From: a virus | Lineage: Duplodnaviria > Caudoviricetes | Length of the DNA: 54,189 nt | Virus record (IMG/VR): IMGVR_UViG_3300040807_003078 | Coordinates: 1-54,189 of that record | Direction: 5' to 3' (one strand) | Shown here: piece after piece, positions 1 to 54,189 of the stretch | How the letters are laid out: each line of letters starts with the position of its first letter | Position numbering within the stretch: the stretch's first letter is position 1 | Position numbers and translations under genes: made by a program | Notes under the pieces: model-generated | Told to the model about the DNA's origin: nothing | The model's input: the letters and a program-made list of their open reading frames with translations, nothing else | The model's database searches: none

Positions 1-2
1 CA

Positions 3-446
3 TCAGAAAGTAAGCACGTATGGACCACAACAAATCAAAGGATAAAATCATCGGACCATTCGAAAATTGACATGGAGGACATACTAGATTACAACAGGCT
101 ACGTAATTACTTGGGTAACTTGTTTGGCCATGATCTGGATTTCAGCGGAATACACAAAACTTTTTTAGATCGCAATAACTCGTTGAAGGAATACAGGACA
201 GCGATGGGCATATTAGACGCAGTGGACAAAAATAAAAATATTATCATTGAGAAAATGAGTGTGGTGGGCGAATGCATAGTGATGTGGTATCTGGAACGCA
301 AATACTTCGACATCAGTTTCTATAATCTGCCATTCCGATTCGCCACAACCGGCGAGATTTTAGAATACGTGGCACACTATCCAAAGTACATGAAAAATCC
401 AAACAAATATTATCAGACGCACTGGAGAGATTTCAATAATGGATAA
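3..446 (+). CDS. Hypothetical protein, 5'-truncated by the window edge; paralog of the next gene
   Basis: The frame is open from base 3 (SESKHVWTTTNQRIK...) into the listed ORF at 72. It aligns by eye with the C-terminal half of 439..1365 (MEDILDYNRL/LDDIFDYNRL, LDFSGIHKTFLDRN/LDFKELHNNFLDAN, HYPKYMKNPNK/HFPNYLKQPNK). Confidence 0.75.
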   Translation, partial: SESKHVWTTTNQRIKSSDHSKIDMEDILDYNRLRNYLGNLFGHDLDFSGIHKTFLDRNNSLKEYRTAMGILDAVDKNKNIIIEKMSVVGECIVMWYLERKYFDISFYNLPFRFATTGEILEYVAHYPKYMKNPNKYYQTHWRDFNNG

Positions 447-1365
447 AAAGAAATTATGTTTCTCAACAGGCATGCACGGACATTTTGTGGAGCATCTGAT
501 GTACTGCTATATTGAAGGCAAGGTTCTGCCGCTGGACTTCAACCAGAACGGAAACGCACACAACAGCAGACACGGAGATGACCCGCTGTTAGGCAACAGG
601 AAAGAAGTAGTGTCGTGGGATCTCACCAAACACGAACACTATCACAAGTTCGAAGATAACGATAAAATATTCGGACTGGTGTTCGAGGACAGACAGGAAT
701 TCTATTACTGTTACAGGAGGAGCCTCGATGCGGCCGGAGACATCAAAGGTTCTGGTATAAAATTGATGTCTGATAACGTGCATGAATGGGTGAGACAAAG
801 GTTGGTAGAGACAAATTTATTGAAAGATGCCACGACCATGTACAACTACCATGAGACGTCGGGAAAGATACCGCGTTGGATCTTGAGGAATTATATTATT
901 TTTAATTTGATATCGTACCAGGAACACGCCATTTGGAAGTCAAACAAACAAATCATGAATCTAGCAAAGTATGTTATGAACTTAGATGACATATTTGACT
1001 ACAACAGATTAAAGTCTAAGTTAGACAACTGTTTCGGTGGCAATCTGGATTTCAAAGAACTTCACAACAATTTCTTAGATGCTAACTTGAACCGTTCAAT
1101 CATGGAAAAAGAAAACCAAATCCTTAAGGCGATAAAGCGAGGTGCTTCTATGTCGCTCAAAGGGTTGGATGTTGTTTCAGAGGCGAGGATATTATACGAA
1201 GTAGAACGTAGACATTTTAACATTCCTTTCCTAATACATGACAAGTTTTACGAGGACACCAGAGAAATACACGAATACATAAAGCACTTTCCGAATTACC
1301 TTAAACAGCCAAATAAATTGTTTGGGGAATACGGATACGCACCACCTAAGGAAAAATCCAAATGA
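439..1365 (+). CDS. Hypothetical protein (308 aa), paralog of the upstream gene
   Basis: Long ORF overlapping both neighbours, GGAGA SD upstream, N-terminal GMHGHF motif. No confident family call. Confidence 0.7.
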   Translation: MDKKKLCFSTGMHGHFVEHLMYCYIEGKVLPLDFNQNGNAHNSRHGDDPLLGNRKEVVSWDLTKHEHYHKFEDNDKIFGLVFEDRQEFYYCYRRSLDAAGDIKGSGIKLMSDNVHEWVRQRLVETNLLKDATTMYNYHETSGKIPRWILRNYIIFNLISYQEHAIWKSNKQIMNLAKYVMNLDDIFDYNRLKSKLDNCFGGNLDFKELHNNFLDANLNRSIMEKENQILKAIKRGASMSLKGLDVVSEARILYEVERRHFNIPFLIHDKFYEDTREIHEYIKHFPNYLKQPNKLFGEYGYAPPKEKSK

Positions 1366-1772
1366 GCAACTGGACATTCAAACACAAGGAAATAACAGAA
1401 CTGCCTGCTGAAGTAGTAGGCTTCGTGTATGAGATAACCAACACCACAAACGGAAGGAAGTACATAGGTAAGAAACTGGCAAGGTTCAAGAGATCTCGTC
1501 CACCGTTAAAGGGAAGAAAGAACAAGCGTAGGTACAAGGTTGATTCTGACTGGCAGGACTACTACGGATCAAGTGACGATCTCACCATTGATGTGAACAA
1601 ACTTGGCAAAGATAAATTCACAAGAGAAATACTTTTCTTCTGCTATTCGAAAGCGGAACTTTCTTACATAGAAGCACGAGAACAATTTGCTCGTAAAGTT
1701 TTAGAATCAAACGATTACTACAATGGTCACATCCGTGTGAGGGTACACGGCAAAGGAATCCTCAAGAAATAA
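1362..1772 (+). CDS. Stand-alone GIY-YIG family nuclease
   Basis: GFVYEITN...KYIGKK (GIY/YIG motifs), YYGSS, conserved Glu in SYIE and YYN. ATGA overlap with the upstream gene. Confidence 0.8.
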   Translation: MSNWTFKHKEITELPAEVVGFVYEITNTTNGRKYIGKKLARFKRSRPPLKGRKNKRRYKVDSDWQDYYGSSDDLTIDVNKLGKDKFTREILFFCYSKAELSYIEAREQFARKVLESNDYYNGHIRVRVHGKGILKK

Positions 1773-1802
1773 AAAACCCCCGACTCGCTAAAGCCGAGGG
1801 TT
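1771..1802 (-). terminator. Rho-independent terminator of the histone-like gene, between convergent genes
   Basis: Minus strand reads AA-CCCTCGGCTT-TAGC-GAGTCGGGGG-TTTTTT: a 10-bp stem with G:U pairs, 4-nt loop and U-tract. Confidence 0.8.
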
Positions 1803-1826
1803 AGTAGAATTGCAATTCAATTATCG

Positions 1827-2021
1827 TTATCCCGCTGTTTTAGCCGCGTTCTTAACTTCTTGAATTTCTTTTCTTCTTGCCTTGATCAATTTAGCCAAGT
1901 TTGCAAGTGCTTTTCTGGCTCTAGTAGCCGAAGCCTTTACACCCTTGTCTACGAACTTACCATTCTCTTCTGAGTAAGTTTGTATCTCTGTCATGATCTG
2001 CTCGTGTGTTTCATTTGACAT
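1827..2021 (-). CDS. Histone H1-like (Hc1/HctA-type) small DNA-binding protein
   Basis: 64 aa with the signature KGVKASATRARKALANLAKLIKARRKEI, matching the GNKAA.TRARK...L.K..K..RK pattern of Hc1-like proteins. SD AAGGAAGGA. Confidence 0.75.
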   Translation of the reverse strand: MSNETHEQIMTEIQTYSEENGKFVDKGVKASATRARKALANLAKLIKARRKEIQEVKNAAKTAG

Positions 2022-2074
2022 AATTTACGTCCTTCCTTTATTGTCGTACGATAACATTAATTAACGTCATTGTA

Positions 2075-2104
2075 ATTAAAGCACGTATGAACTGGGTCTG
2101 TCAA
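2075..2104 (-). promoter_or_regulatory. Putative sigma70-type (early) promoter for the histone-like gene
   Basis: Minus strand TTGACA (2104-2099), 18-nt spacer, then TTTAAT (2080-2075) preceded by TGc as an extended -10. Lies in the intergenic gap. Confidence 0.55.
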
Positions 2105-2112
2105 CAGGAAAA

Positions 2113-3888
2113 TTACACAATAATGTCAACATCATTGGCATAATTGGTAAAACCATTCTCTTTTACAACTTTTAGTACGCTATTCACCCTGCTTACTAAT
2201 TCGTCCTTGTGTGATATCAGGAATATGTTCTTCTTTTGCGTCCTACTCATGTCTTTCAGTACAGCCATCGAACTCTCAACACCGGATATGTCCATACCAG
2301 CGTCCACCAACTCATCAATGAACAGCAAGTTGATCTGTTGATAAAGACTTTCCCAAACATCTCGGAACGCCCAACTCAAACTCAATATCAGTCTATTTCT
2401 TTCACCCCTGCTTAAATTATCAAAATCCAATTCTCTGCCAAGTTCCTCGATACGCACACTCAAGTCTGATTGGAACGTGACTGTGTGTGGCAGTTTCACT
2501 TTGCCTAGGAAGTATGCCAACCTCTGGTTTAGGTATGTCAAGTTCTGTTCTATGATCCTTGTCCTTATGAATGAATCTTTCGCAGTCAAAAGTTTGTACA
2601 AGAAGTCCTGGTGCCTGTGTAGGTCCTCCAATTCGTTTGCCTTGTCGTAGTCTATTTTCTGTATCGCTGATTTCTTCATTTCCGCTATCTGCTCCGCATA
2701 AGTGTCCTCGGACTTCTCTGTTCTTTCCAACTGTCTCTTTAAGTCTTGTAAAGATCCTTTGTGATTGTATGCTTCGTCTATTGTGTCATAATATGTTTCT
2801 GGTATGTTACCTAGATCTCCCACCTCGTCTATGCCCTGTTGTATATTTGCAAGATCAGTTTTCAGTTTGGTCACGTAGTCTGTTGATTCTGTCAGTTGCA
2901 CTTTCAACTTGTCTACCAGGTGTGTGTGCTTGTCATCGTGCAGTTCCTGTTCACACGTTGGACATTTCTGTTGTTCCGCGTATTCGAGATCCGCATTTGT
3001 TTTTGTCACGGTGGTTTCTGCTTTTGTCAAACTGTTCTCGTGGTATGCTTTCTCTTTTTCCAAACTTCTCAACATAGTTTGAAGTTCATTTCTCTTCTGT
3101 AATTTCTTGTGTTTTTCGATCTCTATCTCACTGTCCACTTTTTCCAGTTCCGCTATTGCTTCTTTGAAATTTGTTATATCATCTTCTTTCTGTTTCGCCC
3201 AGGCGTTTGATCTTATCTGCAGGCTTTCTATAGACTCCTGTATCTTTTCATTGCTGGCAACTTTTGCGTCTATTTTCATTTTCTCTTCAGTGAGCATTTG
3301 TTTTGTTGCCTTTTGTTTTTCTTTTAGCAGGTCTGCTTTCTGTGATAGCAAAGTAATACCTAATAGTTGTTCTATGATTTCCCTTTGTTCTGCCTGTTTG
3401 GTGGACAGGAACGGTTGTGTGTAGGTGTTCAGTGCTATGATGTTCTTGAACATGGAATGGGTCATGCCCATCAGTTTGTTGATCTCTACCTGTGTCTCCC
3501 TGTTCTCACCTTGTGCTTCGTTGCTCTCGCTGTTCTGTTCAATGTCGTTGGCATAGAATCTGAATATCTGTGGTTTACGTCCTCGCTCGATCGTGTATGT
3601 GACTCCGTTCTTTATGAACTTGACGCTGACCAACATACCCTTCTCGTTGGTCTTGTTGACCAGATTGTCTCTCCTGATGTTTGTAAGTGCTTCACCAAAG
3701 AACACGTAACTCAATGCGTTTATGATAGTGGTCTTACCCGTACCGTTCCTGGCACCGGCGTCATCACCTCCTAGGTCCATGTTCTCACCAATAACAAGAA
3801 CCAGGCTTTTGTTTGAGAAGTCAATGGCCTGGGCCTGGTTGCCCACACTCATGAAGTTCTTTACCGTTAGTTCTTTAATCGTCAGCAA
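2113..3888 (-). CDS. gp46: Recombination endonuclease ATPase subunit, T4 gp46/SbcC/Rad50-like
   Basis: Walker A NGTGKTT, coiled coil with CPTC zinc hook, signature LSRGE, Walker B LLFIDE, ISH switch. TTG start. Confidence 0.95.
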   Translation of the reverse strand: MLTIKELTVKNFMSVGNQAQAIDFSNKSLVLVIGENMDLGGDDAGARNGTGKTTIINALSYVFFGEALTNIRRDNLVNKTNEKGMLVSVKFIKNGVTYTIERGRKPQIFRFYANDIEQNSESNEAQGENRETQVEINKLMGMTHSMFKNIIALNTYTQPFLSTKQAEQREIIEQLLGITLLSQKADLLKEKQKATKQMLTEEKMKIDAKVASNEKIQESIESLQIRSNAWAKQKEDDITNFKEAIAELEKVDSEIEIEKHKKLQKRNELQTMLRSLEKEKAYHENSLTKAETTVTKTNADLEYAEQQKCPTCEQELHDDKHTHLVDKLKVQLTESTDYVTKLKTDLANIQQGIDEVGDLGNIPETYYDTIDEAYNHKGSLQDLKRQLERTEKSEDTYAEQIAEMKKSAIQKIDYDKANELEDLHRHQDFLYKLLTAKDSFIRTRIIEQNLTYLNQRLAYFLGKVKLPHTVTFQSDLSVRIEELGRELDFDNLSRGERNRLILSLSWAFRDVWESLYQQINLLFIDELVDAGMDISGVESSMAVLKDMSRTQKKNIFLISHKDELVSRVNSVLKVVKENGFTNYANDVDIIV

Positions 3889-4042
3889 GTTGTTTCCTCT
3901 TCCATTCCTTGTAGCCTTTCAGCCATTCTTCCTGTGTTGGTGGATTTTTGAACATGTCAAATATCTGTGCTTTAGACATGGTCGGTTGTTCAAAATCACC
4001 CTTCAACACTTTTATCAATTTCTTTTTACTAATTCGTGACAT
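3875..4042 (-). CDS. Small hypothetical protein (55 aa, MSRISKKKLIKVLKGDF...KQLADD), absent from the ORF track
   Basis: ATG at 4042 to TAA at 3875 fills the gp47-gp46 gap and overlaps both genes. Confidence 0.6.
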   Translation of the reverse strand: MSRISKKKLIKVLKGDFEQPTMSKAQIFDMFKNPPTQEEWLKGYKEWKRKQLADD

Positions 4043-5048
4043 CTAGATCGTTGTAAATTGCTGTTAATACGTTCTTGTCGTACACTTCCGAGTCCACCCC
4101 CTGCAACTGCTTGATGACTATTTGATCAACGCTGTCAAATTTCTGCACTTCTACCAGTGGTTGTTGTGCGTTGTCCACCTGTTCTGGGATCAGTTGTAGT
4201 TCTCTCAATTGGTATTTGTCTATGAATGTTTCCCTCACGAAGTTTGCTTCTTCGTAACTGATTTTTATATCTAATGTTACCCTCACATACATCTTTGGTT
4301 TTAGGTACTTGTCTGGATCTTCCAATAGCTCTGAAACTTTTATTGTGATATATCTTGGCATCTCTGGCCAATTCACAAATTTTGGTTCTCCCCCATATTC
4401 CAGGATCATCATGCCCCGATCGTCGTCCCAGGCATCCGCGTAGTTGTGTGGGAAGGCGTTGCCCATGTACGTCACATTCTTCATGTACTGTCTCTTGTGG
4501 AAGTGTCCGGAGAACACCTTGCCACAGCCTGCGAAATGATCCGTCTGTATTCCTCCCACGTCCGGCATCTCTACCATGGCGTTCATCTTGAAGTACGGCA
4601 GTTCGAAGTGACCAAACACATACTTCTGTTTCATCTTTTCTATCTTTTTCCATTCGTCTTCTACTATCCACGGCAGTATGGCAACGTCATCTTCTACCAA
4701 CCACTCGTTGACTATGTGTATGTTAGGAATATTTCTTATGTACTCCATTGAGTTAATTTCTCTCTTGTCTCTGTAATATAGATCGTGATTGCCCATTATG
4801 ACATAAACCTTCTCAAATGCTTTGCTTAACCGTTCCATGTTCGAAACTGTGTAATTCATTGTGGATACGTTTGTTGCTGATCTGTGGTGGTGCCAGTCAC
4901 CAAGGAATATGCAGGTCTCACATCCGTGCAGTTTGGCCTGTTCTATGAACCATATCACGAATGCCTCGCAGTCGTCGTTGTGTATACGACTGTTGCCTTT
5001 GAGTCCAAAGTGTATGTCTGTGAAACACGCTACTTTCTTAAAAAACAT
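4029..5048 (-). CDS. gp47: Recombination endonuclease nuclease subunit, T4 gp47/SbcD/Mre11-like
   Basis: Metallophosphoesterase motifs FTDIHFG, LGDWHH, GNHD, GHFE and SGHFH. Adjacent to gp46. Confidence 0.95.
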   Translation of the reverse strand: MFFKKVACFTDIHFGLKGNSRIHNDDCEAFVIWFIEQAKLHGCETCIFLGDWHHHRSATNVSTMNYTVSNMERLSKAFEKVYVIMGNHDLYYRDKREINSMEYIRNIPNIHIVNEWLVEDDVAILPWIVEDEWKKIEKMKQKYVFGHFELPYFKMNAMVEMPDVGGIQTDHFAGCGKVFSGHFHKRQYMKNVTYMGNAFPHNYADAWDDDRGMMILEYGGEPKFVNWPEMPRYITIKVSELLEDPDKYLKPKMYVRVTLDIKISYEEANFVRETFIDKYQLRELQLIPEQVDNAQQPLVEVQKFDSVDQIVIKQLQGVDSEVYDKNVLTAIYNDLDVTN

Positions 5049-5057
5049 CTTAGTATT

Positions 5058-6041
5058 TTACCATTTCTTTTTCACCACCGGTTTGTGATTGGTCATGTCT
5101 ATCTTGTTCTTGAATTTTATGTCGTCGAAGTCTTCAGAATCAAGTTTGCCTTTCTTCTTCAAGGTCTTGTTCAGTTTTGCTAAGGTCGTTTTGTTGACTG
5201 CGTGTACGTCGCCGTGTGCTGTCTTCATTCTCTTCTGATATGACGGTCCTGCTGTCTCGTTCTCGTTCTGTCTCGTGAAACTAGGCATCATGCCGTTGAA
5301 CTCCAACAGGTCGTCTCTGATCGCTTGATTCTTCTTTTCAATGTTCAGTATCCTGGTGAAACTGTTGGTGATGGCCGCCGTGTAGTATGCGAAAGGGTTG
5401 TCTGATTTGGATTCATCGAACTGTAGTCCTATCTGTGATAGTTGCATCAATGCCTGAGACTGCATCTCATCATTGTATGTGTAACCTCTCCAGTTGGCCC
5501 TTGTACCATAACGTTCACAAAGTTTCATATACATCATGGCCAGTTGGTTGGTCATCTTGCCATGATCCGCTGAGAAATGTCCGTTATTCATTCCGCCTAT
5601 CCAGTGGCTCTTTCCCACACAGACTAACTTGCCTTTGTTGTCAAATTTATAATGCTGAAACGGAGGGAAGTTCACCTTTGCGTGATGATCCGCGGTGCTC
5701 TTTGGATTCTTCTTACGTTCGTCGTCCATTGGTATGTGGTCAAACATCATGACCCTGAATATCAGGTCCGTCTTCTCTATCTTCCTGGGACTGACTGTGT
5801 AGTCCACTAGTTTTATCTTCTTCAGTCCAGATACCTTGGCCGCCTCCCACGCCTCCTGTGTCAGCCTCTTGGCCTTGTTCTTCTTTGCGTCAGACACCGT
5901 GCGTATGTTGATCTTCTTGAGGTTGGGCACAATTAGGTCATACTGTGCGTCCTCGGGTGCGACATATGAGCAGTAGGTGTTCTTGCTGGCGTGTATCTGT
6001 GCCAGCAGATCTCGGTTGTTTAGGTACTTGACTCTCTTCAT
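5058..6041 (-). CDS. gp55: Late transcription sigma factor, T4 gp55-like, with a large internal insertion
   Basis: YLNNRDLL N-terminus, NWRGYTYNDEM and FDESKSDNPFAYYT..ITNSF.RIL..EKK match the gp55 core. T4-like gp55-gp47-gp46 order. Confidence 0.88.
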   Translation of the reverse strand: MKRVKYLNNRDLLAQIHASKNTYCSYVAPEDAQYDLIVPNLKKINIRTVSDAKKNKAKRLTQEAWEAAKVSGLKKIKLVDYTVSPRKIEKTDLIFRVMMFDHIPMDDERKKNPKSTADHHAKVNFPPFQHYKFDNKGKLVCVGKSHWIGGMNNGHFSADHGKMTNQLAMMYMKLCERYGTRANWRGYTYNDEMQSQALMQLSQIGLQFDESKSDNPFAYYTAAITNSFTRILNIEKKNQAIRDDLLEFNGMMPSFTRQNENETAGPSYQKRMKTAHGDVHAVNKTTLAKLNKTLKKKGKLDSEDFDDIKFKNKIDMTNHKPVVKKKW

Positions 6042-6108
6042 AATTTGTTCTCTTTATATTGTGTTGATTCGTGCCGTATGGCGAATTAAGTGTGCCTAAA
6101 ATAATGCC

Positions 6109-6116
6109 TATAAATA
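6109..6116 (+). promoter_or_regulatory. T4-type late promoter TATAAATA
   Basis: Exact consensus in the divergent intergenic region, ahead of the structural operon. Confidence 0.8.
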
Positions 6117-6159
6117 TAGTTAAAGTATACGAAATTTTACAAAGGAAAGCAACCATATA

Positions 6160-6996
6160 ATGGCATTCGGAAACATAGGCAAGATAGTCAAGAACGTGGG
6201 AGGGGGCATATTCAACAGGACCCTGGGCAGGCTCACGGGTGCTGGTATTTCCACAGACAGTAGGATCGTAAATGCGAGAGCCAAATGGTCTGGCAGGAAC
6301 GACAAAAAAGACTGGCGTGTGAGACTTCAAGTACCACCAGGAGATTTACAGAAGTTTTTCGATTTTGACAATAATCCTATTATGAAACCACTTGCGGATT
6401 CACAAGGAATATTTTGGCCGTTGACACCAACTATGATTGTACAACACAGTGCAAACTACAATCCCATGGATCAAGTGCATAGCAACTTTCCACATCAAGC
6501 ATATCAAAATTCACAGGTAGATTCCTTCAATGTTATTGGAGAGTTTCCTGTACAGAACTCCGAGGATGCCAAGCACTGGGTAGCAACGGTAAATTTCTTA
6601 AGGACAGCCACTAAAATGTTTTTTGGACAAGAAGGAGGGATCGATGGACTGAAAGGTAGTCCGCCACCTATCTTGCACTTCTATGGTTATGGTGATCACA
6701 TGTTCAACAAGGTACCTGTTGTCATGAACACTTTCAACGTGGAACTGAGACCAGGAATTGATTACATTTCTACCAAACAAGAAAATACTCCATACAGAGA
6801 ATTGAACGGTCCTGATGCTGGATTTGAGCAATCAGTAATAGCGGGGGAATCTCAGACCTGGGCACCAACGCTGTCAAACATTTCTGTAATGTTGACACCT
6901 ATCTACAGCAGAGATTCGATCAAGAATTTTTCTATGAAAAAATTCGTCAACGGAGAGTTGAACGGTAAAGGAACAAACGAGGTAGGATTTATTTAA
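6160..6996 (+). CDS. Baseplate/tail-tube-associated structural protein (gp48/gp54-like position)
   Basis: First gene of the late operon, upstream of gp53. The GSPPPILHFYGYG...VPVVM..F.V motif is typical of contractile-tail tube-initiator proteins. Confidence 0.6.
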   Translation: MAFGNIGKIVKNVGGGIFNRTLGRLTGAGISTDSRIVNARAKWSGRNDKKDWRVRLQVPPGDLQKFFDFDNNPIMKPLADSQGIFWPLTPTMIVQHSANYNPMDQVHSNFPHQAYQNSQVDSFNVIGEFPVQNSEDAKHWVATVNFLRTATKMFFGQEGGIDGLKGSPPPILHFYGYGDHMFNKVPVVMNTFNVELRPGIDYISTKQENTPYRELNGPDAGFEQSVIAGESQTWAPTLSNISVMLTPIYSRDSIKNFSMKKFVNGELNGKGTNEVGFI

Positions 6997-7295
6997 TGGC
7001 CAAGTACTCAAACACATCACCATATTTTGAGACAAGCGAGATTGCAAACTATCTTGACGTGTTAAATCCAAGGACCATAACTGCGGAGGACGACGACCAG
7101 AGTTACACAGTAGAAAGGACTTACGCCTACAGACCAGATCTTTTGGCCTATGACTTATATGGCTCACCTAGGTTGTGGTGGGTTTTCGCACAGCGTAACC
7201 CAGACCAGATAGAGGATCCCATCTACGACTTCAAACCGGGAGTGACGGTTCAACTGCCAAAGAAAGAGAACCTGCTCAAAGACTTGGGGATATAA
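6996..7295 (+). CDS. gp53: Baseplate wedge subunit gp53-like (LysM-like)
   Basis: RPDLLAYDLYGSPRLWWVFAQRN motif. TAATG coupling. Confidence 0.85.
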   Translation: MAKYSNTSPYFETSEIANYLDVLNPRTITAEDDDQSYTVERTYAYRPDLLAYDLYGSPRLWWVFAQRNPDQIEDPIYDFKPGVTVQLPKKENLLKDLGI

Positions 7296-7298
7296 CCC

Positions 7299-9467
7299 AT
7301 GGCACCAATCAATTACGTGAAGAAGAAATTAGACAAGGAGAAATGGTCTAACTACGAGAACGCCGCCTACGCAAGGAAGGATAGCATCAAGCAACTTCCG
7401 TTGAATCCTGATCCAAATGTATTACACCAGTTCGCCTCATACAACACACTGTTCACGCTGTCTGCTCTCAGTTCAACAGAGATAAGGAACCCGAAACAGT
7501 TCTTCCAGGGCAAGCCACACGACATCATCGCACAGAGTGGTGGCATAGGACCAGATGCCAACAGGAACGACAAGCCGGCCTTCGAGCAGGAGAACCAGTT
7601 CACGGATGAGACAAAGAAAACAATAATAAAGAACCAAGGCCTCCGAGATGCGTTGGGCAGGGCGACCACAGAGTTCATGAAGAACAATGACCTCTATTTC
7701 AGGAACGTGGAGATGACATCCGTACCAGGTTACAATGAGAAGAGGCGTCTGACCAGTGTCACTAACATAAAAATGGAATTGGTCGAACCCGCAGGCATCA
7801 CACTACTCGAGAAAATCAAAGCCGCCGCGGCCAACAACGGTTACTTGGATCACTTAGACGCACCATACATGCTCACGGTTGAATTCAAGGGTTTTGATGA
7901 GAACGGAAAACAAATCAAAGAGAACAACGATTACGTGAAGAGGGTGATACCGATCAAGATCATGACGATGGACATAGATGTGAACCAGGCAGGCTCTTAC
8001 TACACAATACAGGCGATACCCTACAACGAGTTCGGCTTCACTAACGTGTACATGTATCCTAGGACCAGCGGAACTCTATCATCCACCACGAAGAATTTCA
8101 AAGATGCTGTGGTAGATCTCCAGAGAATACTGAACGAGCAAAATCAAGACGAGAAGGTCAGGCAATACAATCAATTCCCGGACCAATATGACATCTCGAT
8201 AAGCCAAGACCTGGATCCGGACACGCAACTATCTTTCGACCTACTGTCACAGGTGGGCATGTCAGAGACCAGAACCCTTCAGGAGCCAGGCAGTGATGCG
8301 TTCAAATTGGATTACTTGAAATTCAGTTCAGAGACCAGCATATTGAAATTGCTGGAGGATCTGATGAGGACCCATCCCAAGTACGGGGCCAAAAGTTTCG
8401 AGGAATGGAGTGAAGCGGTCAGCAAACGAGGCACGGATAGATTCAATCCCAATGAAGGTCTATCAACATACTTCAAGTACTTCCGTATACGTACCAGCAT
8501 AGAGCCCACGCCGAACTTTGATGAGATCAGACAGACCAACGCCAAGATAATACGTGTCGTGGTAGAACCATACTACATCAGTGCCTACAACTTGGCAACG
8601 GCTGGCGTACACCAGGATAAAAATTTCCAGACCTATGTGGCCAAGGACTACAACTACATATTCACGGGCGACAACCTTGACATACAGAACCTAGACATCA
8701 ACTACAAGGTGGCCTACTACCAATCGAGGTTGAAGGATCTTGAGGCCAGTGAGAGCAGGACCTTCACTTCGGATAACACGGCCCAGAGCGAGGACACGGG
8801 CACACCTACCAACAGGCAAAAATGGGGACCATTTGATTATCTGCCGACCAAGACCGAAACCGGACTGTACAAGACCTCTAACAGTGGTAGGACAGCCAAG
8901 AGTGACGCAAGGGTTGACCAGTTTTTTGATGCCATCACCAATCCAACTGCTGACATGGTGGTCATCAGGATGGACATACTGGGTGATCCGGCCTGGTTGG
9001 GACAGAGCCAGTTCATTCCACCCACTCCGGTGAACAGAAACGGCAGTTCCGTAGACAACAATATCGAGTTCTTCAGGGGAGGAGAAAAAGACAACATATG
9101 GAATCCAACGCTGAGATGTTTCAATATGGACGTGGCAGAACCTGTGATCAACTTGACATTCAAAACGCCACAGGATCTTAATGATCAGACAGGCGTGTAC
9201 GAGTTATCATCGGAGCGACAGGCGGTGTTCTCAGGCCTCTACAAGGTGTTCCAGGTGCAACACAACTTCACCGATGGCAAGTTCACACAGACTTTGACGA
9301 TGACACGTTTCAACAATCAGGACCGTAAAGTGACACAGACCAGCAACGAAAAAATCGTCAAGAAAAACGGTGTAATAACTAGTGTAGGCTCACACGCCGC
9401 ATTTGGTAATGCTTGGCAGAGAGTCATAGACAAGAAAATTATCAATGACCCCAATGGATTATCATAA
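7299..9467 (+). CDS. Baseplate hub protein (gp27/GpD-like)
   Basis: Lies between gp53 and gp5. C-terminal ILGDP and FSGLYKVFQVQHNFTDGKFTQTL motifs are typical of hub proteins. Confidence 0.7.
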   Translation: MAPINYVKKKLDKEKWSNYENAAYARKDSIKQLPLNPDPNVLHQFASYNTLFTLSALSSTEIRNPKQFFQGKPHDIIAQSGGIGPDANRNDKPAFEQENQFTDETKKTIIKNQGLRDALGRATTEFMKNNDLYFRNVEMTSVPGYNEKRRLTSVTNIKMELVEPAGITLLEKIKAAAANNGYLDHLDAPYMLTVEFKGFDENGKQIKENNDYVKRVIPIKIMTMDIDVNQAGSYYTIQAIPYNEFGFTNVYMYPRTSGTLSSTTKNFKDAVVDLQRILNEQNQDEKVRQYNQFPDQYDISISQDLDPDTQLSFDLLSQVGMSETRTLQEPGSDAFKLDYLKFSSETSILKLLEDLMRTHPKYGAKSFEEWSEAVSKRGTDRFNPNEGLSTYFKYFRIRTSIEPTPNFDEIRQTNAKIIRVVVEPYYISAYNLATAGVHQDKNFQTYVAKDYNYIFTGDNLDIQNLDINYKVAYYQSRLKDLEASESRTFTSDNTAQSEDTGTPTNRQKWGPFDYLPTKTETGLYKTSNSGRTAKSDARVDQFFDAITNPTADMVVIRMDILGDPAWLGQSQFIPPTPVNRNGSSVDNNIEFFRGGEKDNIWNPTLRCFNMDVAEPVINLTFKTPQDLNDQTGVYELSSERQAVFSGLYKVFQVQHNFTDGKFTQTLTMTRFNNQDRKVTQTSNEKIVKKNGVITSVGSHAAFGNAWQRVIDKKIINDPNGLS

Positions 9468-11731
9468 TGGCAAGTAAAGATTATTTGAAAGGACACGCAT
9501 CCACCGCCAAGGCACCGGGCAACGACACGCAGTGGTCAGGTGAAAACGCTGGACCATACATAGGTGTTGTGAAAAACAATACCGATCCATTGAAGATGGG
9601 CAGGCTACAGGTGAACATACCCAGCCTCAGCAAAACATCAGATCCTGTCAGCGGAAATCTCATAACCTGTGAATATCTTTCGCCGTTCTATGGTGCGAAG
9701 GATGTGAGGTATAATCTTCCGGGATCAACCAAGTACGAACACAGCCAACACAGTTATGGATTCTGGGCGGTACCACCGGACATAGGCACAAGGGTGCTTG
9801 TGATATTCGCTGAAGGTAAAATGGACCAAGCGTTCTGGATAGGTTGTGTACAGGAGCCTTTGGTCAACCACATGGTTCCGGGCATAGCGTCCAGTGAGAA
9901 GACCTGGGACAAAAGCAGTGGTGGCCCAGCAGGACAATTCAGTTCAGATGTGGACAAGATGGACACGTATGGAACAAAAGTTGTTCCGTCAGGAGAAATC
10001 AACAGGAGCATACCGGGTGTGACAGCAACCAACTATGATAGCCTCAACAAGCCAATACACCCGATGGCAGAGGTATTACAGAAACAAGGACTGTCGGAGG
10101 ACACCATAAGGGGGACAACAACCAGTTCGGCTAGGAGAGAGACGCCTAGCAGTGTTTTTGGAATCAGCACACCAGGACCTATAGACAAGACAACCACACA
10201 ACAAACTGTGGGAACAAAAGATACTAACAAAAAAGATTTTGTGACAAGAAGGTCAGGACACACATTCGTGATGGACGACGGAGACACAAATGGCAACAAC
10301 CAATTGACAAGATTAAGGACAGCATCCGGACATCAGTTACTGATGCATGACACACAAGGAATTGTGTACATAGCCAACGCTTCAGGAAACGCCTACATAG
10401 AGATGCAGGCAAATGGAAGGATAGACGTCTACTCTGGTGTTGGTGGTATAAACTTACGTACGGAGGGAGATTTCAATCTTCATTCAGATTTGAATATCAA
10501 CATGCACGCCAACGGACAGATCAGGATGAGTTCTGCCAAGGAGATGATACAGAGTGCTGACGCAGTTGTTACTGTAGGAGACAAGGCTATCCTTCAAAGT
10601 TCTCCGGCGGGAGGCATACAGAACTACGCTTTGAATTCTATCAGTTCTTACACTCCAGGTGCTCAACTGCATGGAGCACTAGGACAGTTCCACGTACAGG
10701 GTGGTAGGATTGATTTGAACCTTCCAATGGGAGGTGTAGGCGACGATGGCGAGCAAGGTATAGCCAAGTGGGGACCACACTGGTTGAACGCAGAGAAGGT
10801 CGGTATGAATCTCAGAGAAGAGGGAGATGTGGAACTGGCACAGAAAGGACTTAAACCATTACAGGAATTCACAAGGAAGACCAAGACCACAGTTCACAGG
10901 TTGGTCACACACGAACCCATGTTCCGAGCAAGTGTGATTAGTGGTGATGGTGTGATACCTATCGACGCTGATGACAAGAAACAGTGGTACAGGAACGCAA
11001 ACACACCAGGCACACCGGAATTCATAAATCAGCAGAACAGGGTAGATGCCAACAGCACAATTAGAGACGCACAGTACCAAGCGGACGCATTACAATATGT
11101 GAAACAGAAAATAGGCAACAGCACAGACGCCGCCAAAGCCAAAGAGTTGTTGACCGAATTTGGATTGAAGTACAATGAGATATACGGAATTACACAGAAA
11201 ATAGATCTGCCATTTGACATAAAGGACAGCATCACAGAGAAGATCAAGGGCATAGAGTTCAACTCAGACATCAAAGATCTGACCAACACCCTCACATCTC
11301 AGGTGGTGAATGTTTTGTCAGGCAAGAGCACGGAACTGTTTAAAGACAACGTGTTCGTCAACCAAGCAGGTGAGTTGTTCTCACTCGCCGGGGATACCAA
11401 CAAGACGGCCATTGGGGCAATTGACGTGGCCAACAAGACACTCAACACCATAGACGGATTGAAAGGTAACCTGAAATCAGGCGATGTGATAGGAACCATA
11501 GGCACGCTCAACAGCATAACGCAGAACTACACCACTGTGGTCGGAGGCAAGATCCTTGCCATGGACTCGATCAAGAAGTTTGCGACGGCGAAAGGATTGT
11601 TCAACGCCAGAGATGCCGCCATGGGCAAACAGACATTCCTACAGAACGTTGGCGGAAATATAGCGTCCAAGATAGGAAAACTGCCTGGTGCCCAAGGGAT
11701 AAAGAACTTCTTTGGTAAGTTTAAATTTTAG
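9467..11731 (+). CDS. gp5: Baseplate central spike, gp5/VgrG-like; no lysozyme domain recognised
   Basis: OB-fold motifs VVKNNTDPLKMGRLQV and PPDIGTRVLVIF..G..DQAFWIG, then RTASGHQLLMHD and a beta-helix-like region. Confidence 0.85.
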   Translation: MASKDYLKGHASTAKAPGNDTQWSGENAGPYIGVVKNNTDPLKMGRLQVNIPSLSKTSDPVSGNLITCEYLSPFYGAKDVRYNLPGSTKYEHSQHSYGFWAVPPDIGTRVLVIFAEGKMDQAFWIGCVQEPLVNHMVPGIASSEKTWDKSSGGPAGQFSSDVDKMDTYGTKVVPSGEINRSIPGVTATNYDSLNKPIHPMAEVLQKQGLSEDTIRGTTTSSARRETPSSVFGISTPGPIDKTTTQQTVGTKDTNKKDFVTRRSGHTFVMDDGDTNGNNQLTRLRTASGHQLLMHDTQGIVYIANASGNAYIEMQANGRIDVYSGVGGINLRTEGDFNLHSDLNINMHANGQIRMSSAKEMIQSADAVVTVGDKAILQSSPAGGIQNYALNSISSYTPGAQLHGALGQFHVQGGRIDLNLPMGGVGDDGEQGIAKWGPHWLNAEKVGMNLREEGDVELAQKGLKPLQEFTRKTKTTVHRLVTHEPMFRASVISGDGVIPIDADDKKQWYRNANTPGTPEFINQQNRVDANSTIRDAQYQADALQYVKQKIGNSTDAAKAKELLTEFGLKYNEIYGITQKIDLPFDIKDSITEKIKGIEFNSDIKDLTNTLTSQVVNVLSGKSTELFKDNVFVNQAGELFSLAGDTNKTAIGAIDVANKTLNTIDGLKGNLKSGDVIGTIGTLNSITQNYTTVVGGKILAMDSIKKFATAKGLFNARDAAMGKQTFLQNVGGNIASKIGKLPGAQGIKNFFGKFKF

Positions 11732-11735
11732 GGAG

Positions 11736-11741
11736 TAAATA
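11736..11741 (+). promoter_or_regulatory. Putative late promoter core TAAATA upstream of gp25
   Basis: TAAATA in the short intergenic gap, 6 nt before ATG 11748. Confidence 0.55.
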
Positions 11742-11747
11742 TACAAT

Positions 11748-12161
11748 ATGGCATATGGAGATTCAGGATCAGGAGACCTATCAAATAAGTCAGTGACCTT
11801 CAAGGGTTTCAGTTCACGTGCGGACAAGCGTAACTTCAAACTTTACGACTTCGAAGTGGCCAAGCAGGACCTCATCAACAGGTTATCGATACGTAAGGGC
11901 GAGAGGGTTGAGAACCCGGAGTTCGGCACCATAATATACGATGCCATATTCGAACCATTCACAGAAGCGTTGAAGGACGCCATAGTTGACGACATCACTG
12001 CCAATCTCAACGCGGATCCACGCATCAGTACACAGGAGATCTTGGTAACGGAAGCGGACAAGGGCATAGCCATACAGGCCACAATCACATATGTGCCTTT
12101 GAATATTACTGAGAAACTACGTTTCAACTTCGACGAGAATTCACTGCTACGCCTATCTTAA
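11748..12161 (+). CDS. gp25: Baseplate wedge subunit gp25
   Basis: KQDLINRLSIRKGERVENPEFGT..YD.IFEP and DPRI motifs. Confidence 0.92.
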   Translation: MAYGDSGSGDLSNKSVTFKGFSSRADKRNFKLYDFEVAKQDLINRLSIRKGERVENPEFGTIIYDAIFEPFTEALKDAIVDDITANLNADPRISTQEILVTEADKGIAIQATITYVPLNITEKLRFNFDENSLLRLS

Positions 12162-12181
12162 AGTACGCACTTAATTTAATA

Positions 12182-12189
12182 TATAAATA
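12182..12189 (+). promoter_or_regulatory. T4-type late promoter TATAAATA upstream of gp6
   Basis: Exact consensus in a 42-nt intergenic gap. Confidence 0.75.
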
Positions 12190-12203
12190 TCCATACAAAC
12201 AGT

Positions 12204-15200
12204 ATGGCCACTACAGATAGACAGAACAGATTATTAGTCGCGGAAGATTGGACAAAGATCTACCAGGCTTTCCAACAGGCTGATTTCAAGAGTTATGATT
12301 TTGAAACTCTACGTAGGACAATGGTGGCCTACCTACGTGAGAACTACCCGGATGATTTCAATGATTTCGTAGAGAGTTCTGAGTACGTGGCATTAATTGA
12401 TCTGATAGCCTACATTGCACAAGCACTTTCTTTCAGGGTCGACTTGAACGCAAGGGAGAACTTCCTTGAAACAGCGGAAAGAAGGAATTCAGTTTTAAGG
12501 TTAGCGAGACTAATCAACTACAACGCAAAGAGAAACAGACCCGGCACAGGATTATTGAAGGTTGATTCGATATCCACAACACAGGATGTACAGGACAGCA
12601 CAGGGACAAATCTAGCAAATCAAAATATTATTTGGAATGATTCTGCCAACGCAAACTACAGAGAGCAATTCACTGCCATACTGAATGCGGCAAACCAGAC
12701 AGGACAACTGTTTGGCAATCCAAGGGAGTCTGGCAAGATAGGCGGCATAGACACAGACGTATACACACTCAGTTCTAATCAATTGGATCTCCCAGTTTTC
12801 GACTTCCAGAAATCGGTAGGCGGTGTTTCTCGAAATTTTGAGATAGTGCCTAGCACAATAAGTGAATCGGAATCAATATACGAGTCATCACCAGTGTCTG
12901 GTACAGGACTGACGTACACATATAGGACAGATGGAGCAGGGGACAGTTCTAACAACACAGGATTTTTCTTCTTGTTCAAACAAGGTTCGATCGAGTATCA
13001 AGATTTCACAGTAGATACCAGTGTCACTAATTTTATCAAGAGTATTGACACACCAAACATCAACGACACAGATGTTTGGCTATACAAATTAGACCAGTTC
13101 GGACAGTTGTCTGAGAATTGGACAAAAGTTCCTTCGCTCACAGGTAACAACGCAATTTACAATTCTTTGGCAAAGACTGAAAGAAACATTTACAATGTCG
13201 TGACGAAAAACAATGATGCAATTGATCTTGTGTTTGGTGATGGCAACTTCTCCAACCTACCTCTAGGAAACTTCAGGGTATATTATAGGACAAGCGACAA
13301 CACCAAGTATGCGATACAATCAGCAGACATGCAGGGAATACAATTGACGGTTCCTTACACTGACGCCAATGGAGCACAACAATCACTAGCAATGACTGTG
13401 AGCCTCAAGTCCAGCGTTTACAACGCGGCGGCCACAGAATCAAATGATTCAATAAAAGAGAAAGCGGCACAGGTCTACTATTCTCAGAACAGGATGATCA
13501 CTGCGGAGGACTACCAAGTGGTTCCATTATCTGCGTCACAAGAGATTGTCAAAGTTAGATCTATTAATAGATCAGCATCTGGGATATCAAGAGCAAAAGA
13601 AATTGTTGATCCAACAGGGGCGTATTCAAATGTCAGTGTCTTTGCGGAAGACGGAATACTTTATAGGGAAGAATCAACACAGCAGTTCACATTCACTTTC
13701 AACAACAGAAGTGACATACAGTCAACCATAGACAAGTCTGTTGAAGCAAAATTAAAAGAAGCGTATGCTAGAAATTTCTACTATTTGAAATATGCCACAA
13801 AAGATGTGAGCACACTTTCAGCAACTTGGAATTCCACAACAACATCAACAAATACGAATACCGGTTACTTCACGTCAGGCGGAGCACTTGTGATAGGTGA
13901 TTACGCTACCTCAAATATGAAGTACGCAAAACCAGGAGCACTCGTGAAATTCACTTCCCCAGACACCAGAGAATTCAAGAACGGAACATTAGTGACTTCA
14001 GGCACAGACGAAGCAGAAGATAGACTATGGGCCAAGATAGGTGCTGTAGTTTTAGATGGAGCAAACAGCGGTACCGGTAACTTAGAATCTGGTGTTGGTC
14101 CTGTGACATTAGCGAACATAGTGCCGAATGGTTCTGTTATAAATGCAATTATACCTAATTTGACAACGTCATTCTCTACAACATTAGAAGCAGATCTTAT
14201 TGACAGGATAGAGGCATACGAAGAATTTGGATTAAGATATGATGTTGACACAGAAACTTGGAAAGTAATAACTTCAACAAATCTAAGCACCAGTTCAGAT
14301 TTTAATCTTGCTTCGGCGGGATCTACTGCTGGTACTAACAGTGACGCAAGTTGGTGGTTCAAGTTTACAAACGACGGAAACACTTACACAGTACAGTACA
14401 GAAAACTAGATTACATTTTTGAATCAGAGGGTCAAAACAAATTCCATTTTGATTCACAAGAAAAAATCTATGATTACAAAACAGGCAAGAGTGTCAAGGA
14501 TGTGGTCAAAATTCTAAAAACAAATAGTATTGTGTCTACAGGTAACAGCATTGGTTATCCGATAACGTGGCAAGTTACTGATGTGATCACAGAATCAGAT
14601 GGTTTCCAGGACAACAGGAAAGTGAAAGTTGGTTTTTTTGACGACGACGATGACGGTGTAGTAGACAATCCCGAACTGTTTGACATATACGTCGAACCAA
14701 CACTATCTGAATCAACAAAATTTGTGTTCTTTGAGAAGTACACTTCTTATGACAGCATCGAACGATTCAGACCATATGCGGCAACCAACTTTATTGTAAC
14801 GCAGAACGAAACTGATATTAATCTTAATACTGCTACCTACTCAGACAATCAGTTGTTTTATTTCTATGACAGTGCCGAGGATGTGATCAAGAAATACAGT
14901 TCTACAACGAACACACTATCTACGACCACGGATTACACTGCCAGGATAGGCAGGGGTTCGATCAACTTCCAGTACAAGCATCACGCAGGACAGGATACGA
15001 GGATAGATCCCAGCGTGTCAAACATAGTGGATGTCTATCTTTTAGAAAGGACATATGATAATCTTTTCAGGATTTGGTTACAAGACGGAGGAACAAAACC
15101 TACAACTTCTACGTCAGACCAATTGAGGATCAATTACTCGGGCACACTAAACCCATTGAAATCATTGTCAGATCAGATAATATATCATCCTGTGAAATAC

Positions 15201-15686
15201 AAGATACTTTTTGGTTCGAACGCTGAAGAACAGTTACAGGCAACATTCAAAGTCGTCAAAAATCCAAAGACCAACGTGTCTGACGCAGTGATCAAGACCA
15301 GGGTGATCAGCGCCATAAACGAATTCTTCGCATTGGACAACTGGGATTTCGGAGACACTTTTTACTTCACAGAATTAGCCGCATATGTACACAATCAACT
15401 CGCTCCAGACTTACTGACAGCGGTTATTGTGCCCAATCAGTCAGGACAGGGTTTTGGGTCCTTGTTCCAACTTGACTCAGCGGCAGACGAGATTTTCATC
15501 AGTGGGGCCACCGTTGATGATGTGTCAATCATAACAGCACTTGGAGCCAACCAATTGGCGGCTTCCGGCACTGTGATCACATCGACATCAACTGCCACGA
15601 CAAACACTTCCACAGGATCAGCAGTGTCAGGCTCTACTACAACAGGTTCCGGTTCAAGCACCGGCAGTAGTGGATCAGGATACTAA
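12204..15686 (+). CDS. gp6: Baseplate wedge subunit gp6
   Basis: DFETLR..M..YL, F.DLNARENFLETAERRNSV, FGDG, QNRMITAEDY. Follows gp25. Confidence 0.92.
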   Translation: MATTDRQNRLLVAEDWTKIYQAFQQADFKSYDFETLRRTMVAYLRENYPDDFNDFVESSEYVALIDLIAYIAQALSFRVDLNARENFLETAERRNSVLRLARLINYNAKRNRPGTGLLKVDSISTTQDVQDSTGTNLANQNIIWNDSANANYREQFTAILNAANQTGQLFGNPRESGKIGGIDTDVYTLSSNQLDLPVFDFQKSVGGVSRNFEIVPSTISESESIYESSPVSGTGLTYTYRTDGAGDSSNNTGFFFLFKQGSIEYQDFTVDTSVTNFIKSIDTPNINDTDVWLYKLDQFGQLSENWTKVPSLTGNNAIYNSLAKTERNIYNVVTKNNDAIDLVFGDGNFSNLPLGNFRVYYRTSDNTKYAIQSADMQGIQLTVPYTDANGAQQSLAMTVSLKSSVYNAAATESNDSIKEKAAQVYYSQNRMITAEDYQVVPLSASQEIVKVRSINRSASGISRAKEIVDPTGAYSNVSVFAEDGILYREESTQQFTFTFNNRSDIQSTIDKSVEAKLKEAYARNFYYLKYATKDVSTLSATWNSTTTSTNTNTGYFTSGGALVIGDYATSNMKYAKPGALVKFTSPDTREFKNGTLVTSGTDEAEDRLWAKIGAVVLDGANSGTGNLESGVGPVTLANIVPNGSVINAIIPNLTTSFSTTLEADLIDRIEAYEEFGLRYDVDTETWKVITSTNLSTSSDFNLASAGSTAGTNSDASWWFKFTNDGNTYTVQYRKLDYIFESEGQNKFHFDSQEKIYDYKTGKSVKDVVKILKTNSIVSTGNSIGYPITWQVTDVITESDGFQDNRKVKVGFFDDDDDGVVDNPELFDIYVEPTLSESTKFVFFEKYTSYDSIERFRPYAATNFIVTQNETDINLNTATYSDNQLFYFYDSAEDVIKKYSSTTNTLSTTTDYTARIGRGSINFQYKHHAGQDTRIDPSVSNIVDVYLLERTYDNLFRIWLQDGGTKPTTSTSDQLRINYSGTLNPLKSLSDQIIYHPVKYKILFGSNAEEQLQATFKVVKNPKTNVSDAVIKTRVISAINEFFALDNWDFGDTFYFTELAAYVHNQLAPDLLTAVIVPNQSGQGFGSLFQLDSAADEIFISGATVDDVSIITALGANQLAASGTVITSTSTATTNTSTGSAVSGSTTTGSGSSTGSSGSGY

Positions 15687-18600
15687 TGGCAGACAATCCA
15701 ACTAACTCTTTAACTAATAACGAAGTTGTCAAACAAGGCACGAACGAATACAGACGTACTGTCCAACACCTACCCGCTTTCTATAGAACAGACGCCAACC
15801 AAAGATTCCTGGCCAGCACACTGGATCCTTTGGTACAGAAAGGTTCGTTGGAAAGACTAGATGGTTACATAGGCAGACAGGACGCATACACAAGGAATGT
15901 CACAGATAGATATCTAACAGCAACAAGCAGAGACAGGTTCGCATATCAATTAGAACCTGCTGTGACCTACACGGACAGGGACACGACATCCGTCAACCCA
16001 GAGGACCAAGTCAAGTTCACTGGTACCTATGACGACTACATAAACCAGATCAAATACTTTGGTGGACAAGTAAACAACCACGACAGGCTCAATAAGGAGA
16101 CCGTATACAGTTGGAACCCGGCCATAGACTATGACAAGTTGGTCAACTACAGGGAGTACTACTGGATCCCAGAAGGTCCTGGTGCAATAGAGATCGACTC
16201 AGTTGGTCCATCGGCAGTGGTCGAGTACAAGGTTATCAACAATGCCCGAGCGGCATATGAATTTGTTCACAGAGAGAATGAGAACAATCCAATCCTTACA
16301 CTATACAAAGGAAACACGTACAAGTTTGATGTAGATGCCAAAGGACATCCTTTCTGGATAATGACCGAACCTTACAAGAGCAAAGTGTCAGCAGACGGAT
16401 CAACCTCAACAATTTTTGACACAGGCGTAACCAACAACGGTGCTGACGAAGGCACTGTGACATTCACTGTGCCCACAACAGGTGTGCCAGCAACACTTTA
16501 CTATCAGTGCGGTAACCACGATGCCATGTATGGAATAATACAGATCAAAGATGCCACAAGCACCACAATGATCAATGTCGAGAATGATATAGTGGGTGCC
16601 AAGAATTATAGCCTTAGGACGCTTGATCTTTCCAATGGAATGAAAATCAAATTCACAAATGCGTTGGTCACATCCGCTTATCAAGGCAAAGAATACTATG
16701 TGGAAGGTGTTGGTGAGGCAATAACTCTTACTGACGTTGAAGACCTGATAACCCCAGGCAGTTACGCCACAGAGTCAACTATACTTTATGATCAGGTTGG
16801 TTACGATTCAAGGCCTTATGCCAAAGCATACTACAGTCCTGAAACCAAGGATTACATAACCATAAAGAGGGATTCGATAGACCAAAACGCTTGGTCGAGA
16901 TACAACAGATGGTTCCACAGATCAGTCATAGAAGAGACAGCAAGGATCAGTGGCCACACACCAGAGCTCAACGAGGACGACAGGGCAAAGAGGCCTATCA
17001 TAGAATTTGATTCTGGATTGGCTCTTTACAATCATGGAACAGTCGCTAAAAAATCTGTAACACTTTTTGACACAGTGACCACAGATGCTTTCAGTGATGT
17101 GGTCAAGCAGACCGGTTACATCGTAGATGGTGTGTCACTTGCGGACGGAATGAGAGTTGTATTTAAAAATGACACAGATCCTTTAGTAAAAAATAAGATA
17201 TATGATGTAAGTTTTGTCACTGCTGGCGATAGTACACAGGTGATTGCCCTTACAGAAGCGTCCGATGCCGTCCCTAGCGACAACGATTCTATATTCATCG
17301 AATTTGGTACTGCAAATCAAGGAAACACATATTACTACGACAGTACATCAGAGACATTCAAGGACGCACAACAGAAAACGGGTGTTAACCAACAACCACT
17401 ATTTGGAATGTGGGACAACAATCACGTGTCCTTTGACGACACAACCACTTATCCTACAAGCACGTTTGCTGGGGCCAAGGTTTTTGAATTCGCAACTTCA
17501 GACACGGCTACCACAGATACAGTTTTGGGAATCAAGGTCAAGTACAACACAATCAATAATGTCGGTGATATAGTTTTTGAATCAGATCATACATCAGGCA
17601 CATTCACATACAAGGACGGAAAGACCACGGTAACAAAGAAATTAGCGGAAGGACATCTGCACTACACGACGGGAAGATCAACACACAATTCTCGTAGTGC
17701 TTGGATCAAAAGGACCAACGAAAGCAAACAGAGAGTTATCAGGACATTTATAGTAGATAAAACTGAAAAACAATTTTTCCCAATAGACTTCTATAAAGAC
17801 TCTGCTGACTTGTCTGACCTTGAAGTTTCAGTTTCTGTGAACGGAACAAGGAAAACGCAGACAACCGACTACACACTCGTGGATGGAACAAAAAACAAAT
17901 ATGTGAAATTTAATGAAGTATTAGAAGTAAACGATCAAATAAGGATCGCAGGCTACAGCAGTGCTGAAAAAGTCGATGGCAAAGGAATATACGAAGTACC
18001 TGAAAATCTTTCGACAAACAGTCTTAACCAGCAGTTAGGTACTTTCACTTATGGACAAATATTAGGCCACGTGAAAGATATCTTCGATAAGAATCAAGAT
18101 GTCACAGGTGCGATCCCTGGAGCCTCAAACCTCAGAGACAAGCCAGATGCCAGACTCAAAGGCGGTAGCATACATCAGCATGAAGGACCATTGCTACCTG
18201 CTATATTTCACTTGATTGATCAAGAAGCCAACTTCGTTACTTCTGTGGATTACGTGGCACAAGAATATGAGAAATGGTACAACGCTTTCTTGACCCATGC
18301 GACAGGAACAGCATACGAGGGTGTTGCGGCTGACAGGGTTGACGAGATTATCACAGCAATCACTCCGGGTAGGACAAGCAGTTTCCCATTCTATTACGAA
18401 GACATGATAGGATACGGAGAAAATGTGTCCACAAGGAACTACACTGTGTTGGGATCATCACAAACAGACTACGCATTAGATTCACAACACAACATAACCA
18501 CGCCAAGCAACCGTGCTGTATATGTTTACTTGAATGGTACGCAGTTGTTGTTGGGCACAGACTACACGTTCAGCACCACAGACGACAGCGTCAGCATTAG

Positions 18601-21600
18601 TAAGACACTGGCAGAAGGTGACAAGATTGTAATCAAGGATTACACTGACACCACAGGCAGTTACATGCCACCATCGCCTACTAAACTTGGATTGTATCCT
18701 AAGTTCAAGCCAGAGGCGTTCACAGACACCACTTACATCACTGACACAGCAGTGATCAGGAAGCACGATGGTAGTATAATAAAAGCGTATGGCGACGAAC
18801 GTGATGATTTGATCTTGGAACTTGAGAAAAGAATCTATAACAACTTGAAGACAGCGTATGATTCATCATTGCTAGATATCAATGATGTGGTACCCAGTGC
18901 GTTCACATCAACAGATTACAGCACTGCGGAGATTGACAACGTAATGGGTCCTGACTTCTATAATTGGGCAGGTAGGAACAACGTGCAGTACATCAACAAC
19001 ACAGTATTCAGTGAAGGTTCGCCTTTCACATACAATTACTCAAGATCAACTGATAGGTTGAATGGTGCCAAACTTCCGGGCCATTGGAGGGCAATTTACA
19101 AATATTTCTACGACACTGATTCACCTCACACAAGACCTTGGGAGATGTTCGGACACTCAGAGAAACCAAGCGACTGGGAAGACACATACGGTGCGGCACC
19201 TTACACCTCTGGAAATGATGTCCTATGGGACGCATTAGAGGCCGAGCCAGGAAGATACGGAAAGCCTTTGATAAAATCCTACTTACCGGTTGATGCATCT
19301 GGAAACTTATTGGATCCATTGGCGGCCGGCCTAGTTAATAACTTTGATATACCAGGAAGGCAGAACGCATGGAAGTTTGGTGATCAGGCACCAGCGGAGA
19401 CGGCATGGAGGAGATCTAGTGCCTATCCTTTTGCGGTTATCAAAACATTGGCCCTAACAAGACCTGCCAGGTTCTTCTCTAATATGTTTGACCCGTCTAG
19501 GTTATCGACGAACACTGCCGGCAACCAGATTTACGCTGAAACAGGAGTGAGACAGACACTTGCTTCTTCTAAATATCATATCGAGACGCTTACAGATGAA
19601 GACACGGGGGTAACCACGAGGTATCAGACCGCGGGTTATCAACCTATTATCGTAAACTATCTAATTAATAGGAATTTGAATGTCAAAACTTTCTATCATG
19701 ATAAGATGAAAGCGTTAACGGTTCAGTTGGCGTACAAGTTAGGTGGATTCACGGACAAAGACAACATCAAGGTACTGACGGACAGTGTGTCGCCAGGATC
19801 TACATCTGGATCTAAGTTTATTCCAGACGAAAACTACAAGATATTATTCAGAACATCAAATCCCGTTGAAAGTTTTTACTATTCTGGAGTGTTGATCGAG
19901 AAGAACACCAACATAAGCGAAGATGGATCCACTGTATTGGGTGGATATAAAGTTTTAGGTTACAGCACCATCAAACCATATTTCAACTTCAACTATCCTG
20001 TGAAGACAACAACGGCAAACAAGGTTTCAGTTGAAGGATCGGTCAACGTGGAACAATACAAACTTTACCAAGAAGCAACACAGACTATACCTTATGGTTA
20101 TGTGTTTGACACGATACAAGACGTTGCCGACTTCTTGTTTGGATACGGGCACTGGTTAGAGTCACAAGGATTCAAGTTCAACAAATTTTCTAATGAACTT
20201 AAAGAGACGTTGAACTGGTCCAACGCTGTCAGAGAGTTCCTGTTCTGGACCACACAGGAGTGGGCACCAGGTTCGGCCATCACAGTTTCACCTGCCGCTG
20301 ATGGATTCGAGTTGGATACCAATAACAGTATTGTAGGCAAATTAAGAAACCTAGCAGGAGACTATTCTTTATTGGATTCAGGTGGTAGAAAAATAGATGT
20401 CAAAGAGCTCTCGACCAAACGTATTGGAAAAACGTTTGAACTGGGCATCAAGTCTGACACAGTAGGACTTTATAATGTTGCCTTGAACACAGTTCAAAAA
20501 GAACACATTTTAATTTTTGACAATCAAACTGTATTCAGTGATGTGATATATGATCCATCGACAGGATTTAGACAACAAAGATTGAAACTAGTTGGCTGGA
20601 AAACAGCAAATTGGAACGGAGACTACTACGCTCCAGGATTCATGTTTGACTCAGCACAGGTGAAATATTGGTTGGCAAACACAGATTACAGCATCGGCGA
20701 CAGTGTTGAATACCAAGGCAAATTTTATGTATCAAAAAGTAATCACAATTCAGGCAATACTTTTGATAATAGTAAGTGGACTCTTAAAGACAATAAACCA
20801 GCACCACAACTGATTCCAAACTTCGATTACAAGATATCACAGTTCAACGATTTCTACAATCTAGAAACAAACAATTTCGATGAATCACAACAGCAGTTAG
20901 CACAGAGATTGATAGGATACCAAAGCAGAGACTATCTAGAAAATCTTTTTGTCAATGATGTGTCGCAATACAAATTCTATCAAGGTTACATCAGGGAGAA
21001 GGGCACACAGAATGCCATAGATAAATTACTCAAAGCCAAGTACGAAGGCGAAGATATAACTTTGGATCTGTATCCCGAATGGATGATACGTACAGGAAAT
21101 TTTGGTAACACTGATTCCACAGAAAATATTCAATTATACCTAAGGGACAACGAAGTAACGGCAGATCCACAGAGCATAGAACTGGTCAACACAACCAACG
21201 ACACTGCCGACTACTCAAGATCTCTCAAAGTAGTACAAAATGATCTTTACTACAAACCAGTTGAATACACAGCATCGACCACTTTTTCAAGATATGATTA
21301 CACCAAGCAGGGAGTTGACAGAGACAATGTACAAAAATTCAAGACAGCAGGGTATCCTCAACTAGAACAGGTGCAACACACGGCCTACAACATTGACGAT
21401 TTGTTCAATCTTGACATAAACGGTGTACAGAACAAAGATCTGATTTGGGTTGCCAACAAGAGTAACTTAGATTGGGACGTATTCAGGATCACAAACGCTG
21501 GTGTGAAGATTGCAACGTTGTTGCTGATCAATGATGCCACGCAGTTAGAAATAACATTCACGGGATCTCATGGTCTATCAGCGGGCACAACAACTTCTAC

Positions 21601-24600
21601 AGCAGACTTGTTTGCCATAGCGAACAGTGAGGAATCAACACTCAACGGAGTGTATCAGGTCCAATCGACACCGGATCATAAAACAGTTGTAATAGATTAC
21701 TCAGGTAATGTTGGATTCATTCCAGCACTGGAAGATGGTTCTACAGCAGATAGTTACGGGAATGTTTACAAATTTGTTTCTGTGAGATTGTCGTCCATGG
21801 ACAACGTGAACGATCTTTTACCGTTCAACGATTATGATGACAAACAGGTAGCACAAGATGTCAACGGTGATCATGTGTTTGCGGATGCAGACGCTTCTGG
21901 ACTATGGCGTGTGTATGAGAAACAAGATCCATATACAACTGCTTTACAACTTTCTCCTGATGATGCGACAGCGTCACAGGAGTTTGGATACAGGATTGTT
22001 GCCCGTAACGATGGGCGTACAGTTGTAGCATCTGCTCCTGGCAAAGGACAGGGAGAAGTTCACTTCCTATTCAGGACTTCGACTGAGCCGGGGACTACTT
22101 TGCTTACACAGGCGAGTGCGACGATGACCGACAATGACGATAATACCAGCAGGCTAGGTGAGTCATTGTCAATGAGTACAGATGAGAACTTTGTTGTGGC
22201 AGGAGCACCTTATACAAATGCACTAGGATCGGACGGAAGCACAAGATTCACAGATTCAGGATTGATCAAAATTTACGTTTGGGGTCCAACGACCTTCAAA
22301 TATGGTATATTGAACACAATCACTCCACACGTGGATGCCGCTTCGCAGAACTTTGGATGGGCACATAAAATATCAGAGCCGGGATCTAGTTCGTCTAGAA
22401 GTACAGCACAAAAATATTTGTTTGTGTCGGCACCAGGACACAGCAGTGACAAGGGCAGGGTCTATGTATACACGTGGGGTATAGGTGCAGATGGTTCCAC
22501 GTACGACACTTGGACAAAAGATTACACATTAGAAGCACCAGCGGGTGGGTCAGGACAGAGATTTGGACACAGGATAGAGGCCAACGACAACGGTGACATA
22601 CTTGCCGTAAGTTCATTAGCACCAGGCAACGCCGGTAAGGTAGAGATATTTGTAAGATCAGGTGCAGACGGCAGTTCAGCATCCACATTCACGCTCACCC
22701 AAACATTGACGGGCGTTACATCAGATGGTTCAACGGCAAACACCGCGTTTGGAGAGTCCATTGCCATGAGCAAGGACGGGTCAACATTGATAATTGGAGC
22801 ACCTGGCGTGGACAATAGTGACCATGCCGATTCGGGTGCAGTTTATTATTACAAATGGAACGCCGACGGTTCCACTAACACTTACACACTTCAGCAGACC
22901 ATCACAGTGCCAAGCACTTACGCCAACATGAAATTTGGGTCAACGCTATCAATCAATCATACTGGAAAAAGATTAGTGATTGGTGCTGAGAACTTCGCAA
23001 GTTCTAGGGAAATGAAATTTGACAGCGGCGAGACTACTTTTGATCTGCAGGACACAGTGATAGTAGACTCAAACACTGGATCGGGCGGTGCGTTCACGGC
23101 CACAATGTATAATACCAAGTTTGTGTTAGACGATAGATTAATGGCAGACAATGTTTCCGCAAATGATGATTTCGGAAGAGGTGTATGTGTCATAGACAAC
23201 TCTGTGTTTGTTGGTGCTCCAGACGACGACGGTAATGTTACATCAGACGGAAGCACAAGATTATTGAATGATGGCACAATGACTTGCTATGACCTTACTG
23301 AGAATGGACACTATGCTTGGAAAAACATCACAACAGAGACAGCATTGATAGATGTGGATAAACTTGGACAAGTGTTCCAGTTTAGCACAAAGACAAAACA
23401 AATAAATGACTATTACGATCTTTATGATCCTATCAAGGGCAGGATATTAGGAATAGCAGACAGGGAAATCAATATCAAAACTGCTTGGGATCCGGCTTCG
23501 TATAATGTTGGACAGTCGGCCAACTTCAAAACTGCGTGGGCAGAAAATCACATAGGTGAAGTATGGTGGGATCTCTCAACAGTGAAATGGTTATGGTATG
23601 AGCAAGACAGTCAAGAGTATAAGACTAATAATTGGGGAGCGACTTTCCCTGGATCCAGTATAAATGTATATGAGTGGGTGGAATCTCGACTGTTACCAAG
23701 TGAATGGAATCTAAGATCAGAAGGCACAGGTGAAGCAGTTTCGGGAACAGCACTGTATGGTGACGATTCTCAATTCTCGGTTGTGCAGAAATACGATTCA
23801 AGCCTGGACAGATTCATCAATTACTACTACTATTGGGTAAAAGGCAAAACTACATTGCCTGCCAACAGTGTGGTGACAAGAAAGAACACGGTTGGGTTCG
23901 TGGCCAACGTTATCGCTAATCCAAAAACTTTTGATTTCAAATATTATGCGATCACCGGAACTAACAGTCTTTTAATAAACAACTACAGTGATTTAAGCAA
24001 CGATGACATAGTGTTGAACGTTGACATCAGAAACAACACTTTTGATGCCACATCACACAGTGTATGGACATTGGTCAGAGAAGGTGACAAGGAAAACAAG
24101 CCGAGCACGGTGATAGAAACGAGATGGTGGGATTCACTAATAGGTAAGAACGAGTCAGGCGATCTAGTACCTGATTTCAAACTGCCTGTGAATGAACGTT
24201 ATGGAAACAGTGTAAGGCCTCGGCAAAGTTGGTACGTAGATAGATATTCCGCGTTAAAAGAAATAATCGATTACGCCAACACAATGTTAAAGAAAAATCA
24301 ACTGTCTGGAACAATTAATTTAGATAACCTCGATTCAAAAGATCCAGAACCAACAGCACAGAGTCTTGAGTGGGACGCATCAGTGGACACATATGCGGAA
24401 TTGAATTACATCAACACAGCGGATCTATCAGGTACAGTGAACTACTTGGTCAAGGCAGACGAAACTGCCAACAACTTCTGGACGATATACCAATGGGATG
24501 GCACGGAGTGGTCAAGGACCAAAGTACAGACCTACAACACCTCAGCGTACTGGAGTTACACTGACTGGTACAAGGTGGATGGTGATATGATTCATGATGA

Positions 24601-27600
24601 GAACACAAAAATTGACAAACAAGTCACGTATCAATATGAATTAGACACGCTTGATCTACAGATAGGCAAACACGTGAAAGTTACCTCCGCGGACACAGGT
24701 GGTTGGAAACTGTTCATGAGGACAGCGTCTGGATGGGAAAACGTAGGAACAGAGAACGGCACAATAAGACTATCAACCAAATTGTATGACTATTCACAGG
24801 ATGCCACTGGCTTCGCGGGACAAGACAGTTTCGACGATAACTTCTTTGACCAAGAACCGGGCATAGAGACAAGGAAGATATTGACAGCACTGAGAGACGA
24901 CCTATTCATCAATGAACTAGCGGTAGAATACAATACCTTGTTCTTCACGGGTTTGCGTAAAGTGTTATCTGAACAGACCTATGTTAATTGGATGTTCAAA
25001 ACTTCATTCATAAATGTTAAAAATTCAGTGAGGGAACTGGACCAGCGTAAATCATACACAACAGGAACAGACAGTTGGATAGAGGATTACATAAACGAAG
25101 TAAAACCGTTCCACACTAAATTACGAGAATACAAACTCGGATATGACAAGTTAGAAACACAGGACGGAATCTACACAGACTTCGACAGTCCGACATTCTA
25201 TGATGCCAGTACAGGCAAGATCAGATCACTTAACGTCGACAGCGACACAGACAAGTTGACAGAGTATCCATGGCAGATGTGGAACGACTATCACAAAAAA
25301 TATGTACAGTCGATCACGGTCACATCTGGTGGTTCTGGATACGAGGTCGCTCCAACAGTATCTATACTGGGAGGAACCACAGGATCAACAGGACCTTTCC
25401 AATTACAGGCTACAAGTTCTTCGGGTGCCACAAGCGGAAGTTTTGGTTACTACTTCCCATTATTCACAAGCGAGAAGCAGGCGGAGATACATGATTCACA
25501 GAATGGTGGTTCTGGCACTACTAAATCTTACACGTTTGACGGTTACGACGGAACATTCTATGGCCCAACAGCATCCGTCACTGAAGCACAATCATCGAAA
25601 TCAACTTTATACAAGATGTATGTGACTCCAAGCACAACGGCGGCGACTGCCACAGCGATCATACAAGGTGGCGTGGTTACAAAAATCAATGTCACCGGAA
25701 TAGGTGCCAATTACACAACAACTCCTACCGTGGTGTTGACGGGTGGTAAGACTGACGGTACCACACCAACAGATACAGCCAAAGCATACGCTAACCTAAA
25801 CAATGACCTTGTGAGGGACTTTGATACAACGATCAAGTTTGACAGGATCGCAAGTACATCTAGTGTGGTAGATTGGGCGGCCAATACAACTTATGAATAT
25901 GGTGCTCTTATAAGATACAAAAACGAACTGTACAAAGCAACAAACAGATTTACATCCACTTCGGATTTTGATGACAATATCAATAGTTTGTACAAGTACA
26001 CAGGAGACGAAAGAGCTCTTAATGCCGCTGACAGAATAAAAGGATTCTACACACCAGGATCTGGAATGCCAGGCAATGAACTGGATCAAGTGATGACAGG
26101 GGTTGACTACGGTGGCACAATGGTCACAGGCCTATTATTCAACCAGGAAGCGGGTTGGGACAGATCGGGTTGGTATGACTTCCCGTGGGACAACTACGGT
26201 GACTCGAGGGTCAAGGCGTTCAGGGCAGACGGATCAACGGCATCATACACATTTGACACTGCTCCGGCGAGCAATGAAGTTTATCAAGTTTACATCACAG
26301 CGGATGACAGCACAAGGAGAAAATTGAGTGATGTGATCAGGGGCGATGGTTCGACAGCGACATTTACAATCAGCGAAACACCAGACGGTGACGCCCTTGT
26401 TGAATTCATACCATTCGACGATGACGGAGTTCTTACTCCAACAGACGATAGGACGTTGGATTCGATAGTGAAAGGCGGACTATTCACGTCAGCATTGGGA
26501 CATGCACCTAGCGACATAGTGTTGGAAGGTGATGGATTTGTTACACCTGACACAAGTTACGCACCGGAAGAGACCGTGCCAGGACAAATTTTTGACACAC
26601 TAGACATCAAGGTCTACACCTCACCGGAATCAGGTGTGCCATTCATAAGTGAAATGAATCACGTAGGTAATGGTAGCACAACAACATTCAGCATAGGAGA
26701 TTATCCTGGTTCATTGGGATCAGTCACTGTATCTGTTGATGGAGTGGTCCAAAAATTAACAACGAACTATTCAATCAATGTAGCGAATAAGACTATCACA
26801 TTCACTTCCGCTCCAGCGAATCACAGTGTCATATCCACTAGGGTGTTTGCGATATCAGGTGAGAACTACAGGGTGCTTAATGCATTCACAGGAGATGGTA
26901 GCACGACAACTTTCAAAACATCAACGAGGGGCGAATTCAATCTAGATTCAACATCGTCAGACATTTATGTCACAGTTGATGGTGTGCCAACCACAGCATA
27001 CACAACCACAACTAGGGCAAACACAATCACAGTTGTTTTCAACACCGCACCGGCGGCAAGTTCATACATCCAGATAGCAGGATTCAACAAGTCAACAACA
27101 TCAACAAGAAGTTATGCCAGTGTTAGGAATCAAGCGATAACTTATGATGGATCGACTACCAGATACACTCTGACATATCCACCGGGTGCGATAGGACCTT
27201 TCTCAGGACTCACGACGGTAGAAGTCAACGGCAGGGTACTGCGTGGACCTGATAACACATACTACGTTGGTGATGGAAGTACATACACTTATGGAGTTGC
27301 GTCAGGACTAGGCGATGACTCAACGGTCGATCCGGCAAAAACTATAACAGCGGCAAGCCAGGTACAGGTATTCGTGAATGGTGTGCAGAAAAATCTGAAT
27401 ACGCACTACACTGTAGATATCGGAAATCAAAACATAGAATTTGTAACAGCACACGTTCCAACTTCAACAGACGTCATCTGTATCTCCACGCTGGTAGATC
27501 ACCAGTACTACAACGAAGGCACAGATATAATATTAGTTCCAAGTGCTATAACTTCGCCTTACAGTTTGACAGCGAATGATGTGTTGTCGGTGACAACTTT

Positions 27601-28516
27601 CAACAACGCACTGGGAATGAAACAGAGAAGAGAAGTTTTAGAAGGAAGACCAAGCGGCGTGTTCAAATTGAGGTTTGACACACTCAACGCAAGTTACACA
27701 TATGTGTGGTTGAACGGAGAGCAGTTGACACAGAATCAAGACTACACTGTGAGTGGAAACACAGTCACGGTCACGGGTAAGACTATCACATCAAGCGACA
27801 GGTTGGACGTGATGTACTTCGCACTGGAGACAGCGGTGGGAAGCACAGGCTTCAGGATATTCAAAGATATGTTGAACAGGACTTTCTACAAACGTATCTC
27901 TAAAACTGCCACAACAAAATTAACATTGAGTATGACGGAAGGCACACAGACAATCACGGTCGAGGACGCATCTGTACTGCCTACACCAGACGCGGCGAGC
28001 AACACGCCAGGCGTTGTGTTCATAGACAAAGAGAGAATAGAATACTTTACATTATCAGGTAACACGTTGGGACAACTAAGACGTGGTACTTTGGGAACAG
28101 GAATTAAGGAGCATGGATCAGGCACGGAAGTGGTAGATGCGTCTGGTACTCAAACCATCCCTTATGCGGACACTGTGTACACCAACACCTTCACAGGTGA
28201 CGGTAGCACAGCGACGTTGACACTATCACAAACACCATCATCCGCTAGTGAGTTAGACATATTCATTGGTGGCCAACGATTGTTGCTCACTAGCGAGGAT
28301 GGATCAACCATAAACTACTCTGTGGACGGAAGCACAACTGCGGTGACTTTGAGCACTGTACCCGCTTCAGGAACACAGGTTAAAATATTACACAAGAAAG
28401 GACAGGTCTGGTACACAGCGAAAGATGGTAATCCAGCAGATGGTAAAGGATTACAGGCTTCAACTACTCAACAGGCTAAATTCATTGCTAATGAGCCCAC
28501 AAACGCACCTGAATAA
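15686..28516 (+). CDS. Giant (4276 aa) baseplate wedge/virion structural protein, gp7-like position
   Basis: Follows gp6 with TAATG coupling. IREKGT.NAI wedge-type motif, cupredoxin-like motif, FG-GAP beta-propeller repeats, VKPFHTKLRE, and C-terminal GDGSTT beta-sandwich repeats ending near LRRGTLGT. Confidence 0.8.
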   Translation: MADNPTNSLTNNEVVKQGTNEYRRTVQHLPAFYRTDANQRFLASTLDPLVQKGSLERLDGYIGRQDAYTRNVTDRYLTATSRDRFAYQLEPAVTYTDRDTTSVNPEDQVKFTGTYDDYINQIKYFGGQVNNHDRLNKETVYSWNPAIDYDKLVNYREYYWIPEGPGAIEIDSVGPSAVVEYKVINNARAAYEFVHRENENNPILTLYKGNTYKFDVDAKGHPFWIMTEPYKSKVSADGSTSTIFDTGVTNNGADEGTVTFTVPTTGVPATLYYQCGNHDAMYGIIQIKDATSTTMINVENDIVGAKNYSLRTLDLSNGMKIKFTNALVTSAYQGKEYYVEGVGEAITLTDVEDLITPGSYATESTILYDQVGYDSRPYAKAYYSPETKDYITIKRDSIDQNAWSRYNRWFHRSVIEETARISGHTPELNEDDRAKRPIIEFDSGLALYNHGTVAKKSVTLFDTVTTDAFSDVVKQTGYIVDGVSLADGMRVVFKNDTDPLVKNKIYDVSFVTAGDSTQVIALTEASDAVPSDNDSIFIEFGTANQGNTYYYDSTSETFKDAQQKTGVNQQPLFGMWDNNHVSFDDTTTYPTSTFAGAKVFEFATSDTATTDTVLGIKVKYNTINNVGDIVFESDHTSGTFTYKDGKTTVTKKLAEGHLHYTTGRSTHNSRSAWIKRTNESKQRVIRTFIVDKTEKQFFPIDFYKDSADLSDLEVSVSVNGTRKTQTTDYTLVDGTKNKYVKFNEVLEVNDQIRIAGYSSAEKVDGKGIYEVPENLSTNSLNQQLGTFTYGQILGHVKDIFDKNQDVTGAIPGASNLRDKPDARLKGGSIHQHEGPLLPAIFHLIDQEANFVTSVDYVAQEYEKWYNAFLTHATGTAYEGVAADRVDEIITAITPGRTSSFPFYYEDMIGYGENVSTRNYTVLGSSQTDYALDSQHNITTPSNRAVYVYLNGTQLLLGTDYTFSTTDDSVSISKTLAEGDKIVIKDYTDTTGSYMPPSPTKLGLYPKFKPEAFTDTTYITDTAVIRKHDGSIIKAYGDERDDLILELEKRIYNNLKTAYDSSLLDINDVVPSAFTSTDYSTAEIDNVMGPDFYNWAGRNNVQYINNTVFSEGSPFTYNYSRSTDRLNGAKLPGHWRAIYKYFYDTDSPHTRPWEMFGHSEKPSDWEDTYGAAPYTSGNDVLWDALEAEPGRYGKPLIKSYLPVDASGNLLDPLAAGLVNNFDIPGRQNAWKFGDQAPAETAWRRSSAYPFAVIKTLALTRPARFFSNMFDPSRLSTNTAGNQIYAETGVRQTLASSKYHIETLTDEDTGVTTRYQTAGYQPIIVNYLINRNLNVKTFYHDKMKALTVQLAYKLGGFTDKDNIKVLTDSVSPGSTSGSKFIPDENYKILFRTSNPVESFYYSGVLIEKNTNISEDGSTVLGGYKVLGYSTIKPYFNFNYPVKTTTANKVSVEGSVNVEQYKLYQEATQTIPYGYVFDTIQDVADFLFGYGHWLESQGFKFNKFSNELKETLNWSNAVREFLFWTTQEWAPGSAITVSPAADGFELDTNNSIVGKLRNLAGDYSLLDSGGRKIDVKELSTKRIGKTFELGIKSDTVGLYNVALNTVQKEHILIFDNQTVFSDVIYDPSTGFRQQRLKLVGWKTANWNGDYYAPGFMFDSAQVKYWLANTDYSIGDSVEYQGKFYVSKSNHNSGNTFDNSKWTLKDNKPAPQLIPNFDYKISQFNDFYNLETNNFDESQQQLAQRLIGYQSRDYLENLFVNDVSQYKFYQGYIREKGTQNAIDKLLKAKYEGEDITLDLYPEWMIRTGNFGNTDSTENIQLYLRDNEVTADPQSIELVNTTNDTADYSRSLKVVQNDLYYKPVEYTASTTFSRYDYTKQGVDRDNVQKFKTAGYPQLEQVQHTAYNIDDLFNLDINGVQNKDLIWVANKSNLDWDVFRITNAGVKIATLLLINDATQLEITFTGSHGLSAGTTTSTADLFAIANSEESTLNGVYQVQSTPDHKTVVIDYSGNVGFIPALEDGSTADSYGNVYKFVSVRLSSMDNVNDLLPFNDYDDKQVAQDVNGDHVFADADASGLWRVYEKQDPYTTALQLSPDDATASQEFGYRIVARNDGRTVVASAPGKGQGEVHFLFRTSTEPGTTLLTQASATMTDNDDNTSRLGESLSMSTDENFVVAGAPYTNALGSDGSTRFTDSGLIKIYVWGPTTFKYGILNTITPHVDAASQNFGWAHKISEPGSSSSRSTAQKYLFVSAPGHSSDKGRVYVYTWGIGADGSTYDTWTKDYTLEAPAGGSGQRFGHRIEANDNGDILAVSSLAPGNAGKVEIFVRSGADGSSASTFTLTQTLTGVTSDGSTANTAFGESIAMSKDGSTLIIGAPGVDNSDHADSGAVYYYKWNADGSTNTYTLQQTITVPSTYANMKFGSTLSINHTGKRLVIGAENFASSREMKFDSGETTFDLQDTVIVDSNTGSGGAFTATMYNTKFVLDDRLMADNVSANDDFGRGVCVIDNSVFVGAPDDDGNVTSDGSTRLLNDGTMTCYDLTENGHYAWKNITTETALIDVDKLGQVFQFSTKTKQINDYYDLYDPIKGRILGIADREINIKTAWDPASYNVGQSANFKTAWAENHIGEVWWDLSTVKWLWYEQDSQEYKTNNWGATFPGSSINVYEWVESRLLPSEWNLRSEGTGEAVSGTALYGDDSQFSVVQKYDSSLDRFINYYYYWVKGKTTLPANSVVTRKNTVGFVANVIANPKTFDFKYYAITGTNSLLINNYSDLSNDDIVLNVDIRNNTFDATSHSVWTLVREGDKENKPSTVIETRWWDSLIGKNESGDLVPDFKLPVNERYGNSVRPRQSWYVDRYSALKEIIDYANTMLKKNQLSGTINLDNLDSKDPEPTAQSLEWDASVDTYAELNYINTADLSGTVNYLVKADETANNFWTIYQWDGTEWSRTKVQTYNTSAYWSYTDWYKVDGDMIHDENTKIDKQVTYQYELDTLDLQIGKHVKVTSADTGGWKLFMRTASGWENVGTENGTIRLSTKLYDYSQDATGFAGQDSFDDNFFDQEPGIETRKILTALRDDLFINELAVEYNTLFFTGLRKVLSEQTYVNWMFKTSFINVKNSVRELDQRKSYTTGTDSWIEDYINEVKPFHTKLREYKLGYDKLETQDGIYTDFDSPTFYDASTGKIRSLNVDSDTDKLTEYPWQMWNDYHKKYVQSITVTSGGSGYEVAPTVSILGGTTGSTGPFQLQATSSSGATSGSFGYYFPLFTSEKQAEIHDSQNGGSGTTKSYTFDGYDGTFYGPTASVTEAQSSKSTLYKMYVTPSTTAATATAIIQGGVVTKINVTGIGANYTTTPTVVLTGGKTDGTTPTDTAKAYANLNNDLVRDFDTTIKFDRIASTSSVVDWAANTTYEYGALIRYKNELYKATNRFTSTSDFDDNINSLYKYTGDERALNAADRIKGFYTPGSGMPGNELDQVMTGVDYGGTMVTGLLFNQEAGWDRSGWYDFPWDNYGDSRVKAFRADGSTASYTFDTAPASNEVYQVYITADDSTRRKLSDVIRGDGSTATFTISETPDGDALVEFIPFDDDGVLTPTDDRTLDSIVKGGLFTSALGHAPSDIVLEGDGFVTPDTSYAPEETVPGQIFDTLDIKVYTSPESGVPFISEMNHVGNGSTTTFSIGDYPGSLGSVTVSVDGVVQKLTTNYSINVANKTITFTSAPANHSVISTRVFAISGENYRVLNAFTGDGSTTTFKTSTRGEFNLDSTSSDIYVTVDGVPTTAYTTTTRANTITVVFNTAPAASSYIQIAGFNKSTTSTRSYASVRNQAITYDGSTTRYTLTYPPGAIGPFSGLTTVEVNGRVLRGPDNTYYVGDGSTYTYGVASGLGDDSTVDPAKTITAASQVQVFVNGVQKNLNTHYTVDIGNQNIEFVTAHVPTSTDVICISTLVDHQYYNEGTDIILVPSAITSPYSLTANDVLSVTTFNNALGMKQRREVLEGRPSGVFKLRFDTLNASYTYVWLNGEQLTQNQDYTVSGNTVTVTGKTITSSDRLDVMYFALETAVGSTGFRIFKDMLNRTFYKRISKTATTKLTLSMTEGTQTITVEDASVLPTPDAASNTPGVVFIDKERIEYFTLSGNTLGQLRRGTLGTGIKEHGSGTEVVDASGTQTIPYADTVYTNTFTGDGSTATLTLSQTPSSASELDIFIGGQRLLLTSEDGSTINYSVDGSTTAVTLSTVPASGTQVKILHKKGQVWYTAKDGNPADGKGLQASTTQQAKFIANEPTNAPE
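21976..23230 (+). repeat. FG-GAP/integrin-like beta-propeller repeats within the giant protein (approximate bounds)
   Basis: Blades such as FGYRIVA...VVASAPG, LGESLSM...VVAGAPY, FGHRIEA, FGESIAM...LIIGAPG, FGSTLSI...LVIGAE and FGRGVCV...VFVGAPD. Confidence 0.75.
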
Positions 28517-28519
28517 ATA
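28512..28519 (+). promoter_or_regulatory. Putative late promoter AATAAATA overlapping the stop codon
   Basis: 7/8 match to TATAAATA, 6 nt before ATG 28526. Confidence 0.6.
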
Positions 28520-28525
28520 CACTAG

Positions 28526-29251
28526 ATGACACAGGACAACAAACCAACAGAATCAAAAGAAGAGAACAAGAAGCCTCAGGATAACACAGGTGTTATGATG
28601 ACTGGGCACATAAAGATATTCGACCCAGAGACAGGCGAAGTGATTGTTGACAAGAGAAACGCGATACACTACGAGAACATGTCTCAGGCCTTGGCTAACT
28701 CATTAGCGAATAAATCAACAGGCTTCGTACACGAAATGGCTTTCGGTAATGGCGGTACAAGTGTAGATCCAACGGGAGTGATCACTTACCTAACACCAAA
28801 CTCAACAGGTACAAATGCCACGTTGTACAACCAAACTTACTACAAAGTGGTGGATGACAACTCTGCAACAAACAAAGATACCACAAGAAACAAGATGGAA
28901 GTGAGACACACTGCCGGCAACAAATACACTGACATTGTTGTGACTTGCACACTTGACTACGGTGAGCCAACAGGACAGGCGGCCTTCGACAACACGACCA
29001 ACTTCAACGGCGACTACGTGTTCGATGAATTAGGATTAAAATCATGGGAAGGAACTGAGAACGGATCAACTAACAAGTTGTTGACACACGTGATATTCCA
29101 CCCGGTACAGAAATCACTCAACAGATTGATACAGATTGATTACACTCTAAGGATTCAAAGTTTAACAACATTCACCGAAACAAGTTCTACAGCACTGTCA
29201 ACATCCAACACAGTGAGCGGAACAACATCAGGTGGTAACACAGGATACTAA
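28526..29251 (+). CDS. Baseplate-associated structural protein (gp8-like position)
   Basis: GHIKIFD...KRNAI, MAFGNGG, FDELGL and LLTHVIFHPVQKS..R.IQIDYTL are typical of baseplate/fibre-attachment proteins. Confidence 0.65.
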   Translation: MTQDNKPTESKEENKKPQDNTGVMMTGHIKIFDPETGEVIVDKRNAIHYENMSQALANSLANKSTGFVHEMAFGNGGTSVDPTGVITYLTPNSTGTNATLYNQTYYKVVDDNSATNKDTTRNKMEVRHTAGNKYTDIVVTCTLDYGEPTGQAAFDNTTNFNGDYVFDELGLKSWEGTENGSTNKLLTHVIFHPVQKSLNRLIQIDYTLRIQSLTTFTETSSTALSTSNTVSGTTSGGNTGY

Positions 29252-30744
29252 TGCCATACACGGTAAACAAGACAAATAGTTCGGCTACGCCAAACTCCTA
29301 CACTGTACAGGACGGTGTTGTAAACTCTCAGACCGATTTAAGTTTCATAGGAAAAGGTTACGCAGGTTACGGTGAGAAAATTGCTGAGAACTTTTTACAT
29401 CTTTTAGAAAATTTCGCCAACGGAACTGCACCAACAAAACCAGTACTTGGACAAATATGGTATGACAGCACCGACGGTAGGTTGAAGGTATATACCTCTT
29501 CAGGATTCGTACCAGCAGGAGGAAACGTTCCGATACAATCATCTGCACCTAGCACTTTGACTAGAGGTGATCTTTGGATAGATTCAGGAACTGGACAACT
29601 TTATTTTTACAATGGCGCTTCTTCAACACTGGTTGGACCACCAAGTTCAACAGGTACAACGAATGGCTTCGTATATGAGACTATATTAGATTCTAGTGAC
29701 ACAAATCAAAATATTACAAAATGGTACAACGACGGAAATTTAATCGCTATAATATCGGAAGACGAGTTCACACCAAAGAGTGCTATATCAGGCTTCGCGA
29801 CAATAAAGAAAGGTATCACCCTTACAACTGCGATAGCAAACACCAAGTTCCAAGGCACTGCCACAGATGCTGATGCACTAGGTGGTGTAGCGGCGGCAAA
29901 TTATCTAAGGGCGAACGCTAACGATACCACATCTGGAACTTTATCAATAGCAAATGACGGCGGATTGATTGTTGGAGCAGACAGTGATATGACTTTCACT
30001 GTTGACAGTTCGGGCGGTATCATCAGTAACGTCACACAAAACACAGACATCACTTTCAAAGTGAACGACGCTGGTACTACGACCACTGTAATGACAATAG
30101 ATGGATCAGAGTCTAGGGTAGGTATAGGAACAACGTCGCCAACAACAAAATTAGAAATTTCAGGAACAACCACATCAACAGCATTCGCAGGTGCATTGAC
30201 TGGAGATGTCACAGGTAACTTGACTAGTTCTGGAGCAAACACCATGGGAACATTGACCATGGGAGGCACTTTGACAACGAAAGCAATATTGCCAGACACA
30301 GATGCGTCATATGATATTGGATCATCGTCGAAAAAATTCAGTAAAATTTATGCTACAGCAACTTCGGCCGAGTACGCTGACTTGGCGGAGATGTACCTGA
30401 CCGACAAGCCATATCCAGTGGGCACGGTGATGTACGTCCACGACGTGGACACATTGGCGGATGCGAGAGCGGGCGAGATTCCGGTGGGAGTCATATCCGA
30501 GTATCCAGCATTCTTGATGAACAACACACAGGCAATGAGCAATGGCCAGTCCGTAGCACTTAAAGGTAGGGTACCAGTAAGGGTTATCGGTTCTTGCAAG
30601 GCGGGACAGCCTGTTTATGTGGGAGAATCTGGCGTAGCAACACCATATGCTGAAGGACAATCAAGCATATTCATAGTGGGAATAGCATTAACAAGCAAGG
30701 ACACAGAGGAAGAGGGACTGGTGGAGTGCATACTTAAAGTGTAG
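29251..30744 (+). CDS. Tail fibre/baseplate fibre protein with a C-terminal intramolecular-chaperone-like domain
   Basis: N-terminal LSFIGKGYAGYGE..ENFLHLLENF shared with its paralogs. GQIWYD/GDLWID repeats, VGIGTTSP fibre motif, and an ADLAEMY...VALKGRVPVRV chaperone-like C-terminus. Confidence 0.75.
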   Translation: MPYTVNKTNSSATPNSYTVQDGVVNSQTDLSFIGKGYAGYGEKIAENFLHLLENFANGTAPTKPVLGQIWYDSTDGRLKVYTSSGFVPAGGNVPIQSSAPSTLTRGDLWIDSGTGQLYFYNGASSTLVGPPSSTGTTNGFVYETILDSSDTNQNITKWYNDGNLIAIISEDEFTPKSAISGFATIKKGITLTTAIANTKFQGTATDADALGGVAAANYLRANANDTTSGTLSIANDGGLIVGADSDMTFTVDSSGGIISNVTQNTDITFKVNDAGTTTTVMTIDGSESRVGIGTTSPTTKLEISGTTTSTAFAGALTGDVTGNLTSSGANTMGTLTMGGTLTTKAILPDTDASYDIGSSSKKFSKIYATATSAEYADLAEMYLTDKPYPVGTVMYVHDVDTLADARAGEIPVGVISEYPAFLMNNTQAMSNGQSVALKGRVPVRVIGSCKAGQPVYVGESGVATPYAEGQSSIFIVGIALTSKDTEEEGLVECILKV

Positions 30745-30754
30745 CACGAGCTGG

Positions 30755-30760
30755 TAAATA
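30755..30760 (+). promoter_or_regulatory. Putative late promoter core TAAATA
   Basis: In a 22-nt intergenic gap, 6 nt before ATG 30767, with no SD in between. Confidence 0.55.
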
Positions 30761-30766
30761 TACAAA

Positions 30767-32161
30767 ATGGCGTACACAATTAACAAAACAGACGGAACAG
30801 TAGTTGCTACAATCACGGATGGAACGGTGGACAACACCACTTCGTTGCAGTTGTTTGGTAAATCATATTCAGGATTTGGCGAGGGGCTCAACGAGAACCT
30901 AGTAAAATTATTAGAGAACGCGGCATCAACCGCGGCACCTACAGCACCTTTGAAGGGTGAACTGTGGTTTGACACAACAACAAACCAGTTGAAAGTTTAC
31001 GACGGCACGAGTTTCAAACCAACAGGTGGTTCTAAATCGAGTGCGAGCCAGCCCACCTCACCATCAGCGGGAGACCTATGGCATGACACGGCGAATGATC
31101 AAGTTTCTGTTTACACAGGAAGTGCTTGGTTACTGGTAGGACCAGTATACACATCAGGACAGACTCTATCAGGTTGGAAGATCGAGACACTGGCAAGTTC
31201 AGGTGGAAACAAAGTGGTTTCATCGATGTACGTTGGCAACACAAGGGTTGCTATACTTTCTAAGGAAACTTTCACACCAAGTGCTACGCAAACTGGATTC
31301 GCAGAAATAAAAGCAGGATTCACACTTAACTCAACTTTGAGTGCTGTGTTCGAAGGTACAACAACATCTTCGGCGGCAATAGATGTGTCAGGAACATCAA
31401 ACACTTCAGCGACAGTGATCGCAGGAGGTAATTTTTTAAGAGCAGATGCGGCAGACACGACTACAGGTGCTTTGACCGTGGACACAGATTCAGGTGTAAT
31501 CATTGGTGACGCACAAGAGTTGACTATCACAGTTTCAAGCAATGACGTGACTGTTGCCCAAACTTCTCAAGACAAGGATTTGAAATTCACAGTAAACGAT
31601 GGCGGCGTGACGAAGACACCTCTACAGTTGACAGGTGCCGACGGCGGCATAGACATCACAGGTGACGTTACCATCACAGGTAACTTGAACATATCAGGTG
31701 AATACAATGCTAGTTCGTCAGCGATCAACACATACGATGACGCATTCATCAAGTTAAACAACGGAAACAGTGAAGTAGATTCAGGTATCATAGTAGAAAC
31801 GTCAGACACTGATGATGCCAGATTGTTTTACGATGTATCAGAAAACAGATGGAGTGCTGGTGAGAACCAATCATATTCTCCGATAATCAGATTAGCGGAT
31901 GCTGTGACAGACGGCAACGCAAACAAAGAAAAAGTTTTGAAAACAACAGCGGCTGGACTAGTAACAGTCACAAACATAAACTTGGCCGCAGTCGGTTCAG
32001 CAATAACAACATCAGACACTTCAAGCGTGAGTGTTCCAACTATTGGACAGGTGGCCACTTTTGGTAACCTATGGGGCGGATCAGCCAAAACTGTTTCAAC
32101 TTCAGCACCAACATCAGGCGACGGTGACAACGGGGACTTCTGGTTCGTAAGGGAGGCGTAA
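30767..32161 (+). CDS. Tail fibre protein (paralog 2) ending in STSAPTSGDGDNGDFWF
   Basis: Same N-terminal module and GELWFD/GDLWHD repeats as 29251 and 35478. No ADLAE chaperone. Confidence 0.75.
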   Translation: MAYTINKTDGTVVATITDGTVDNTTSLQLFGKSYSGFGEGLNENLVKLLENAASTAAPTAPLKGELWFDTTTNQLKVYDGTSFKPTGGSKSSASQPTSPSAGDLWHDTANDQVSVYTGSAWLLVGPVYTSGQTLSGWKIETLASSGGNKVVSSMYVGNTRVAILSKETFTPSATQTGFAEIKAGFTLNSTLSAVFEGTTTSSAAIDVSGTSNTSATVIAGGNFLRADAADTTTGALTVDTDSGVIIGDAQELTITVSSNDVTVAQTSQDKDLKFTVNDGGVTKTPLQLTGADGGIDITGDVTITGNLNISGEYNASSSAINTYDDAFIKLNNGNSEVDSGIIVETSDTDDARLFYDVSENRWSAGENQSYSPIIRLADAVTDGNANKEKVLKTTAAGLVTVTNINLAAVGSAITTSDTSSVSVPTIGQVATFGNLWGGSAKTVSTSAPTSGDGDNGDFWFVREA

Positions 32162-32167
32162 TCCTTT

Positions 32168-33592
32168 ATGGCCGCAGTCGTCAAGACATTCAACTATACA
32201 GGCACACTCAACACCGTTACGATACCCGCGGGCACTACATCTATTGATGTACACCTATGGGGCGGAGCAGGTGGCGGTGGTGGTTCTGACGCAGGAGGCC
32301 CTGGAGGAACAGGTGCCGCGGGACACTACGTAACATCTTCTTCAATAGCAATATCATCAGCACAGATCGGAACAACAATGGAAGTTGCAGTTGGTGGTGG
32401 TGCCGCTGGTGGTGGATCAGGTGGTGGAGCACCAGGTGGTACAAATGGAAAAAGTAAAACAGCATATTCAGGTGGTGAAGGCGGTAACGCTGGACCAAAC
32501 CCATATTCAGGAGCAGGCGGAGGTGGCGGAGGAGCCACCCTAGTAAGGATCAACGGAACGGACATCGCAGTCGCAGGAGGCGGTGGTGGAGGTGCCGGTG
32601 CGGGTGCGGCCTCAAACGGAACGTCAGGAGTAAACACAAACACAGCAACAGGTAATTCACCAGGAACACTGGGAGAAGACGGCAAGGACCACAGCGGAGA
32701 CGGTGGTGGTGGTGGAGCCGGCGGTGGTGGTGTTGATGGGGGAACCTCCGGCGATGCGGGCACAGGCGACAACGGTGGTACTGGCGGTAGATCAGGATCA
32801 AACAACGCGGCCAGTGGAACAGAAAACAACGGTTCTGGTGTTACGCCGGGAGGCACTGGATCTCAGTACTACTCTTCGGGTGTAGCAGTTGGTGGACAGC
32901 CAGGCTCGTCAGGAGGAGATGGTAAAGCAGTAGTCATATTCAACGTAGGTGTACAGGCGAACTACAAAGTTTCAGGTACATGGAAAGCAATAGATGATAT
33001 GTATGTCAAAGTCTCGGGTGCTTGGAAGCAGGTCACAGCAGGTTATCACAAAGTTGGAGGTGTGTGGAAAGCACTTTTCAATTCGGGAATAAATTTCGTG
33101 TCGACATCGGCAGGGTTTGGTGACGCTAACGGAAGTTCAAGTTCAGGTGGCGGTGGAACAGGAGGCGGTTGTTTCATAGCAGGCACAATGATCTCAATGG
33201 CGGATGGCACACTCAAACCGGTTGAACAAGTGGACATAGGCGACATTGTATCAGTTGGTGGCAAAGTATTTGCAACAGGTAAGTTCTTGATAGACAACTT
33301 ATATGATTACAACGGTATTCAGGTATCTGGAACACACATGGTCAAAGAAGACGGTGCGTGGATCAGGGTTGAAGACAGCAGAATAGGAAGATCACTAGGT
33401 GACGACGAAGTTATAGTGTACGTGTTTGGTAACGAGAACAGAAGAATCATAATCAACGGAACAGAATTCACAGACTACTTCGAATTAAGCGAACAGCAAG
33501 AATTAGCCAACCACGGCGAACAGTTTTTCAGTAATTGGCAGGATCATGATAGACAGATTCATGATAAAAATGTTAATATACTGAATGCTTGA
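32168..33592 (+). CDS. Glycine-rich tail adhesin-like protein with a C-terminal Hint (hedgehog/intein) domain
   Basis: LWGGAGGGGG polyglycine blocks and triple KV(S/G)GxWK repeat. Then GGG|CFIAGTMISMADGTLKPVEQVDIGD (block A, Cys335 at 33170), VSGTH (block B His) and VYVFGNENRRIIING (block F-like). Confidence 0.85.
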   Translation: MAAVVKTFNYTGTLNTVTIPAGTTSIDVHLWGGAGGGGGSDAGGPGGTGAAGHYVTSSSIAISSAQIGTTMEVAVGGGAAGGGSGGGAPGGTNGKSKTAYSGGEGGNAGPNPYSGAGGGGGGATLVRINGTDIAVAGGGGGGAGAGAASNGTSGVNTNTATGNSPGTLGEDGKDHSGDGGGGGAGGGGVDGGTSGDAGTGDNGGTGGRSGSNNAASGTENNGSGVTPGGTGSQYYSSGVAVGGQPGSSGGDGKAVVIFNVGVQANYKVSGTWKAIDDMYVKVSGAWKQVTAGYHKVGGVWKALFNSGINFVSTSAGFGDANGSSSSGGGGTGGGCFIAGTMISMADGTLKPVEQVDIGDIVSVGGKVFATGKFLIDNLYDYNGIQVSGTHMVKEDGAWIRVEDSRIGRSLGDDEVIVYVFGNENRRIIINGTEFTDYFELSEQQELANHGEQFFSNWQDHDRQIHDKNVNILNA

Positions 33593-34253
33593 TAAAAGTT
33601 TTTACCACGGACAGCAAGGAGAATGTTTTAGGCAGTTGGAAAAACACTGGCGAGACATCAAACACGAGTTCGATTCACAACCAAACAAGACTTTCCTAGA
33701 TCCAGAAGACTTCTCAGACAGCGTGAGGGGACTGCCCGACGACTTCGATGACAGGTCAGGTGACTATGTGCATGGACAATGGAAGGCACTGGGCATACAG
33801 TCAGGAGATCACGAGGGACAATCGTTCAATGATTACCCAATGCTGTATTCCATATTGAGAAAATTTCCCTACAAGACCAACGTTGCCATAATGACAGTGG
33901 GAGCCAACACCAAGATCGGCAATCACACAGACAACGAGGGAGGATGGAGGTATCAGATGTGCCTTGACGATGGCGGCGGCGATCGAAGTGGTATGTATGT
34001 GTTGAACTTGGAAACTGGAAAACAAGAACTTTATACCTGGAAAAGCGGTGAGGCGTTTGTGTTCCAGCCAGACCTACAACTACACAACGGATTCAACAAC
34101 AATCCTGGCGAGAGGACCACGCTATTAATTGACTTTTACAAGGAATCCGTGTACACTAAAGACAAGTTTGAGAAATATTACCAACACTATTCGGAATGTT
34201 TCGAGGGGTTGGAAAATTTAGTGGACACATATGAGTCAAGGAAGAAAAAATAA
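33585..34253 (+). CDS. Aspartyl/asparaginyl beta-hydroxylase family Fe(II)/2OG dioxygenase (AspH/LpxO-like)
   Basis: W.ALGI, HxD (GNHTD), W..GEAFVF, LHNGFN and RTTLLIDF motifs. Confidence 0.8.
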   Translation: MLDKSFYHGQQGECFRQLEKHWRDIKHEFDSQPNKTFLDPEDFSDSVRGLPDDFDDRSGDYVHGQWKALGIQSGDHEGQSFNDYPMLYSILRKFPYKTNVAIMTVGANTKIGNHTDNEGGWRYQMCLDDGGGDRSGMYVLNLETGKQELYTWKSGEAFVFQPDLQLHNGFNNNPGERTTLLIDFYKESVYTKDKFEKYYQHYSECFEGLENLVDTYESRKKK

Positions 34254-34818
34254 GATAGCGATTGTAGGACACACCAAGGGCATAGGCAAGGCCATCGCTG
34301 ACCTATACAACAAAAAAGGTTTCGATGTGCTTGGACTCAGCAAGAGCAACGGGTTCGACATCAATACAGATCAAGAAAAAATTTTAGAAAGCATCGCAGG
34401 ATGTCCTTTGGTTGTGTTGAATGCCTACAGTGGAAGATCACAATTGGATCTGTTGAAAAGGATATACGGAAAACACGCATTTGATAAAATGAAAGTGGCT
34501 GTCATAACCAGCACGTCTGGCACAGACTCTGGCGAGGATTACAACGAGTTTGAATTGTGGAATAAGTTTGAATACGTGCAGTACTGTGAAAACAAAAAAG
34601 AATTGATTGGTTACATCAGTGACCTACAGGAAGATTTGTTCAACAAACCACTTTCGATATACGATGTGTGTCCTGATGTGGTGGACACCGACATGACAAA
34701 AGGGTTATGGACAAATTTGCCAAAACTAAAAGCATCCGAGGTGGCAGATGCAGTGATGCTTTGTTTTGAATCAACATACAACATAAACAAGATAGTGTTA
34801 CAGAAGAATGTTAGTTAG
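34231..34818 (+). CDS. Short-chain dehydrogenase/reductase (SDR)
   Basis: IAIVGHTKGIGKAIA Rossmann motif, VLNA, ITS, YxxxK (YCENK) and CPDVVDTDM. Confidence 0.85.
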   Translation: MSQGRKNKIAIVGHTKGIGKAIADLYNKKGFDVLGLSKSNGFDINTDQEKILESIAGCPLVVLNAYSGRSQLDLLKRIYGKHAFDKMKVAVITSTSGTDSGEDYNEFELWNKFEYVQYCENKKELIGYISDLQEDLFNKPLSIYDVCPDVVDTDMTKGLWTNLPKLKASEVADAVMLCFESTYNINKIVLQKNVS

Positions 34819-35272
34819 ACCCTGGGATAGAGACAAAGATTACAGCACACTGGTCAAGTGGTGGGAACAGTGGGAGTTTGGTGTGGTACCAAAAGAGTGT
34901 CTACCACCAGAGGGAGTAATGGTGGAATCTGACGGACATCCGTTGTGTGCCGGTGGCCTATATGTGGGAGAAGGCACAAAGTTTGGATTCATGGAATGGA
35001 TAGTGACAGACAAACACGCAGATTCCAGGAAAATACACACTGGTCTCAAACTTTGTATAGACAGCATAATGGATTTGGCCAAGGACAAAGGAATCAAATT
35101 GGTCTATACAGCCACCAAGGAACAGGCACTGCATAAGAGATACACAAAATATCACGACATGGTGCTGACAGAGAGTAATGTGAAGACGTTTCTCAGAGAT
35201 CTCGACGGGTCATATTCGCAGGATTTAACGTGGATATCAGACGATGAGCAGATAGAATCACGTAATAAATAA
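34808..35272 (+). CDS. GNAT-fold acyl/acetyltransferase
   Basis: Size and pattern (VRPW...DY..L..WW, LCAGGLY, EWIVTD, AKDKGIKLVYT) fit a phage GNAT. Confidence 0.65.
   Translation: MLVRPWDRDKDYSTLVKWWEQWEFGVVPKECLPPEGVMVESDGHPLCAGGLYVGEGTKFGFMEWIVTDKHADSRKIHTGLKLCIDSIMDLAKDKGIKLVYTATKEQALHKRYTKYHDMVLTESNVKTFLRDLDGSYSQDLTWISDDEQIESRNK
35264..35271 (+). promoter_or_regulatory. Putative late promoter AATAAATA
   Basis: 7/8 consensus at the end of the GNAT gene, followed by SD AAGGAG and ATG 35292. Confidence 0.55.
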
Positions 35273-35291
35273 GCATAAGGAGTACATTTAA

Positions 35292-35474
35292 ATGGCAACA
35301 AAACAAGAAGTCGCAGACTACATCAATGCAAACTACGAGTCGGCTTGGACAGCAGAGGAAGAAGCGAAAATTGACGCTATGCTGACACCGGAACTGGCAA
35401 CTATATTGATCAAGTTAGTGGGTGATGTTAGTTTCTTGACTGAAGTCAGAGACAACGCATCAAACAACGAATAG
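35292..35474 (+). CDS. Small acidic hypothetical protein (60 aa)
   Basis: Strong SD AAGGAG; fills the gap before the third fibre gene. Confidence 0.7.
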   Translation: MATKQEVADYINANYESAWTAEEEAKIDAMLTPELATILIKLVGDVSFLTEVRDNASNNE

Positions 35475-35477
35475 AGC

Positions 35478-37112
35478 ATGGCATACAAAATAAACAACAC
35501 ATTTGGAACGCTATTGGTCACGTTGGCCGATGGAACTATTGACGTTGGTACAACAGACCTCACGCTGATAGGAAAAGGTTACGCCGGCTTCGGTGAAAAA
35601 CTAAATGAAAACTTCGTAAAATTACTAGAGAATTTCAACAACACATCAGCACCGTCAAACAAGATCCAGGGTCAGATGTGGTATGACAAGACAAACAATC
35701 AAATCAATGTCTACACTGGGTCAAAATGGAAACAATTAGGTTCAACTGTTAACTCTACAACAGCACCCAGCGATGCGGCCACTGGTGATATGTGGTTTGA
35801 TACGTTGAACACCCAACTATACGTGTACACTGGTACGGCGTGGACTCTGATTGGTCCAACCACAGTTTCTGGATCAGGTGTGACACAGGTCGTTACAGAA
35901 TCACCAGAAGACAACACAGGGGTAAAAAGATCAATTCTAAAATTAGTTGCCAATGACACTGTCGTTGGTGTGGTATCTAATCTGGCATTCACACCAAGTG
36001 CGACTGAAACATTAGGTGCGGCACTGATCACAGCAGGTTTTTCATCAGTGGCACAAGGTATACAACTTTCAAGTTCTGTGTCATCAGCAAAATTCAGAGG
36101 CACGGCGACGGATTCTGATCTTTTAGGCGGGGTATCGCCTTCAAGTTATCTGAGATCAGATGGTGCTGACACAACCACGGGTAGATTGACAGTACAATCC
36201 GATGATGGTATACGTTTGGGAGCAGGCAATGACATCACAATGACATTGTCGAGTGATGATTTCACTATCGCACAGACCACGCAGGACAAGGACATCATAT
36301 TCACGGTGAACGATGGTGGCACAACAAAAGAAGCATTGAGAATAACAGGATCCACAGGTAGGATCGAGAGTTTACGAGTAGGCGATTTGACCGTTGATGG
36401 CACACAGACGATCATCAACACGTCGACATTGTCGGTAGAGGACAACATCATAGAACTGAACAGGAACATATCGAGTGCTTCCGGCATGCCGAGTTACACA
36501 GGTTTGAAAGTGAACAGGGGTGAAACTTCATCCTCCACTGAGCAAAATCTCTATTGGGTATGGGACGAAACATACGCAAGTGATGAATCAACAGGTAGCG
36601 GTATAGGTGCGGCCGGTGGTGCTTGGACGGCATTTATGTCTGCCCAGACACAAGGCAACATCGAGGCTCCCACACTGGTGGATATCAGGGCAAACGTGGT
36701 ACACGCAACTTCAACAGCGGCGAGATACGCTGACTTGGCAGAGCGTTACGAAGCGGATTGTTTGATGGAAGTCGGAGATGTGGCGATCTTGGGCGGAGAA
36801 GCAGAAATTACAAAATGTGAGGACGAGTTGTCAGACGCCGTATTTGGTGTTATATCAGAATCACCAGCATTTTTAATGAACGCAGAAGCAGGAAACAACG
36901 AGTCTCATCCGATGGTTTGCTTGAAAGGACGTGTATCAGTCAAGGTACAAGGGTCAGGCAAAGCGGGTGATCGTGTAGTATCAGCAGGAAATGGTGAGGC
37001 ACGTGTGGCACAACTTGAAGAATGTACCGCTTTTAACACCTTGGGAAGGCTGATCAAGGATAAATACAACGTAGAAACAGCATTAACAGAGTGCGTGATA
37101 GGAGTGAAATAA
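35478..37112 (+). CDS. Tail fibre protein (paralog 3) with a C-terminal chaperone-like domain
   Basis: LIGKGYAGFGEKLNENFVKLLENF, GQMWYD/GDMWFD, LSVEDNIIELN and ADLAERY...VCLKGRVSVKV. Confidence 0.75.
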   Translation: MAYKINNTFGTLLVTLADGTIDVGTTDLTLIGKGYAGFGEKLNENFVKLLENFNNTSAPSNKIQGQMWYDKTNNQINVYTGSKWKQLGSTVNSTTAPSDAATGDMWFDTLNTQLYVYTGTAWTLIGPTTVSGSGVTQVVTESPEDNTGVKRSILKLVANDTVVGVVSNLAFTPSATETLGAALITAGFSSVAQGIQLSSSVSSAKFRGTATDSDLLGGVSPSSYLRSDGADTTTGRLTVQSDDGIRLGAGNDITMTLSSDDFTIAQTTQDKDIIFTVNDGGTTKEALRITGSTGRIESLRVGDLTVDGTQTIINTSTLSVEDNIIELNRNISSASGMPSYTGLKVNRGETSSSTEQNLYWVWDETYASDESTGSGIGAAGGAWTAFMSAQTQGNIEAPTLVDIRANVVHATSTAARYADLAERYEADCLMEVGDVAILGGEAEITKCEDELSDAVFGVISESPAFLMNAEAGNNESHPMVCLKGRVSVKVQGSGKAGDRVVSAGNGEARVAQLEECTAFNTLGRLIKDKYNVETALTECVIGVK

Positions 37113-37118
37113 AAATTT

Positions 37119-38081
37119 ATGGCATACACAGCAGGTGATACTATATTAGATGATGAATACAACACGTTTGTGAACAGTTCAAGTTCACCATTCGGTTACA
37201 ACCATTTCGCAGGGACAGGTTCTTTGACATACGGACTTGGTCAGAGTTCAATTTCAACAGTGACAGCAGGTGATACGATCAACGCATCACACTGGAACAC
37301 ACTTTTCACTGGAATGGACAACATTGCCAACCACGTAAACATAGTATTGACTACAAGGCTTGCGGTGTCGGCTGGAGACCCGATCGAAATTGCGGCGGCA
37401 GTCGCAACAGACTTGGCAAGTTTGGCCACAGAGGTAAACGGCGGTAGCACAGGTGCCACAGCACTTACAACTTCATCTGCTCTACAGACAGCGACAACAG
37501 GTTCAGAAGGTTGGGACAACACAGCGACACAGGAAGTTTCAGCAACCTTCACAAATGCCAATGAGATGAGATACTTCTTCAACGCAGGTGGTAAGATCAG
37601 GGTAACAGTTGGTACTTCAGCGGCATCAACAAGTGCCAAGGACACTGCTTTCGCGGCATTGGGAACAGCACTGGGTAACTTGGACATAGCGGCACAGGCC
37701 AGCACAAGATCAGGAGCATCACAAAGTTTGACCACAAACGGTTTCGCAAACGGTTTCTATGACCTAGGAACAAGTTACACTACAATCTGTTTGATCACAC
37801 AGAACGCATACGCGGCATACAACTCAAACACGTTGAAGATGGAGGCCAAGTTAGACGCGGCGCCAGGCTCTTCAACTAAAATTACGATCAAGATGACAGC
37901 ATCTGACCCAGCGGCAGACACACAGTATCCAGCAGGTAACGGTGGTGGTGTACCAACAGACGTCAAGAACACGCCTAAGATGGTGACTACATTATTCACG
38001 GTCACTCCGAACACTAGTAACGGTTTGGCAACGGCGTATGGCGTATCATCAACTGCTGTAGAATCTAACGGTACAACGTAA
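37119..38081 (+). CDS. Virion structural protein (Thr/Ala/Ser-rich)
   Basis: MAY start like the fibre genes, I.A..WN.L repeats and RYFFNAGG.I motif. Last gene of the late block. Confidence 0.6.
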   Translation: MAYTAGDTILDDEYNTFVNSSSSPFGYNHFAGTGSLTYGLGQSSISTVTAGDTINASHWNTLFTGMDNIANHVNIVLTTRLAVSAGDPIEIAAAVATDLASLATEVNGGSTGATALTTSSALQTATTGSEGWDNTATQEVSATFTNANEMRYFFNAGGKIRVTVGTSAASTSAKDTAFAALGTALGNLDIAAQASTRSGASQSLTTNGFANGFYDLGTSYTTICLITQNAYAAYNSNTLKMEAKLDAAPGSSTKITIKMTASDPAADTQYPAGNGGGVPTDVKNTPKMVTTLFTVTPNTSNGLATAYGVSSTAVESNGTT

Positions 38082-38098
38082 TATTTTTTTTTACCAGG

Positions 38099-38127
38099 TT
38101 GATTCCACACCATAATTATTGTATAAT
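38099..38127 (+). promoter_or_regulatory. Sigma70-type promoter heading the modification locus
   Basis: TTGATT (38099-38104), 17-nt spacer, perfect TATAAT (38122-38127). ATG 38134 follows 6 nt later. Confidence 0.7.
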
Positions 38128-38133
38128 TGTGGT

Positions 38134-38451
38134 ATGGACATTGACAATCTAAAACAAATCTCTCAACAGAGTTATGACATTGCCTTACAGAAGGCCAATG
38201 CATTGAAGAAAGCGGAATCAGACCAGATAGTGGTCTATGAGAATCACATATTCAAGGCAGATGTGATCACCATATGCCTGGTGAAGACGCTCGCAGAATC
38301 ACACAGTAGTTTTTTTGTACTCGACACCAACCACAATCCGGTTGAAATCAAGGACGGTGCAGGGTTCCTCAAGGCATTGATCGAAAAAAACCAATCATCC
38401 CTAAACGCATACCATCAGTTACATCAAAAATTCAGAAACAAAAGGGCATAA
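38134..38451 (+). CDS. Hypothetical protein (105 aa from ATG 38134)
   Basis: ATG downstream of the -10 box; TAATG coupling to the next gene. Confidence 0.65.
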   Translation: MDIDNLKQISQQSYDIALQKANALKKAESDQIVVYENHIFKADVITICLVKTLAESHSSFFVLDTNHNPVEIKDGAGFLKALIEKNQSSLNAYHQLHQKFRNKRA

Positions 38452-39200
38452 TGAAGAAGGGGGTTCTGCTTTATTGTTTCAACACAAGTCAAGTGGCCTA
38501 CAGCAGGATCACGGAGCGGTGTGTGGCCTTGATCAAGAAGCATCTGCGTCTGCCGATCACTGTGGTAACCAACTTTGAAACATTCAAATTCATGAAGCCG
38601 ATGGGTATGGTCAACTACAAGTTGATAGAGAACGATATCAAAAACAACAGGGCAGGAAAACCCTGGTACAACCTTGAAAGACATCTTGCCTATCAACACT
38701 CGCCATATGATAGGACGCTGGTCATAGACGTTGATTATTTTTGCTACACGGATAAACTTCTGAGACTGATGGACACCGAGAACGATTTCCTGGTACACAA
38801 AGATGCCCACGATGTCATGTTCAATACCAATATGCGGTTCGAAAGGGAAGCCATGCTGGACATTGTCTGGGCCACTGTCCTTATATTCAGCAAGACACCC
38901 AGGGTTAAAGCAATATTTGACACAGTGAAACTGGTCAAGGACAACTACTATCATTTCTGCCAACTGTACAGGATCTCATATAAAAATTTCAGGAACGATT
39001 ACGCCTTTGCTATAGCACTAGAACAGATAGGTGGACACAGGGACTATGACATAATCAAGGACAGCATAGCCACTGTGCCTGCAGATGCCAAGTGCAGGGT
39101 ATTGAAAGAAAATGGTGCCGTGGTCGAGTGGAATGGCAAGGTAGTTTCCCTTGAAGACCAGGACATACATTTTTTGAACAAGGATATCATGTATGTCTAG
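38451..39200 (+). CDS. Putative GT-A fold glycosyltransferase
   Basis: KGVLLYCFN, ITVVT, SPYDRTLVIDVD (DxD) and RNDYAFAIAL. Confidence 0.65.
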   Translation: MKKGVLLYCFNTSQVAYSRITERCVALIKKHLRLPITVVTNFETFKFMKPMGMVNYKLIENDIKNNRAGKPWYNLERHLAYQHSPYDRTLVIDVDYFCYTDKLLRLMDTENDFLVHKDAHDVMFNTNMRFEREAMLDIVWATVLIFSKTPRVKAIFDTVKLVKDNYYHFCQLYRISYKNFRNDYAFAIALEQIGGHRDYDIIKDSIATVPADAKCRVLKENGAVVEWNGKVVSLEDQDIHFLNKDIMYV

Positions 39201-39999
39201 GGGATTCGTTTGGTTTTGTCAGAACAACAATGACACAGATTATGTGAAGTTGTCTTGCGAACTGGCCAGGACCATAAAAAAGCACAACAAGGACAGTGAC
39301 GTTTGTGTCATAGTGGACAAAGACAGTGTGTTCGAAGACAAGCACGTTGATGTGATAAAGGTGTTGGACAGCGATGAAGCAGAAGGACATAACAAAAAAT
39401 TCGCCAATGAGTACAAGGTTTTCGAACTGACACCCTTTACTCACACAATAAAACTAGAAGCAGATATGCTTTGGAACAGCAGAACCGATTGGTGGTGGAA
39501 CTACCTTTGTCAGCACAACCTGGTGTTTTCGATCTCCTGCCTGAACTACAAGGAGCAAAGAGTTGATGACACAACCTACAGGCCTTTCCACGCTAGGAAT
39601 CATCTACCTAATCTATACAATGGTATGACATATTTCAGGAGAAGCATGTTTGCCCACACATTCTTTAGAGTGTGCGAAAGCATCGTTAAAAACTGGAAGG
39701 TCGTGAAGGAAGAATTATTACAAACCTGTTTCGACAGCGTTCCAACGACAGATGTCGTTTACGCACTTGCTTACAGGATCATTGATCCAACAATGCAGGG
39801 CATCATAGACTACCCGTGGTTCAAGTTCATACACAACAAAAGTGGCATACACCAAAGGAAATATGACTATGATACAATGAACTATTTCTATCCTGTGCGT
39901 GTGGATGACAACATTTACTTTGGAGGGAAGAGGATCACAGCACCACTTCATTACTTCAATAAAAATTTCTTGGAGGTATTAGATGTCAGATCGATTTAA
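39193..39999 (+). CDS. Putative GT-A fold glycosyltransferase, paralogous to the upstream gene
   Basis: RGFVWFCQN..DYV, TPFTHTIKLEADML, LYNGMTYF, TDVVYALA and PLHY. Confidence 0.6.
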   Translation: MSRGFVWFCQNNNDTDYVKLSCELARTIKKHNKDSDVCVIVDKDSVFEDKHVDVIKVLDSDEAEGHNKKFANEYKVFELTPFTHTIKLEADMLWNSRTDWWWNYLCQHNLVFSISCLNYKEQRVDDTTYRPFHARNHLPNLYNGMTYFRRSMFAHTFFRVCESIVKNWKVVKEELLQTCFDSVPTTDVVYALAYRIIDPTMQGIIDYPWFKFIHNKSGIHQRKYDYDTMNYFYPVRVDDNIYFGGKRITAPLHYFNKNFLEVLDVRSI

Positions 40000-40237
40000 A
40001 GATTTGTTCCCGCCAATCAAGAAGAAGAAATTCTTTGCCACGATACAGGGCAAGGAAGTAGAAGTGACGCATAAAGAAAAACTAGAGATAATAAAGAATG
40101 GCGAAGAAAACTATATTTTGGAGAACGGCAAACCCCAGAGGAAAGTGACTCTGGAAAGTAGGATAAGTTTTCCTGAACTTGAAAAACTAACAGCCGATCC
40201 CTTCTGGCCAAAACAGGACTTTGTATGGAAACTGTAA
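39983..40237 (+). CDS. Hypothetical protein (84 aa)
   Basis: GGAGG SD upstream; overlaps both neighbours. Confidence 0.6.
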   Translation: MSDRFKDLFPPIKKKKFFATIQGKEVEVTHKEKLEIIKNGEENYILENGKPQRKVTLESRISFPELEKLTADPFWPKQDFVWKL

Positions 40238-41121
40238 GAGTTAAAGATTTAGATTTCGTGTTCATAAGTTTCAAGGAGCCAAACAAGGAATACAATTACG
40301 CGGACCTGTTGAACAAGGTGCCATGGGCCAAACGTGTTGACGGTGTGGTTGGTTTCGACAACGCACACAAGGCCGCGGCCGAGGTGGCGGAGACCGATTT
40401 CTTCATCTCAGTGGACGGTGACAACATCATTGATCCGAAGTTCATCCTGCAGACACTGGACTTCAAGAAAACAAATCCGAAAGCGGTGCACAGATGGAGA
40501 GCAAGGAACAGTGTGAATGGACTGATATACGGCAACGGTGGAGTGGTTGGCTGGCCTAAAGAAACCTGTCTGGGTATGAAGACACACGAGAACTCGGACA
40601 CGAAAGAAAATCAGATAGACTTCTGTTGGGGGGTTCCACACGAGAATCTCCACAATGTGTATTCGGAGACGGTGATCAATACCTCCCCTAACCAGGCATT
40701 CACGGCAGGGTACAGGGAAGGGGTAAAGATGAGCCTCGATCAGGGTAGTTCAATAAACCCAGCGGAGTTCGTGAGCCAGATGTATAGACCAAATCTTAAG
40801 TGCTTGACCACGTGGATGAGTGTGGGAGCCGATGTTGAGAACGGCAAGTACGCCATGTTGGGAGCGAGGATAGGTTGTTGGCAGACGGTGATACAGAAAT
40901 TCGAACCAGAAGTGGTCAGAGACCTCGATGACATCAACGAGAGGTTCAATGAATTGGATGGAGAAGTGGATGAACTAGTAGAACTCTATGGCAACAGCCT
41001 GAGGCAGAGACTGGGCATAACCATAGCGGACTACGATGACGAGCAAAGCAGTTTCTTCAAGTTCTGCCAACCACAGTGGATCAACAAAGGAGTACAGGAC
41101 CGTGAACAAAAGTACCTATAA
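40225..41121 (+). CDS. Putative GT-A fold glycosyltransferase
   Basis: DFVFISFKEP, AHKAAA, FFISVDGDN (DxD), NGLIYGNGG and AGYREGVKM. Confidence 0.7.
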   Translation: METVRVKDLDFVFISFKEPNKEYNYADLLNKVPWAKRVDGVVGFDNAHKAAAEVAETDFFISVDGDNIIDPKFILQTLDFKKTNPKAVHRWRARNSVNGLIYGNGGVVGWPKETCLGMKTHENSDTKENQIDFCWGVPHENLHNVYSETVINTSPNQAFTAGYREGVKMSLDQGSSINPAEFVSQMYRPNLKCLTTWMSVGADVENGKYAMLGARIGCWQTVIQKFEPEVVRDLDDINERFNELDGEVDELVELYGNSLRQRLGITIADYDDEQSSFFKFCQPQWINKGVQDREQKYL

Positions 41122-42481
41122 GTCACAGGCAGACCACGCCAAGGAGAAACTGGCCGAGGTGTCACCGACGATGTGCCTGGCAAAATGGAACCAGACCTCA
41201 CTGCACCTGCCCACGGGACTGACGAACAGTTGCTACCATCCACCACTGCACGAGATAGACTACAACAAGTTGAAGGACAATCCCGCGGCACTGCACAACA
41301 CCGCGGAGAAACTCAAACAGAGGCAACAGATGCTGTCGGGCGAGCAACCCGCAGGCTGTAGTTACTGCTGGAACATAGAGAAGACGGGCGAGATGTCAGA
41401 CAGGCACTACCGTTCAGGAGAGCCATGGGCCATGCAGGACTTCGACGCGATCAGGAGGAATCCCATAGACGAGAACTGGACGCCCAGGTACGTGGAGGTC
41501 AACTTCAGCAACGCCTGTAACTTCAGGTGCAGTTACTGTTCTCCACAGTTCAGCACCACGTGGGCCAGGGAGACGGACCTCTATGGTGAGTACCCAACTA
41601 CGCCACCGCACAACGCACCCGAACACTTCCAGGGCCGTCGCAGACCCATACCAAACAGGGATCCAAATCCCTACGTGACTGCCTTCTGGAAGTGGTGGCC
41701 TACGCTGTACAAGAACTTGAAACACTTCAGGATGACCGGTGGTGAGCCCATGATGGACGTCAACACATACAAGGTGTTCCAGTACATAATTGACAACCCA
41801 AAACAGGACCTACACCTCAACGTCACAAGCAACATGTGTCCCGCGGACAAGAAGTTGAAGGAGAAGTACTTCAACATGGCCCAGACGATATGTATGCAGG
41901 AGAAGGTGGAACACATGATGCAGTTCGTGTCAGTTGACGCATTCGGAAATCGTGCGGAGTACATACGTGACGGATTGGATTTCGATTACATGATGGACAA
42001 CGTGGAGGAGTTCCTGGACAGGATACCCGGACGTAATTCGATCACATTCATATGCACATACAACAACCTCAGTATAACAAGCATGGACAAACTGTTGGAG
42101 AAGATATTGGAACTGCGTAAGAAGTACAGCAAGACATACCAGCGTGTGTGGTTCGACGTGCCACTGCTGAGACAACCCGCGTGGCAACAGATAACAATGC
42201 TACCAGAGGCATACCAGAGCATACACGAGGACAACATAGAATACATGAAACAGAATTCCGGCGAGTCAAACGGCTTACACATATTCAAGGACTTCGAGAT
42301 CCAAAAAATGCAACGCAATCTCGCATACTGGCGTGAAAACGCGGACGCAAGTACGCAAAACAAAAAAAACTTTTACGCTTTTTTTAACGAACACGATCGA
42401 AGACGGTTAACTAGTTTTTTAAACACTTTTCCTGAGATGGAAGAGTTCTGGGAGGAGTGTAAGAACGCATGGATGATTTAG
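41102..42481 (+). CDS. Radical SAM protein with N-terminal twitch/SPASM-like Cys motif (copy 1)
   Basis: Likely GTG start after AAGGAG. CLAKW...SCYHPP...CSYC, then CNFRCSYC and TGGEP. Confidence 0.9.
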   Translation: MNKSTYKSQADHAKEKLAEVSPTMCLAKWNQTSLHLPTGLTNSCYHPPLHEIDYNKLKDNPAALHNTAEKLKQRQQMLSGEQPAGCSYCWNIEKTGEMSDRHYRSGEPWAMQDFDAIRRNPIDENWTPRYVEVNFSNACNFRCSYCSPQFSTTWARETDLYGEYPTTPPHNAPEHFQGRRRPIPNRDPNPYVTAFWKWWPTLYKNLKHFRMTGGEPMMDVNTYKVFQYIIDNPKQDLHLNVTSNMCPADKKLKEKYFNMAQTICMQEKVEHMMQFVSVDAFGNRAEYIRDGLDFDYMMDNVEEFLDRIPGRNSITFICTYNNLSITSMDKLLEKILELRKKYSKTYQRVWFDVPLLRQPAWQQITMLPEAYQSIHEDNIEYMKQNSGESNGLHIFKDFEIQKMQRNLAYWRENADASTQNKKNFYAFFNEHDRRRLTSFLNTFPEMEEFWEECKNAWMI

Positions 42482-43812
42482 AATACAAGAAGCAAATACT
42501 AGACACCAAGTCAGCAAGTTTCTGCGGAGCGAAGTGGTACAACGCCACTATATGGTTGGGCAGTGGTATGACAACAAGTTGTCACCATCCACCACCACAC
42601 AAGATTGATCCAATAGCAGTACAACAAAATCCAAAGTTGTTACATAACACAGCAGAAAAGAAAGAACAACGTAGGCAGATGCAGAATGGAGAACGTCCTG
42701 CTGGTTGCGAATACTGTTGGAAGATAGAGGACATACACAGGGATAACATCAGTGACAGGGTGTACAAATCAAAAATATTCACAAACGAAGATCTAGAAAC
42801 TGCTTACAAGTTAGATCACACCCAAGATGTAAATTTGAAAACACTCGAAATAGCATTCGATAGGACTTGTAATTTTAAATGCACTTACTGTAATCCAGCA
42901 TTCAGTTCAACGTGGGCAAATGACATCAAACAGAAAGGTCCATACACAGGGATGACTACAGACGGCAGGAACCATTTCACACACGCACATGATTCAGCGG
43001 AACCATACAAGAAGGATGAGACCAATCCATACGTTGAAGCGTTCTACAAATGGTGGGAGAGTGATCTACACAAAAGCCTAGACGAATTACGTATCACAGG
43101 AGGAGAACCGATGATGTCACCTAACCTATGGAGATTGCTTGATTGGATAGAAACACAGGGTGATAAAATGAATCCCAACATGCGTATCGCTATCAATTCT
43201 AACTTAGGGGCAAAGCAGAGCATAATTGATAGATTCAAAGAGAAATTAAAGGGATTCAAGAACTTCCATTTGTATACGAGTTGTGAGGCCACGTTCGAGC
43301 AGGCAGGATACATCAGGGACGGGATGGATTTTGGCACTTGGCATTCTAACCTTTTACACATGATGGTGGATAAGGTGCCATCTGAGATACACAACATGGC
43401 AACAATCAATGCGTTATGTTTGGAGTCATTGCCTGAATTTTTAGAGAAGATGGTATGGTTCAAAAGTGCGAGTAAGGTGTATGGGCCAACGATCAATTAC
43501 ACTTTGAACATATTGAGATTTCCTAGTTTCCAATCACCGCTTGTTCTACCGGACGACCTGAGGAATAAATTTAAACTGGACTTGGTAAAGTTTTTAAATA
43601 ACAACGAAAAACATCTGGAACACATGGAAATTAATCAAACACAGAGGCTGATAGATTACTTGGACGTGGTCAAAACACCACACGCAGGTGCGGCCGCACA
43701 AGAACAATTACAGAAAGATTTCAAATTATTTTACAGTCAATACGACAAAAGATCTGGAAAGGACTTCGAAAAGACTTTCCCAATTATAGGAGAATGGTAT
43801 CGTGGCATATGA
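42469..43812 (+). CDS. Radical SAM protein with N-terminal twitch/SPASM-like Cys motif (copy 2)
   Basis: CGAKW...SCHHPP...CEYC, CNFKCTYC and TGGEP. Confidence 0.9.
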   Translation: MDDLEYKKQILDTKSASFCGAKWYNATIWLGSGMTTSCHHPPPHKIDPIAVQQNPKLLHNTAEKKEQRRQMQNGERPAGCEYCWKIEDIHRDNISDRVYKSKIFTNEDLETAYKLDHTQDVNLKTLEIAFDRTCNFKCTYCNPAFSSTWANDIKQKGPYTGMTTDGRNHFTHAHDSAEPYKKDETNPYVEAFYKWWESDLHKSLDELRITGGEPMMSPNLWRLLDWIETQGDKMNPNMRIAINSNLGAKQSIIDRFKEKLKGFKNFHLYTSCEATFEQAGYIRDGMDFGTWHSNLLHMMVDKVPSEIHNMATINALCLESLPEFLEKMVWFKSASKVYGPTINYTLNILRFPSFQSPLVLPDDLRNKFKLDLVKFLNNNEKHLEHMEINQTQRLIDYLDVVKTPHAGAAAQEQLQKDFKLFYSQYDKRSGKDFEKTFPIIGEWYRGI

Positions 43813-45094
43813 GTATGGGGCGAAGGAGCCTGAAAAATTAAAAATTAAAGACATGACTCCTAGGGAGAAGGAGTTATTAATCGAAAGTGATACATTCTGT
43901 ATACTTCCTTGGATGCATCTTCACGCATATCCAGACGGCAGGGCATATCCTTGTTGTTTTGCTTTTGATCCGTTCCCTGTAGGTAACTTGAATGAGAACA
44001 GCATGGAAGAGGTATTCAATGGCGAAAAAATGAAACAGATGAGAACACGTATGTTGAATAATGAAAAATCACGAGAGTGTTTGAAGTGTTATGATCAAGA
44101 GAAGTCTGGGTTCTTTTCATTGCGTCTAAGTTCGAACAAACATTTCGGACACAACATTCCATTAGTCCATAACACATTACCCGACGGTAAAGCAGACTTC
44201 GTAATGAAATATTGGGATATACGATTCTCAAATCTGTGTAACATGGCTTGTAGGAGTTGTGGAACTTGGTTTAGTTCAAACTGGTACGAGGACCATAAGA
44301 AGTTGACAGGAAGTCCACCGCCACACGCTAAGGTTATGAAAGTCGGAAGAAGCACAGATGACCTTTGGGAGCAGATGTTGGCACAGTTTGACCATACTGA
44401 ACAATTCTATTTCGCAGGTGGTGAACCAATAATAATGGAAGAACATTACAGAATACTAAAAGAACTAGACAAGAGGAAAATGTATCATGTAAGGCTTATA
44501 TACAACACCAATTTCAGCAGGACAAAATTCAAAGACATTGACGTGTTCGAATTATGGAACAAGTTTGACTCGGTCTCCGTTGGAGCAAGTCTAGATGCCG
44601 AAGGTCCTAGGGCAGAACTTATGCGTAAAGGTACTGTGTGGGAAGAGACTATCGCCAACAGGAAAAGAATGATGGAAGTGTGTCCACAGGTTGATTTCTA
44701 TATAAGTGCAACGGTTGGTTTGATAAACAGCCTACACGTCACAGATTTCCATCAGAGTTGGGTAGAACAGGGTTTGATCAAACCGCAAGATTTCAATTTC
44801 AATCTACTGCAACATCCAATATGGCAAAGGATGGACATACTACCACCGGAATTTAAAGATCAGGTCAAGGAAAAATACCACTCCCACATCTCATGGTTAC
44901 AGGGACAGGATTCTCTTACAAGGGCAACAAAAGGATTTCAGTCTGCTCTAGATTGGATGTATTCAACTGACAATCAGAAACACCTTGATCTTTTCTTTGC
45001 GAACACTAGGAAATACGATCAAATAAGGAACGAAAACAGCCTTGAAATATTCCCAGAATGGAAAGAATTATTTGAGAAGTATGAAAAGAATTAA
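43802..45094 (+). CDS. Radical SAM protein with N-terminal twitch/SPASM-like Cys motif (copy 3)
   Basis: CILPW...DG..YPCC...VGNLNE...CLKC, CNMACRSC and AGGEP. Confidence 0.9.
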   Translation: MAYEYGAKEPEKLKIKDMTPREKELLIESDTFCILPWMHLHAYPDGRAYPCCFAFDPFPVGNLNENSMEEVFNGEKMKQMRTRMLNNEKSRECLKCYDQEKSGFFSLRLSSNKHFGHNIPLVHNTLPDGKADFVMKYWDIRFSNLCNMACRSCGTWFSSNWYEDHKKLTGSPPPHAKVMKVGRSTDDLWEQMLAQFDHTEQFYFAGGEPIIMEEHYRILKELDKRKMYHVRLIYNTNFSRTKFKDIDVFELWNKFDSVSVGASLDAEGPRAELMRKGTVWEETIANRKRMMEVCPQVDFYISATVGLINSLHVTDFHQSWVEQGLIKPQDFNFNLLQHPIWQRMDILPPEFKDQVKEKYHSHISWLQGQDSLTRATKGFQSALDWMYSTDNQKHLDLFFANTRKYDQIRNENSLEIFPEWKELFEKYEKN

Positions 45095-46364
45095 ACCAAG
45101 TGATGGCAATAAAACTTTCTGTATGGCCCCATGGACACACACGTATCTTTCGCCACAGACAGAGAGAAGGATGTGTTGTGCTTCAAGGGAACCAGCACAG
45201 AGTTTCAAGCAATACATAGATACAGGTAACAACGCCAAAGAGTACAAACCACTGACCCTCAAAGAGCATTGGAACTCAGAACATATGCGGTCTGTACGTT
45301 TGCGTATGTTGGCAGGAGAAGAACTGTCTGAATGTGAGGTGTGTGATCATAAACTTCTCAACACCGACGTGTACAGGTCATACTGGAATAGGCTTTTCAG
45401 CGACAGGATCGATCAAGCATATGAAAAGACCGACGACACGGGTGCCACAACTATGCCTGTTATAAGTTTTGATTACAGGTTCAATAATTTGTGTAACTTC
45501 AAATGTAGGATGTGTGGAAATATGTTGAGTTCAAGTTGGGAGGCGGAGTCTCGAAAGCAAAAGACCTGGAACAAGGAATCTTCGCCTTGGATGGCATCAC
45601 CCCTGCGAGAACAGATATCAGTATTCCAGGACACACAGGTGGTGGAGGAATTCAAGGAAGCGGTCGAGACCAAAACAATCAAGGAAATATATTGGTGTGG
45701 GGGAGAACCACTCATGTGGGATATCCATTGGACTGCGATGCAGAGGATAATAGATCTTGGATTCGCTAATCAAGTCTGTGTGAGGTACAACACAAATCTA
45801 AGCAGGACTTCGTTCAAAGGTGTAAACTTGTTTGACCTACTGCCTCAGTTCCAGGATTGGCAGATATGTTCGTCGTTGGATGGTACCGGTGAGGTGGGAG
45901 AATACATACGTGATGGTTTGAACTATGATTCTTGGTTGGATAATTTCAAACAGGGCATGGCAGTTGCGAAGACCCCTAGGGAAATGAGACTTGATTACAC
46001 TATAACGATGCCAGGATTGTTGGAACTGAAAAATATGTTTGACCTCAGCCGTGAGTTAGATACAGAGATATTGACAAAAGTCATGTTCACTTTCAGTAAT
46101 GATGAGATTTTGAGTCCATTGGCATTGCCTAAAGATTTGTTACACACTATAATTGACGAAGCACTGGCATATATGGAACCTATTGCCACGAGAAAACAGA
46201 GGGCATTGATAGATGTTTTGAAAAACCTCAAAAACAGAGAAACGTTTACTCCTACCAAAAGGGGCAAAGAGAGGCAAGAGAGTATTGACAAGATCAGGAG
46301 ACAGGACATCACAAAAATATTAAGCAGAGACGAAAGGGTGTTGGAATGGTGGACAAGTATATAA
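45081..46364 (+). CDS. Radical SAM protein with N-terminal twitch/SPASM-like Cys motif (copy 4)
   Basis: ATG 45081. CMAPW...RMCC...CEVC, CNFKCRMC and CGGEP. Confidence 0.9.
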   Translation: MKRIKPSDGNKTFCMAPWTHTYLSPQTERRMCCASREPAQSFKQYIDTGNNAKEYKPLTLKEHWNSEHMRSVRLRMLAGEELSECEVCDHKLLNTDVYRSYWNRLFSDRIDQAYEKTDDTGATTMPVISFDYRFNNLCNFKCRMCGNMLSSSWEAESRKQKTWNKESSPWMASPLREQISVFQDTQVVEEFKEAVETKTIKEIYWCGGEPLMWDIHWTAMQRIIDLGFANQVCVRYNTNLSRTSFKGVNLFDLLPQFQDWQICSSLDGTGEVGEYIRDGLNYDSWLDNFKQGMAVAKTPREMRLDYTITMPGLLELKNMFDLSRELDTEILTKVMFTFSNDEILSPLALPKDLLHTIIDEALAYMEPIATRKQRALIDVLKNLKNRETFTPTKRGKERQESIDKIRRQDITKILSRDERVLEWWTSI

Positions 46365-47527
46365 AAACAAATGTCTGTCCGCTTCCGTGGACGCACCTCG
46401 AAGTTGATGTCAACGGCGGAGCATCTCCGTGTTGTCTGTACAAAGGCAGTGTGCCAAACGTGAAAGTCTACGAGCAGAGCCTCAAGTCAATACAAGACAC
46501 CGAATACATGAGCAACCTACGAGAAGAGTTCCGTAATGGAGAACGTCCTGCGGGTTGTCAGAGTTGTTGGCAGGAGGAAGACGCAGGTAAAACAAGTAAG
46601 AGACAGAATTCAATATACAAGATGAAGACGAGTCTAACGGACTGGACACCCGATAGCGAGCCAACGCTGAAGTTCATTGACTTTAAGTTAGGCAACGTGT
46701 GTAACCTCAAGTGTAGGATATGTGGTTCCTGGAGTTCTTCGAAATGGGCACAGGAAGAGATAGACTACGAGACGGCCAAAGGCGGAGACAATCCTCTGGC
46801 CAGGAAACAATTACGTGAGGGTGGATGGCCGAAACGTAACCCGCAGTTCTTCGAGGACCTCAAGGAAGATCTCAAACACGTGGAGTACTTTGAGTTCACT
46901 GGCGGAGAGCCGTTCATGATCAAGGATCATTTCAAGATCTTGATGCACTGTGTTGAAAAAGGGTACGCGAAGAACATAGACATACACTACAACACAAACG
47001 GCACACAACTTCCGCCACAGGAGATATTTGACCTATGGGCCTACTTCAAACACGTTGAGATTGCCTTCAGTATTGATGACATAGGTGAGGCGTTTGAATA
47101 TCAGAGACATCCTGCGAACTGGAGAGAAGTCAGTGCTAATCTCGTCAAGTTCAAAGAAAGACAGACTTCTAACATGGACTTCCAGATATGTTCCACGGTT
47201 TCGATATTTAATGTCTTCAACTGGGCAAAGATGGCCCTATGGGTGGCACAGTTCCAGCCAAAATTCTTCTACGTCAACACCTGCTTTGATCCGGATGTTT
47301 TCAACATACAGACACTGCCGAAACAGGTAAAGGACATAGTCACGGACAGATATCATATGTTGACTGACTATCAACCCAGCATAAGGTTCATGAATGCCGC
47401 GGATCGGGACACACCAGAAATGCGAGAACAACGTAAAGCAAGGATTTTACAAACTGACAAGTATAGGAAAGAAAATTTTGGGGAAGTTTTTCCACTTCTA
47501 AATAAGGTATTACAGATATATGACTAA
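46346..47527 (+). CDS. Radical SAM protein with N-terminal twitch/SPASM-like Cys motif (copy 5)
   Basis: CPLPW...SPCC...CQSC, CNLKCRIC, TGGEP and YNTNGT. Confidence 0.9.
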   Translation: MVDKYIKTNVCPLPWTHLEVDVNGGASPCCLYKGSVPNVKVYEQSLKSIQDTEYMSNLREEFRNGERPAGCQSCWQEEDAGKTSKRQNSIYKMKTSLTDWTPDSEPTLKFIDFKLGNVCNLKCRICGSWSSSKWAQEEIDYETAKGGDNPLARKQLREGGWPKRNPQFFEDLKEDLKHVEYFEFTGGEPFMIKDHFKILMHCVEKGYAKNIDIHYNTNGTQLPPQEIFDLWAYFKHVEIAFSIDDIGEAFEYQRHPANWREVSANLVKFKERQTSNMDFQICSTVSIFNVFNWAKMALWVAQFQPKFFYVNTCFDPDVFNIQTLPKQVKDIVTDRYHMLTDYQPSIRFMNAADRDTPEMREQRKARILQTDKYRKENFGEVFPLLNKVLQIYD

Positions 47528-48314
47528 GAAAATTATAGCAGGTGGATGCAGTTTTACACTGGGCAATGAATTGTCAGATGACGTGGACGGCAAGACGCCA
47601 TCCAAGCAAACTTGGTCGTATAGGTTAAGTGAACACTCAGGCAGTGAATACGTGTGCAGAGCGTTCGGAGGACACGGCAATCAAGCAGTAGCAAGAAGAG
47701 TCTTCAACGCAGTGGCAAACACAGATGATATCAAGGGCGTGGTGATCATGTGGACTTTCCTTTCTCGATATGATTGGGCAATGCCTAGACACGTAAACCT
47801 CGAAGACACAAGGTGGGCATCGATTTCCCCATGGGACACAGAAAACGGAGACAAGGAAGCATACAAGGTGATGGAAGAATCAAAAGAACAGCAGGAACAG
47901 TGGCGTATCAGACAGCAATTCCTAAGTGAGACAGGTGTGCGTGATTTCGCTGAAAGCATCTACAAATATGGTGCCAACCAGTACCACGAAACTTATCTCA
48001 GTTGGAAGAGCATTATTTGGTTACAGAACATTTTAGAGAAGAAAAAAATACCATTCATGTTCACCCTAGCAGACAACAGTCTTTTTTACCAAGAGTTCGA
48101 TCAACATAAGGATCAAGATTCATTCATGAATGCTCTACATTCCGAGATAGATCTTTCCAAATGGTTTTTCTTTGGTGAGCGTTGCATGGGGTTCAATCAG
48201 TGGGCAATGATGGAAGATTATCCACGTGGCACCACACACCCACTTGACGAGGCACACCAAGATGCTGTAAAATTAATGTTACCAACTTTTAACAAACTAA
48301 TAGGAGGCGAATAA
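47520..48314 (+). CDS. SGNH/GDSL-like hydrolase or acyltransferase
   Basis: Block I variant AGGCSFTLG, GHGN, VIMWT and C-terminal THP...H. Confidence 0.7.
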   Translation: MTKKIIAGGCSFTLGNELSDDVDGKTPSKQTWSYRLSEHSGSEYVCRAFGGHGNQAVARRVFNAVANTDDIKGVVIMWTFLSRYDWAMPRHVNLEDTRWASISPWDTENGDKEAYKVMEESKEQQEQWRIRQQFLSETGVRDFAESIYKYGANQYHETYLSWKSIIWLQNILEKKKIPFMFTLADNSLFYQEFDQHKDQDSFMNALHSEIDLSKWFFFGERCMGFNQWAMMEDYPRGTTHPLDEAHQDAVKLMLPTFNKLIGGE

Positions 48315-48418
48315 TGTTCAATTGGATAAAGAATTTGATCAATAAAATTAAGTTAGAGATCAAGTATAGGAAGAGACTAAAAGAGTTGAAAAAGAAAGAC
48401 CCATTCATATACAAATAA
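48314..48418 (+). CDS. 34-aa cationic micropeptide MFNWIKNLINKIKLEIKYRKRLKELKKKDPFIYK, absent from the ORF track
   Basis: Perfect AGGAGG SD at 48302-48307, TAATG coupling, and it fills the gap exactly. Confidence 0.8.
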   Translation: MFNWIKNLINKIKLEIKYRKRLKELKKKDPFIYK

Positions 48419-48421
48419 AAA

Positions 48422-49000
48422 ATGGAAAAAATTACACAGAAGATACAAAAGGCACTCGAAAAGGAACCCAAGTTTGAACTGATCGAAATGCCATACATCG
48501 ATGTAACGGAGGATCCTGTACGACCGGAATTGGATCTTGCCTTCAGACAAGCATATGGTAGGAAGATATACGGTTTGAAAGATGATCAGGGCGACATAGC
48601 CGCCATCATGTGTTTCGCATTCACACACGAGGTACCAAAGACAGTAGAAGAAATGGATGTGTTGAGCAAAGACGCCGCCATGCAGGCCATACACAGGGCA
48701 GGTGTGCAGGGCAACATAGCGATTGCCTACACAGTTTGGGCCAAGAAGAAAGGTGGTGGCAGACACATGGTCAACGAAGTGTACAAGATGATCAAAAGTT
48801 CTAATCACCTGAACAGGCTTGTAACATTAAGTCCGTTGACAGACATGGCCAGGAACTTCCATTTGAAAAATGGAGCAAAAGAACTGCAAGTCAACGACAC
48901 CACGCAGAACTTTGAGTATGACATAGAGTTGAGCGAATGGGAGAAGTTAGCAGAGAAGGTTAAGGCAAAATGGAGGAACACCACCTGGAGCATTAAATGA
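48422..49000 (+). CDS. GNAT-fold protein with malonyl-CoA decarboxylase-like catalytic motifs
   Basis: AIAYTVW, LVTLSP and RNFHLKNGA resemble the MCD motifs AIFYSIS, (S/T)LSP and ANFHL.NGA. Confidence 0.6.
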   Translation: MEKITQKIQKALEKEPKFELIEMPYIDVTEDPVRPELDLAFRQAYGRKIYGLKDDQGDIAAIMCFAFTHEVPKTVEEMDVLSKDAAMQAIHRAGVQGNIAIAYTVWAKKKGGGRHMVNEVYKMIKSSNHLNRLVTLSPLTDMARNFHLKNGAKELQVNDTTQNFEYDIELSEWEKLAEKVKAKWRNTTWSIK

Positions 49001-49332
49001 GTTGCCTAGGATTATTTTTAGCAGTGTCTATGCACGTGGGCCTCGAAGCCAACTACAACAACATACATCCACACGCTAGGTGTACAGTTGACGACAAGAT
49101 AGCAGGAGTTTTCTACAATTCTGAGGACAGGGTCAGCACGTACATTGGTAGGGAGTTTGAATTAGATGAATACTGGAAAATCGAACTAGGGCTTGTCACT
49201 GGTTACAAATCCAGAGACGTACTACCCATGGTGAGATACAAGGCAGGAGGATTGTTCGTTTCCCCAGCATACGAGAAGCACAACGGCGAAGAGAACTACG
49301 GCGTCGTGATAGGTTGGGAGGTTGGCAAGTGA
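48997..49332 (+). CDS. Small putative beta-barrel membrane protein, PagP-like pattern
   Basis: Alternating beta-strand pattern with SMH, YNNIHP, GVFYNS..R.S.Y.G and GLVTGY. Confidence 0.45.
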   Translation: MSCLGLFLAVSMHVGLEANYNNIHPHARCTVDDKIAGVFYNSEDRVSTYIGREFELDEYWKIELGLVTGYKSRDVLPMVRYKAGGLFVSPAYEKHNGEENYGVVIGWEVGK

Positions 49333-49763
49333 AGATATTGATTATGGGTTTGCCAGGTTCAGGCAAGACAACTCTAGCAAAACATCTTGTACCGATGTTG
49401 AATGCTGTTTGGCTGAATGCTGACGCAGTGAGGAAACAAGCAGACGATTGGGATTTCTCAGAAGAGGGAAGGACCAGACAAGCAAATAGAATGAAAACAC
49501 TGGCACAAGAAACAGTAGCCAGAAACAGGGTAGTAGTGGCTGATTTCATATGTCCAACAGAAAGCACTAGGCAGGACTTTGACGCAGACTACACAATATG
49601 GATGGACACAATAAAGGAAGGCAGATTCGAGGACACAAATAAGATGTTTGAATCACCAACAGCATATGATTTCAAAGTCACGCACATAGAGGCGAATATG
49701 TGGGCGTACCTTATAAAACAAGACATAATAGACAAACACGGAAACCTAGGACCACACAGATGA
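49329..49763 (+). CDS. cysC: Adenylyl-sulfate (APS) kinase-like protein
   Basis: GTG start (GTGA overlap). P-loop GLPGSGKTT, NAD.VR...DWDFS.EGR, VVADFICP and FESP. Confidence 0.8.
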   Translation: MKILIMGLPGSGKTTLAKHLVPMLNAVWLNADAVRKQADDWDFSEEGRTRQANRMKTLAQETVARNRVVVADFICPTESTRQDFDADYTIWMDTIKEGRFEDTNKMFESPTAYDFKVTHIEANMWAYLIKQDIIDKHGNLGPHR

Positions 49764-51232
49764 GAATATTAGGAATAAATTGTATGAACCACGATGCCGC
49801 GATGGCCGTGGTGGATTACAGTTCAGGCACGGGTGAGATACTGTGGGCCGCACACGCAGAACGTTACAGCAAGGTCAAGAACGATCATTACCTTAATCAG
49901 AAGATAGTGGACGAGGCCAACACGTTTGGACCGTTTGACAAAGTGGTGTACTATGAGAAACCTTTACTTAAAAAGACGAGACAGTTGTACGCAGGCCAGT
50001 ACGGCATGGCCATGAGTTACACGGAGATGCCACAGTGGCATCTAGACCACTTTGGAATAAAGATAGACGAGTATGTCAAGCACCACGACTCACACGCCGC
50101 CGCAGGATACTTCACGTCACCGTTCAGGGACACAGGAGCAACAATTCTCACAGTGGACGCCATAGGGGAGTGGGACACCGTTTCCATATCAACAGCGGAT
50201 AAAAATCACCTAGAAAGAAAAGAGACGATCCAGTATCCGCACAGCATAGGAATACTGTACAGTGCATTCACACATCGTTGTGGACTCAAGCCTGCGGAAG
50301 AGGAATACATCCTGATGGGCATGGCCGCGTACGGAACGCCAAAGTACAAACAAAAGATATATGACGACTTTGTGGAGCAGTCACCTTTTAAACTTAAACA
50401 GAACCTACACAGGGGATTGAGTGACTGGGAACCAAACGCAGACGTGATGGACATAGCCGCCAGCATACAAGCAGTCACGGAAGAACTGCTCGCAGATCTA
50501 TGGAACAGAGCATCCAAGTATGGCAGTAAGAATTTGGTGTATGCGGGAGGTGTCGCCTTGAACTGTGCGGCCAACAGGGTTCTGGCAAACATGGGATTGT
50601 TCGACAACATATGGATCATACCAAATCCCGGTGATGCCGGATCAAGCCTAGGCTGTATTGCCGCACACCAGAAATTACACTTGAATTGGCAACACCCGTT
50701 CTTGGGACACAACATAGACGGAGAGTATCCAGTGGACAGTCTGATCAAGGAATTGAAGGAAAACAAAATGGTGGGAGTTGCAAGTGGCAGGGCAGAGTTT
50801 GGTCCACGGGCACTTGGTAATAGATCACTGTTGGCGGACCCTAGGGGTGAGGATATCAAGGATTTGGTAAACTCGATCAAGAAAAGACAGAAGTTCAGAC
50901 CATTCGCTCCGGCCATATTAGAGGAGGATGTACATGAGTATTTCACCCTACCTAAAGCAGTTCAAAACACCCCTTATATGCAATTTACAGCGGCGTGTAC
51001 TGCTGGTAAAGACTTCCCTGCTATAATACACCATGATCACACTTCCAGGGTTCAAACGGTGCGTAAGACGGACAATCCAGGCTTCCATGCACTGCTCACA
51101 GAATGGAAAAAACAGACAGGTTGCCCTATACTTTTGAACACCAGTTTGAACATAAAAGGACAACCAATCGTGAATGACAGAGAAGATGGTAAAGCGTTTA
51201 CCAACAAATACGGAGTAAAGGTACTAGGATGA
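49760..51232 (+). CDS. O-carbamoyltransferase, NodU/CmcH/TobZ family
   Basis: ILGIN..NHDAA, ERYSK.K, HHDSHAA, DAIGE, MGMAAYG, GGVALNC, GDAG, EFGPRALGNRS, FRPFAP and LLNTSLN. Confidence 0.95.
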   Translation: MRILGINCMNHDAAMAVVDYSSGTGEILWAAHAERYSKVKNDHYLNQKIVDEANTFGPFDKVVYYEKPLLKKTRQLYAGQYGMAMSYTEMPQWHLDHFGIKIDEYVKHHDSHAAAGYFTSPFRDTGATILTVDAIGEWDTVSISTADKNHLERKETIQYPHSIGILYSAFTHRCGLKPAEEEYILMGMAAYGTPKYKQKIYDDFVEQSPFKLKQNLHRGLSDWEPNADVMDIAASIQAVTEELLADLWNRASKYGSKNLVYAGGVALNCAANRVLANMGLFDNIWIIPNPGDAGSSLGCIAAHQKLHLNWQHPFLGHNIDGEYPVDSLIKELKENKMVGVASGRAEFGPRALGNRSLLADPRGEDIKDLVNSIKKRQKFRPFAPAILEEDVHEYFTLPKAVQNTPYMQFTAACTAGKDFPAIIHHDHTSRVQTVRKTDNPGFHALLTEWKKQTGCPILLNTSLNIKGQPIVNDREDGKAFTNKYGVKVLG

Positions 51233-52176
51233 GGAAAATAGTTGTAAAAGACCATGAGGTCCTGAACGTAAGTGAGTTGTTAGAGTGTCTGGCAAATGAT
51301 GTGAAATATTTTCTAATAGACGAAGGTGCCGATCTTGAAAAAGTAATGATTAGCGACTTGCCTCTAGTCAAATTACTCGCTGGCAAAGGGATCAACATTG
51401 AAACTTATAATTTAATTCAAAAAGATATAGATGGAATCACTATCACAAGGAACAATAAACTAGTGCCATTTTTCTATGCACAAAATAGTGCACCGGTATT
51501 CAAAAATCAAACGATCGAGAAACATTTTGGACTTTTTGTGAATACCAGCAGATGGCACCGTATGTTTTTGGCAAGTCATCTTTTCGAATATCACAAGGAT
51601 AAAAGTTTAATCACATTTAGACAATCAATAACAAATGATAAACAACCATGTAGGTTGTATCTGGATGATCTTTTTGAAAACACTTACAATCTTAACAGTA
51701 AAAAGTTTCTAGCACAGATAAACAATTTTATTTCAAACCTACCTTTAGAACTCACACAAGAACCAAATGATAACACTTGGGGTAATATCAATTCAAAAGA
51801 TACCTTTGTGCTGAATAAATTTTACAAGGAAATATTTGTTGACGTTGTATGTGAAACATGGCACGATGGCACGTGTTTCTACCCTACGGAAAAAACATCG
51901 AGACCAATGCTTTGCCACACACCATTTTTAGTGTACGGTGGAAAAAACTATTTGAAAAATTTAAGGAAAATTGGATTCAAAACTTTTTCGCAATGGTGGG
52001 ATGAATCCTACGACGATTATGCCGGCATTCAAAGGATATTGAAAATAGTCAGCATAGTCAATAGTTTGGCAAACAAACCAATAGAGGAACTTTCAAAAAT
52101 GTATTACGAGATGAAAGATACACTAGAATACAATTATAATTTTTACAGGAATTGTTCTGAAGTGGAGATTAAATGA
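51229..52176 (+). CDS. Putative GT-B glycosyltransferase (GT10-like TEK motif); AT-rich gene
   Basis: VVCET...YPTEKTSRP...PFLVYG...LRKIGFKTF..WDESYD resembles the EN..Y.TEK nucleotide-sugar-binding motif of GT10. Confidence 0.5.
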   Translation: MRKIVVKDHEVLNVSELLECLANDVKYFLIDEGADLEKVMISDLPLVKLLAGKGINIETYNLIQKDIDGITITRNNKLVPFFYAQNSAPVFKNQTIEKHFGLFVNTSRWHRMFLASHLFEYHKDKSLITFRQSITNDKQPCRLYLDDLFENTYNLNSKKFLAQINNFISNLPLELTQEPNDNTWGNINSKDTFVLNKFYKEIFVDVVCETWHDGTCFYPTEKTSRPMLCHTPFLVYGGKNYLKNLRKIGFKTFSQWWDESYDDYAGIQRILKIVSIVNSLANKPIEELSKMYYEMKDTLEYNYNFYRNCSEVEIK

Positions 52177-53114
52177 AAATATTAGTAACAGGCGGTAAAG
52201 GTTTTATTGGATCAAAGATAGTGGAAACACTATGCAATGAGCACGAGGTCACTGTGATTGACAACAGGGACAACTACGGTATCATGTCGGACGATGAACT
52301 AAAGGTATTGTACAAGTGGCGTGAACGTAATTGGAGTAAGGTCATAGATATAGACGGTGACATACTGGACAGGCTAGACTGTATAAAGGCATTCAAGCAC
52401 AGACCAGACATGGTCATACACCTGGCCACGTATCCAAGGGCAAAAATAGTCGAAGACGATCCAGTGGTGGGAGTGCCTAAAGTGATCAACGGTACAGTTA
52501 ACCTATTATGGCACAGCCGTCACTTCGGTGTGAAAAAATTTGTGTACGTGAGCAGTAGCATGGTCTACGGAAACTTCACTGATGGTACCAAGGAAGATGG
52601 CAACACCAAACCGATCAACATCTATGGTGAGGCCAAATTGACTGGAGAGCGTATCACAAAACTGTTTTCAGCGAGGCACGGTCTGAACTACAATATTGTG
52701 CGACCCAGCGGGGTCTATGGTCCTGGGGATATGCCAGACAGGGTGGTATCAAAATTCTTTGATAGGGCAATGGAGAACAGGTCCATCACACTACACAATG
52801 GCAACAACAAAGTGGACTTCACATATGTTGACGATGCGGTGGATGGTATTATAAAGGCTTCGTTCTCTGAAGTAGCAAACACCAGTTTCAACATAACCAC
52901 AGGCAATGCCACCAGTTTGAGAGAGTTGGCGGAGACTATTGTTGATATCACAGGCAGTGAATCTCACATAGAAGACATTGGTATGCAGTCTCTATACCCA
53001 CAACGTGGCACGTTAGACATATCCAGAGCAAAGGATTTACTGGGATATAGTCCACAACAGAATTTAAGACAAGGATTGATCAACTACTATGAATGGTTAC
53101 AAAATAAAATTTAA
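52173..53114 (+). CDS. NAD-dependent NDP-sugar epimerase/dehydratase (extended SDR)
   Basis: TGGKGFIG, VIHLA, YVSSSMVYG, YGEAK, VYGPG and DFTYVDD. Confidence 0.92.
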   Translation: MKILVTGGKGFIGSKIVETLCNEHEVTVIDNRDNYGIMSDDELKVLYKWRERNWSKVIDIDGDILDRLDCIKAFKHRPDMVIHLATYPRAKIVEDDPVVGVPKVINGTVNLLWHSRHFGVKKFVYVSSSMVYGNFTDGTKEDGNTKPINIYGEAKLTGERITKLFSARHGLNYNIVRPSGVYGPGDMPDRVVSKFFDRAMENRSITLHNGNNKVDFTYVDDAVDGIIKASFSEVANTSFNITTGNATSLRELAETIVDITGSESHIEDIGMQSLYPQRGTLDISRAKDLLGYSPQQNLRQGLINYYEWLQNKI

Positions 53115-54183
53115 CGGCACTGATAGAATATACGATTCCTTCAGTTGGAGGATCACACGTAAAGCAAAGGAAGTATGGAAATCAGGCATGCACGTTTCAA
53201 GCAATCACAAAGACGGTAGTGTTTTAGATACGTTCGAGAAGTCAGTGGCCAAGTATACCAAAAGGAAGTATGCCGTTGCCGTAGGCAGTGGCACAGACGC
53301 ACTTTACTTTTCTTTAAAGGCGAAGCACATTGGGCCAGGAAGCACCGTGTTGTGTCCAGCGGTTAGTTATTTTGCCACAGCAGAAGCAATCAAGAGGACA
53401 GGTGCCACCATACAGTTCGTTGATGTTGATACCAGAGGACTGATAGGACGTCTTCCCACGGTTGGCTTGCCTGATGCTGTGGTCTATGTGAATCTGTTTG
53501 GTAACCTTGCCGACTATGATAGACTGCGACTGTATTGCGACAAGTTTAAAATTCCGTTGATAGAGGACGCGGCACAGAGTCTTGGCAGTTCTTTCAAAAA
53601 AATTCCAAGTGGCAAACTCGGAGATATCAGTGCCCTCAGTTTCGCACCCAGTAAGCCTCTGCCTTGTTTCGGCAATGGCGGAATGGTACTCACGGACAAT
53701 GAAAAAGAAAGAGAGTTGATAAGGGGTCTAAGGTATCATTCAGTAGGTACAGGAAAACTTTCCTATGGTTACAACAGTTGTCTCAGCAACGATCACGCAA
53801 ACATTTTAAATTTCTTGTTGGGAAAGTACAGTACATTGATGTCCAAGACCAGGAAGGTACGTAAATGGTATGAAGAGAAATTTCTCGATATTGGAATAAA
53901 CTCCATACAGTCATCCAACAACACCATATCAAACAATCATAAACTTGTCGTAAGGGTACAGGACAGGCAAGGACTCAAGTCTTACCTAGACTCCAAAGGT
54001 ATACAAACCCAGGTTCATTATGCCTTGCCTATGAATAAAATGGCCATGTTTGACACAGAACAGCAAATGCCAGGAGCAGAAAAATTTTGTGAAAATGTCC
54101 TATCACTTCCTATACATCCTTATCTTAAAAAATCTGAGGTAATTTATATCTGTAAGTGTATCGGAGAGTACTATGGCATTTGA
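53089..54183 (+). CDS. DegT/DnrJ/EryC1/StrS PLP-dependent sugar aminotransferase
   Basis: SGTDAL, FVDVD, IEDAAQS.G, SFAPSKPL..FGNGG (PLP Lys) and LSLPIHP. Confidence 0.93.
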   Translation: MNGYKIKFNGTDRIYDSFSWRITRKAKEVWKSGMHVSSNHKDGSVLDTFEKSVAKYTKRKYAVAVGSGTDALYFSLKAKHIGPGSTVLCPAVSYFATAEAIKRTGATIQFVDVDTRGLIGRLPTVGLPDAVVYVNLFGNLADYDRLRLYCDKFKIPLIEDAAQSLGSSFKKIPSGKLGDISALSFAPSKPLPCFGNGGMVLTDNEKERELIRGLRYHSVGTGKLSYGYNSCLSNDHANILNFLLGKYSTLMSKTRKVRKWYEEKFLDIGINSIQSSNNTISNNHKLVVRVQDRQGLKSYLDSKGIQTQVHYALPMNKMAMFDTEQQMPGAEKFCENVLSLPIHPYLKKSEVIYICKCIGEYYGI

Positions 54184-54189
54184 TTGCGT
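54173..54189 (+). CDS. Probable start of the next gene, truncated by the window edge (MAFDC...)
   Basis: GGAGAG SD then an ATG overlapping the end of the aminotransferase. Confidence 0.35.

Follow-up and report, generated by a model that had tools for sequence, protein, structure and literature searches.

A Hint domain without splicing residues ends a predicted receptor-binding protein of a T4-like cyanomyovirus and forms a phage-specific C-terminal cassette

We found that a predicted receptor-binding protein of a T4-like cyanomyovirus ends in a Hint domain and a conserved helical tail, and that these two parts recur as a C-terminal cassette together with a small partner gene. The gene lies at 32168..33592 on the plus strand of a 54,189-nt stretch of DNA (the window), which is a baseplate and fibre module of this virus. 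Its open reading frame closes with a TGA stop and encodes 474 aa in five parts: a Gly-rich domain, three KVxGxWK repeats, a poly-Gly linker, a Hint fold and a helical tail. The explanation we favour, with somewhat better than even confidence, is that a receptor-binding virion protein is synthesised as a precursor whose C-terminal Hint cassette removes itself, on the basis of the Hint fold and homology, the retained Cys, His and Asp residues, the purifying selection, the cassette nature of the module and its genomic context. The initial annotation had read the same order from the sequence (a Gly-rich region, three KVxGxWK repeats, SSSGGGGTGGG, and a Hint domain starting at Cys335 with a block-B His), and we located each of these motifs and fixed its coordinates.

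The N-terminal domain (residues 1-262, 32168..32953, plus strand) is the presumed receptor-binding cargo, and Gly makes up 34 % of its residues. AlphaFold2 (AF2) predicted residues 1-260 with block-mean pLDDT values of 69-94, all blocks except one reaching at least 78. When the model was searched with Foldseek, the matches were chains of the Bxb1 tail tip (9d93_Q, E = 2.7e-5), the Pam3 fibre (7ypx, E = 9e-5) and the glycine-rich domain of ALK/LTK (E = 1e-4 to 1e-3), all with modest TMt values of 0.32-0.43. The Pfam model Gly_rich_2 (PF21722) gave no match in the 474-aa protein at E ≤ 0.1, while the orthologue P0348 scored 25.4 bits against a cut-off of 24.3 and the orthologue P0330 scored 18 bits. 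The domain models as a TNF-like plus polyglycine receptor-binding domain, and the earlier description of the protein as a polyglycine adhesin is supported by the resemblance of this predicted fold to the three structures above. In Pam3, the TNF-like and polyglycine domain is the receptor-binding part, and it lies distally, at the C-terminus of the fibre, with a docking helix at the N-terminus (excerpt of PMC9608196). Here, nothing precedes the Gly-rich domain and a recognisable N-terminal docking domain is absent. An antisense open reading frame at 32326..32856 is Pro-rich, which the Gly codons on the other strand account for fully.

The three repeats (residues 263-304, 32954..33079, plus strand) begin at residues 267, 281 and 295 and are predicted to form beta-hairpins, whose strands have pLDDT values of about 68-71 in the AF2 model. 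They are matched by phrog_25859 (E = 5.6e-10), a family with no assigned function, and the KVxGxWK motif recurs in jumbo phages of Ralstonia and Burkholderia, in proteins annotated as hypothetical. The following Ser/Gly linker (residues 305-334, 33080..33169, plus strand) is probably flexible, with pLDDT below 50 in the AF2 model; its SSSGGGGTGGG stretch begins at residue 324 and its last residue is Gly334. Among orthologues, this poly-Gly linker is the exact point at which C-terminal modules are swapped. The junction Gly334/Cys335 is the predicted cleavage site, and the residue in the Gly334 column is Gly in 99 of 146 relatives, so it is not fixed in the family.

Residues 335-436 (33170..33475, plus strand) are a Hint domain of the HINT superfamily, as judged from the AF2 model, Foldseek and profiles. 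Block-mean pLDDT was 94-98 over residues 335-434, and Foldseek against the PDB returned a probability of 1.00 for BIL2, Vint, BIL, inteins and Hedgehog. The closest solved folds were BIL2 of Tetrahymena BUBL1 (E = 3.5e-5), a class 3 split intein, Vint and a Clostridium BIL, with Hedgehog 1at0 at rank 28 (E = 1.6e-2). The domain had been called hedgehog-like; this label holds for the architecture, a Hint with a C-terminal extension, but not for closest kinship, where BIL2 is nearest. At the sequence level, the module profile matched block A of the PI-SceI intein (E = 4.1e-6), with Cys335 placed on Cys1, and hhalign against 21 canonical Hints from related proteins gave a probability of 98.7 % (E = 1.5e-16) covering blocks A and B. 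The global hhalign alignment was discarded for the C-terminal register, since it forces both C-termini together.

No Pfam model exceeded its cut-off on the Hint-plus-tail cassette. For Hint (PF01079), the 474-aa protein had no match at E ≤ 0.1 and two orthologues scored 15.2 and 16.1 bits against 29.7; for Hint_2 (PF13403), it had no match and the best orthologues scored 14.4-14.8 bits against 28.4. PF07591 (PT-HINT) did not match the terminal module either. Among 59 representatives of the family, Hint_2 matches of 23-29 bits were confined to proteins in which a canonical Hint lies upstream as well, although in P0128 one best Hint_2 stretch (29.2 bits, residues 655-683) falls on block A of the terminal module.

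To count residues, we used an unfiltered hmmalign alignment of all 151 sequences, with a profile built from 131 motif-selected modules; within those 131, the selection makes Cys and Asp invariant by construction. The 20 sequences left out of that set are mainly fragments, plus P0216 (canonical Hints only), P0237 (a different C-terminus), P0241 and P0258 (both retaining Cys and Asp) and P0261, which by eye has Gly instead of Cys. Cys335 (codon 33170-33172) is kept in 139/139 relatives covering the column, His390 of the S387-G-T-H390 block B (codon 33335-33337) in 145/146, and Asp436 of F434-T-D-Y-F-E439 (codon 33473-33475) in 144/144. Block-B position 387, aligned with T-S-E-H of the canonical Hints, is Ser in 119, Thr in 14 and Ala in 11 of 146 sequences. 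The intein His-Asn pair is absent, position 435 being Thr (112), Ala (23) or Ser (6) with Asp at 436, and so is the +1 Cys/Ser/Thr, since of 144 sequences, 130 have Tyr and 10 have Phe at position 437. That an adhesin ends in a Hint with neither His-Asn nor a +1 nucleophile, as first noticed from the letters, is therefore borne out by Foldseek, the PI-SceI profile, hhalign and the hmmalign counts.

Asp436 probably sits at the position of the intein terminal Asn. This placement comes from two weak profile alignments (a hhalign alternative with a probability of 2 %, and a second with E = 0.0068 and a probability of 6 %) and from where the model's final beta-strand stops. C-terminal cleavage has a precedent in inteins with an Asp end, so the tail may be released as well. 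The tail itself (residues 437-474, 33476..33589, plus strand) ends in Leu-Asn-Ala and is predicted to form helices at 442-449 and 457-473 with pLDDT of about 70; Asn473 is kept in 104/105 relatives. An extension of about 30 residues beyond the Hint had been noted, and the extension is indeed there, but its length after Asp436 is 38 residues. Against 38 orthologues, the pN/pS ratio of the tail was 0.05, the lowest of the five segments, followed by the Hint (0.14) and the remaining three (0.32-0.38; N-terminal domain 0.35), with pS values of 0.43-0.74. The Hint and the tail are under purifying selection, with the tail under tighter constraint than the catalytic core.

The Hint and tail together are a phage-specific C-terminal cassette. 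They match 2031 clusters at 50 % identity (E ≤ 1e-3), and in the best 150 of the 2031 the module forms the very end of proteins that range from 84 to 1809 aa and whose N-terminal regions belong to diverse kinds of virion protein. Pfam identified cargos among 59 representatives as DUF4815 (6), tail lysozyme plus LysM (1), LysM (1) and upstream canonical Hints (8); in some relatives, A-type-like Hints ending in His-Asn lie directly upstream of the terminal module. The 80 viral loci that we compared contain 17 cargo clusters under a 60 %-coverage rule, a looser clustering having lumped 74/80 loci, probably via linkers and upstream Hints. Orthologues without the Hint have an alternative C-terminal module, of about 130 aa, in its place. 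In genome contigs, a single-protein search, which detects close relatives only and does not prove absence from cells, found a single full-length relative, carried by a 15-kb MAG contig, and three further matches limited to the first 27-41 residues (block A). Among GenBank phages, tblastn with the full 474-aa protein found no match, and residues 255-474 as query retrieved only short pieces, from 22 records, none at 80 % coverage; these pieces were KV repeats in jumbo phages and intein block A in Vibrio phage helicases. The names of the clusters were solely "hypothetical protein" or uninformative labels.

Downstream of the Hint gene, the plus strand carries a gene resembling Asp/Asn beta-hydroxylases (33585..34253; Pfam Asp_Arg_Hydrox, E = 4.8e-11), a gene resembling short-chain dehydrogenases (34231..34818; adh_short, E = 2.2e-7) and a 154-aa gene (34808..35272) belonging to phrog_17252, which has no assigned function. 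The last of these is the partner. It lies downstream in 76/80 Hint loci, the remaining 4 having just 79-698 nt of downstream flank; in the reverse direction, the Hint module is upstream in 78/80 partner loci, the remaining 2 having at most 70 nt upstream. The cassette and the gene of about 150 aa are thus strictly linked in both directions. All 14 loci whose orthologue has another C-terminal module lack the partner, which ties it to the Hint rather than the Gly-rich domain. A role of the partner as a fibre chaperone for the Gly-rich domain was considered and is unlikely, since these 14 loci keep the domain without it. The distance from the Hint gene to the partner is a constant gap of about 1.2 kb in 36 cyanomyovirus loci, and elsewhere it is 14 nt or an overlap: in 29/36 partner-bearing loci outside the cyanomyoviruses, the start of the partner lies 11 nt upstream of where the Hint stop ends. 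The hydroxylase-like and dehydrogenase-like genes have been inserted between the two in this lineage, and both are missing from the 14 alternative-module loci.

Cys47, Tyr112 and Lys114 of the partner are invariant in 25 sequences. The partner had no match in Pfam or NCBIfam, including no nuclease, integrase or other mobility signature, and its best E-value in a PDB profile search was 0.76. The named Atlas clusters closest to it are viral GNAT acyltransferases (score 0.96, 155-156/256 shared features), two clusters in which PF00583 occurs in 56-67 % of members; this is a language-model lead only, and the Pfam GNAT search gave no match in 25/25 partner sequences at E ≤ 5. A complex prediction for the Hint and tail (residues 324-474) with the partner returned a score of 0.01 (mark 0.32) and is evidence neither way. 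Elsewhere in the window, two neighbouring fibre-like open reading frames (29251.. and 35478..) have weak C-terminal matches to the Peptidase_G2/IMC type of autocleavage domain (E ~1e-3, below the cut-off), and Pfam found no Peptidase_S74 or Peptidase_G2 autocleavage domain in the 474-aa protein.

Since the module has neither His-Asn nor a +1 Cys/Ser/Thr, canonical splicing is not expected, and N-terminal thioester formation with cleavage would be the natural reaction. For the cleavage itself and its position, for what becomes of the thioester and for what the tail and the partner do, we infer the following. Cys335, aided by the block-B His390, would attack the carbonyl of Gly334 in an N-to-S acyl shift and yield a Gly334~Cys335 thioester. 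With splicing blocked, this thioester would be resolved, most simply by water, giving a mature protein of 334 residues with a flexible poly-Gly end and a Hint-plus-tail fragment of 140 residues. The cassette may act as a temporary C-terminal module for assembly or control, like the intramolecular-chaperone autocleavage domains of other fibres, and the helical tail and the co-inherited 154-aa protein may control folding, oligomerisation or the timing of cleavage. In this regard, the weak Peptidase_G2/IMC matches of the neighbouring reading frames would represent an analogous known solution. However, hydrolytic self-removal does not explain the obligate linkage to a partner that often overlaps the Hint stop, nor a tail constrained above the catalytic core. 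The incomplete conservation of the -1 Gly, the Gly-for-Cys relative P0261 and the weak placement of Asp436 also count against it.

The constraint on the tail and the obligately linked gene of about 150 aa keep alive the idea, to which we give a modest chance, that the module is a ligation machine of the Hedgehog or BUBL kind. The Gly334~Cys335 thioester would then be handed to an acceptor and not hydrolysed, which could be another virion protein (through a Lys or its N-terminus), a lipid or a small amine. An adhesin without a docking domain would in this manner be fixed via its flexible poly-Gly C-terminus; the tail would select the acceptor, as the sterol-recognition region of Hedgehog does, and the partner would serve as transferase, as acyl carrier through its invariant Cys47, or as acceptor. 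The position of a Hint with its extension at the protein end, the tail as the most constrained segment and the N-terminal place of the Gly-rich domain with nothing before it, unlike in Pam3, all agree with this idea, as does the two-way linkage of the partner (absent wherever the Hint is replaced), although such a linkage could also mark a chaperone or a regulator. Thioesters are the acyl donors of GNAT enzymes, which suits the Atlas lead for the partner, but the Pfam and PDB profile searches of the partner did not return a GNAT. The best structural match also fits, since BIL2 forms an isopeptide bond from a C-terminus to Lys independently of ATP (excerpt of PMC8616854). On the other side, highly diverse cargos, including lysozyme-bearing proteins and DUF4815 giants, suit generic maturation at least equally. 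A more specific form, which we regard as rather unlikely, is that the Hint and its obligate partner make up an ATP-independent phage protein-ligation system, in which the partner, GNAT-like without a recognisable CoA loop, would take a protein thioester as acyl donor and staple the cargo C-terminus onto an amine of a virion component or of the host envelope, thereby fixing an adhesin without a docking domain to the tail.

It is improbable, in our judgement, that the Hint and the partner are instead a selfish, mobile two-gene element at the 3' ends of phage structural genes, in which self-excision of the Hint would make the insertion harmless, as in inteins, and the partner would aid spread or maintenance. 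Such an element would account for a patchy occurrence among orthologues with a swap exactly at the linker, for one cassette on many unrelated cargos and far better conserved than its hosts, and for the tight coupling of the two genes, overlapping at the Hint stop in most loci outside the cyanomyoviruses. Yet the partner has no mobility signature, mere self-removal would not need strong constraint on a 38-aa tail, and the roughly 130-aa module of the Hint-less orthologues suggests that the adhesin needs some C-terminal module. We consider it very improbable that Asp436 cyclises like an intein Asn and frees a functional 38-residue peptide, or that the Hint is a catalytically silent structural or binding domain. 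The invariance of Asp436 at the likely terminal-Asn position, the precedent of Asp-ended inteins and the conservation of the tail speak for the double cleavage, while the absence of the penultimate His speaks against it; in a silent Hint, Cys, His and Asp would not stay invariant across 2031 clusters.

Known Hint classes comprise inteins, Hedgehog processing domains, BIL domains and pretoxin Hints. B-type BIL domains (Hint_2) resemble the phage module in having a block A Cys and a block B His without the C-terminal His-Asn. They have every intein motif apart from the C-terminal one, undergo cleavage at the N-terminus and, like the module, whose N-terminal cleavage is likewise expected, occur in variable, non-conserved proteins (excerpt of PMC7765530). 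Unlike them, the phage module falls below the Hint_2 cut-off, is phage-specific, occupies the C-terminal end (best 150 of 2031 clusters) and has an invariant Asp, a conserved helical tail and a linked partner gene. BIL2 of BUBL1 (PDB 6y75, 6tmm), the best structural match, acts on a C-terminal Gly-rich end without ATP. It has a terminal Asn, mutated in the crystallised form (N143A), and links ubiquitin-like domains to Lys (excerpt of PMC8616854), whereas the phage module, for which conjugation is a hypothesis, has Asp followed by Tyr. Hedgehog Hog has the same order of cargo, Gly-Cys-Phe junction, Hint and C-terminal helical extension at the protein end, and its thioester is resolved by a nucleophile which the extension chooses (excerpt of PMC7765530). 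The phage module differs from Hog in its weaker structural likeness (1at0) and sub-threshold PF01079 scores in orthologues (15-16 bits against 29.7), in a tail of 38 residues with no recognised likeness to a sterol-recognition region and in its bacterial setting, where sterols are generally absent. The Peptidase_S74/Peptidase_G2 IMC domains occupy the same C-terminal position in fibre proteins and share the presumed self-removal after assembly, but they use a Ser-Lys dyad, whereas the Hint has another fold and thioester chemistry and comes with a separate partner gene. PT-HINT domains of polymorphic toxins also act by non-splicing autoproteolytic release in modular recombining proteins (excerpt of PMC3482391); they free a C-terminal toxin domain, while only the 38-residue tail follows the phage Hint. 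As for the cargo, the predicted TNF-like and polyglycine lattice fold resembles that of the Pam3 gp24 fibre, the S16 gp38 adhesin and the ALK glycine-rich domain, from which the present domain differs by its N-terminal place without a docking helix and by the repeats, linker and Hint that follow it.

Full-text literature searches returned no description of a phage-specific terminal Hint class ending virion proteins, and the excerpts of PMC5259590, PMC3556154 and PMC3482391 contained nothing bearing on a phage terminal Hint module. The class described here is large, with an invariant Asp for Asn, a helical tail and a linked partner. If the module only cleaves, it would be a second, chemically different removable C-terminal chaperone for phage fibres, and would also supply, naturally, proteins that end in a defined Gly thioester. 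Should it ligate, the module would offer a new covalent route of virion building and a new enzyme-assisted use of protein thioesters. The obligate pair of cassette and partner hints at an undescribed maturation or protein-joining step in phage assembly. The module is also relevant to the annotation of abundant marine cyanophage genes, with 836 close relatives found in metagenomes.

The window spans the whole 54-kb viral record and corresponds to the structural module of a T4-like cyanomyovirus. It encodes a late sigma factor, SbcCD-like nucleases, a baseplate hub, a baseplate wedge subunit and several fibre-like proteins, and a single 4276-aa ORF (15686..28516) lies directly downstream of the baseplate wedge gene. 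The Hint gene, a real ORF of 474 residues (32168..33592, +), is flanked by the fibre-like ORFs 30767..32161, which shows an Mtd_N match near threshold, and 35478..37112. The latter and another fibre-like ORF, 29251..30744, match virion structural PHROGs at their N-termini, and their C-termini weakly resemble the Peptidase_G2/IMC autocleavage domain in Pfam (sub-threshold, E about 1e-3).

Every feature listed in the initial annotation was confirmed in this ORF. Residues 1-262 contain 34% Gly, followed by KVxGxWK repeats starting at residues 267, 281 and 295 (32954..33079), the linker SSSGGGGTGGG from residue 324, Cys335 (codon 33170-33172), His390 within S-G-T-H, and F-T-D-Y-F-E at residues 434-439; the tail after Asp436 comprises 38 residues. 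The glycine-rich domain stands at the very N-terminus. In the full-length predicted model its residues 1-260 have block-mean pLDDT values of 69-94, at least 78 in all blocks except one, and they match Bxb1 tail-tip chains (E = 2.7e-5), the cyanophage Pam3 fibre (E = 9e-5) and the ALK/LTK glycine-rich domain (E = 1e-4 to 1e-3), all with modest TM-scores. Because of these predicted fold matches, the proposed polyglycine adhesin gains support. The KVxGxWK repeats (phrog_25859) also match jumbo phages of Ralstonia, Burkholderia and Rhizobium, in proteins annotated as hypothetical, and seem to represent a fibre repeat of wide distribution.

By profile comparison and predicted structure, the region from Cys335 on is a Hint domain. 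In Pfam, residues 335-361 resemble Hom_end_hint below the cut-off (17.3 bits, with 32.1 required; E = 0.005). A profile of 48 relatives matched PI-SceI block A (E = 4.1e-6) with the Cys aligned on intein Cys1, and when 131 terminal modules were compared by hhalign with 21 canonical Hints of related proteins, the alignment covered blocks A and B (probability 98.7%, E = 1.5e-16). The AlphaFold2 model of residues 255-474 reached block-mean pLDDT values of 94-98 over 335-434, with the final Hint strand ending at residue 435 and tail helices at 442-449 and 457-473 (pLDDT near 70). The best Foldseek match in the PDB was BIL2 of Tetrahymena BUBL1 (E = 3.5e-5), followed in order by a class 3 split intein, Vint, a Clostridium BIL domain and many inteins; among viral models, the search retrieved proteins labelled 'Hint domain containing' from uncultured Caudovirales and from giant viruses. 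The earlier label "hedgehog-like" suits the Hog-like architecture, whereas Hedgehog itself (1at0) ranks only 28 in the PDB search (E = 1.6e-2).

For residue counts, the C-terminal 230 residues of 151 sequences were aligned unfiltered with hmmalign, on a profile built from 131 motif-selected modules. Position 335 is Cys in 139/139, 390 is His in 145/146 and 473 is Asn in 104/105, and the residue at -1 (334) is Gly in 99/146; one relative, P0261, carries Gly at the Cys335 position by eye. The apparent terminal-Asn site holds Asp436 in 144/144, followed at 437 by Tyr (130/144) or Phe (10/144), in agreement with the suggested loss of the splicing His-Asn. Two weak profile alignments place Thr435-Asp436 on the canonical His-Asn (an alternative alignment with probability 2%; E = 0.0068, probability 6%). 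Given this conserved pattern, canonical splicing is not expected, and thioester formation at residues 334/335 is expected from the sequence.

The Hint and its tail form a cassette found on many proteins. Searching 1.84 billion representatives with residues 320-474 retrieved 2031 clusters (E ≤ 1e-3), of which 853 reach E ≤ 1e-10 and 109 reach E ≤ 1e-30; the match extends to the final residues in the best 150 of the 2031, in proteins of 84-1809 aa. In a Pfam scan of 59 representatives, the terminal module never exceeded sub-threshold block-A matches, and the cargos preceding it included DUF4815 (6), tail lysozyme with LysM (1) and LysM alone (1); seven carried upstream canonical Hints ending His-Asn-Lys, plus one eight-Hint protein. 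Canonical Hints (His-Asn-Lys or His-Asn-Arg ends) directly precede the terminal Hint in P0123-P0128, P0200, P0229, P0239 and P0265, singly in most and as two copies in P0229; the row of eight in P0216 resembles arrays of A-type BIL domains. In the small relatives P0242 (weak Gly-zipper_YMGG match in Pfam, E = 8e-4), P0213, P0228, P0201, P0208, P0222 and P0255, a glycine-zipper, membrane-like cargo end abuts the Hint Cys.

The orthologue P0200 shares the glycine-rich N-domain, followed by a canonical and then the terminal Hint; P0075 has a different N-terminus but shares the repeats and the Hint; and the orthologues P0319, P0307, P0330 and P0308 keep N-domain, repeats and poly-Gly linker, then carry an unrelated module of ~130 residues, which starts RVICTW, is rich in aromatic residues and has no match in Pfam, PHROG or NCBIfam. 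Close relatives numbered 836 proteins at E ≤ 1e-3, the 120 listed being at least 80% identical across residues 255-474. In prokaryotes, sampled at one genome per species by a method detecting close relatives only, the one full-length relative lies on a 15-kb contig of a Verrucomicrobia MAG bin (L096, NHDJ01000025.1); its Hint module is 88% identical to that of the window, and the contig is probably a misbinned cyanophage.

Median values against 38 orthologous genes gave pN/pS of 0.35 for the N-domain (pN 0.21, pS 0.61), 0.32 for the repeats, 0.38 for the linker, 0.14 for the Hint (pN 0.08, pS 0.56) and 0.05 for the tail (pN 0.02, pS 0.43), and thus strong protein-level constraint on the cassette, greatest in the tail.

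In unrelated contigs, a phrog_17252 protein of 145-155 aa lies downstream of the Hint gene (34808..35272, +, in the window). This partner was found in 76/80 viral Hint loci, the remaining 4 having just 79-698 nt of downstream flank, and the terminal Hint lies upstream in 78/80 partner loci, the other 2 having ≤70 nt upstream. Outside cyanomyoviruses, 29/36 partner-bearing loci start the partner 11 nt before the end of the Hint-gene stop, and 4 loci have a 14-nt gap. In 36 cyanomyovirus loci, as in the window, about 1.2 kb separates the two genes. In this lineage only, the space is filled by an Asp/Asn beta-hydroxylase-like gene (33585..34253), which overlaps the Hint gene end by 8 nt, and by a short-chain-dehydrogenase-like gene (34231..34818); both come and go jointly with the Hint block. 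Partner, hydroxylase and dehydrogenase are found in 0/14 loci with the alternative module (L081-L094, match about 6001-6375); the next fibre gene lies about 220 nt further on in the 13 that are syntenic. These 13 may stem from a single exchange event, so the independent weight of the linkage rests on distant phages whose cargos differ (17 clusters of cargo across the 80 viral Hint loci). Cys47, Tyr112 and Lys114 of the partner are invariant in 25 sequences. Searches of Pfam, NCBIfam and PDB gave no match, and the one pointer to its function, from a language model, leads to viral GNAT acetyltransferases, enzymes that use thioesters.

We consider a self-removing C-terminal Hint module the most likely mechanism, with somewhat better than even confidence. 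Cys335 and His390 would generate a Gly334~Cys335 thioester, Asp436 and Tyr437, standing in place of Asn and the following nucleophile, would prevent splicing, and resolution of the thioester would free a 334-residue adhesin. The cassette would parallel, in role, the autocleaving chaperone domains weakly matched, below cut-off, in neighbouring fibre genes; S74 chaperone domains use a Ser-Lys dyad. The proposed self-removal also parallels the N-terminal cleavage of B-type BIL domains, as described in PMC7765530.

The ligation suggested in the initial annotation, with the thioester passed on rather than hydrolysed, is a distinctly less probable outcome that still deserves weight. Hydrolysis alone explains neither why the partner is so strictly linked nor why the tail is so extremely constrained, and the architecture is Hog-like, the Hedgehog junction being Gly-Cys-Phe. 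The best structural match, BIL2, forms isopeptide bonds without ATP, according to PMC8616854. We regard a selfish cassette as improbable. Double cleavage or a silent Hint appears marginally less probable again; inteins ending in Asp can undergo C-terminal cleavage.

The Hint fold and chemistry are already known. For the class defined here, terminal on phage virion proteins with an invariant Asp, a helical tail and an obligate partner gene, we found no description in the literature searched, and it falls outside the coverage of Pfam, NCBIfam and any annotated PHROG.

Elsewhere in the window, an ORF run with weak radical-SAM PHROG matches (4/5) is followed by carbamoyltransferase, nucleotide-sugar epimerase and aminotransferase genes (41036..47527 and 49700..54183), and together these genes may form a cluster for sugar or glycan modification adjoining the fibre genes. 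The antisense Pro-rich ORF 32326..32856 is a mirror of the Gly codons in the Hint gene.

Follow-up and report, generated by a model that had tools for sequence, protein, structure and literature searches.

Why should genes for three enzymes lie within a run of tail fibre genes, and what might they do to the fibre protein encoded ahead of them? The question is raised by a 54,189-nt stretch of viral DNA, IMGVR_UViG_3300040807_003078, which was analysed at its full length and is referred to here as the window. From its comparison with related loci, the answer appears to begin with two of the genes rather than with all four.

Organization of the locus

The block consists of four ORFs on the + strand. 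A fibre-like protein of 474 aa that ends in a Hint module (32168-33592, ORF call) is followed by a PF05118 Fe(II)/2-oxoglutarate hydroxylase of 222 aa (33585-34253, Pfam), a compact classical SDR of 195 aa (34231-34818, Pfam adh_short), and, as the partner of the Hint module, a GNAT-fold protein of 154 aa (34808-35272, phrog_17252 and an AF2 model). In the ORF list the overlaps are 8, 23, and 11 nt, and the coordinates agree exactly with the overlaps that a sequence-only reading of this DNA had reported (33585/33592, 34231/34253, and 34808/34818). Since fibre-like genes identified by Pfam and phrog matches flank both sides (29251-30744, 30767-32161, and 35478-37112), the block does interrupt a structural run, as that reading had held. 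The labels it assigned also stand: the hydroxylase and SDR score above the Pfam cutoffs, the 154-aa protein adopts a GNAT fold in its model, and the Hint assignment, weak by Pfam alone, is supported by profile searches.

The same reading had placed a fresh late promoter after the block. The sequence TATAAATA, which we take to be the T4 late promoter motif, is matched exactly only at 6109 and 12182 in a scan of the window. The site at 35264 is AATAAATA, with one mismatch to TATAAATA, and one-mismatch sites occur at chance frequency (41 observed, 40.8 expected), so this part of the reading was abandoned.

An acidic 60-aa ORF (35292-35474, + strand), identified from the ORF call and its relatives, follows the block. 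It is conserved at 60-97% identity among close relatives and also lies 3' of the GNAT gene in contigs L113, L138, and L181; it was undetected in the other lineages of the Hint-anchored and GNAT-anchored locus sets and is thus lineage-specific. Further enzyme genes are present downstream in the window, namely radical SAM/SPASM genes and a carbamoyltransferase. The neighbouring fibres have weak IMC/Peptidase_G2-like C-termini by Pfam (G2 E ~0.001, below the cutoff).

The fibre protein and its Hint module

The 474-aa protein is composed of a glycine-rich fibre-type passenger, a poly-Gly linker, and a C-terminal Hint module, and the phage that carries it is a marine jumbo-phage. The element in the window recurs in nine metagenome runs other than its source, from nine studies, at 81% or more of its words, and the window's own stretch is seen again in estuary and marine metagenomes. 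Close relatives of the 474-aa protein are encoded at 38 viral loci (62-84% identity), and its relatives bear PF21722. Residues 1-260 (32168-32947, + strand) form a glycine-rich domain of the receptor-binding type according to AF2 and Foldseek, with a pLDDT of ~71-95 per 10-residue block. Foldseek matched this region to the mycobacteriophage Bxb1 tail tip (9d93_Q, E=8e-6), the ALK glycine-rich domain (7mzy, E=1e-4), and the cyanophage Pam3 fibre (7ypx, E=1.5e-4), all at low TM scores of 0.2-0.37. Short beta repeats of the form KVSGxWK occupy residues 263-306 (32954-33085, + strand; phrog_25859, E=5.6e-10), and by tblastn this repeat stretch alone was matched in six Ralstonia/Burkholderia jumbo-phage records.

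The Hint module was delimited by profiles and hhalign from Cys335 to the end of the protein (33170-33589, + strand), and includes a conserved tail of ~38 aa ending in ILNA. Pfam Hom_end_hint matched residues 335-361 weakly (E=0.005). When a profile of the module (A3) was searched against PDB sequences, it aligned to block A of PI-SceI (E=3e-4, over the stretch GGC335-F-I-A-G-T) and block B of the Neq split intein (E=2e-3). An hhalign comparison with canonical, Pfam-passing Hint domains gave a probability of 97.6% (E=4e-12) with only the first half aligned. The S387-G-T-H390 segment was aligned to T-S-E-H of the canonical Hint domains by hhalign and also to block B of the Neq intein. Both the block-A Cys nucleophile and the block-B Ser-x-x-His of the Hint superfamily are present in the module. 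C335, F336, H390, and D436 are invariant in 105/105 distinct modules, and 100 of these have Gly at position -1; the scissile bond is predicted from the sequence to be Gly334|Cys335. As for the horseshoe fold expected of a Hint domain, AF2 modelled residues 262-474 with a pLDDT mostly below 50, and the Foldseek matches of this low-confidence Hint part to Hedgehog, BIL/BIL2, Vint, and intein structures all had E>1.

Known Hint domains include inteins, Hedgehog processing domains, and bacterial intein-like domains. Inteins end in a C-terminal His-Asn that precedes a Cys, Ser, or Thr as the +1 extein residue, and splice two exteins. The phage module lacks the His-Asn, ending instead in E-F-T-D-Y-F-E plus the 38-aa tail, and this tail is all that follows the Hint fold in the 474-aa protein, with no conserved domain 3' of it. 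With neither a His-Asn end nor a downstream extein domain, the module does not fit the description of an intein. Given the lack of an intein-type His-Asn, the module resembles a B-type bacterial intein-like domain (BIL) or a Hedgehog Hog domain.

The module family is represented by 2031 clusters at 50% identity. In the matches listed, the module is located at or near the C-terminus of proteins of 84-1809 aa. The passengers include tail lysozymes with LysM, DUF4815 giants, tandem Hint proteins, Gly-zipper-like proteins, and the Gly-rich fibre, and the passengers that bear the Hint and GNAT pair comprise five or more unrelated proteins.

The GNAT-fold partner

The 154-aa protein has no Pfam match. 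Its AF2 model (pLDDT 69) presents a GNAT topology, with secondary structures in an order that fits the GNAT fold, beta1-alpha1-alpha2-beta2-4-alpha3-beta5-alpha4-beta6. A Foldseek search of the PDB returned 135 matches at E<=1e-3; every listed one was a GNAT, at 8-18% identity to the 154-aa protein, and the best was Ard1 (4pv6, TM 0.66). GNAT motif A, Q/R-x-x-G-x-G/A, binds the CoA pyrophosphate. This motif is not intact in the window protein, where R73-K-I-H-T-G78 keeps the last position alone, and another subgroup of partners has I-K-L-F-K-A in this region. Across 91/91 distinct sequences the invariant residues are W18, P28, L32, P33, G36, C47, G50, M62, A91, T103, L108, K110, and Y112. Cultured Flavobacteriia phages encode distant relatives (27-33% identity), and in both of those inspected (n=2) the upstream Hint-bearing gene is absent.

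The hydroxylase and SDR

The hydroxylase matched PF05118 (Asp_Arg_Hydrox) with 43.2 bits against a cutoff of 22.6 (E=4.8e-11), and its nearest Atlas clusters are 100% PF05118. In an alignment of 11 sequences (A5), the invariant residues are H114-x-D116, H167, and R177; by the roles usual in this family, H114, D116, and H167 are taken to be the metal triad and R177 the 2OG-binding Arg. The SDR matched adh_short with 31 bits against a cutoff of 26.6, and both of its halves are matched by NCBIfam models of the SDR/FabG type. SDRs are typically ~250 aa long, and the window protein, at 195 aa, falls short of this. The invariant segments of its alignment (A6) are GHTxGIGK from G13, LNA, TSTSGT from T93, and Y118xxxK122, among which are the Gly-rich cofactor motif, the catalytic Ser, and the YxxxK of classical SDRs. 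No relative was present among the cultured phages searched, and the single genome match carries the same four-gene block.

Conservation of the gene neighbourhood

Every locus in this comparison derives from collections of viral contigs. Two sets of loci, the best 80 of 243 candidates and the best 80 of 216, were compared, a census that reaches relatives at ~45% identity or more. Among 91 non-redundant viral loci, the Hint and GNAT-fold pair is found in the same order in all 86 that are informative, the others being cut by contig ends. The GNAT-fold gene comes next in 39/40 of the Hint-anchored distant loci, the sole exception (L119) ending 79 nt past the Hint ORF. Conversely, a Hint-module ORF lies upstream in 78 of the best 80 GNAT-anchored loci, and the other two have at most 70 nt of upstream sequence. 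In nearly every case, then, a small GNAT-fold gene comes directly after the module. The two genes overlap by a few bases, mostly 11 (an identical 11-nt overlap was found in 36 of the Hint-anchored distant loci), which is consistent with translational coupling.

The slot between these genes is filled in 41/86 loci, by a hydroxylase and SDR (38), hydroxylase, SDR, and hydroxylase (2), or two hydroxylases (1). These loci represent two genome contexts and two unrelated passengers. In the remaining 45/86 loci, which include L113, L138, and L181 as sister contigs of the window lineage, the hydroxylase and SDR are absent. What had been read as a fixed four-gene cassette is therefore a Hint and GNAT core into which a hydroxylase and SDR have been inserted in some lineages and not in others. 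The neighbourhood check that the sequence-only reading had suggested nevertheless bears out an association of the enzymes with the Hint module, both in the 78/80 GNAT-anchored loci and in the hydroxylase-anchored loci, where every member of this hydroxylase subfamily that was found lies in the slot, immediately 3' of an ORF with a Hint module (47/47 viral loci).

A comparison of loci reveals how the insert is seated. In the first half of the junction (33585-33592, + strand), the Hint ORF ends in AAT GCT TGA and the hydroxylase ATG takes the usual place of the GNAT ATG. In the second half (34808-34818, + strand), the SDR end AAT GTT AGT TAG lies over the GNAT start A ATG TTA GTT AGA, an arrangement that mirrors how the Hint ORF ends in the ancestral junction, AAT GCA AGT TAG. 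In the window, the hydroxylase and SDR are inserted exactly inside the ancestral Hint/GNAT overlap, which is split in two.

Among 16 still more distant Hint loci, three have a partner of the family, three have a Pfam-passing GNAT, and no GNAT is found downstream in the other 10. The Pfam-passing partners, from L287, L288, and L290, matched Acetyltransf_1 with 25.8-33 bits against a cutoff of 20.7, and those of L287 and L288 contain R-x-x-G-x-A. No homology was detectable by hhalign between these canonical GNATs and the window GNAT-fold protein (probability ~1%). On the GNAT tree the hydroxylase-bearing state requires three parsimony changes, of which the well-supported branches force only one. 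For this reason the two contexts may reflect one origin and recombination, not repeated recruitment.

A proposed maturation unit and its alternatives

The block is probably, if far from certainly, a two-gene Hint/GNAT unit for the maturation of phage virion proteins to which tailoring enzymes may be added, and for which we infer the following chemistry. After folding or assembly, the Hint module would convert the Gly334-Cys335 peptide bond to a thioester, whose resolution would free the fibre from the module. The GNAT-fold partner would act at this resolution, either by catalysing aminolysis, in which an amine acceptor attacks the thioester, or by acylating the alpha-amine that cleavage frees on the Cys, which would make the acyl shift irreversible. 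In the lineages that carry them, the hydroxylase, with or without the SDR, would tailor the same substrate, be it the passenger or the acceptor. No published description of such a unit was found. A more specific proposal, which has a modest chance of being correct, is that the pair performs ATP-independent protein ligation, with the thioester at the poly-Gly end replacing acyl-CoA and the whole passenger being transferred to an amine. Candidate acceptors would be a lysine of another virion protein, an amine of the host envelope, or a small amine tailored by the hydroxylase and SDR. Transfer of this kind would leave fibres, lysozymes, and giant structural proteins covalently anchored or capped in a Hedgehog- or BUBL-like manner.

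Intramolecular chaperone domains of other tail fibres self-cleave, and tail-fibre assembly genes usually lie directly after fibre genes. The Hint module could likewise only cleave itself by hydrolysis, leaving the GNAT-fold protein as a non-catalytic assembly factor or fibre chaperone. Its gene does lie directly after fibre genes, the window partner has a degenerate CoA motif and no Pfam GNAT match, and the sub-threshold IMC/G2-like ends of the neighbouring fibres imply that self-cleaving C-terminal modules may be usual in this operon. This explanation is nonetheless unlikely: the partner tracks the Hint module and not the type of passenger, whether tail lysozyme with LysM or DUF4815 giant, Cys47, Lys110, and Tyr112 are invariant in all 91 sequences, and Pfam-passing GNATs hold the same position in distant loci, two of three with R-x-x-G-x-A.

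The remaining alternatives concern the inserted enzymes. They might be host-directed auxiliary genes, for example for modification of envelope lipids or sugars, whose only ties to the Hint gene are shared inheritance and a site that readily accepts insertions. The hydroxylase does have a very weak NCBIfam likeness to the lipid hydroxylases OlsC (E=0.0085) and LpxO (E=0.015), as does the SDR to FabG-type reductases; radical SAM/SPASM and carbamoyltransferase genes lie downstream, and the GNAT tree is compatible with a single origin of the hydroxylase-bearing state. An auxiliary role is, however, improbable when both enzymes are confined to the Hint-GNAT slot in the 47 hydroxylase-anchored loci, occur with two unrelated passengers in two genome contexts, were inserted with the coupled overlaps left unbroken, and have no relative in the cultured phages searched, the one genome match being the same block. 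The sequence-only reading had instead proposed that the hydroxylase, SDR, and GNAT make or tailor a small-molecule nucleophile that is captured by the Hint thioester to give a Hedgehog-like C-terminal adduct. While the Gly-Cys-Phe junction as in Hedgehog, the conserved tail at the position of Hog sterol recognition after the Hint fold, and the confinement of the hydroxylase and SDR to the slot would suit such a model, it is the least probable of these accounts. About half of the loci have neither the hydroxylase nor SDR, and these enzymes therefore cannot make an obligatory nucleophile; the slot also contains no carrier, ligase, or other biosynthetic genes, and no feature points to a particular small molecule.

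If the proposed maturation unit is correct, phage proteins that bind receptors or attack the cell wall would have a further route to maturation, by way of a C-terminal Hint module and a GNAT-fold partner dedicated to it. The family of modules is large, with passengers among virion proteins of several unrelated kinds, and the unit offers a directly testable case of an enzyme that works with a Hint thioester. The optional hydroxylase and SDR in the slot suggest that phage surface proteins are chemically tailored in a lineage-specific way. Should the partner redirect the thioester, the pair would be a natural ATP-free system for protein ligation, with relevance to protein engineering and the origin of Hedgehog-type modification.

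Comparison with known systems

In its predicted overall fold and size, the window partner is like the Ard1/Naa10-type GNATs (4pv6, TM 0.66 to the model), but differs in having no Pfam match, a degenerate CoA motif, and the invariant Cys47. The window hydroxylase shares the conserved His-x-Asp...His plus Arg with AspH, LpxO, and OlsC of PF05118, yet scores only 14-15 bits against the LpxO and OlsC equivalog cutoffs of 450-500.

The Hedgehog junction motif is Gly-Cys-Phe, and the thioester chemistry of the Hog domain can pass the passenger to a nucleophile. The phage module is similar in its G334-C335-F336 junction, N-terminal passenger, and extra conserved region after the Hint fold. In Hog proteins this position is held by a sterol-recognition region (PMC7765530). 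The phage tail, in contrast, has no detectable similarity to that region, the setting is a phage, and Pfam Hint PF01079 has no match on the window 474-aa protein.

B-type BILs (Amitai 2003, Dassa 2004, as summarised in PMC7765530) are non-splicing Hint domains in variable, non-conserved proteins. The same summary describes them as keeping the N-terminal intein motifs without the C-terminal His-Asn, so that cleavage at the N-terminal junction is expected. By these described features, the phage module is alike in its N-terminal motifs, missing His-Asn, and variable passengers. It differs in its place at or near the C-terminus of virion proteins, its conserved ~38-aa tail, and its coupling to a GNAT-fold gene, a partner that none of the BIL descriptions found mentions.

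In the Tetrahymena BUBL BIL2 (PDB 6tmm/6y75; PMC8616854), a Gly-ended passenger is converted to a thioester and then to an isopeptide with lysine, with no ATP, and the GNAT-fold partner has no counterpart in that system. The BIL2 chains are weak sequence matches of the phage module profile (E=0.02). Unlike BIL2, the phage module carries a fibre or other virion protein rather than a ubiquitin-like domain, and ligation by it would be by analogy a hypothetical outcome.

Peptidase_S74 and Peptidase_G2 are C-terminal chaperone or autoproteolytic domains that are portable on many fibres and spikes and are expected to be cut off once assembly is complete. Neither has a Pfam match on the 474-aa protein. 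The phage Hint module resembles them as a portable C-terminal module, but in place of a Ser-Lys or Glu/Asp protease it has a different fold, a predicted Cys thioester chemistry, and a partner gene of its own.

Organization of the gene block

In the window, the 474-aa Hint protein (32168–33592), a PF05118 hydroxylase (33585–34253), an SDR (34231–34818) and a 154-aa GNAT-fold protein (34808–35272) are encoded by four consecutive ORFs called on the plus strand that overlap successively by 8, 23 and 11 nt. The GNAT-fold gene is followed by an ORF of 60 aa (35292–35474). With fibre-like genes on both sides, the block agrees with the sequence-only reading, which had described four overlapping genes within a tail-fibre run. 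That reading also placed a late promoter after the block. This promoter was discarded since exact copies of TATAAATA are present only at 6109 and 12182, while the site at 35264 deviates at one position, and such one-mismatch sites number 41 where 40.8 would be expected by chance. The window's only two exact sites (6109–6116 and 12182–12189) lie 44 and 15 nt 5' of the ORF starts at 6160 and 12204, respectively, and fit T4-type late promoters.

The 54,189-bp viral contig was estimated by CheckV to be 12% complete. Its genes include T4-type ones for recombination and the baseplate, and its gp46-like protein is 42–49% identical to counterparts in the jumbo phages PA5oct, Phosso and Atu_ph07. A single giant ORF of 4276 aa (15686–28516) is found in the structural block immediately 5' of the fibre genes; its C-terminal part was weakly matched in the vicinity of L219, a locus from another lineage with the Hint-GNAT pair. 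Three paralogous fibre genes (29251–30744, 30767–32161 and 35478–37112) have an N-terminal region in common. Since two of these neighbouring fibres have weak, sub-threshold Peptidase_G2/IMC-like C-termini (E ~0.001), the fibre operon may use two different self-cleaving C-terminal modules. After the fibre block, at 38451–39999, are two conserved genes whose products of 249 and 268 aa had no significant match in Pfam or NCBIfam; they are collinear in close relatives, where their 42–56% identity is the lowest in the region. Five radical SAM genes follow one another at 41036–47527, in three of which the SPASM domain precedes the radical SAM core, an unusual order, and a carbamoyltransferase gene (49700–51232) lies after this run.

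Conservation of the gene neighbourhood

The close relatives, 38 loci at 62–84% identity, contain all four genes in 35 cases and are cut by contig ends in the other three. Since the whole 14-gene region is collinear among them, they are uninformative on linkage. The census covers the loci that pattern-based scans return.

From 243 candidates the best 80 were kept, and the 40 viral loci at 57–64% identity, the more distant of these 80, made up a Hint-anchored set. In 39 of the 40, the gene immediately 3' of the Hint ORF is homologous to the 154-aa gene, and the remaining locus ends 79 nt past the Hint ORF. Neither the hydroxylase nor the SDR was found in any of the 40. In a reverse scan on the GNAT-fold family, a Hint-module ORF was present upstream on the same strand in 78 of the 80 loci retained (the best 80 of 216 candidates), the other two having at most 70 nt of upstream sequence. 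With the hydroxylase as anchor, 47 loci were obtained. The window's lineage accounts for 39, and the other eight belong to a second lineage, in which the flanking genes differ and the passenger is a DUF4815 protein of at least 1442 aa; the hydroxylase is directly 3' of the Hint ORF in all 47. The gene-neighbourhood comparison proposed in the sequence-only reading returned a constant order, with the hydroxylase, in the loci anchored on it, always after the Hint ORF and the GNAT-fold gene 3' of the Hint ORF in nearly every locus.

When the loci were reduced to 91 non-redundant groups, the window included, the order Hint-hydroxylase-SDR-GNAT was found in 38 and a direct Hint-GNAT pair in 45. Two groups had Hint-hydroxylase-SDR-hydroxylase-GNAT, one had Hint-hydroxylase-hydroxylase-GNAT, and five were cut by contig ends. 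The sequence-only reading is supported in part. The association of the Hint protein, the intervening enzymes and the GNAT-fold protein is real; however, the four genes do not form a fixed cassette as had been proposed, since the 45 direct pairs reduce the core to Hint and GNAT and make the hydroxylase and SDR optional. The GNAT-fold neighbour is almost obligatory within the sampled range, and the position between it and the Hint ORF is an optional enzyme slot. Among second-lineage loci, the slot contents are a hydroxylase and an SDR, this pair plus another hydroxylase, or two hydroxylases and no SDR. A locus with downstream genes similar to those of the second lineage (L219) has the GNAT-fold gene directly after Hint, as do three loci from the lineage of the window itself (L113, L138 and L181), where the Hint protein is longer.

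In 36 of the 40 Hint-anchored loci, Hint and GNAT-fold genes share an identical 11-nt overlap (...AAT GCA AGT TAG over A ATG CAA GTT AGA). The window's Hint ORF terminates in AAT GCT TGA, with the ATG of the hydroxylase where that of the GNAT usually lies, and the last bases of the SDR, AAT GTT AGT TAG, overlie the beginning of the GNAT gene, A ATG TTA GTT AGA, an arrangement that copies the ancestral Hint end. As read from these junctions, the hydroxylase-SDR pair is set inside the ancestral coupled overlap with both overlaps kept. A second origin of the hydroxylase-bearing state is not compelled by the GNAT tree. Repeated independent gain of the two enzymes is not claimed since, of the three changes the tree needs, the starred branches force only one.

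A further scan for more distant modules returned 16 loci, three of which had the family partner. In another three (L287, L288 and L290), a small ORF overlaps the Hint ORF and passes the Pfam Acetyltransf_1 cutoff, two of the three small ORFs having an R-x-x-G-x-A motif. A detectable GNAT was absent at 10 of the 16, in several of which Hint is not C-terminal. Distant relatives of the Hint module were also seen on two contigs labelled GVMAG, for giant-virus MAGs (L296 and L298); there, Hint is duplicated or away from the C-terminus, and a GNAT beside it was not detected.

The Hint protein and its C-terminal module

Residues 1–260 of the Hint protein were modeled by AF2 with pLDDT of about 71–95 per block and structurally resemble the Bxb1 tail-tip protein, the cyanophage Pam3 fibre and the ALK glycine-rich domain (E 8e-6 to 1.5e-4, with low TM); relatives carry PF21722. 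Short beta repeats (phrog_25859), a poly-Gly linker and the sequence GGGC335-FIAGT follow in that order. The Hint part of the AF2 model was of low confidence and gave no fold evidence for Hint, and by Pfam alone the Hint match of the window protein is marginal (E = 0.005).

A profile of diverse C-terminal modules matched block A of the PI-SceI intein (E = 3e-4) and, separately, block B of the Neq split intein (E = 2e-3), with Tetrahymena BIL2 next (E = 0.02). Some relatives have a canonical Hint domain immediately N-terminal to the module which ends in VVHN and passes the Pfam cutoffs for Hom_end_hint, Vint and Hint (L125 and L120). In a profile-profile comparison, the module matched this canonical domain over blocks A and B with 97.6% probability (E = 4e-12); the second half of the module was unaligned and has no His-Asn. 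Cys335, His390 and Asp436 are invariant among 105 distinct modules, and the residue preceding the Cys is Gly in 100 of them. From the profile matches, the invariant residues, the Gly at -1 and the absent His-Asn, the module is classed as a Hint-superfamily domain of the non-splicing kind, predicted to be equipped for an N-to-S acyl shift.

Searched by itself, the module (155 residues) finds 2031 clusters at 50% identity and, among the matches listed, lies at or near the C-terminal end of proteins of 84–1809 aa. The N-termini joined to it include tail lysozyme with LysM, DUF4815 giants, tandem Hint and others. It is a portable C-terminal module whose N-terminal catalytic residues are intact.

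In the tandem proteins (L125:2029–2484, L120:5180–5638, L113:5545–6003, L138 and L181), a canonical domain resembling an A-type BIL, with the VVHN end, is separated from the Cys of the C-terminal module by zero to two residues, so that two putative self-cleaving domains stand back to back. Most members of the second hydroxylase-bearing lineage (L229, L276, L230, L224 and L281, in the last 230 residues of their Hint ORFs) replace the poly-Gly with a Cys/Arg-rich motif before the Hint Cys, either PAPPCRRGCRRGC or CRRGCSRC, with Arg at -1 in some. No motif N-terminal to the Hint Cys was found that is common to the hydroxylase-bearing loci.

The slot enzymes and the GNAT-fold partner

The hydroxylase scores above the PF05118 cutoff, and His114-x-Asp116, His167 and Arg177 are present in each of the 11 sequences aligned. 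The SDR exceeds the adh_short cutoff with the cofactor motif, Ser region and Tyr118-x-x-x-Lys122 kept. The 154-aa protein had no Pfam match, and searches of PDB sequences with phmmer and a profile returned nothing useful. The model of this protein (pLDDT 69) shows the topology of a GNAT, and all PDB matches listed were GNATs, so the GNAT label assigned earlier holds at the level of the fold. The window partner has no canonical CoA motif. Alignment of its family with the canonical mini-GNATs of the distant loci by hhalign was not significant and does not support common descent of the two. Relatives of the partner at 27–33% identity are present in cultured Flavobacteriia phages, and the two inspected lacked a Hint gene upstream.

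Occurrence in phages, genomes and metagenomes

Among cultured phages, neither a DNA search with 32168–35474 nor a tblastn search with the hydroxylase returned a match, and the 474-aa protein (tblastn) matched only a short repeat in Ralstonia and Burkholderia jumbo phages; the four-gene block was found in no cultured relative. Scans of bacterial genomes found no member of the GNAT-fold family and a single contig with the hydroxylase (L282). This 15-kb contig, from the genome_contigs collection and filed under a Verrucomicrobia MAG, has all four genes in the order Hint-hydroxylase-SDR-GNAT, and its hydroxylase and that of the window share 82% identity. Probably this is phage DNA that was binned into a bacterial MAG; it is a weak hint of the host at best and was left out of host assignment. 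The region 32168–35474 recurs nearly unchanged in estuary and marine metagenomes, with nine runs from nine studies holding 81–97% of the sampled words, a count that leaves aside five possible source runs. Short exact-match contigs from the Hint-protein gene, the hydroxylase/SDR junction, the SDR gene and the GNAT gene were found in three metatranscriptome runs (X15, X16 and X17), libraries in which DNA may also be present, so that these matches need not reflect transcription.

Proposed mechanism and comparison with known systems

In the proposed mechanism, the Hint module would make a thioester at Gly334-Cys335 from which the passenger is released, the GNAT-fold protein would act at the thioester or release step, and the slot enzymes may tailor the same substrate. 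What the partner does at this step is divided among several readings. Acylation of the freed Cys amine or of nearby residues is a tentative possibility. Catalysis of thioester aminolysis is rather doubtful. A non-catalytic role in assembly is unlikely, and the rest of the split is left to a role that is unrelated or host-directed. According to PMC8616854, Tetrahymena BIL2 provides a precedent for isopeptide formation driven by Hint. A complex prediction for the Hint module and the partner scored 0.00, giving no verdict and counting as evidence neither way.

Going by the descriptions of these domains in PMC7765530, the Hint module is closest in likeness to B-type BIL domains and the Hedgehog Hog domain. 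Each of the domains is individually known. Searches of the full text of open-access papers and preprints turned up no account of phage virion proteins whose C-terminal Hint module is paired with a GNAT-fold gene, nor of enzymes lying between the two.
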